Counted from the stretch's first letter, positions 1-31,580 are shown. The stretch is 31,580 nt of DNA from an uncultured bacterium (GCA_965603055.1 CBFDBN010000001.1:1-31580), one strand, 5' to 3'. The notes: generated by a model not told the origin, from the sequence alone. A program made the numbers and translations.

Positions 1-1603
1 TGATCAACAGCGAAAGCCGCTCACTCTGTTCCACAATCACATCATAATATTTTTGGCGTCGATCAACGGATGGCACTCGTCCCCGCTGAAGCATTTCAGC
101 CAGTTGCCGAATGGAAGTCAGCGGGCTTTTCAGCTCGTGGGAAATACCAGAAATAAAATCAGATTTCATTTTTGCCAGCTTCAATTCATGCGAGACGCTC
201 CGAATAGTTAGAATTGAGCCAAATATGAGAATGCCGGCGATGAGCAAAAAGATATACAAATAGATGCTTCGCCGCGACGTCATAATAGTTTCGATGAGGT
301 GTGGATTTTGATGGTAGAACTCCAATGTCCAATCGGGAAAATTGTCTGCGAATGTGGTTTTTAGCTGCAGTTTACTATCTTCAGGGAGTGACTCAGTTGT
401 ATTAAAAACAGACCGATTGTCTTTGTCAATCACTCTCCAGGCGATATTGTTTTTCACTAAATTTTCTTTTAATAAAGTTGAAGCCAGTGAATCTTTAATC
501 GCATCAATCTGCCACAAAATACCGATATAAATTTGATCGTTATCAAATTTATTTTTCGACCGGGTCAGCAGCGAAATAAAATATTCCTGGTCGCTGATCG
601 ATAAAGAAAATCGATGATTCAGATTCGATTGCGACCTGATCCGTTCTGAGATAGTTCCGCTTGCTTCAGTCTGAAATTTCAATAACCGATCGGTGAGCAT
701 AACCTGGATGTTTTCCCCTGCCTCAATCCTTTTGAATGTATTGAAGTAGGAAGAATATGGAGCCGTTAGATTGACACATGAAAAAATTTTACTTAAAGAG
801 TCCTTTAAAGCGCTGCTCCAGAAATGGTATTGTGATTTTTCTAATATCCAGTAACCAAGAAACAATTCATTAAAGGCATTTAGATAGGTTTGAATGGCAC
901 TAACCGTATCTTTTATGATCGAAAAAATAAAGCCTGATTCCATTTGCGCTGCTAATCCCAATGGAATACCGCTATAACTGTTTAAATTACCAAATTCTTG
1001 ATGTAATTTTTGATAAGATTTGAGGGCATCACGAGGGTGATGGGCTTTTTTTTGAGCTCGTGCTATAGCGTTTAACACTTCTGCCTTTGATTGCTGATCC
1101 TGTGCCTGGTTGTATGCTTGCTGATAGTTTTCGATAGCCTGTTCAAAAGATTTTTGCTGGAATTCATTTTGAAGCCCTGCCCTAAAAGCCGGGGATGACA
1201 ATGATTGGTGCTGTGCAGCAGAAAATTCGACATCATTTTTTAAAGTGAACAACAGGTGTGCCGTGAGCAGCTTAATATTTCCAGCGGATCGGTCGAATGA
1301 AAAGAGTCCTTCGACCCGGGGATATTTATTTTTTAAGGTGTCGGGCGAATCAATTATTTTTGGTTCGGCTGTTGATTGAAGCCAGTTGTCTATCGATTGC
1401 TCTATCTCAGTGAACTGATGATCCGTTGTTGCAATGATATGCTGGGCGATTTTCTGATTTTTATTGAACGACTGTTGCTCAAACAATGCCCGATCGTTCT
1501 GAATGCCGCGAAACGCAAAATAGCTTAATAGCAGACAGGGTAATGCGATACCAGATAAAAAGTAGAGCAAAATTTTGCTCTTTTGTTGTAATTCAATTTT
1601 CAT
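1..1603 (-). CDS. Membrane sensor histidine kinase, 3'-partial (runs off the left edge)
   Basis: Absent from the ORF track; translated by hand. Open frame from ATG at 1603 (MKIELQQKSKILLYFLSGIALPCLLLSYFAFRGI..., TM1), a large extracytoplasmic region, TM2 (SIYLYIFLLIAGILIFGSILTI), then HisKA H-box KSDFISGISHELKSPLTSIRQLAEML. No stop before position 1. Confidence 0.93.
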   Translation of the reverse strand, partial: MKIELQQKSKILLYFLSGIALPCLLLSYFAFRGIQNDRALFEQQSFNKNQKIAQHIIATTDHQFTEIEQSIDNWLQSTAEPKIIDSPDTLKNKYPRVEGLFSFDRSAGNIKLLTAHLLFTLKNDVEFSAAQHQSLSSPAFRAGLQNEFQQKSFEQAIENYQQAYNQAQDQQSKAEVLNAIARAQKKAHHPRDALKSYQKLHQEFGNLNSYSGIPLGLAAQMESGFIFSIIKDTVSAIQTYLNAFNELFLGYWILEKSQYHFWSSALKDSLSKIFSCVNLTAPYSSYFNTFKRIEAGENIQVMLTDRLLKFQTEASGTISERIRSQSNLNHRFSLSISDQEYFISLLTRSKNKFDNDQIYIGILWQIDAIKDSLASTLLKENLVKNNIAWRVIDKDNRSVFNTTESLPEDSKLQLKTTFADNFPDWTLEFYHQNPHLIETIMTSRRSIYLYIFLLIAGILIFGSILTIRSVSHELKLAKMKSDFISGISHELKSPLTSIRQLAEMLQRGRVPSVDRRQKYYDVIVEQSERLSLLI

Positions 1604-1680
1604 GGCATTTTATTATACCCAAAATAAGAGAAAATGCTCCGAACCTTCTAAAAAAAATGATCGTTTTCTTAATTTTCTAT

Positions 1681-1709
1681 TTGACATTTTGAATTTATTT
1701 TAATATATT
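1681..1709 (+). promoter_or_regulatory. Sigma70-type promoter for the MFS gene
   Basis: TTGACA (1681-1686), 17-nt spacer, TATATT (1704-1709). Confidence 0.65.
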
Positions 1710-1943
1710 CAATTCAATTTAAGAGAGGTTTTTTTTTTTGCTCTCTCGAACAATCATTTTCAGCAATTCTATCAAACGATTATACGATTGTGTCAAAATT
1801 ACTTCAGAAAATTTTCTGGTATCTACTCTATCAAACCGAATACAAAACCTCGGTGACCTGGAGGAAAAACTTACCCATTCTATCCTATAAAATTTACCGG
1901 TTATGAACTGGAAAGAATCATTAACCCTGGAAGGAGACTGTTT

Positions 1944-3515
1944 ATGGAGCATGCTAAAAAGCGACTTAACGAATCTGCACCGCTACGATGGGGCGTACTG
2001 GTCCTAATAAGTGGATTGATGTTTGCCACTTATTGGTTTCAGGACTGTCTTGGACCCCTGAAAAGCTTGATGGAAAGCCAGCTTGGTTTCGACAGCAGCG
2101 AGTTTGGTTTGCTGATTGCTTCGACTACCTGGGCAAATCTTGCCCTGATGATAATTGTCGGGGGTATAGCTCTGGATAAATGGGGCGTCCGCAAGACTGG
2201 TGTAATCTTTGGCGCTCTGGCAACGGTCGGGGCTTTCATTGTTGCTTTTGCCAGCAAAGGTATTTTCGGGCAGGACGAAAAAACAATGCTGACCTGGATG
2301 ATAGTCGGCAGAATCCTATTCGGGACAGGTCTTGAGACTGTATGTGTGATGGTTTCCAGGACTATAGTCAAATGGTTCAAAGATAAAGAATTGGCGCTGG
2401 CTATGGGTATTAATGTTGGCTTTGGTCGACTGGGAACCGCGGGTGCCATCTTATTAGGAGTCGGCATAGCAAATGGTAATGTACACACCGGTCTTTCTTT
2501 TGCAGCATCATTGATCGGTCTTGGCTTGATTATGTTTCTGATCTATCTGATACTCGATGTGAAATTTGACAAACGGGAAAAGGCGCTTTCTGGATCCACC
2601 GGAACTTCCGATGAAGATGGGTTTAAATTCAAAGACCTTACCGGCTTGCTTACCAACCATTCATTCATTTATATCGCGGCGCTCTGTGTTGCTTTCTACG
2701 CAGCAGTGTTCCCGTTCCTCCAGTATGCTCCTGATCTGCTTGTAAACAAATTCGGATTCACTCTAAAGTTACCGGATTTAAGTGGAATGTCTTTCTGGGA
2801 AAAATTATGGGAATATTTCCATAACGCCCCCACAGTGACCAGCTTCATTCCTTTTGGAACGATACTGTTTACCCCGATTTTCGGGAGATTGGTTGATAAA
2901 AAAGGGAAATCTGCCAGCCTGATGATTTTAGGCTCTTTGCTGTTGATTTTTGCCCACCTTTCACTATCCGTGTTCAACAACGTTGCTCTTGGTTACATGG
3001 GGTTGTTTGCCATTGGTATTGCTTTTTCATTGGTACCTGCCGCGATGTGGCCGGCTGTCGCCAGGATTGTTGCCGAAAATCGCTTGGGAACCGCGTATGC
3101 GACGATGTTCACCATACAGAATTATGGTCTGGCAGCGTTCTTTTGGGGAATAGGGAAAATGGTTAACGTGATGAACCCCAGGATCGTGGAACAAATACAG
3201 AATACCAGGGATATATTGAAAGATGCCGGTGTAAGCATGGAGAAGATTCCACAGATAATCGATAAATTGAAGGTATCAGTTGATATTCAGTGGATCAATG
3301 CGCAATTGGTAGATGCTGGTGTGAGTATGGAGAACATTCCACAAATAATCGAGAAATTGAATAACGCTGGTGTAATTCCACCTTATGACTATACTGTGCC
3401 AATCCTGATGCTTGTATTCCTGGGAGTAATTTCTATCTTTCTTGCATACCAGTTGAAGCGCGCCGACAAAAGGCAGGGCTATGGTCTGGAACTGCCATCC
3501 GGGCAGGAGAACTAG
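1944..3515 (+). CDS. MFS transporter, 523 aa (resembles the MFSD1-like group common in Bacteroidota)
   Basis: About 12 hydrophobic segments. MFS loop motifs GIALDKWGVRK and GRLVDKKGK. GGAG RBS upstream. Confidence 0.9.
   Translation: MEHAKKRLNESAPLRWGVLVLISGLMFATYWFQDCLGPLKSLMESQLGFDSSEFGLLIASTTWANLALMIIVGGIALDKWGVRKTGVIFGALATVGAFIVAFASKGIFGQDEKTMLTWMIVGRILFGTGLETVCVMVSRTIVKWFKDKELALAMGINVGFGRLGTAGAILLGVGIANGNVHTGLSFAASLIGLGLIMFLIYLILDVKFDKREKALSGSTGTSDEDGFKFKDLTGLLTNHSFIYIAALCVAFYAAVFPFLQYAPDLLVNKFGFTLKLPDLSGMSFWEKLWEYFHNAPTVTSFIPFGTILFTPIFGRLVDKKGKSASLMILGSLLLIFAHLSLSVFNNVALGYMGLFAIGIAFSLVPAAMWPAVARIVAENRLGTAYATMFTIQNYGLAAFFWGIGKMVNVMNPRIVEQIQNTRDILKDAGVSMEKIPQIIDKLKVSVDIQWINAQLVDAGVSMENIPQIIEKLNNAGVIPPYDYTVPILMLVFLGVISIFLAYQLKRADKRQGYGLELPSGQEN
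3222..3360 (+). repeat. Intragenic direct repeat with a 90-nt (30-aa) period in the last loop of the MFS gene
   Basis: gatgccggtgtaagcatggagaagattccacagataatcgataaattga (3222-3270) vs gatgctggtgtgagtatggagaacattccacaaataatcgagaaattga (3312-3360); protein DAGVSMEKIPQIIDKL / DAGVSMENIPQIIEKL. Confidence 0.9.
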
Positions 3516-3649
3516 TTAACTCGTTGGGTGGAACTTCTACTATTTTCGTGGAAGTTCCACTCTCGAGAAAATAGGAAGACCATCGCTCTTTCAAACACAT
3601 TTTTAAATAAAATTCTTATCCTCTATCGTTGTTGTCTTATCAAGAATAA

Positions 3650-4339
3650 TCACGTTATTTGTCCAGCTAATTTAAACGTTTTCTTCATCTCCTGTTCCAT
3701 TCCAACCCGACATAAGCTAACAAAAGCTCCTTTCAGTCCTTCAGGGCAATCAGGCTTCCCCCGTTTCAATTCATCCACCATCTCGAAAAAACTCCATTTC
3801 TCCTCCAATGAAAGGTTCGAGGTGATGTCATCAAAAGAATCATAGACTCCCTTTCGTACTTCCGATGCCAGTTGTGGATCTGTTATTTTAAAATAGTTCT
3901 CTGCATTCGATACTCGATCAAGAAAAATTTGGTCGGGAATCACGATTTCTTTGATCGGGCGCAGTGATTGCTCAATTTTTTTACCGATATTTAGCGGATC
4001 ATGATTTTCATCATAACCATTCTTATCAAATTGTATGGCACAAAAGCATTTCTGTTTTTCTCGTGAGGATTGCACCCTGATTATTTTGCCAGAACAGTGG
4101 AATGGCAGCTTACCAGGAAAGACGATTTCGACATCCGTTATTTTTCGATGATTATCATCGAAAAATAACTGGTGGCTAAAAGTATACCCCAGCAGACCCC
4201 CCTGGCTGATATTTACGACATCAACGGAAAATTTATCTCCCCCATTCAACATAAACTGAACCCGGGGCTGATTTTTCCGATCGGGACAGTACCGATGATG
4301 TTTTCTTCTTTCTATAATTTTTTCAGCCTGCTCTGCCAT
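3650..4339 (-). CDS. PilZ-domain protein (putative c-di-GMP receptor) with a C-terminal helical extension, 229 aa
   Basis: RxxxR motif (ERRKHHR) and (D/N)xSxxG motif (NISQGG). Confidence 0.85.
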   Translation of the reverse strand: MAEQAEKIIERRKHHRYCPDRKNQPRVQFMLNGGDKFSVDVVNISQGGLLGYTFSHQLFFDDNHRKITDVEIVFPGKLPFHCSGKIIRVQSSREKQKCFCAIQFDKNGYDENHDPLNIGKKIEQSLRPIKEIVIPDQIFLDRVSNAENYFKITDPQLASEVRKGVYDSFDDITSNLSLEEKWSFFEMVDELKRGKPDCPEGLKGAFVSLCRVGMEQEMKKTFKLAGQIT

Positions 4340-4401
4340 TTGATTTTTTTGCTCAAATTGGTCTTTAGTTTTGTGTTAAATTTATGGATTGCAATTAATC
4401 G

Positions 4402-4495
4402 TCGGGCGTAGCGTGTGGGGCGCAAAGCGTAACGGTACTTATTTTGCGCCCTACTCGCTACGCGCCACGCCCAACGCTCTACGCCCCACGCCCTA
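4402..4495. repeat. Heptamer-period (TRGGGCG-like) array arranged as inverted arms
   Basis: Left arm tcgggcg tagcgtg tggggcg caaagcg taacggt (4402-4436). Right arm cgcccta ctcgcta cgcgcca cgcccaa cgctcta cgcccca cgcccta (4447-4495). Confidence 0.85.
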
Positions 4496-5560
4496 CATCT
4501 CAGACTCACCAATCTTCACATCCCTCGTTGCCCTAACTTTTTTCAAGTTATCCATCAATTCCCGGAATGAAGAAGGATGGACGAGTAAATAGCGCTGGGT
4601 ATAACAGGTTGTCCAGCAGCCGTGACAGCTTCGATATTCTTGAATTCTTTGATGATACCTTTCATTCGAAAAAATATGATCCAGACCGGTTTCAAAAATA
4701 TTGCCGATTGGCGAGCCATAACAGAGGTGGACATCGCCATTCTCCATAATGGTTACTCTTGTCGATAAAACCGGGGAGTCCACAAAAGCACAAATATTTT
4801 TCTGATTACCGGCAATAAATGTTTCAATCCCTTCGATGAATGAATTCAAATTCATGATGTCAGGATTATTTTCCAAAAATTCAAGGAGTTTTGCCAATCG
4901 ATTTCCCGGGTGCAGGCGTAAATCATCATCGGATCGAGTCGTTGCTGTTAAGGTATGATACAGACCAATCGTAACTTTCCAGTCGAGATCTCGGGCACGC
5001 TGGATTAATTCGGGCACCTGATCTAAATTTAAATTATTCAGCACAATATTGGCATATAACAGCGATTTTGAGCCGTTTCGATTTTCAGACAGCCATTTCA
5101 TGTGACCCAATACAGTGTCAGAAAAATTTTTAACGCCTCGAAGCGAATCTCCAACAGTCCCAAAGCCATCCAGTGAAGTTTGAATGTTGATGTTATTTTC
5201 CAGCGCTATCGCTCCCATTCGTTGGATTATTTCAGTCTTGTTGTAAAGCCCGGTTACCAGCGTTGTGGCAATCGAGAATGTTTGTTTGGCTTCGATCAAA
5301 ATTTTATCAAGATCCGGCACCAGCGTGGCTTCACCGCCGGAGATAAAACCGATATAAGCGCCATAGTCTCGAAGCTGTTCCGCCACGATTTTAAATTGCT
5401 CAAAGCTCATGCTTGGCGGTTCCGTCTTTCGATCGTACACACTGCATTGGCGACACCGCTGGCTGCACAGCCGTGTCAATCGAATTTCAGTGCTCGAATT
5501 CAGCGGGCGTCGTTTGATAGCATGAGCAATTCCTTTAATTGTCGGTTTTATCCACTTCAT
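4493..5560 (-). CDS. Radical SAM protein with SPASM/Twitch-type C-terminal domain, 355 aa
   Basis: CxxxCxxC (CSQRCRQC), SGGE motif, SLDG...DSLRG segment, C-terminal Cys set (ICAF...HLCY...GNI...CHGCWTTCY). Confidence 0.92.
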   Translation of the reverse strand: MKWIKPTIKGIAHAIKRRPLNSSTEIRLTRLCSQRCRQCSVYDRKTEPPSMSFEQFKIVAEQLRDYGAYIGFISGGEATLVPDLDKILIEAKQTFSIATTLVTGLYNKTEIIQRMGAIALENNINIQTSLDGFGTVGDSLRGVKNFSDTVLGHMKWLSENRNGSKSLLYANIVLNNLNLDQVPELIQRARDLDWKVTIGLYHTLTATTRSDDDLRLHPGNRLAKLLEFLENNPDIMNLNSFIEGIETFIAGNQKNICAFVDSPVLSTRVTIMENGDVHLCYGSPIGNIFETGLDHIFSNERYHQRIQEYRSCHGCWTTCYTQRYLLVHPSSFRELMDNLKKVRATRDVKIGESEM

Positions 5561-5645
5561 TTTAATATGATTTATTAAATCCTGGTTTTATTGGAAAAAA
5601 TTACTAACTTTTAATTTGTACATTCTTCGTTAACAATTTTAGATC

Positions 5646-5695
5646 ACTTTAAGTACTTTAAACTTTAGAACACTTTAAATACTTTCAACTTAAGT
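5646..5695. repeat. Short degenerate tandem array of ACTTT(A)-core units (7-10 nt)
   Basis: actttaagt actttaa actttagaac actttaaat actttca acttaagtc, abutting the GT2 stop codon. Confidence 0.7.
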
Positions 5696-6864
5696 CACTG
5701 CGATTCAGCTCTCCGGAACGTTGTTACCTCTTGAAAATACTTCCGATCTTTCCAGATGAAATGTCCCAGGCTGCCCAATAATCCAGTGAAAAATACATAA
5801 GGTATCTGAGCCACTGTCCAGATTGGAAAATATTTTAATAAATCAGTTCGTTGATAAACAGTTGCCGCTTTTAACGTTATTAAAAATTCTATAAAAAACT
5901 TAACAAACAAGCTCAAAAATGGTATTGTTATAGAATGGTGTATTAAAGCATAAATTGGTGTGCCCAGTATCACAATTGCATTCATCAAAAAGACACTCAT
6001 AATAAAGAAAAAAAATCCTAAATTTAATTTAAGTTGATAAGAACCATTTGATGCCCATCGTTTGCGCTGGTTCAGAAATGATTTCAGAGTTTTTTCCGGC
6101 TCTGCCCAATTGAATGCCCCCGGCGAAGCTGCGAACTTAATTTTCCAATTAGTGAATTTCCGAATCAATTGAAGCAACAGCACATCATCCCCTGAAATTC
6201 GGTGTTTAATTTTCTCATATCCGCCAACCGCATCAAAAGCGGAACGACGGTAGCCAATATTTTGTCCCGAAGCTGCTAAAGCACAATCCAGGTTTAATGA
6301 TCCCTGCGCCGCTCCCATAAGTGATAAAAAGTCCATGGCTTGGAGTTTCTCAAACAGCGAGTAACGGTTCTGTTTATTGCCCAATTGTGAAAAACCCACC
6401 ACCATTCCCACATCATCTGTAAAGCAGGAAACCATGGTCTCGATCCAGGTGGATTTCACATGACAATCGGCATCGGTGGATAAAATGATCTCGCCCCGGC
6501 TTTGTTGAATTCCCTGGTTCAGGGCATTTTTCTTAGCAATTAAACCGATCTCTTTGTCCGATTCTACCCAAATCTGCTTAATGTTTTTGAATTTTTTTAC
6601 ATAGCCGTCAACTATCTCACCGGTTCGATCTTCTGAGCTATCATTTGCAATGATGATTTCATAAAAAGATGGCGGATAGCTTTGATCAGCCAGTTCAGCC
6701 AATAAGGTCCCGATGTTTTTTTCCTCATTCCGAGCCGCGACCACGACCGAAACATAATATTTTTTGGTTGCTCGATGTTTATTTGGAAAAAAAAGCCCGA
6801 TTAAAAAAAACAGTAAAATGATAAAGTAAATCCCGGTAATCAATCCAAACAAAAGATTAAACAA
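5695..6864 (-). CDS. Membrane-bound family 2 glycosyltransferase (paralog A), 389 aa
   Basis: VSVVVAARNEE, NDSSED, TDADC (DxD), SGDD, QRKRW. N- and C-terminal TM helices. TTG start with GGAG RBS. Confidence 0.92.
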   Translation of the reverse strand: MFNLLFGLITGIYFIILLFFLIGLFFPNKHRATKKYYVSVVVAARNEEKNIGTLLAELADQSYPPSFYEIIIANDSSEDRTGEIVDGYVKKFKNIKQIWVESDKEIGLIAKKNALNQGIQQSRGEIILSTDADCHVKSTWIETMVSCFTDDVGMVVGFSQLGNKQNRYSLFEKLQAMDFLSLMGAAQGSLNLDCALAASGQNIGYRRSAFDAVGGYEKIKHRISGDDVLLLQLIRKFTNWKIKFAASPGAFNWAEPEKTLKSFLNQRKRWASNGSYQLKLNLGFFFFIMSVFLMNAIVILGTPIYALIHHSITIPFLSLFVKFFIEFLITLKAATVYQRTDLLKYFPIWTVAQIPYVFFTGLLGSLGHFIWKDRKYFQEVTTFRRAESQ

Positions 6865-6980
6865 TCGTAGCTCCTGACACTATGATAGAAAATAAATCCC
6901 GATCATTACTATACTCGTCAAGGTTTAAAATAATAACTATGCTATAAATTAAAAATATTTGAACACCTGTCAGAATATCG

Positions 6981-7046
6981 TAGCGCGTTGGGCGTGGAGA
7001 GTAGGGTGCAGTCGTGTTCACATAATTTCTTATGCCGTACGCGCTA
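6981..7046. repeat. Heptamer-period repeat copy (same family as 4402-4495)
   Basis: tagcgcg ttgggcg tggagag tagggtg (6981-7008), with complementary cgcgcta at 7040-7046. Confidence 0.7.
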
Positions 7047-7190
7047 CCATTACATCCACATAAGCCATTCGAATTGCATTAAAATATATTCTTTCTGGTG
7101 TTACAAAATAATCCTTAACAAATATGTAATGTCGGGTTTGAATAAACTGTTTAAGGATTAGAATGAAAAATAATTAATTAATAAAAAACT

Positions 7191-7226
7191 CTCCGTTTCC
7201 TCAGCGATTTCAGCGATCTCTGCGGC
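7191..7226. repeat. 9-nt-period REP-like repeat (CTCTGCG family), single arm
   Basis: ctccgtttc ctcagcgat ttcagcgat ctctgcggc. Confidence 0.75.
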
Positions 7227-7395
7227 TGAATTACATTTTTTAGGAAAATTTCACTTATATTGACGCCTATTACAAATGAGCAGATGATCACACTGATGAA
7301 AGTTCAAAAATTATCAGGGTGTTTCTTCATTCTGGGTGGGAACAAGTTATCAAATAATCCTAAATTGGTATTTGTAAAACCTTAATCAAAAAGGT

Positions 7396-8535
7396 TTAAT
7401 AAGCTGACGCTTCAAACGTATCATCTTTCCACTGAAATTTTCCCACCTGCCCCCATAGTCCAAAAATTACCACATAAGGCACATGTAAAAACATCGCCAG
7501 TGGAAAAACAGTTAAAGCCCTTTTATAATGAAAAATGTCCGCAAATTTACAGAGCAGCATAAATTCACTAAAACTTTTTACTACCCAGCATGTTAGCCAA
7601 AGCCAGAACACATTGGACAGAAAAATTGAAACCGGTAATAATGTCAACAAAATCAAATTGAACAAATAAACTGCAACAAGAGATAATTTTAACCCGCTTG
7701 AATAATACTTTCCTTTTGAAGCATGTCGAATTCGCTGGTTTGCCAGTTGCTTGAAATGATCTGGAGCTTTCGAGCGAACAAGCGTTTCACGATCAATGGC
7801 ATATCGAAATTTCCAACTGGTTTTCTGCCTCACCAGGTGTAAAAACAGATCATCATCCCCGGAGATGAAATTTTGAATTTGCTTAAATCCATCAACCGAA
7901 TAAAAAGTTTCCTTTCGATATGCCAGGTTGCGTCCATTGCAGGTCATTGGTTTGCCCATCCCAAAGCTGCCTGCTGAAACGGCTGCCAGTGAGAGGGAAT
8001 CCAGTGTTACCAGTCTTGAAAATATTGTTTCTCTCGCATCTTTGACTAACGGAGAAAATCCGGCGACTAAACCGACTTCTGGCTCAAAATAACTTACCAT
8101 TGCTGCTATCCAGCCCGGTTTTGGAATGCAGTCGGCATCGGCTGTTAAGATGATATCCCCTTTTGCTGCCCTTATGCCCTTGTCTAAAGCGTGCTTTTTC
8201 GGTGAAATTCTATCAGGCAATTCCTTTACCATTATTAATTTTGCATTCCGATACTGCTGACAATATTGATCAACAATAGTCGCTGTTTCATCCGTTGAAC
8301 GGTCATCAACGATGATCACTTCATATCGATCGGACGGATATGATTGATGAACCAATGCCTGCAAACAGTTCCCGATATTTTCTTGCTCATTTCGAGCCGC
8401 AACAACCACTGACACATCAAATTGAATTTTATTTTTTCCTGGTTTGAGAAAGAACAATCCCCGGTGTAGTAAAAATATCAAAATAACATATCCAAAAGTT
8501 AGCAAAATTGTCAGAGAAAATAAAACTATTAGCAT
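7396..8535 (-). CDS. Membrane-bound family 2 glycosyltransferase (paralog B), 379 aa
   Basis: VSVVVAARNEQ, DDRSTD, ADADC, SGDDD, QRIRH (variant of QxxRW). TM helices at both ends. Confidence 0.92.
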   Translation of the reverse strand: MLIVLFSLTILLTFGYVILIFLLHRGLFFLKPGKNKIQFDVSVVVAARNEQENIGNCLQALVHQSYPSDRYEVIIVDDRSTDETATIVDQYCQQYRNAKLIMVKELPDRISPKKHALDKGIRAAKGDIILTADADCIPKPGWIAAMVSYFEPEVGLVAGFSPLVKDARETIFSRLVTLDSLSLAAVSAGSFGMGKPMTCNGRNLAYRKETFYSVDGFKQIQNFISGDDDLFLHLVRQKTSWKFRYAIDRETLVRSKAPDHFKQLANQRIRHASKGKYYSSGLKLSLVAVYLFNLILLTLLPVSIFLSNVFWLWLTCWVVKSFSEFMLLCKFADIFHYKRALTVFPLAMFLHVPYVVIFGLWGQVGKFQWKDDTFEASAY

Positions 8536-8730
8536 GAAAGATCAATGGCTGCGAGTCGTAGGTTCAGAGAAGATAATTTTTAGTCAGAAGTTTAAAATAT
8601 CAGTGCATTGATAACTATTAACTTCTCAACTCATAGAACATAATTTTATAAGGTAAGCTATATAATCGCCAACGGATTCTATTATTTTATCTGTTGTTTT
8701 TTAATAAGTTGGATATTTATAATTGTTAAC

Positions 8731-8775
8731 AAGTCTAATATTTTTAGCTATGACTTACTTGAAAATATTAGACTT
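8731..8775. other. Perfect 14-bp inverted repeat (hairpin, possibly a terminator) at the 3' end of the pseudogene
   Basis: aagtctaatatttt (8731-8744) / aaaatattagactt (8762-8775), 17-nt loop. Confidence 0.75.
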
Positions 8776-8949
8776 TTTCCTTTTTGATAATCTGTTTTCC
8801 TCAATAATATTTTTTGCCTTTAATCAGCTTTTTTCATCGTATCCGGAATTATCTTCCAGCCAGGTTTGTAACAATTGGATTGCAACTTTGTTTTTGAGGC
8901 GCCAAACAGATTTTTTATGATCAGATATTTCAACATCGGTATTTGACAT
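8755..8949 (-). pseudogene. Small antitoxin-like gene interrupted by an in-frame TGA (8826-8824)
   Basis: Manual translation: MSNTDVEISDHKKSVWRLKNKVAIQLLQTWLEDNSGYDEKS*LKAKNIIEENRLSKRKKSNIFK*. The frame is open back to 9033, so the start is uncertain. Family resemblance is from recall only. Confidence 0.55.
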
Positions 8950-9039
8950 TTGCCCGGTAAATTTTTCCGGTGCATTATCTGATTGATAGTCTGATTGAAT
9001 AATCCATCCAATATTATTAATGAGATTACTACTCTAAAA

Positions 9040-9111
9040 ACCGATTCCATCGCTAAAATATATCTGGCTCGTTCCATAAAAACAAGAAGTTATATAAGCG
9101 ATGGAATCGGT
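9040..9111. repeat. Perfect 15-bp inverted repeat with 42-nt spacer
   Basis: accgattccatcgct (9040-9054) / agcgatggaatcggt (9097-9111). Confidence 0.85.
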
Positions 9112-9179
9112 AATTGGCTAATCCATCTTTTTATAGTACACTTACTAATATAACAAAAAATTTTTAAATAGCAATGATT

Positions 9180-9815
9180 TTATTTATGAATTGAAATAAA
9201 TTTTAGCCCTTTTTCTTTTAATATTTTTATTACCGGACTGGATATTTTTACTGTGCGTTCACTTTTGATATGACCATCGTGAAAAACAATAATATCGCCA
9301 CCTGAAGTTTTAGTTTCAATGAGTTTTAAGATAAATTTATCCGACACGTGTTCATCGAAATCATAACTCATTACACTCCACAACACCAGCTTTAAATCAA
9401 ATTCCTGACAAACCTGGATTAGTCGGGGAGAAAATATCCCATAAGGCGGTCGAAAATATCGTACTGGCTTGTCAATAATTTGTTCAACAATGAATTTGCT
9501 TTTTTTTAATTGCTGTCGAATAAAAGCTTTTGATTGGTAAAAAAGGCGCTTATGCTCAAACGAATGAATGCCAATCGCATGTCCTGATTGATTCATCTGC
9601 TGAATAATTTCAGGATACTGCTGTGCTCTTTGCCCAACAACAAAAAAAGAAGCCCTCGTCTGTTCTTTTTCCAGAATAGCTAAAATTTGTGGTGTAAAAA
9701 TTGGATCGGGTCCATCATCGAAGGTCAGAAATATTTTATCCTTTGCGTTAGCATCTTGCCAGAGAATTTGTGGGAAGAGTGTAAATAAGGCCGGCGGAAC
9801 TCGGTAAATTTTCAT
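9180..9815 (-). CDS. NodB/CE4 polysaccharide deacetylase, 211 aa
   Basis: LTFDDGP, HSFEH, FRPPYG and FHDG motifs. ATG at 9815 forms an ATGA overlap with the upstream GT2 stop, which is preferred over the track start at 9827. Confidence 0.93.
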   Translation of the reverse strand: MKIYRVPPALFTLFPQILWQDANAKDKIFLTFDDGPDPIFTPQILAILEKEQTRASFFVVGQRAQQYPEIIQQMNQSGHAIGIHSFEHKRLFYQSKAFIRQQLKKSKFIVEQIIDKPVRYFRPPYGIFSPRLIQVCQEFDLKLVLWSVMSYDFDEHVSDKFILKLIETKTSGGDIIVFHDGHIKSERTVKISSPVIKILKEKGLKFISIHK

Positions 9816-10933
9816 CGCCCCTTCCATTCAAATTTGCCCACTATGCCGGCAAATCCAACATAAAGAATATAAGGAATCTGCAATATTTCGGTGAGCAGAA
9901 AATACTTTCTCAAGTCCTGCCTCCCAACCAGAGCCGTTCCTTTAAATATCAGCAAGAAATCGACTATCAATTTGATAAAAAATGCGACTGCTGGATAAGG
10001 GTAATGAAAAATAAATAATAAGGAAAAAGGGAGCGAAATGAATAACAAAAGATAAAAAATATATGTTGCTAATAAAAATAAAACCAGGGAAGCTTTTTTA
10101 TAGACCAGTCCTTTAGAAGCCCAACGAATTCTCTGGTTGAGGAATGAAAAAAAATCAGAAGTCGGATGAGTGTACACAAAAGTATTTGGAGATATACAAG
10201 CTCGGGTTTTCCAGTCGGTCGTTTGATCGATTTTTTGCAACAACAGGTCATCATCCCCACTGATCATGCGATTTTCGCCTCGATACCCGCCAACCTCTTT
10301 AAACACACTGCATCGAAAGGCTAAATTAGCACCATTGGCAATGATGGGATCGCCAGCGCCAATGCTGCCAATCCCAGCCGTAGTCAATCCAAGGAATTCA
10401 AGCGATTGGATTTTATGAAAAAAATTTTTTTCTGAATCTTTTAAAAAGCCCACGTAACCGATTACCATTCCCACGTCGCGCTCAAAATGAGTCATCATCT
10501 CTGAAATCCAATTGGGAGAAGTCCAACAATCAGCATCGGTCGTAACAATGATTTCACCTTCAGCCGCTGCTACTCCTACCTGAAGCGCTCGTTTTTTAGG
10601 AGATACACCGGCTGGGCACTGCCCCAAATAAATAAGTCGGATATATGGATATTTTGAAGAATAGGACTCAACGATTTCACCGGTTTTATCATCAGAATCA
10701 TCATCGATAACAATAATTTCTAATTTATCTTTGGGATAATTTTGGATCAACAGCGAATTGAGACATGTTGAAATATTATGTTGTTCATTTCGGGCTGGAA
10801 TCAGAACGGTTACCAAAAATTGCTTTTTGTTTTTGCCTGGCTTTAATTGAAACAGACCCTGGTAACAATAGAATATTTTTGATGCATAAATTAGTGTTAG
10901 TACAGTGAAAAGAATTAAAATGAAATAAAACAT
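9812..10933 (-). CDS. Membrane-bound family 2 glycosyltransferase (paralog C), 373 aa
   Basis: VTVLIPARNEQ, DDDSDD, TDADC, SGDDD, QRIRW. Start moved to ATG 10933 (MFYFILIL..., GAGAG upstream) because the track's 51-aa extension reads through a repeat. Confidence 0.92.
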   Translation of the reverse strand: MFYFILILFTVLTLIYASKIFYCYQGLFQLKPGKNKKQFLVTVLIPARNEQHNISTCLNSLLIQNYPKDKLEIIVIDDDSDDKTGEIVESYSSKYPYIRLIYLGQCPAGVSPKKRALQVGVAAAEGEIIVTTDADCWTSPNWISEMMTHFERDVGMVIGYVGFLKDSEKNFFHKIQSLEFLGLTTAGIGSIGAGDPIIANGANLAFRCSVFKEVGGYRGENRMISGDDDLLLQKIDQTTDWKTRACISPNTFVYTHPTSDFFSFLNQRIRWASKGLVYKKASLVLFLLATYIFYLLLFISLPFSLLFIFHYPYPAVAFFIKLIVDFLLIFKGTALVGRQDLRKYFLLTEILQIPYILYVGFAGIVGKFEWKGR

Positions 10934-10971
10934 CAATCTCTCAATCAAATAAATTTTTGACTTTGTTTTTT

Positions 10972-11000
10972 CTCTGCGACACTCTGCGATCTCTGCGGTT
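10972..11000. repeat. 9-nt-period REP-like repeat (CTCTGCG family), single arm
   Basis: ctctgcgac a ctctgcgat ctctgcggt t. Confidence 0.85.
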
Positions 11001-11057
11001 TTAATCTTCCTGGTTATCTTTAATAACCGATAAGAGGCGATTCGCCCCTTGCGAACG

Positions 11058-12113
11058 TCATTTCTGGGGGGGGATATTTTTTTCACTATTATTCTTCTGG
11101 AAAATCAACCGATATTTCAAAACCAATACCAGACCAACCATGCTTGGGATCAACAAGTTAATTAAAAAAAGTAAAATCGAAGCATTAAAAGCTGTAGACT
11201 GTTGAATCCCAATTTTCCCCAGGAAAAAAATAGCAGCGCTTTCCCGAATACCCAGGTCACCGAAAGAAATCGGCAGCATCGATTTGACCAACATGGCAGC
11301 GGCTATCGCCAGAAACGCCGGCAAAAGCGGAGCAGTTTCAAACGAACAGACCAGAATATAAAATTGAACCAGGAAGATAAAATAAAAGCAAAAGGTCATG
11401 AGTAACAAATTTATTGCCTGGCGTCGATGAAAATGATCCAGGCTGCTCATCAGAGCTTTTATCTTCTCTCGAAATGGCAGAATGATATTCAGGCTGTACA
11501 AAAAGCCCTTAATGATTTCAGGGTGAAATAATACATAATAAACAACAATCAATGCAATAATCGTGAAGATAACAATTGGCACCATCGTGTATAAATACAA
11601 CTGTTTGCTCACAAAAAACATCAATCCAATTGCCCCCCAAAAAATCACCACTGCGAGAGAAAAAAGTTTATCAATAAAAGCAATGCCAAGCAAGCTAACC
11701 CATGAACAGTCCTTTATAAAAAAAGCACGCCCAAACTCTCCCAGTCGTCCCGGTGTGACAAATCCGAAGGTAAAACCAGCTAATAAAGATTGAAACGTTT
11801 CCCGGTTGCTGACCGGCGGCTTGAGTAATCTCACCAGGTAGCGCCATTTATAAAATTGGATGTAGATATTTGGGATCAGAAGCCCCAGGGCTAAAAAAAT
11901 ACAAAATAGCTTTGCTGATTCATAAGCGGCAACCAATTCGCCTATTTGTAACCGGCGAAACAGCATGATCATAACAAGAAGGGCAATGGAAATTTTAAGT
12001 GTAAAAACCAGTACCCGTTTAGAGATAAACTTTTTGGTTTTCGGTACAGTTTTGACAGATTGGGATTGATCCCTGTTTTTGAAGGACTCCATCTCTGAAC
12101 TTGTTGTATCCAT
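11058..12113 (-). CDS. UPF0104 / lysylphosphatidylglycerol-synthase TM (flippase-like) domain protein; start uncertain (12134, 12113 or 12092)
   Basis: KWRYL, FGFVTPGRLGEFGRAF, DKLF and LPISFGDLGIRE motifs typical of this family; multi-TM. Confidence 0.88.
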   Translation of the reverse strand: MDTTSSEMESFKNRDQSQSVKTVPKTKKFISKRVLVFTLKISIALLVMIMLFRRLQIGELVAAYESAKLFCIFLALGLLIPNIYIQFYKWRYLVRLLKPPVSNRETFQSLLAGFTFGFVTPGRLGEFGRAFFIKDCSWVSLLGIAFIDKLFSLAVVIFWGAIGLMFFVSKQLYLYTMVPIVIFTIIALIVVYYVLFHPEIIKGFLYSLNIILPFREKIKALMSSLDHFHRRQAINLLLMTFCFYFIFLVQFYILVCSFETAPLLPAFLAIAAAMLVKSMLPISFGDLGIRESAAIFFLGKIGIQQSTAFNASILLFLINLLIPSMVGLVLVLKYRLIFQKNNSEKNIPPQK

Positions 12114-13044
12114 CGGATTTCCAGATTTTTTCAATATCTGTTGATTGACTTATATTACCAAAATTAAATTCACCATTCTTATCAAAACAACAGGGAACCA
12201 CCCTGCTATCCGTTAAAATAACAGTGCTATACCATAAACGAATGCATCGATTTTTAGAACGATTATTCAAATGAATTCTATCATTTTCAAATTGATAACG
12301 ACGCCAATCTGGATTGGCTGGTAAAAATATCACACCATCATCCCGGGATTCAACTTGAAAGGTCTTAAATAACAATCGATCGACCTTCAATTCAACCGCC
12401 AGTTTTTTCATCTGTTCAATCTGATGTTCGTTATGTTTCATTACCAGGCATTGAATTAGAACCTTTGGCGTCCTGGCGTGAAGCTTATTTTTCACTTCGA
12501 CCAGGGTTTTGATCCCCATGATAACCTGGTTAAAGTCACCCCCTTTTCGATATTTAGAATAGGTTTCTTGATCTGCACCATCCAGCGAAATGATAATGCT
12601 ATCCAGTCCACTGGTTACTAATTTTTGAACAAATTCTTTGTCAGATAAAAAATGGCCATTAGTACTGGTGGTGACATAAATTCGCTTGTGTTTGGCAATT
12701 TCAATGAATTCAATCAGGTGTGGATTCAAAAATGGCTCGCCCTGGTTGAACAGCAAAAGATACCAGGTTCGGTCGCCAATTTGCTCGATGACTGTTTTAA
12801 ATAAATTCAAGCTTAAAGAACTTTGCTCTCGGTCTACCTTGCCCATACCAGTCAGGCACTGCGGACAATGCAGGTTACAGCACACCGTCGGTTCAACTGT
12901 TAAAATAAAAGGGACACCCCAAACAAAGCTTATTTTACTAAGGATTGATAAACCAAAAGCTGTTAAAGCCTTAAAACAGTTAAAAATCCTTTTCACCGAA
13001 GCCGCTTTGATTACACGCCCCCAAACAATCTCTTCATTTCCCAA
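12019..13044 (-). CDS. Radical SAM protein with Twitch/SPASM domain (BtrN-like architecture), 341 aa
   Basis: EPTVCCNLHCPQC (CxxxCxxC), QGEP, STNG, SLDG, then C...VVPCCFD...FGNI...IW...ICQNC. TTG start with GAGG upstream. Confidence 0.92.
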   Translation of the reverse strand: MGNEEIVWGRVIKAASVKRIFNCFKALTAFGLSILSKISFVWGVPFILTVEPTVCCNLHCPQCLTGMGKVDREQSSLSLNLFKTVIEQIGDRTWYLLLFNQGEPFLNPHLIEFIEIAKHKRIYVTTSTNGHFLSDKEFVQKLVTSGLDSIIISLDGADQETYSKYRKGGDFNQVIMGIKTLVEVKNKLHARTPKVLIQCLVMKHNEHQIEQMKKLAVELKVDRLLFKTFQVESRDDGVIFLPANPDWRRYQFENDRIHLNNRSKNRCIRLWYSTVILTDSRVVPCCFDKNGEFNFGNISQSTDIEKIWKSDGYNKFRDGVLQKQGSIPICQNCTENQKVYL

Positions 13045-13077
13045 TTACCGATTCCTCAATTACCCAATCCACGCTCG
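13041..13077. repeat. 8-nt-period degenerate repeat overlapping the M1 peptidase stop and the rSAM start
   Basis: ccaat taccgatt cctcaat tacccaat ccacgct. The 15-mer ccaattaccgattcc (13041-13055) recurs exactly on the opposite strand at 9103-9117. Confidence 0.7.
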
Positions 13078-15527
13078 ATCTTCCCAATCGAAATTTTCAA
13101 CCGACGCCTCACATCATCGGGCAGGGCTTCATCCTGTAATTTTTTCAGCGCATTAAACGAAGTCTTTGTTTTGAATTGCCCAAGGATATCAATCGCTTTT
13201 TTCTTAATAAAATTATTCTTATCGGACAGCAGTTTAATTAATATGGATTCAGCTTCCATGTGCCCGGTGCCAATCTCTTTTAGGATTGAAAGCGCATTAA
13301 CGCGGATATAATCAGCCTGGCTGAGATCAGCCGCGAATCGAACCGCAATCGGAATTGCACGCTCATCTTTCAACTGTCGAAGCGAATGAAAAGCCGCTGT
13401 CCGAACGATATCATTGTGCGAGTCCTTATCGACAAATTTGCTAAAAAAATCAAAACTGCTATCGTCTGGAGTATTTGATAGTGCATAAAGCGCTTCGGCA
13501 ACGACTTTGTAGCTGGAATCCTGCCTGGCAATTTTTCTAAATAATGGATTTAGCTCCTTTTCATAATAATAGCCCAGTGCCAGAATCGCGGCAACTCGTA
13601 CTGCCGATTTGCGATCGCGGCAGGCTGTTATCAAAACCTGTTTGGACTCGGGTCGATTATAGTCGATGAAGTCGATCAGCAGATAGGCAGCTTCTTTTCG
13701 TATTGCCCAGAATGGATCGTCTGCTACACACTTTTCTAAAGCTAAAACTGTCTCCAACGTGTCAAATGTTACTTTTTCCAATTCTGCTAATGCGTTTAAA
13801 CGGGCAGCAACATGTTGGTCATGAAGTAATTGATAAATCCATTCATCCTGGGATTTGATGAAATTTATCTCTTTCAATATCCAGTTATTTTTATCAAAGC
13901 GAATCAGCCGTGGGCGGCTATCGATTGAAAATTTGAAAGTATCTTCTCGTGTTTTTAGAAATATATTTTCACTTATTCGCGTCGTTTCACCGATGATCTC
14001 TATTCCAACCGGCATTTGAAAAATCCGGGGCACCAAACCCAGTGAGTCTTCCTGAATTTGTCGAACATAGAGCTGGACTTCTTTTTTTTCAGCGATCCAT
14101 CTTGAGGTAATGACGAATTTTGGATGCCCGCCCTGGTAGAGCCATTGATTAAAAAACCAGTCCAGTTTTTTGCCACTTACCTGTTCCACCACCTGTTGGA
14201 AATCAGAGGTGATAACTGATTGAAATGCGAATCGATCCAAAAAAGTTTTTAAACTGGTAAAAAAAAGCGAATCGCCAATCACGCTGCGAAGTGAATGGAG
14301 AACCATTGCGGCTTTCTGATATTCAATGTAATTGAACATCTCCTCGGGGTGGAGAAAATTTTTGAAAACAATGGGCTGATGAAACTTTTTATCGACCATT
14401 TCGAGGTAATATTTTTGGTCTTGATATATTGCATATTGTGCCTCATCAATTCCTGAGTCAAATTCTTTGAAAAGAATCTCTGAGTATGTGGCGAAACCTT
14501 CGTTCAACCAGATATGACTCCAATCCCGGCAAGTGACCAGGTTGCCGAACCACTGGTGCGCCAACTCATGAGCGACTAAATCATCGCTGGAAACATCCCG
14601 GTGGGCACGATCATCGTGAATGGTTCGATCGTATAATGAAGTGGCGCTGGTATGTTCCATACCGGCTGCCTGGTAATCAGCGATAACGATCTGCGCATAT
14701 TTGTCCCACGGGTATTGATAGCCAGACATTTCCTCAAAAAATTTTATCATTCTCGGTGTTTTTGAAAATGAGTTTAAAGCGATTTCAACTTGATCTTTGT
14801 AGACATAATAACTTAAAGGAACATTCTCACAGTTATCTAAAATTTCGCTATATTCGCCCGCAACAATCGAAATTAAATAAGTTGAATGAGGTTTTTCCTG
14901 CAGCCAATGAAATTTTTTATTATGGTTTGTTCGATTTTGATTCACAGAAAGTAATTTGCCATTGGATAAAAGAAAAAAATTATCAGCTACAGTGGCAATA
15001 ATTTCACTGGTTACTTTATCGTCCGGCTCATCGTAACAGGGAAACCAGCAGCGAGCTGAAATCGGCTCTGAATGAGAATAAATTTGATAGGGAATTTCAG
15101 GATTATCTTCGGTTGGTTGGTTGAAATAGAAACCATCAGCAGGCTTTGTGAAATAAGAAATAACAATCGTTATGGTATCTGTAATTTCATAATTTTCAGG
15201 TAAAGCAATAGCAACTGTTTCGGAATCGGCTGTGAAAGCAAGTCCCCTTCGATTGATTAAAGTGACATCTTGAATTTCCATGTCCCTGGCATGGAATTCA
15301 ACAGTTGAAAAGTTTTTGACCAGCGGTACAACAGTAATAGTCGCTTTCCCAACAACTGATTTTTGTAAAAGGTCTATGTTTAATTCCAGTTTAATATGCT
15401 GGGTATCATAATTTCTTTGAATTGTCGGCTTATAAGATGCCAGGGTGGGGGTGGTAAAGATAATGAAAAGGAAAAGTATCCAATAATATCTTTTCAAACC
15501 AGGATTATATCGATTCACGGTCGTCAT
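13056..15527 (-). CDS. Secreted M1-family zinc aminopeptidase with C-terminal HEAT-like repeats, 823 aa
   Basis: Signal peptide, ARCWFPCYD, AGMEH (GxMEN variant), HELAH-x18-E, Y..A catalytic segment (IEYQKAA), helical C-terminal repeats. Confidence 0.93.
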   Translation of the reverse strand: MTTVNRYNPGLKRYYWILFLFIIFTTPTLASYKPTIQRNYDTQHIKLELNIDLLQKSVVGKATITVVPLVKNFSTVEFHARDMEIQDVTLINRRGLAFTADSETVAIALPENYEITDTITIVISYFTKPADGFYFNQPTEDNPEIPYQIYSHSEPISARCWFPCYDEPDDKVTSEIIATVADNFFLLSNGKLLSVNQNRTNHNKKFHWLQEKPHSTYLISIVAGEYSEILDNCENVPLSYYVYKDQVEIALNSFSKTPRMIKFFEEMSGYQYPWDKYAQIVIADYQAAGMEHTSATSLYDRTIHDDRAHRDVSSDDLVAHELAHQWFGNLVTCRDWSHIWLNEGFATYSEILFKEFDSGIDEAQYAIYQDQKYYLEMVDKKFHQPIVFKNFLHPEEMFNYIEYQKAAMVLHSLRSVIGDSLFFTSLKTFLDRFAFQSVITSDFQQVVEQVSGKKLDWFFNQWLYQGGHPKFVITSRWIAEKKEVQLYVRQIQEDSLGLVPRIFQMPVGIEIIGETTRISENIFLKTREDTFKFSIDSRPRLIRFDKNNWILKEINFIKSQDEWIYQLLHDQHVAARLNALAELEKVTFDTLETVLALEKCVADDPFWAIRKEAAYLLIDFIDYNRPESKQVLITACRDRKSAVRVAAILALGYYYEKELNPLFRKIARQDSSYKVVAEALYALSNTPDDSSFDFFSKFVDKDSHNDIVRTAAFHSLRQLKDERAIPIAVRFAADLSQADYIRVNALSILKEIGTGHMEAESILIKLLSDKNNFIKKKAIDILGQFKTKTSFNALKKLQDEALPDDVRRRLKISIGKIERGLGN

Positions 15528-15671
15528 TTAATAAAATCACAGCAGTTTATAGTTAACAACTCACAATTTACCAACATAAAGTTAAATGTTTGTACTGAAT
15601 TACAAGTTGATCTGTTCCCCCCGGTATAATAATAGAATATGGCTTTGTAGTTATTTTTTCAGTAATATCCC

Positions 15672-15776
15672 ACAAGGAGAAAAGGAGCAAGCAATGTATA
15701 AACGGAGTTTCATTACCTCCAAATAATACCTCCAAAAATTTCTCCGTGAATCTCTGTTAACTCTGTTACTCCTTGT
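15672..15776. repeat. Divergent 9-nt-period inverted element (GGAG/CAGAG core) with an internal 10-nt direct repeat
   Basis: acaaggag (15672-15679) / ctccttgt (15769-15776). Right arm ctccgtgaa tctctgtta actctgtta ctccttgt. tacctccaaa at 15714 and 15727. Confidence 0.6.
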
Positions 15777-15881
15777 AAGTTTTTTTTTCAAATTATGAAA
15801 TTCCGATACAATAAAAAAACCAGCTTCTCAAAACAGTCAAGAGCTGGTTTAATCATCGAAATCGATCTGCTTACAAATGTT

Positions 15882-17045
15882 TCACTCTCCAGCAACGGCA
15901 GATTTTGGCTCCATGTGCAAGATGTTGTTCTGATTGATCTGCATCATCGAAGAATGATATGCTGCAACTCGATTTCGACCTTCAGCTTTTGCTCGATAAA
16001 GAGCACGATCAGCGAATTCGATTAACTCCCGGGAATTAGTAGAATCATCGGGTAAAGTTGCCAGTCCTAAAGAGATCGTCAGGTTTTTATTGGGCTGGTA
16101 TTGCTCTTTCGGAAAATGTCTCAACTCGATGGTTCGTCGTAATTTCTCCGCTACCTGGTCAGCATGGACTTTGTCGATTTCTGGAAGCAGAATGACAAAT
16201 TCTTCACCACCATACCTGGCGACAATGTCTGCTTTGCGAAGATTCGACTCGACCAGGTAAGCGACTTTTTTCAAAACGTCATCACCCAAAAGATGTCCAT
16301 TGATGTCATTATAATTCTTGAAGTAATCAATATCTACCATTAAAATAGACAACGGACGTCGATATCGTTTTGCCCGTAAAACTTCCCTATCAAATCGCTG
16401 GTTGAAATAGCGTCGATTGTAAAGACCGGTTAAATCATCGGTAATCGAAAGTTCTTTGGTATGCTGAAATAGCAGCGACTTGTCCAGCACCTTGGCAATT
16501 TCCAGGGCGATTTTTTTGAAAAAATATCTTTCTTCCTTGTGGAATCCGTTAGTTTCATTTCGATAAAGACTAAAAACACCGAGCGGATGATTTTTTCTCA
16601 ATAAAATTGGAGCTGCAATGAATGAACCGGCTTTCGGCTCTCCACCATAGAATTGAAATTCCGACGAAGCACTAATATCCGGGACGTAAATCGTTTGTTC
16701 AAACTCTAATGCCTTCCCAAAGATGTCTTCGCCAAATTTAAACGAAAATTGTGAATTACCGTTTTTAAGAAGTCCAAAAAATGTAGATAAAGTGAGTGTT
16801 GAAAGCGATTCATCTAACAAGAAAATTCCGAAATGATCAACTTTAATTTTCTTTTGAAATAAGCTTTTAAATGATTTAAGGATTTCATTCAGATCGAAGG
16901 TTTTACTAAGCGTTAGACTGATCAGGTATCGGGAATTAAGCTCAGAAAAACGCTTTTTCAGATCCAGGTTAGACGCCTTGATTTCAGAGTATTTTTTTTG
17001 AAGTTCAGCAAGCTGATCTTTTAAGTTGTCAAAACTTTCTGCCAT
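15882..17045 (-). CDS. Diguanylate cyclase (coiled coil - GAF - GGDEF), 387 aa
   Basis: TDDLTGLYNRRYF, DIDYFKNYND..GH..GD, I-site RKAD, active-site RYGGEEF. Confidence 0.95.
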   Translation of the reverse strand: MAESFDNLKDQLAELQKKYSEIKASNLDLKKRFSELNSRYLISLTLSKTFDLNEILKSFKSLFQKKIKVDHFGIFLLDESLSTLTLSTFFGLLKNGNSQFSFKFGEDIFGKALEFEQTIYVPDISASSEFQFYGGEPKAGSFIAAPILLRKNHPLGVFSLYRNETNGFHKEERYFFKKIALEIAKVLDKSLLFQHTKELSITDDLTGLYNRRYFNQRFDREVLRAKRYRRPLSILMVDIDYFKNYNDINGHLLGDDVLKKVAYLVESNLRKADIVARYGGEEFVILLPEIDKVHADQVAEKLRRTIELRHFPKEQYQPNKNLTISLGLATLPDDSTNSRELIEFADRALYRAKAEGRNRVAAYHSSMMQINQNNILHMEPKSAVAGE

Positions 17046-17133
17046 GAATCAAATCTCTCCCTGTTTACCAATGGCAAGATGACAAATCCTGTAATGAAGA
17101 TATCAAGCAACAGCAGAACTTCAACTATAAGCC

Positions 17134-17685
17134 TTATGCTTCAGCCGTTTCTGTTTTCAGGTCATTGTTTAGATACTGAATTAATTTTTTATATTTATTG
17201 TTCAAGCTGTCATTGGTTTGTGCTCTGAAATAAAAGTTGTAAAACGGCTCCCGCATGTCATGATCAAAGCAAATTTTCAATGAAGCCCGGCTTTTTTGAC
17301 ATAGAAAGGTGGTTGTAAGATGAAAATCATTATTCAGGTCAATAACTATGTCGTATTCTGTTGCTAATATCTTTTGTTTTAGTTCTCTTTTGGGAAGTCC
17401 CAAAAAATTTACGTCTCTGTCTGATACAAATATTGTGCCAAAATTATGATCACCATTGAGTAAGCTTCGATAGCTCTCTCTCATTACAAATTGGAACTTA
17501 GCATTTGAAAAGTCATCCATCAGCTTTTTTAAGAATTTTCGAGCAATGCCAAAGTCCTCTAACTTATCAGGCATAAAGACTAAAATTGACCGGGCTTCAG
17601 CCAAAGTGCCAAATACATCTACGACATGGTCACTTTTCCTGAACTTCGCAGTAATTTTTAGGAAGGGAATTGTAAATTTCTCCAT
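17134..17685 (-). CDS. Hypothetical protein, DUF6913-like (resembles the N-terminal half of a GT9 fold), 183 aa
   Basis: YDIVIDL motif with upstream VNFLGLPK and downstream SRASLKICF, recalled from this family. Confidence 0.6.
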   Translation of the reverse strand: MEKFTIPFLKITAKFRKSDHVVDVFGTLAEARSILVFMPDKLEDFGIARKFLKKLMDDFSNAKFQFVMRESYRSLLNGDHNFGTIFVSDRDVNFLGLPKRELKQKILATEYDIVIDLNNDFHLTTTFLCQKSRASLKICFDHDMREPFYNFYFRAQTNDSLNNKYKKLIQYLNNDLKTETAEA

Positions 17686-17736
17686 GTTACCATCAATTTT
17701 TAATTATTCCATCTAGCGGGAGATTTAGAAAGTAAC

Positions 17737-17765
17737 AATATAAAATAATTAATTTAATAAGTCAA
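17737..17765 (-). promoter_or_regulatory. Sigma70-type promoter for the DUF6913-GGDEF genes
   Basis: Minus strand TTGACT (17765-17760), 17-nt spacer, TATATT (17742-17737). Confidence 0.65.
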
Positions 17766-17831
17766 TAGTAAAATGCACATTTTAATAACTTAATATATAT
17801 TGATCATAATTTTATCGAACAGTGTCATTCA

Positions 17832-19802
17832 TTACCAATTCGTTTCAAGTTGACCGTGTATGTAATGAATTCTTTTTCCGGGATCGCTATACGATCGCCT
17901 TTCAACGGGAAAACTGGGATATGATTGCGTTGATCCATACTTTAATGACAGGTTTAAAAAATTTGTAATGCTCCATTGAATCCTGATATAACTTCTTGTT
18001 CCGATTCCATTGAGCATCTGGTTGGTTAACATTCCTGGAATATCATGTTCAAATTGGTAAAGCCGACTTTCATAATTATCTGTATCGAAAAAAGTAAGCC
18101 GCGCAGCTACATCCAAATTCGGACGTACTTTTAAGCTCGCATCTTGATATAGCAGTATGCCTTGAAAATTATAAGGATAACGAGAATCTAATTGGCTGTT
18201 GTAATGGTAATCTATCCAGTTCTTTTCTACACGACATCTCAATCTAAGAATTGATGAAGGCTGAAAATCCAGTTGCAGTCTAAGGTTTTTTTTATCACGA
18301 GGTATTACCTGTTTAAATAAGCTGTTGTACGATTCTTTTTGTTCAAATTTATATTGAACTGATAATAGCAAATTTTTAATAATCTTGTGCTCAATTCTAA
18401 AAAGGATATCTTTTCCATTTGATGGCATGGGTATGCGATAAGTACGCCAGGGGAATTTGAACTGATCGAAGTAGACCCTAATTTTTAAATTTTTAATTGG
18501 CTTGATTTGAAATCCGGTATAAATTCCTTGTTCATTTTGTGGATTATCGCTGCTTTCACTGAAGCTATTTCCATAAAAGCTGATAAAATCTTTTGAATAT
18601 TTTCTGCCAAGAACGATAAAATCCAGGTATTGAGATTCCATTAGAACGCCAGATAATAATCCAAAACCTTTGTTCTTAGAACGTGCTATTTCTCCGAATA
18701 AATTAAATTGCCCCAGGATCAAATTATAGTCAATTCCAATTAGCTCATTTATTTTGCCTTCAAAAGAAAACCGATGTAAATTTTCATCCTGAATGGCTGC
18801 TACTCGATTGAAAATTGATCGATAATAAGTTGTTCCCAGTGAAAAATTGGGTGCCGGTTTGATCAAAACACGACCGCCAATTAGCTGCTCATTCAATCGA
18901 TCTTTCTTGCTCATCTCCACAGCATTGCGATGGTAGCCTGAAGTGTAAAAATTTTTTACAGTCCCATCATCATTTAAGGTGGCATCCCGTTGAGTGTCGG
19001 AAATGAATAAGAAAAACTGGTAAATTTTGAAACAAAATTGACCCGCTACCCCGTAAAGTGAAGCATTTTCGTCCACTATCGTATACTCCAGCAACTCTCT
19101 TTCACGCCGCCTGGCTGGAAAAATGGGATCACTTCCTTTATAATAACCATAAGGACTGCTAAAGATCAATCCCCGGGCAAATTCTAAGCGATAGTTACCT
19201 ATTATCAATCTGTCTTTATTAGAATTACCGCGATAACTTAGAAAATATAGTCTCAAATCATCGATTCGATGTTCTCCGCTATCTTTTTCTAATAGCAAAC
19301 CAGCCCGAATAATCTTGCCATAATTTATGTTAACCCGATTATATATTTTTGTCGGTGAAAAATAAGAAGCACTATCTTCACCACTTCCCGGTTTTTCGAT
19401 TTTTCTAATAAATCGAGTTTTGGCTGAAACAGAAAATTGCCTTCCCATCTTTGAAGATGAAACCGTGAGATATTGTTGGAGAATTAAAATTAGGTCGGGA
19501 CTTATATTTTCTACCTGTGTTAATTCTTCAACAGTTTTGAAACTTCCGTACTGTTCCCGATAACTGCTAATCGAAAAAGCCAGGACATTTGATATCCAGG
19601 GAAGGACTGCCAGTTGTTCTGCTGTTGCGTGATTGAGATCAATGGGATTTTTTTCTAATTCAGCCAGCATTTCCAGCAAGTCGGAAATATCCGAATATTC
19701 TCTTTGTCGCTCCAAAAGTTGATCGATCTCTGGTTCCTGGGCTAATAGTAATGAAGAGAAACAAACCAAACAGATGACTATAAATTTTAGCTTATCACTC
19801 AT
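17832..19802 (-). CDS. Exported protein with N-terminal ComEA-like helix-hairpin-helix domain and predicted C-terminal outer-membrane beta-barrel, 656 aa
   Basis: Signal peptide; PIDLNHATAEQLAVLPWI...YREQYGSFKTVEELTQV (HhH); LEKDSGE motif; alternating aromatic beta-strands; terminal W. Confidence 0.8.
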   Translation of the reverse strand: MSDKLKFIVICLVCFSSLLLAQEPEIDQLLERQREYSDISDLLEMLAELEKNPIDLNHATAEQLAVLPWISNVLAFSISSYREQYGSFKTVEELTQVENISPDLILILQQYLTVSSSKMGRQFSVSAKTRFIRKIEKPGSGEDSASYFSPTKIYNRVNINYGKIIRAGLLLEKDSGEHRIDDLRLYFLSYRGNSNKDRLIIGNYRLEFARGLIFSSPYGYYKGSDPIFPARRRERELLEYTIVDENASLYGVAGQFCFKIYQFFLFISDTQRDATLNDDGTVKNFYTSGYHRNAVEMSKKDRLNEQLIGGRVLIKPAPNFSLGTTYYRSIFNRVAAIQDENLHRFSFEGKINELIGIDYNLILGQFNLFGEIARSKNKGFGLLSGVLMESQYLDFIVLGRKYSKDFISFYGNSFSESSDNPQNEQGIYTGFQIKPIKNLKIRVYFDQFKFPWRTYRIPMPSNGKDILFRIEHKIIKNLLLSVQYKFEQKESYNSLFKQVIPRDKKNLRLQLDFQPSSILRLRCRVEKNWIDYHYNSQLDSRYPYNFQGILLYQDASLKVRPNLDVAARLTFFDTDNYESRLYQFEHDIPGMLTNQMLNGIGTRSYIRIQWSITNFLNLSLKYGSTQSYPSFPVERRSYSDPGKRIHYIHGQLETNW

Positions 19803-19842
19803 GAGTTGTCACCTAAAAAGTAGGACAAATTGCCAATTTGTT

Positions 19843-20946
19843 CTACAGTTCGATATAAGACTTAATTTTCTGGAGCTTTGCATTACCGATCCCTTTAACC
19901 TGGCATAACTCCTCCAGGCTTTTGAATTTCCCATTCAGATTGCGGTAGTCAATTATTCTCCGTGCTAATGTAGAACCGATTCCCGGAATTCTTTGTAATT
20001 GCTGTTGAGTTGCTGTATTTATGTTTATTTTTGCAATAGAATCGGTGGTTCGTTCAAAATCTTTTTGTGTCTGAACAGCATGCGCTTTTCGATTGTTAAG
20101 CTGCAATTGAAGTGAAAGGTGATGAGATAATCCCAGACTCTGGTGAGTTGTGACCGCGTAATCTACTTGAAAGTTTGAAAAAAGAAATCCAAACCCGGCG
20201 CAAAATTGAGCCGGTTCAGTTGAAAAACCAGAGCGAAGCGCAATTCTTTGAAATAATAAGTATTCCATGCCGCATCTAAATTCTAAGGGAAACATGGAGT
20301 CTTTGAAAACATCCAGGTTTAATATTAATCCATCCACTGGAAAAATAGCTACTCCAGTACAAAAAGTTTGTGGCAGTTTGTCATGATTTCGCCCCATTGT
20401 GGCTCTATTCAGATTGGTCGCAAAAAATCCCCAGTTTAGTTTTGGCGTCAATTGAACTAAAAATCCAAAATCAGCTCCAAAAGAAAAATCTGAACCATAA
20501 CCGCTTATTTGTAGTTTCATATAATGTAAATTGAAGCCATAAAAGATATTATGTTTCGCAGATCTGTTTACAGACACCAAAAACGATTGTTCACGATAAA
20601 ATTCGTTTCCAAAGCTAATTAAGCCGGTTGCGAAAGTGCCAATGGAAGTGGAAAAAGTCGCTGCCAGTGAGCCATAATTTAGTTCCTTCATTCCAAAAGG
20701 TCGGGTATAATAAGCTGAAAAAGCAGTGCAGTTCAATTGAGCCAGTCCACTACAGTTGATAAAAATAGCACCAGGGGTATTGGCAAGTCCAACATAAGCC
20801 TGTCCCATGGCTTGAATTCTGGCGCTGCTCCCTTTCAGCTCAAAACCGGCGTGAATATTTGTTTGGACTAACAGCAAGATATAGCATGTTATTAGGAAGT
20901 GCTTTTTGAAATTAAGAAAGAAGGTAAATATTTTCTTGACTCTCAT
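19843..20946 (-). CDS. PorV/UPF0164-like outer-membrane beta-barrel fused to a C-terminal ComEA HhH DNA-binding domain, 367 aa
   Basis: Signal peptide; [16 protein letters not shown]...[10 protein letters not shown] (PorV/FadL-like N-terminal motif); beta-strand body; [49 protein letters not shown] (ComEA). Confidence 0.82.
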
Positions 20947-21024
20947 GTTAAAAGCAATTTTTTTTTAATGATTCAATAGATATTTTGTTTGTTCCACCAT
21001 ATATCTAAAACAATAGTCTTATAT

Positions 21025-21096
21025 TAACCGCAGAGATCGCCGAGATTAATAAGAAAATATTTCTAACTCTGCGTCTTTCTATGATATCTGCGGTTA
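21025..21096. repeat. 9-nt-period REP-like element with both inverted arms
   Basis: taaccgcagagatcgccgaga (21025-21045) ... ctctgcgtctttctatgatatctgcggtta (21067-21096); terminal taaccgcaga/tctgcggtta is a perfect 10-bp inverted pair. Confidence 0.85.
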
Positions 21097-21179
21097 GAAA
21101 TTTTTGTGTCAGTTCAGTTTTTGTGTCCAAAATAGCTCTACCTTTTATTCAAAAATTTGACCGTTTAAGGAGAAAACTC

Positions 21180-22079
21180 ATGACAAACCAGAAAGTTATG
21201 CTTGAAAAAAGAAACCAGGGATTAAGCTATTTTAGTACTATATTATTTATATTATTTACAGTATGGATTTTTCATTCAAATACTTACGCCCAATCCATTA
21301 TTGTCACCGTTGATTTAGAATTGAATGCCCTGCCCGATGAGAATCGTGTAAAACTTCAAGACTTCAAGCAGGTTCTGGAAGATTATCTCAATAATTATAA
21401 ATGGACAAAAGACGAATTCGTTGGTGAATTGAAAATTAATTGGTCATTAGTTTTACAAGATATTAGTGTTAGCTACCAGGATCGTTATAAGGCTCAATTG
21501 TTAGTTACCAATAATTCTGATGTTCAATACGCTGATAAACGCTGTCGATTTGCATACCAGAAAGGAGAAATCCCGGTCCATTCAGATAATAATTGGGAAT
21601 CCCTGACCAGCTTATTAGATTTTTACATGAATATTATAATTGCAGAAGAAATGGATAAATTTGGTCATTTATTAGGAACTCCTTATTTTGAAAGAGCAAA
21701 ATTAATCGCTGAACAAGCAAGGTTTGGATTGGGGCAGTTCATAGAAGGCTGGGACCTTCGTGTCGAATTGATCGTAAACTTATTAAGCGAGAGAACCAGA
21801 AAATACCGCGAGATGAAAGATTTTTATTTCTATGGATTGTACTTTGCCAAAGAAGATCCCAATAAAGCCAGAACCTATATCAAAGAAGCGATTAACATGC
21901 TTGAAGAAATTCAAAAAGATGAAAACCCAAAGTTTAAACGATGTACCAAGTTTTTGGAAGCACATCATATAGAAATTGTTGAGTTATTTAAAAATTCAAA
22001 TGATAGCCAGGTGTTTCAAAAATTGATTAAGCTTGATCCTGATCGAGCAAATATATATCAAGACAATATGAAATTTTAG
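21180..22079 (+). CDS. DUF4835-family protein (annotated as T9SS PorD in Bacteroidota), 299 aa
   Basis: LEDYLNNYKWT, LTSLLDFYMNIIIAEEMDKF...GTPYFERA and GWDLR segments recalled for DUF4835. Start moved to ATG 21180 (AAGGAG RBS). Confidence 0.75.
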   Translation: MTNQKVMLEKRNQGLSYFSTILFILFTVWIFHSNTYAQSIIVTVDLELNALPDENRVKLQDFKQVLEDYLNNYKWTKDEFVGELKINWSLVLQDISVSYQDRYKAQLLVTNNSDVQYADKRCRFAYQKGEIPVHSDNNWESLTSLLDFYMNIIIAEEMDKFGHLLGTPYFERAKLIAEQARFGLGQFIEGWDLRVELIVNLLSERTRKYREMKDFYFYGLYFAKEDPNKARTYIKEAINMLEEIQKDENPKFKRCTKFLEAHHIEIVELFKNSNDSQVFQKLIKLDPDRANIYQDNMKF

Positions 22080-22176
22080 GGGATGGGATAAAATAACCAG
22101 GACATTTCAATTTTCATAAAATTTAGAAATAATGACTTATGTAGTTTAAATGGGAAAGTTATATTATCCCACTCCC

Positions 22177-23415
22177 TTAATCCCCGGTTTTAAATATAAA
22201 ACTGTAATCTAAAGGTAATAAATTCCCCCACGCATCACTGCAAGTCGTATCTATGGTAACCGTATAAAAAGTGTTGGCTTGCAGCTTTGTTGATCCTGTA
22301 TATTGAAATCTCGTAAAATCGCTCCACTGAAAATTCCAACCGGATATTGCTGGCGAGAGTAAAAATGCCCTTTCCGCCAAATCCTGGTTTACATTCGTAT
22401 TAAAGGTGATCGTAATTGGGGTGGAACGACTGACAGCAGTCGCTCCGTTTGTCGGAAAATTCGATGTTATCCGGAGCGGTTCGGTTTCGAATGTAAATAC
22501 TTCCTCCTGTTCAAGCAAGTTGCCATAGATGTCTTTCGCATCGGAACTTATTGTAATGATATAAGATGTGTTGCTTGCCAGGTAACTTCCCGGTTGAAAA
22601 CTGACTCGCCGGGAATCAAACCATTTAAAATTACCCATTTTTACCGGTGTGATCGAAAAACTCTGCTCTACACTTTGATGATCCATTCTGGAATTAAAAT
22701 AGACGTAGATCCAGGTCTGGGGGGCAATGAAAGAAGCATCGTTTTCTGGAATGGTGGATACGATTTTCACTCCTTCGGTTTTAAAGTATGATTCAAACTT
22801 AAAAGACAATGGCTTCCCATTGCTCGTTTTTGTATCGGTTGTCAAATTGATCACGTAATAGCAGTTTGAAATGTACTGATCATCTGGATAAAATGATAGC
22901 TTGCTATTCCCGGAAATAATTTCCCAGGCAAACCTGCCACTCACAGCCGGAGCAAGAGAAAAACTATTTTCAACTGAATTATGATCCATCAGGGTGCTGA
23001 ACTGAACCTGGATTGGAGCTGTTAGCGCAAAATCCTGTTCACCAGAAACCGGGATAAAACTCATGATCTGTTCCGGGTATGGTTTGAGATGAATATCCCG
23101 GATGGTTGTCACCTGTCCCGGGTTAACAGTTACTTCATTTAAAATTTGACGTCCATAATTACTTGCGGAGAACTCAAGATTATAGATTCCGGCGAAAACA
23201 CTATCGAGTACAAAGTAACCTGATGAATCAGGAGCAGTCGTTTGAAGGAGTGTTCCCTGGAACAATTCAACCTGAACTTCTATTCCTTCCGGTTTCACCA
23301 AACCCGCAATTTTTCCTGGTCTATCTTGAGGAGAATAAGCCTGTTCCCCGGTACAACTGGTAAGGAGAAATAAAAGCAAAATGAACAACAATTTTAAAGT
23401 GCGTGCTGTACCCAT
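22177..23415 (-). CDS. Lipoprotein with carboxypeptidase-regulatory-like domain and three SbsA/Big_5 Ig-like repeats, 412 aa
   Basis: Lipobox LTSC, GGAGG RBS. Three repeats of pattern P..G...V....I.V.F...MD..SVE.SF...P...G.F.W. Confidence 0.85.
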   Translation of the reverse strand: MGTARTLKLLFILLLFLLTSCTGEQAYSPQDRPGKIAGLVKPEGIEVQVELFQGTLLQTTAPDSSGYFVLDSVFAGIYNLEFSASNYGRQILNEVTVNPGQVTTIRDIHLKPYPEQIMSFIPVSGEQDFALTAPIQVQFSTLMDHNSVENSFSLAPAVSGRFAWEIISGNSKLSFYPDDQYISNCYYVINLTTDTKTSNGKPLSFKFESYFKTEGVKIVSTIPENDASFIAPQTWIYVYFNSRMDHQSVEQSFSITPVKMGNFKWFDSRRVSFQPGSYLASNTSYIITISSDAKDIYGNLLEQEEVFTFETEPLRITSNFPTNGATAVSRSTPITITFNTNVNQDLAERAFLLSPAISGWNFQWSDFTRFQYTGSTKLQANTFYTVTIDTTCSDAWGNLLPLDYSFIFKTGD

Positions 23416-23504
23416 TAGATCCTCCCCACAAAGTTTAACCACTTCTAAGTCTACTCAGTCAAATTATTCTTATGATATTAATTTTTTTTATGTTATCTCA
23501 AATA

Positions 23505-23568
23505 AAATCCCCCTAAATCCCCCTTCAAAGGGGACTTTCCAGGTTTCCCCCTTTGAAGGGGATGTTTA
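23505..23568. repeat. REP doublet (REPIN-like): two inverted copies of a CCCCTT-NN-AAGGGG hairpin
   Basis: ccccttcaaagggg (23520-23533) is the exact reverse complement of cccctttgaagggg (23548-23561); preceded by aaatccccctaaat. Confidence 0.85.
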
Positions 23569-23682
23569 GAACTGAAATAATTAACGAATATTTTTTATTA
23601 ATGTCAAGTTTTTTTTATTTATCTTACTGAGTTTTAAGGGCTATCGATTTTTAAGTAAATTTGAGGAAATTTAACTTTTTGC

Positions 23683-23711
23683 TTGCTATTTTAAAATAAA
23701 TATGTTAAAAT
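23683..23711 (+). promoter_or_regulatory. Sigma70-type promoter for the solute-binding protein / kinase genes
   Basis: TTGCTA (23683-23688), 17-nt spacer, extended -10 TGn-TAAAAT (23706-23711). Confidence 0.5.
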
Positions 23712-23878
23712 AAATGTTTGTGAATTATCCAAAACCCGGTCGAGGACAAGAGTTTGCAAAAAACATTTTTAGGGAAACAGAAATAGAATTTGGCACAGAA
23801 GTAATTTGATTGTTGAGCTACTTAAAGTTAGCGGCAAGCCATCTTTAATTTGAAGAATAATTAGGGAAATAAAAAATT

Positions 23879-25099
23879 TTGAGAAATAAAATTTTCCAAT
23901 CTATTATTCATAATCTCAGTTTAACGATATTATTGGGCGGAATGTTAATTTTACCGCCCGGCAAAGCTGCTTTTTCACAGGTTATGAATGGTAAATATTC
24001 GCATGATCTGGTTGTGGGGGAGTTGTTAGGCAAGGTGGACCCGGTTGATCTCTGGAAATTGATTGAAAATAAATATTACCCGGTTTTCAGTAATGATTTA
24101 AATGTAGAGATAGAAAAAGTAAAAGATTCAAAACGAGAGATAATTTATAAAGTACATTATCCAGCAGGAAATTTTTTCGATCATCCCGGGCGAATTATTT
24201 TCAAATTTTATGAATCAGAAAACAGCTTAATTGTTGCTCTTATTACAGAGGAAGTTGATTTTGCAATTACAGAAAGCTATACTGCTGCAGAAGAAGTGGA
24301 CAAATCGACCTCTTGTTTTAGAGTACATTTTCGATATAAAAATCCCAATCATGTTAAAATGATCGCCTACAATAATCAGCATTACATTTTAAAGCATCCC
24401 AACATACGGCAGGCTTTAACTTACGCAATCAATCGCAGCTATATTCTCGAAAAAATTTTAGGGCGTGCAGCATATTTGGCGGACGGACCATTCTCCCGTG
24501 AATCTAAGCTTCACCTTTCAGTAGATGAATATAAATTCAATCCCAAAAGAGCAATCCAATTGTTACAGCAGGATAATTGGAATGATTCTGATGGGGATGG
24601 TGTTCTGGATAAGAGTGGACAACCTTTTCGGATTTCAATAATTTATGAAAAAGGTGTCTTACTGGAGGAACAATTAGCCACCCGGATCAAAATTGAGTGG
24701 AATAAAATTGGCATCGATGTGATCCGCAAGCCATTAGTAAAAAGTGAGATTAAGAAAAAATTAGCAAAGAAAGATTATGGTGTAATTCTGGTCAGTCATA
24801 TCTTTGAGGAAACAATCGAAAGTTTTGAAGCATTTTTTGGCTCTGCTGGCGATGAGAATATTTTAGGATACAAAAATAGAAGGGTTGATCATTTTATTTC
24901 GCTTCACAAAATCCAGAAAGAACCGACATCGAAGCGATTAATGCTCCAGGCAATTCTGAAACAGGTCAATAACGATCAACCGGCCACATTCCTGTTCTTT
25001 TTATGGGTCGATCGTTATTTGGTGAATCGCAAAAAGTTTGATAACTTTCAACTGAAAGGACAATTGTTACCTTTTACGGAGTGGGAGCTGAGGAACTGA
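23879..25099 (+). CDS. Family-5 (peptide/nickel type) solute-binding protein, shortened (406 aa)
   Basis: NIRQALTYAINR...ILG.A..ADGPF and YKFNPKRAIQLL...W.DSDGDGVLDKSGQPF segments; signal-peptide-like N-terminus; TTG start. Confidence 0.85.
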   Translation: MRNKIFQSIIHNLSLTILLGGMLILPPGKAAFSQVMNGKYSHDLVVGELLGKVDPVDLWKLIENKYYPVFSNDLNVEIEKVKDSKREIIYKVHYPAGNFFDHPGRIIFKFYESENSLIVALITEEVDFAITESYTAAEEVDKSTSCFRVHFRYKNPNHVKMIAYNNQHYILKHPNIRQALTYAINRSYILEKILGRAAYLADGPFSRESKLHLSVDEYKFNPKRAIQLLQQDNWNDSDGDGVLDKSGQPFRISIIYEKGVLLEEQLATRIKIEWNKIGIDVIRKPLVKSEIKKKLAKKDYGVILVSHIFEETIESFEAFFGSAGDENILGYKNRRVDHFISLHKIQKEPTSKRLMLQAILKQVNNDQPATFLFFLWVDRYLVNRKKFDNFQLKGQLLPFTEWELRN

Positions 25100-25153
25100 A
25101 AGAGTAGCTCTTCAAATCGGCGATGTGTGATCTGGTATTCTTTTTTTAATACG

Positions 25154-25204
25154 TAAAGCGTAGGGCGTTGAGCGTGGGGCGTAGCATGCACCCTACGCCC
25201 TACG
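25154..25204. repeat. Heptamer-period repeat copy with inverted arms (same family as 4402-4495)
   Basis: taaagcg tagggcg ttgagcg tggggcg tagcatg | cacccta cgcccta cg. Confidence 0.85.
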
Positions 25205-25271
25205 AGAACAATTTCCTTATACAAAAATTTTGACTCAACATGAACATTTTGTGAGTTTAACGAGATTAAGT

Positions 25272-27056
25272 ATGCCTCAAATTCAGATCAAAATAAAGCA
25301 TAAATTCATCACAAAATTATTGATTTCCCATATCTTTTTGGCTTCGATTCCCCTCATTGTCACCGGGGCTGTTCTTATTCATACCGTTCAAAAAACTGTA
25401 GAAGATACTGTTAAAGAAAGGAATATGGAATTAGCTCGTAATTTGGCTCGAATCACCAGGACGAGAATTGAAAATGCTGAAAAAACTCTTGAATTTAATG
25501 CATTGAATATCCTGAATATGGCGAAAACTCGTTTCGCTCAAGATTTATTAATCAATGAACTGGTCAGCAATTTTCCAATTTTTAGTGCTATAAAAATTTT
25601 AGACGATTCAGGACAAATTGTCATTTCCACGGTTGTTGCTGAAGATTCAGCGCGATACTGCGGAGAAAGTTTCGTTCAAAAAGTAAACCAGGGGGAAGAT
25701 TACCAGTCCGATGTATATCTTACCGAATACCAATTACCTGTCATGGACCTGGCTGAGCCAATTCATTTCTATAATGAGAATGATAGGATATTGTTGGCTG
25801 AAGTTAATCTAAAAGAGATGTGGGACCTGGTCGATAGCAGTGCGGTGGGAAATTACGGTCAGGCTTTTGTTTTTGATAAAAATGGTAGATATATTGCCCA
25901 CTCAGACCCGAGAAAGGTATATTTTAAAGAGATATTTCTGGAAAAAGAAATCCGTACTGATGTTAAAAATAATTTAGATAACCAGCGGATTTATATTAAT
26001 CGCGAAGGTATTAAAATGATTGCGGCTTATGTGGTTCTGCCAAAACTGGGTTGGGGTGTTGTCATTCAACAGCCATTACAGGAAGCATTTGCTATAGCAG
26101 CCAAAATGAGAAGACAGATTTTTTTATTTGTTGGAATTAGTATCGTGATTTCTTCAATCATCGCTTATGTTTATACGCGATGGATTGTAACGCCGGTGAA
26201 TCAACTGGTATCGGGGATCGATAAATTTTCTGCTGGTGATCTTCGATACCGGATTCCACCGCTTGGTGCCGATGAAGTGTCTATGCTGGCAGAGCGTTTT
26301 AATGAAATGGCTGAAAAATTAACAATGGTTCAGGAAAAATTAAAGCGGAGTGAACGATTAGAAACGCTAAGTAAAATGGCTTCTGTTCTTTCACATGAGA
26401 TCAGGAATCCGCTTAACGCAATGGTTGTCAATATGCAGGTGATGGAACGCGAGTTTAACCGAACAAAGCCTCGGGCAGATAAGCTTCGTCATTACCTCGG
26501 AATTGTCGCCAGCGAAATCCAGCGCGTTGACGACCTGGTGAATAATTTTCTCATGGTTGCAAAACCACCAAAACTCGATCGAAAGCAGGTAAAAATTGAT
26601 CAGCTTATTAATGATGTCATTATTTCACAACAGGCTGAAGCCTTGCAATCAGGAATCAGAATAAACAGGCAATATCATGTAAATAATTTTGATTTATTAG
26701 TAGATGAGAAAAAAATTCGACAGGTTCTGTTAAATATCTTGATCAATGCTATCCAGGCGATGCCGGGGGGAGGAAATGTCACCATTGAATTAGATTCCCT
26801 TGATGCCGCAGAAGATGATGATCAATTGGATTGGATTATAATCAGATTTCGTGATTCTGGTAAAGGGATACCAAAAGAACAATTAGTGCAGATTTTTGAT
26901 TTTTATTACTCAACAAAATTCACTGGAACCGGGTTAGGGTTATCGGTGGCTCAGCAGATTGTTGAAGAGCATGGGGGCAGAATTGAAGTTAAAAGTAAAG
27001 TTGCAACCGGGAGTGTTTTTTCGGTCTTTCTGCCAAAAATTAAAAAAAATGATTAA
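25272..27056 (+). CDS. Sensor histidine kinase (TM-Cache-TM-HAMP-HisKA-HATPase, NtrB-like), about 594 aa
   Basis: FVFDKNGRYIAHSD (Cache), HAMP, SHEIRNPL, NILINAIQAM, DSGKGI, GTGLGLS. Start uncertain (25230 or 25272). Confidence 0.95.
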   Translation: MPQIQIKIKHKFITKLLISHIFLASIPLIVTGAVLIHTVQKTVEDTVKERNMELARNLARITRTRIENAEKTLEFNALNILNMAKTRFAQDLLINELVSNFPIFSAIKILDDSGQIVISTVVAEDSARYCGESFVQKVNQGEDYQSDVYLTEYQLPVMDLAEPIHFYNENDRILLAEVNLKEMWDLVDSSAVGNYGQAFVFDKNGRYIAHSDPRKVYFKEIFLEKEIRTDVKNNLDNQRIYINREGIKMIAAYVVLPKLGWGVVIQQPLQEAFAIAAKMRRQIFLFVGISIVISSIIAYVYTRWIVTPVNQLVSGIDKFSAGDLRYRIPPLGADEVSMLAERFNEMAEKLTMVQEKLKRSERLETLSKMASVLSHEIRNPLNAMVVNMQVMEREFNRTKPRADKLRHYLGIVASEIQRVDDLVNNFLMVAKPPKLDRKQVKIDQLINDVIISQQAEALQSGIRINRQYHVNNFDLLVDEKKIRQVLLNILINAIQAMPGGGNVTIELDSLDAAEDDDQLDWIIIRFRDSGKGIPKEQLVQIFDFYYSTKFTGTGLGLSVAQQIVEEHGGRIEVKSKVATGSVFSVFLPKIKKND

Positions 27057-27093
27057 AAAAAAAGAAAAAATTATTAATATTTTAATCAATCGC

Positions 27094-27122
27094 TTGACTT
27101 CTGGAAATTTATTTAGTATATT
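27094..27122 (+). promoter_or_regulatory. Sigma70-type promoter upstream of rpsU
   Basis: TTGACT (27094-27099), 17-nt spacer, TATATT (27117-27122). Confidence 0.65.
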
Positions 27123-27424
27123 AAATTTGTAATTCTTCTGCCAGGTCCTTTGATAATTGGTGATAGAATTAGGTAGAAAATTTTGTAATTGAGCTGCAAT
27201 AATGTAAATTACCTGATTGACGCAATTAATTCTGATTTAATCAGTTACAGTTGAAATTGTTTCAATAATTTCACTGCCGTTTCTTTTTATTCAATAATCA
27301 TAATGGGTGTGAAAATATTTTAAAAGGTGAGGAACTTTACGTTTATGCCTTAGTATAAGACCAGAATATAAATAAATCGGTTTGCTGCTTGTGAAAAATA
27401 GGGAGTGAAAGGATGTGATTTAGC

Positions 27425-27613
27425 ATGATTAAAGTGATCGTTGGTGAAAATGAATCAATAGATCGCGCAATAATAAGATTTAAGAAGAAATGCCAACAGT
27501 CAGGAATTTTACGTGATTATCGAAAAAACAGTTATTTTCTTAAGCCGAGTCAGAAAAAAAGACTGAAACGTGATAAAGCGATTCGGAGACTAAAAAGAAT
27601 AATAGAGACTTAA
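27425..27613 (+). CDS. rpsU: 30S ribosomal protein S21
   Basis: MIKVIVGENESIDRAIIRFKKKCQQSGILRDYRKNSYFLKPSQKKR matches the S21 pattern. Confidence 0.95.
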   Translation: MIKVIVGENESIDRAIIRFKKKCQQSGILRDYRKNSYFLKPSQKKRLKRDKAIRRLKRIIET

Positions 27614-27870
27614 GGATATTTGAGTCGTGTTAAAAAAAAAGGATGATTTGACGGCGCGGGAGCTTCTGTTGTGTATGGGATTGAATCTAATGCAGTACTC
27701 CGAATGTATACCTCGACTATCCATCCGGTTTTATTCCATTGTTGATATAGAAGTATTTTTATAATTAATTTTGATAATAAATTTCGATGACAATTTTATT
27801 TAAAAAGATTTTCTGTAAGTATGTCGGTTGGTTTGTATACTAATTAAGATATGAATTTGTTGGAAGTTGT

Positions 27871-28728
27871 ATGGCTAAGAAAAAGAAAGTTGTAGGATCG
27901 CGAACGAAACAGTCTATTGAAAAATATCTTGAGGAGATCGGTGGTTTCTCTCCACTCAAACCTGAAGAGGAGATTGACCTGGCAAGAAGGATCCGAAGGG
28001 GCGATGAAGAGGCATTGGATATGCTGGTCAAAGCCAATTTACGGTTTGTCATCAGCGTGGCAAAGGAATACCAGGGACAGGGATTACCGCTGCAGGATCT
28101 TATCAGTGAAGGGAATCTTGGACTAATTAAAGCCGCTCAACGTTTTGATGAGACTCGCGGTTTTAAATTTATCTCCTATGCCGTCTGGTGGATTCGGCAA
28201 TCCATCTTGCAGGCACTGGCTGAGCAATCCCGGGTGGTTCGGCTGCCGCTTAATCGAGTTGGCGCCATTAATAAAATTGGACGCGCCCTGGAATCATTAG
28301 AAAAAACGTTCGGCAGGGAACCCAGCATGGATGAAGTCGCCACCAGGATGGAAATGTCCACTTTTGAGGTCGCCGACGTTATTAAAACGTCGGCCCGGCA
28401 TCTCTCCCTGGATGAGCCGTTCAAAGAAGAAGCTGGCAATAGCCTGCTGGATGTAATCGAGAGTGATCGCTACAGCCCGCCTGACAATACCTTGATGAAA
28501 GAATCATTGCAGGTGGAGGTCGAAAAAATCTTATCTACGCTGAAACCAAGAGAAGCCGAGATTATTCGACTTTATTTTGGACTTGAAGGCGATCGTCCTT
28601 TAACGCTTGAAGAAATCGGTGAGCATTTTCGATTGACCCGGGAACGGGTGCGCCAAATTAAGGAAAAAGCATTAAGGCGACTCAGACATCGGTCCCGTTT
28701 GGAACCGTTGAGAAAATATCTTGGATAG
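27871..28728 (+). CDS. rpoD: Sigma70-family RpoD/SigA-type sigma factor lacking region 1.1 (short FCB type), 285 aa
   Basis: YLEEIG, LVKANLRFVISVAKEY, DLISEGNLGLIKAAQRFDETRGFKFISYAVWWIRQSI, TLEEIGEHFRLTRERVRQIKEKALRRLR. Confidence 0.95.
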   Translation: MAKKKKVVGSRTKQSIEKYLEEIGGFSPLKPEEEIDLARRIRRGDEEALDMLVKANLRFVISVAKEYQGQGLPLQDLISEGNLGLIKAAQRFDETRGFKFISYAVWWIRQSILQALAEQSRVVRLPLNRVGAINKIGRALESLEKTFGREPSMDEVATRMEMSTFEVADVIKTSARHLSLDEPFKEEAGNSLLDVIESDRYSPPDNTLMKESLQVEVEKILSTLKPREAEIIRLYFGLEGDRPLTLEEIGEHFRLTRERVRQIKEKALRRLRHRSRLEPLRKYLG

Positions 28729-28755
28729 AAAATTTTATCCAGAAATAAACAATAG

Positions 28756-28787
28756 AGCCCTCTGGTGATGCACCGAGGGCTTTTTTT
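28756..28787 (+). terminator. Rho-independent terminator after the sigma gene
   Basis: Stem agccctc..ggtg/cacc.gagggct followed by a T7 tract. Confidence 0.85.
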
Positions 28788-28850
28788 ATTTGATTTTGGG
28801 TAAAAGTTCACTTTTAACCATGTAAATATTTTCATTCATAAAAAATATCA

Positions 28851-28930
28851 AACCGCGGAGTTCGCAGAGAAACGCAGAGAGAAAAATAGATAAAAAAATA
28901 ACTCTGCGATCTCGGCGTACTCAGCGGTTA
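28851..28930. repeat. 9-nt-period REP-like element with both inverted arms
   Basis: aaccgcggagttcgcagagaaacgcagaga (28851-28880), A-rich spacer, ctctgcgatctcggcgtactcagcggtt (28902-28929). Confidence 0.88.
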
Positions 28931-28940
28931 GGAGTTTTTG

Positions 28941-28964
28941 AATTGTTAACAATTATGATATAAT
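28941..28964 (+). promoter_or_regulatory. Extended -10 promoter with a perfect 14-bp palindrome just upstream (candidate operator)
   Basis: aattgttaacaatt (28941-28954); TG-A-TATAAT (28956-28964). Confidence 0.5.
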
Positions 28965-29045
28965 AAAATAATATTATGCTGAACTCAATCAAATATTGGT
29001 CGTTTAAGGTGATAAGATTAATAGGTATTTAAAAAGGAAAAAAAC

Positions 29046-29459
29046 GTGATCGAAACTGGAGTTGTCAATAAAATCGAAAAAGATATCGCCTGGGTGACGA
29101 TGATAAAAGGCGAACAGTGTGCCGGCTGTACCGCCTGTAATGCTTTTGGCGAAGGGAGCTTTGAATTGGTGGCGCTGAATGACCCGGGAGCAAAGGTGGG
29201 GGATAAAGTAGAAGTCGAGATCAATCCCAGGCAGGTTATCAAACATTCCACCATTGTATTTTTACTCCCGGTGTTGAGTTTAATCATCGGCTATTTTTTA
29301 GGCAATTCCTATCTCACGCTGATAGGATTATCCCTGGAAGCTGCTGGGATTATCGGCAGCCTGGGGCTGATGATCCTTACATTTTTCGCTATTATCGGTT
29401 ATGATCGAATTATCAGCAGGTCTCAGCAAGTGAATGCCCGTATTAACCGGCTTTTGTAG
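29046..29459 (+). CDS. rseC: RseC/MucC-family (SoxR-reducing system) membrane protein, 137 aa
   Basis: E.G.V...., CxxCxxC (CAGCTAC), GAKVGDKVEV, followed by two TM helices with an LP motif. Confidence 0.88.
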   Translation: MIETGVVNKIEKDIAWVTMIKGEQCAGCTACNAFGEGSFELVALNDPGAKVGDKVEVEINPRQVIKHSTIVFLLPVLSLIIGYFLGNSYLTLIGLSLEAAGIIGSLGLMILTFFAIIGYDRIISRSQQVNARINRLL

Positions 29460-29493
29460 CTGGAAGCAATTTTTAAGACTGTGGAGTTACCGT

Positions 29494-31580
29494 TTGCGTT
29501 GTCTTTTTTATCGAAAAATTTTGATAATATTATTAGTCGGGTTCTTCTCGACTGGCGATGATGTTGTGGGAAATGATGTGATTGTTAAAACGCTATCAGA
29601 CCAGGGAATGGTCATTGAATTTTCTCCGCAACAGTGGATGATAAAACCGGAAATCGTTAATGGAAAATCATATTACAAAATTAATTTTGATAATTGTGCT
29701 TTTAGAACGTCAACGGGTCAGCCTTTAATTCCCGGGCGAACCATCGTTGTGGGAATTCCCTTTGAAGCCAGGGTTTCAGTCGAATTATTGGAATCTGAAA
29801 AAAATAAAACAGTTGAAGGAAAATTATTACCGACCCCCGGTTTTGAGCGTCACACCATTGCTGAAATCGCGTATCGAGAAGATCAGGCAATCTACCAGGC
29901 AGGGCAGCTATTTCCCCGTCAATTAGTTGAAATATCTCCCCCGGCCATCTTTCGGGATCAGCAGGTTGTATTGGTGAGCTTTTATCCAGTGCAATATTTC
30001 CCACAGGGGGAGCAGATCCAATTGTATGATCGGATTCAAGTTCGACTCATTTTTTTTGGTGGTCAGCGTGAAGAACATTTTGAAACCCGGTTGGATAATG
30101 ACCTGTTAAATAATCAGTTAATAATTAATCCTGACCAGGCTTTAAAATGGCGAAAAACCAGAATATCAAAAAAACAAACAAAATTAAGGAAGATATTTTT
30201 AGAAGAATATTATAAAATCTGGATTCATGAGGAAGGGATTTATAAGATTTTTGGGACCGATTTAAAAGAGGCTGGAATCGAACTCAGCGACATCAAGCCA
30301 AATCGAATAAAGCTGTTTAATAATGGTGGATTTCAACTGCCATACGCAATTTACGAAGGGCGTCCTGACAGCTTGATTGAGAATGCAGTTTTTGTATCTG
30401 ATGGGGGAGATAGTTCATTTGATTCCCAGGATTATATTTTATTTTATGGCAAATCTGTAAATGGCTGGAAATATGATCGAGAACAGCAAAGATTTTCTCA
30501 TTATCTTCATCCCTATACAAAGGAGAATGTTTATTGGCTCTGCTGGCAGCATCCCGATTCCGGGAAAAGAATGATCTGTGAAGCTGTTACGCCTGCCACT
30601 TCAGTTACAGAGATCAACAGCTTTTATGATCATCATTATGTTGAAAACGAGTATAAAAATCTATTAAATTCAGGGACAACCTGGCTGGGAAATTATTTTA
30701 GCGCTGCTAATCCAGAAAGAAATTATATATTTGATCTCCCTGGTGTTTCACAAAAAAAGGAAGCGATGGTCAACGTCAACCTGGCAGGGATTTCTGGCGG
30801 CGAACAAAATTTTTCGCTGTATTTAAATGATGCTTATGTTGCCGGGGTACCAGCGTTTTATAGCAGCACCGGGGAATATCTAAATATCAAAATGAAACAA
30901 TTCCAGACTACTTTTCAGGTCGGTTTACAAGATGGCTATAATCGATTGAGCGTTAAATATTCATCAGGCAATGATATCAGCCTTGCCTATATGGACTGGA
31001 TTGAATTATCTGTTCATCGGCAATTGAAAGCAAAGGAAGATCAACTGGTATTTTATAGTCCTGATTCGATTGGTTTTTATAAATACCAGCTCCATTCATT
31101 TTCTTCGGATGAGATTGAAGTTTATGATGTAACAAATTTTTATGATGTTTCTCGGTTGAAAATTAATACAGTTAGCAACGGTGCTGTTGAATTTTTGGAT
31201 TCGACAAATTCATATATTCCGAAAAAATATTTAGCCATAACTCCAGGATTGTACCAGTCACCCATCAAAATTGAAATAGACATACCTTCTGATTGGCACA
31301 ATACTCAAAATACGGCTGATTTTATCATCATCAGCTATGATGATTTTTATGATGCAGCGTTAGCCTTAAAAAGTTTACGTGAAAATTGTGATAGCCTGAA
31401 CACGGCAGTAGTGAAAATTAGCGATGTCTATGATGAGTTTTCCTGGGGCTTGGTCGATCCGACTGCCATACGTGATTTCATCAAATATGCTTATGATAAT
31501 TGGCAAAAGCCGCCAAATTATGTTTTGCTGTTTGGTGATGGGGATTATGATTATAAAAATATCATTTCGTCTCATGATCC
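29494..31580 (+). CDS. porU: PorU-type C25 (gingipain-family) T9SS sortase, 3'-partial
   Basis: Absent from the ORF track; frame open from 29434 to the window end. Signal peptide after TTG 29494 (GGAG RBS). Propeptide GQPLIPG and FRDQQVVLVSFYPVQY; YKIWIHEEGIYKI, NGGFQLP, DYILFYG, HPYTKENVYWL, ADFIII, VYDEFSWGLVDPTAIRDFIKY, YVLLFGDGDYDYKN. Confidence 0.9.
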   Translation, partial: MRCLFYRKILIILLVGFFSTGDDVVGNDVIVKTLSDQGMVIEFSPQQWMIKPEIVNGKSYYKINFDNCAFRTSTGQPLIPGRTIVVGIPFEARVSVELLESEKNKTVEGKLLPTPGFERHTIAEIAYREDQAIYQAGQLFPRQLVEISPPAIFRDQQVVLVSFYPVQYFPQGEQIQLYDRIQVRLIFFGGQREEHFETRLDNDLLNNQLIINPDQALKWRKTRISKKQTKLRKIFLEEYYKIWIHEEGIYKIFGTDLKEAGIELSDIKPNRIKLFNNGGFQLPYAIYEGRPDSLIENAVFVSDGGDSSFDSQDYILFYGKSVNGWKYDREQQRFSHYLHPYTKENVYWLCWQHPDSGKRMICEAVTPATSVTEINSFYDHHYVENEYKNLLNSGTTWLGNYFSAANPERNYIFDLPGVSQKKEAMVNVNLAGISGGEQNFSLYLNDAYVAGVPAFYSSTGEYLNIKMKQFQTTFQVGLQDGYNRLSVKYSSGNDISLAYMDWIELSVHRQLKAKEDQLVFYSPDSIGFYKYQLHSFSSDEIEVYDVTNFYDVSRLKINTVSNGAVEFLDSTNSYIPKKYLAITPGLYQSPIKIEIDIPSDWHNTQNTADFIIISYDDFYDAALALKSLRENCDSLNTAVVKISDVYDEFSWGLVDPTAIRDFIKYAYDNWQKPPNYVLLFGDGDYDYKNIISSHD

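Follow-up and report, generated by a model that had tools for sequence, protein, structure and literature searches.

A conserved pair of outer-membrane barrel genes beside a porD-like gene, with a lineage-specific ComEA-type domain on the small barrel

The window analyzed here is a stretch of 31,580 nucleotides from an uncultured bacterium (GCA_965603055.1, CBFDBN010000001.1:1-31580). Two genes, called A and B here, follow one another on its minus strand (Table 1). An earlier note, made from the sequence alone, had described them as tandem outer-membrane barrel genes 40 nt apart, each carrying a ComEA-type DNA-binding HhH domain. The reading frames and their spacing are as described, HHH_3 matches place the HhH domains at the positions given in that note, and structure prediction yields a barrel for both proteins, which includes the N-terminal region of A. 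The DNA-binding label fared less well and is discussed below. The spacer between the genes holds no terminator-like site.

Table 1. Features of the A-B locus and its surroundings, in positions of the window
Feature	Positions	Strand	Size, basis or occurrence
Gene A, predicted small outer-membrane barrel with C-terminal ComEA-type domain	19843..20946	-	367 aa; ORF, Pfam/NCBIfam, AlphaFold
Gene A, signal peptide, aa 1-33, probable cleavage after ...NIHA	20848..20946	-	Hydrophobic helix aa 2-28 in model
Gene A, predicted barrel, PorV/FadL type, 14 β-strands aa 75-282	20092..20838	-	DSSP strands, Foldseek
Gene A, flexible linker, aa 286-303	20038..20091	-	pLDDT <50 across aa 286-303
Gene A, canonical ComEA-type HhH, aa 304-367, two G-I-G hairpins, net basic	19846..20037	-	HHH_3, TIGR00426
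A-B spacer, 40 nt, AGGTG ribosome-binding-like motif ahead of gene B ATG	19803..19842	-	Sequence
Gene B, predicted large outer-membrane barrel with N-terminal ComEA-fold domain	17832..19802	-	656 aa; ORF, AlphaFold
Gene B, HhH-fold domain, aa 51-112, degenerate hairpins LPWIS/VENIS	19467..19652	-	HHH_3 E 7e-13
Gene B, predicted barrel, aa 120-656, ~24 long strands, terminal Trp	17835..19445	-	DSSP on model
DUF4835/PorD-like gene, divergent, conserved neighbor	21081..22079	+	PF16119 E 3e-35
DUF6913 gene downstream of gene B	17134..17685	-	PF21857 E 2e-12; 25/40 loci
GAF-GGDEF diguanylate cyclase, frequent downstream neighbor	15882..17045	-	Pfam; 21/40 loci
CarboxypepD_reg + three Big_5 domains, neighbor conserved in the window's order	22177..23442	-	Pfam; 11/40 loci and L001
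PorU-like C25 sortase, cut by window end	29434..31578	+	C25 + propeptide (Pfam); NF033707 E 4e-100

In the AlphaFold model of the gene A product (pLDDT 84, pTM 0.67), the signal peptide, whose cleavage site was placed by eye from the sequence, is followed by a segment with short helices (aa 37-70; DSSP) and by the 14 strands of the barrel. Structural matches found with Foldseek include TbuX, FadL and PorV chains of the T9SS (probability 1.0, TM 0.5-0.6), with TM values of 0.55-0.60 for the PorV chains 8gl6_F and 6h3i_F. The earlier note had called the protein PorV-like. This holds for the predicted fold, i.e., a 14-strand barrel of the PorV/FadL type, but not for the identity of the protein. 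Its match to the PorV/PorQ family NF033709 (aa 40-200, E 3.6e-15) reaches 56.4 bits and stays under the cutoff of 90; the NCBIfam scan lists no match to the PorV equivalog NF033710. The genome contains at least 11 better-scoring paralogs: a genome-wide search with NF033709 returned 11 other loci above the cutoff, whilst gene A appeared in two fragments of 28-29 bits. Judged by these sequence matches, gene A is a divergent, sub-cutoff member of the PorV/PorQ family and not PorV itself. Its C-terminal domain matches HHH_3 (PF12836) over aa 304-365 (E 1.4e-22, 80 bits against a cutoff of 27) and, with 66 bits, also passes the cutoff of 53.1 of TIGR00426, the model for the ComEA HhH repeat region. 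For TIGR01259, which describes full-length ComEA, both A (82.8 bits) and B (37.1 bits) remain below the cutoff of 152.

In the product of gene B, of which the genome contains one copy, a signal peptide is followed by an HhH domain of the ComEA fold and then by a barrel (AlphaFold model: pLDDT 84, pTM 0.81). The HhH domain exceeds the HHH_3 cutoff (48.9 bits against 27), falls below that of TIGR00426 (32.5 bits against 53.1), and superposes on ComEA of Geobacillus (8dss_B) with 1.1 Å over 65 aa. Outside this domain, no Pfam or NCBIfam match was obtained. Structurally, the barrel comes closest to two 24-strand ushers, FimD (Z 14.5) and PapC (Z 13.8), and to the 26-strand MtrB, whereas AlgE, Wzi and PelB match more weakly; all these similarities to PDB entries are at the level of the barrel alone (TM ~0.4, Z up to 14.5). 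The alignment of ~360 residues with FimD and PapC suggests a barrel of ~24 strands with a wide lumen, but the likeness is one of barrel size only: identity is 8-9%, gene B lacks the plug and the N- and C-terminal domains of ushers, and no chaperone or pilin genes are found near the pair. In the Pfam and NCBIfam scans, gene B showed none of the family-specific domains or partners of ushers, TonB-dependent transporters or MtrB. Foldseek and VIA-align searches of the PDB returned generic large barrels and no solved homolog by name. The clusters retrieved from AFDB and from the ESM Atlas were hypothetical or carried no name other than "HhH domain-containing", and the AFDB clusters of unnamed HhH proteins match the barrel with TM 0.85.

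The HhH domains of A and B share 39% identity. Both have the ComEA fold, and to that extent the description in the earlier note stands; that both bind DNA is not borne out by the features of the B domain. A-type domains contain two G-h-[GSN] hairpins in 40 of 41 sequences and have a median net charge of +3 to +5.5, whereas B-type domains contain no such hairpin in 81 of 95 sequences and have a median charge of -1 to -2. Thus, judged from sequence, only the domain of gene A looks like a working DNA-binder; that of gene B does not, because the G-h-G hairpins are lost and the domain is net acidic. The genome also has a true ComEA, encoded by a separate 162-aa gene on contig C13, to which the gene A domain is identical in 32 of 59 residues (54%). 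ComEA is a small protein that is either soluble or anchored in the inner membrane. Like ComEA (Geobacillus 8dss; the periplasmic protein of Vibrio), the gene A domain passes TIGR00426, has both G-I-G hairpins, is basic and is predicted to be periplasmic. The difference is that the HhH domains discussed here are tethered to outer-membrane barrels, and that the copy in gene B is acidic and devoid of the hairpin glycines. The gene A domain is fairly likely to bind double-stranded DNA in a non-specific manner, and its retention of all canonical ComEA features together with a strong positive charge suggests selection for DNA binding where the domain is kept.

The termini of characterized even-stranded outer-membrane barrels are located in the periplasm. 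In the AlphaFold models, the HhH domain of A comes after strand 14 and that of B before strand 1. By this rule and these predicted models, on which the orientation rests, both HhH domains are probably periplasmic, which makes capture of DNA at the cell surface unlikely.

The earlier note treated A and B as a pair, which is borne out by both their inheritance and their predicted contact. Of the 40 loci that represent the phylum in our sample, 38 have gene B immediately downstream of gene A, and so do 68 of the 75 named loci of Bacteroidota and Ignavibacteriota. Related loci could be retrieved with a narrow, four-sequence alignment of gene B. The gap between the genes is often 0-13 nt or a stop/start overlap, even where gene B is only 25-30% identical. 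The pair is thus an old, tightly coupled unit, which is present in the window's phylum (where relatives are labelled candidate division KSB1), in Ignavibacteriota and in cultured Bacteroidota, including Crocinitomix catalasitica, Adhaeribacter aquaticus and Belliella species. Gene A is missing at ~7 of the 75 named loci, where gene B encodes roughly 700 aa. At one of the Ignavibacteria loci (L002), an Omp28-family lipoprotein upstream of gene B was considered as a homolog of gene A and rejected: the two show no similarity, and a search with the gene A profile left the lipoprotein unmatched up to E 10. In three genomes (G011, G001 and G065), gene A seemed to lie in an open frame of 950-971 aa, which was considered as an A-B fusion, but the ORF listing revealed two genes in the same frame, separated by a stop and 0-6 nt. 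Also rejected was a candidate second pair in the genome of the window, on contig C327: the 951-aa ORF there is not a relative of gene B but encodes a PorV-like barrel that is extended at its C-terminus by a TPR-containing part.

When A and B were folded together, the score was 0.63, against 0.00 for the best control; 51 of 78 solved complexes attain the mark applied, as do 2 of 108 mismatched pairs, and the score itself is a model confidence, not a measurement, that PorV-SprA-like complexes in the training data might inflate. The interface, predicted at residues ~131-221 of A and ~474-644 of B, is made of residues that alternate along strands of the two barrels, and neither HhH domain takes part in it. 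Whilst the architecture and the conserved pairing of A and B are observed, with high confidence, physical contact between the two proteins is likely from co-folding and co-inheritance.

The earlier note had also placed the pair in a T9SS-linked neighborhood, and rightly so. The gene adjoining A divergently scores 122 bits with the Pfam model DUF4835 (cutoff 25) and 120.3 bits with the PorD model NF052317, below its cutoff of 170, which a homolog at locus L011 exceeds with 218 bits. In 37 of the 40 sampled loci, such a porD-like gene flanks gene A on the opposite strand, and 36 of the 75 named loci have it as well, each of them an Ignavibacteriota-type row; it is also present at L001, L011 and L060, and absent from the Bacteroidota rows L061-L094. 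The connection of porD with the pair is one of gene neighborhood only. Deletion of porD has mild or no phenotypes for secretion. The PorU-like C25 peptidase gene starts ~8.5 kb from the pair. PorD binds PorW/SprE within the T9SS translocon (PMC8754138, PMC10994853). As to competence genes, for which the earlier note had proposed a survey, the genome contains ComEA adjoining PilM, a secretin and DprA, and ComEC was found in 19 of 21 genomes searched, the genome of the window being one of the 21. In the window's own assembly, which is 92% complete, no ComEC was found. The Pfam model GldM_1st had no match in the genome either, an absence that the divergence of the phylum and the incomplete assembly may explain. 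The DUF6913 product of the gene downstream of gene B is weakly heptosyltransferase-like.

The note's statement that HhH-barrel proteins adjoin a barrel gene is correct, and what is unusual is that the small barrel carries a second ComEA domain. Literature searches on HhH with PorV, on ComEA with T9SS, and on ComEA with barrels in Bacteroidetes yielded nothing on the A-B architecture. The full-length architecture of A, i.e., barrel plus HhH, is shared by ~30 protein clusters, which derive from assemblies of JGI, ENA, NCBI and Logan. In the phylum, the fusion is intact in 13 of the 40 loci from other genomes, plus the window's own gene, and it occurs in families f1, f2, f3, f5 and f11 only. In the sampled loci, it is limited to a subclade of the window's phylum. 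On the barrel tree, the fusion must have changed state at least six times to agree with the well-supported branches, and decayed relics of the domain in relatives, i.e., one with an in-frame stop and degraded hairpins (L023) and one reduced to a remnant of the last helix with a ~120-nt deletion (L001), indicate that it was repeatedly lost. As close relatives have lost it, the domain is dispensable. It appears that ComEA-type domains were recruited onto the A-B complex more than once: ancestrally onto gene B, and onto gene A here.

The explanation that we prefer, tentatively and with a probability a little short of even, is that A and B form a conserved outer-membrane complex, linked to secretion, that tethers periplasmic DNA under a large pore in some lineages. 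The 14-strand barrel of A would pack side by side on the usher-sized barrel of B (~24 strands), in a manner resembling that of PorV on SprA and of BamG on BamA in related bacteria. As the pair is genomically tied to porD, encoding a periplasmic accessory of the T9SS translocon, it would most likely be an envelope complex acting with or beside the type IX machinery. Like the small barrels in PorV-SprA, PorQ-PorZ and PorV-PorU, gene A encodes a 14-strand barrel of the FadL/PorV type with predicted lateral packing on a far larger barrel, and, like PorV-SprA, the A-B locus is T9SS-linked by its position beside porD and at 8.5 kb from a PorU-like gene; gene B with its ~24 strands, however, has no sequence relation to the 36-strand SprA. 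We know of no PorV-family protein with an HhH domain. In BamG-BamA, a 14-strand barrel of the FadL family likewise partners a larger barrel, an arrangement conserved across the FCB superphylum (PMC12611786; PDB 9n2d). Chain 9n2d_B is among the structural matches of gene A, but weakly (TM 0.45), and gene B lacks POTRA domains and is not Omp85-like. The pair is tied to porD and not to bam genes.

Within the preferred complex, the HhH domain of gene B would be an old ComEA-derived domain that, since it lost the DNA-contacting hairpin glycines and the positive charge, now probably serves as a docking or structural module. The HhH domain of gene A would be a later acquisition from a canonical ComEA which, on its flexible linker of ~20 residues, may hold DNA at the inner face of the outer membrane, adjoining the wide pore of gene B. 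It could thus act as an optional accessory for DNA retention or uptake, parallel to the secretin/pilus/ComEA kit of the genome. A role of the A-B complex in the uptake or retention of DNA is speculative, and we consider it doubtful. The repeated loss of the gene A domain indicates a marginal contribution, which counts against the preferred explanation, and the absence of a canonical HhH domain from either subunit in most lineages implies that handling of DNA is not the core function, unless the degenerate domain of gene B still binds it.

In a rival explanation, no DNA is involved. A and B could be an accessory T9SS or envelope-biogenesis module, in which the ComEA-fold domains dock or scaffold proteins and the extra domain on gene A is a neutral or weakly useful add-on. 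The conserved porD neighborhood and the repeated loss of the gene A domain are in line with such a module, as is the superfamily of gene A, the known PorV/PorQ members of which are all T9SS carriers or anchors (PMC7463736). The HhH domain of gene B, although without hairpins and positive charge, was retained at all named loci with room upstream (75/75), in keeping with a role other than DNA binding, and HHH_3 also weakly matches PsbU and the T2SS component GspK, whose HhH-related domains provide a precedent. However, the canonical features and strong positive charge of the gene A domain, in 40 of 41 sequences as mentioned above, speak against this reading, and so does the apparent recruitment of ComEA-type domains onto the complex on more than one occasion. 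We consider a function devoid of DNA possible, but not probable.

A bolder possibility, to which we assign a low probability, is that A and B constitute a new nucleic-acid conduit of the FCB superphylum, in which the pore of gene B would pass DNA and the tethered ComEA folds would act as a periplasmic ratchet. If true, this would amount to uptake or release of DNA that is independent of pili and secretins and is coupled via PorD to the scaffold of the T9SS translocon, and the lineages in which this activity is boosted would be recognizable by the canonical ComEA domain that the small subunit has repeatedly gained.

Still less probable is that the pore of gene B exports extracellular DNA or polysaccharide for biofilm formation under the control of c-di-GMP, with a periplasmic HhH domain feeding or holding the DNA substrate. 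The frequent presence of the GAF-GGDEF and DUF6913 genes downstream of gene B (Table 1) would fit with such export, and so would the size of the barrel, which approximates that of exporters of polymers or fibers (ushers and, more weakly, AlgE, Wzi and PelB). However, the linkage with the cyclase and DUF6913 genes is confined to the window's class, being absent in the distant families L052-L057 and in L007 and L011, no polysaccharide synthase or nuclease is conserved adjoining the pair, and the structural matches reflect the generic barrel similarity noted above.

The earlier note had suggested a module for the capture or uptake of DNA with receptors tethered to pores; read as a display of the HhH domains outside the cell, this idea is disfavored. 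ComEA-type domains do bind DNA, and unusual outer-membrane machinery for DNA uptake exists in Bacteroidota, i.e., RA0C_RS04915/RS04920 of Riemerella and DdbCD of Bacteroides, which provide DNA with a pilus-independent route through the outer membrane and depend on an HhH protein of the periplasm (PMC8459023, PMC12478041). However, both HhH domains discussed here are at termini of the barrels that are predicted to be periplasmic, that of gene B lacks the hallmarks of DNA binding, and A and B are unrelated to DdbC/DdbD-type proteins as far as domain scans show; the surface display of receptors is thus very improbable. Among the AFDB matches of gene B (TM ~0.5) are similarly sized "SD-repeat B domain" barrel proteins, which recalls the Riemerella/DdbCD systems. 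The barrels of these systems, compared by their domains alone, resemble TonB-dependent transporters, contain a CarboxypepD_reg domain and have a surface partner with DUF5689. In our domain scans, gene B matched neither CarboxypepD_reg nor TonB-dependent receptors, and the window contains no DUF5689 gene. The resemblance is a functional analogy at most. The same applies to RA0C_RS02645 of Riemerella, which was considered as a relative and rejected: it is a periplasmic HhH protein of roughly 300 aa with a different architecture.

That the fusion on gene A arose from assembly or gene calling, as could be suspected because the source genome is a fragmented MAG of 689 contigs and a relative (G105) has the gene split over two frames, can be dismissed, since the same uninterrupted architecture recurs in the ~30 clusters of independent assemblies and 13 of 40 sampled genomes, with the linker and HhH domain in frame and conserved in sequence.

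A and B constitute a widespread, unstudied two-barrel module located beside a T9SS gene, with a lineage-specific ComEA domain on the small barrel. The parts list of the T9SS is nearly complete, yet porD is without a clear function, and porD is the constant neighbor of A-B across two phyla, which makes the module a concrete, testable partner system for PorD. A-B would also be the third case of a FadL-type barrel partnering a larger barrel in the superphylum, after PorV-SprA and BamG-BamA. So far, the only hint at a function comes from the ComEA domain of the small barrel, and it points to periplasmic DNA. It thereby bears on the transit of DNA across the outer membrane in Bacteroidota-related bacteria, which is only partly answered by the work on the Riemerella and Ddb systems. 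If, on the other hand, the HhH domains bind no DNA, they would clearly exemplify the re-use of such a fold as a scaffold in the cell envelope instead of for DNA binding.

The earlier note had proposed two tandem genes encoding outer-membrane β-barrels, each with a ComEA-type helix-hairpin-helix (HhH) domain, and two minus-strand ORFs, which fit its coordinates exactly, and their Pfam matches bear this out (see table). Gene A encodes a small barrel with a C-terminal HhH domain (HHH_3 at residues 304-365, E 1.4e-22), and gene B a large barrel with an N-terminal one (HHH_3 at residues 51-112, E 7e-13). The ComEA HhH-repeat model of NCBIfam is passed by A and failed by B. Over its N-terminal two thirds, A matches the PorV/PorQ family of NCBIfam with 56 bits, i.e., below the cutoff of 90. 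The genes are separated by 40 nt, in which no terminator-like site was found, and an AGGTG motif precedes the ATG of B.

Coordinates of the features discussed
Feature	Location	Strand	Description
Gene A	19843-20946	minus	ORF, 367 aa
Gene B	17832-19802	minus	ORF, 656 aa
DUF6913 gene and GAF-GGDEF diguanylate cyclase	15882-17685		both 3' of gene B; DUF6913 with a weak heptosyltransferase-like match
DUF4835/PorD-like gene	21081-22079	divergent from A	Pfam/NCBIfam
PorU-like C25 peptidase	begins at 29434		
Upstream co-directional cluster	4493-13044		two radical-SAM/SPASM enzymes, three GT2 glycosyltransferases, polysaccharide deacetylase, LPG_synthase_TM-family protein
Canonical membrane-anchored ComEA	contig C13, L017: 2201-2689	minus	162 aa, N-terminal hydrophobic anchor and HHH_3
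PorV/FadL-like barrel protein	contig C327, L016: 52-2907	minus	951-aa ORF; NF033709, 70 bits, aa 89-283
B homolog without A	L002 (Ignavibacteria MAG): 3450-5981		

AlphaFold models, built from alignments of 42 (A) and 52 (B) homologs, are confident, both with a mean pLDDT of 84. In A, a signal peptide and a short N-terminal segment are followed by 14 β-strands (residues 75-282), a low-confidence linker (residues 286-303) and the compact, helical HhH domain. [quoted passage not shown] In B, a signal peptide and the HhH domain (~residues 40-108) precede ~24 long strands that run up to a C-terminal Trp. The HhH domain superposes on Geobacillus ComEA (8dss_B) with 1.1 Å over 65 residues. The closest structural matches of the B barrel are the 24-strand usher pores FimD (Z 14.5) and PapC (Z 13.8), besides the 26-strand MtrB, and comparison with solved structures revealed no specific relative. 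The only entries for the B family in AFDB and the ESM Atlas are unnamed clusters, either "helix-hairpin-helix domain-containing" or hypothetical.

The A-B pair is old, tightly coupled and deeply conserved, and is linked to porD in two phyla. Both proteins have close relatives labelled candidate division KSB1. Profiles made for this analysis were run on 40 loci from ~24 families of the window's phylum; in 38 of them B directly follows A, and 37 have a PorD-like gene beside A on the opposite strand. The 80 named loci from outside the phylum include many Ignavibacteriota MAGs and cultured Bacteroidota, among them Crocinitomix catalasitica ATCC 23190, Adhaeribacter aquaticus DSM 16391 and several Belliella type strains. 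In the 75 of these with enough upstream sequence, A adjoins B in 68, and 36 have a neighboring PorD, every one of them an Ignavibacteriota-type row. The coupling persists even at an identity to the window's B as low as 25-30%; this B is single-copy in its own genome. The divergent orientation relative to DUF4835/PorD and the PorU-like gene about 8.5 kb away, both described in the earlier note, were likewise found. PorD is a periplasmic part of the extended T9SS translocon, where it interacts with PorW/SprE, and mutants lacking it show mild secretion phenotypes or none (PMC8754138, PMC10994853).

The A stop and the B start are 0-6 nt apart in the same frame in G011:C10, G001:C10 and G065:C57 (L006-L008); a single-gene fusion, considered for the open frames of 950-971 aa in these genomes, was rejected, as the genes are separate. 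An Ignavibacteriota subgroup of ~700-aa B homologs has no adjacent A (~7 named loci, e.g., L098, L102, and L104). In L002, the genes ahead of such a homolog encode an Omp28-family lipoprotein and a DUF6029 protein, which might form another set of partners. A Crocinitomix-like pair, whose B shares 60% identity with the Crocinitomix query, occurs in a MAG labelled Arenicella sp., a gammaproteobacterium (L066), probably as a mis-binned Bacteroidota contig rather than by gene transfer.

PorV-SprA is a precedent in this superphylum for a FadL-type barrel partnering a larger barrel. Another is BamG-BamA (PMC12611786). Co-folding of the mature A and B chains, as the earlier note had suggested, gave in one run a score of 0.63, vs. 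0.00 for the best control, passing a mark that 51 of 78 solved complexes attain, compared with 2 of 108 mismatched pairs. The confident contacts comprise alternating strand residues of both barrels (B ~474-644, A ~131-221) and two loops, i.e., a predicted wall-to-wall packing in the membrane that does not involve the HhH domains. The result supports, short of proof, that A binds B.

We favor the reading that A and B would constitute a secretion-linked envelope complex which, where the ComEA domain of A is kept, may also tether periplasmic DNA beneath the wide pore of B. The job assigned to the complex is speculative, and the full statement has somewhat less than an even chance of being right. 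The main rival, a scaffold role for both HhH domains that is independent of DNA, is rather unlikely. The two domains are not equivalent. Of 41 A-type domains, 40 have G-h-[G/S/N] in both hairpins, and the net charge of this type has a median of +3 to +5.5; the domain of the window's A is 54% identical to the HhH domain of the 162-aa ComEA encoded in the same genome and 39% to that of B. It has every sequence hallmark of a conventional DNA binder and may well bind DNA. In B-type domains, the hairpin glycines are missing from both hairpins in 81 of 95 (the first hairpin is LPWIS in KSB1 sequences), and their charge has a median of -1 to -2. Since the domain is kept in every B with enough sequence, it is functional, yet it has probably ceased to bind DNA in the conventional way. 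Of the earlier claim that both domains bind DNA, only the part concerning A looks tenable.

Downstream of B, DUF6913 is found in 25 and the GAF-GGDEF cyclase in 21 of the 40 phylum loci, a linkage within the window's class; beyond PorD, a Big_5 protein belongs to the neighborhood within the window's order. The two downstream genes suggest that A-B, DUF6913 and GAF-GGDEF make up a longer, conserved unit resembling an operon, with possible control by c-di-GMP. Export of a matrix polymer under such control is improbable, more so than a scaffold role.

In even-stranded outer-membrane barrels, where characterized, both chain ends lie in the periplasm. Since the HhH domain follows strand 14 in the model of A and precedes strand 1 in that of B, both should hang in the periplasm. 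The last strand ends within a few residues of the C-terminus in bare A homologs (barrel alone), and the final residue of B homologs is mostly L, F, Y, or W, which is usual for barrel C-termini. The predicted position argues against surface-displayed DNA receptors, making DNA capture at the surface, as a reading of the earlier proposal of receptors tethered to pores, very unlikely, well behind a scaffold role.

The fusion on A is lineage-restricted and unstable. Full-length fused proteins form ~30 clusters from independent assemblies and occur in families f1, f2, f3, f5, and f11 of the phylum survey; therefore, an assembly artefact, which the earlier note had considered, is excluded. Fused A is absent from all 75 Bacteroidota/Ignavibacteriota loci examined. 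In a maximum-likelihood tree of the A barrel domain, branches with good support require six or more switches between the fused and bare states, and sister pairs differ, e.g., the window (fused) vs. CP070762/L001 (bare), which are 77% identical. In L023, a recognizable HhH relic (E 1e-13) with an in-frame stop and degraded hairpins follows the barrel, whilst in L001 a match to the last helix of the window's HhH domain survives in intergenic DNA, beside a ~120-nt deletion. From these relics, the direction of change is read as loss. Thus, the domain was gained and then lost, in the simplest history by one gain within the class and many losses, and it therefore looks like a dispensable accessory.

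The genome's own assembly (689 contigs, 92% complete) contains SprA (contig C95), a secretin and DprA. Among 21 matched stretches, at least 11 PorV/PorQ-family paralogs exceed the NCBIfam cutoff, besides several weaker ones, which is a large expansion for one genome. The C327 protein is another PorV-type barrel with a large extra domain after the barrel, here a long C-terminal extension with TPR matches, and the next gene encodes a Reg_prop/FlgD_ig protein. The canonical ComEA gene has dnaJ/grpE-like genes on one side and, on the other, a gene for a 297-aa protein without family match and then a PilM-like gene. The first hairpin of this ComEA is Q-I-G, not G-I-G. In the survey for comEC and dprA that the earlier note had proposed, DprA was thus found, but ComEC was not found in this 92%-complete assembly; of 21 genomes searched, this one among them, 19 have it. 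Given the secretin, DprA, ComEA near PilM, and the distribution of ComEC, the genome probably has a conventional DNA-uptake kit that does not depend on A-B. Natural transformation of Riemerella and the use of DNA by Bacteroides involve a different outer-membrane pair, a CarboxypepD_reg/TonB-dependent-type barrel with a DUF5689 protein, and the former also needs a ~300-aa periplasmic HhH protein (PMC8459023, PMC12478041). A literature search found no description of the A-B pair or of a PorV-like/ComEA fusion.

A-B is a real, conserved, uncharacterized module, of which the window carries an unusual, evolutionarily unstable variant. The PorV-type barrel and the ComEA domain are both known kinds of part, and this is not a categorically new system. 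Since cultured carriers of the pair exist, the module is directly open to experiment.
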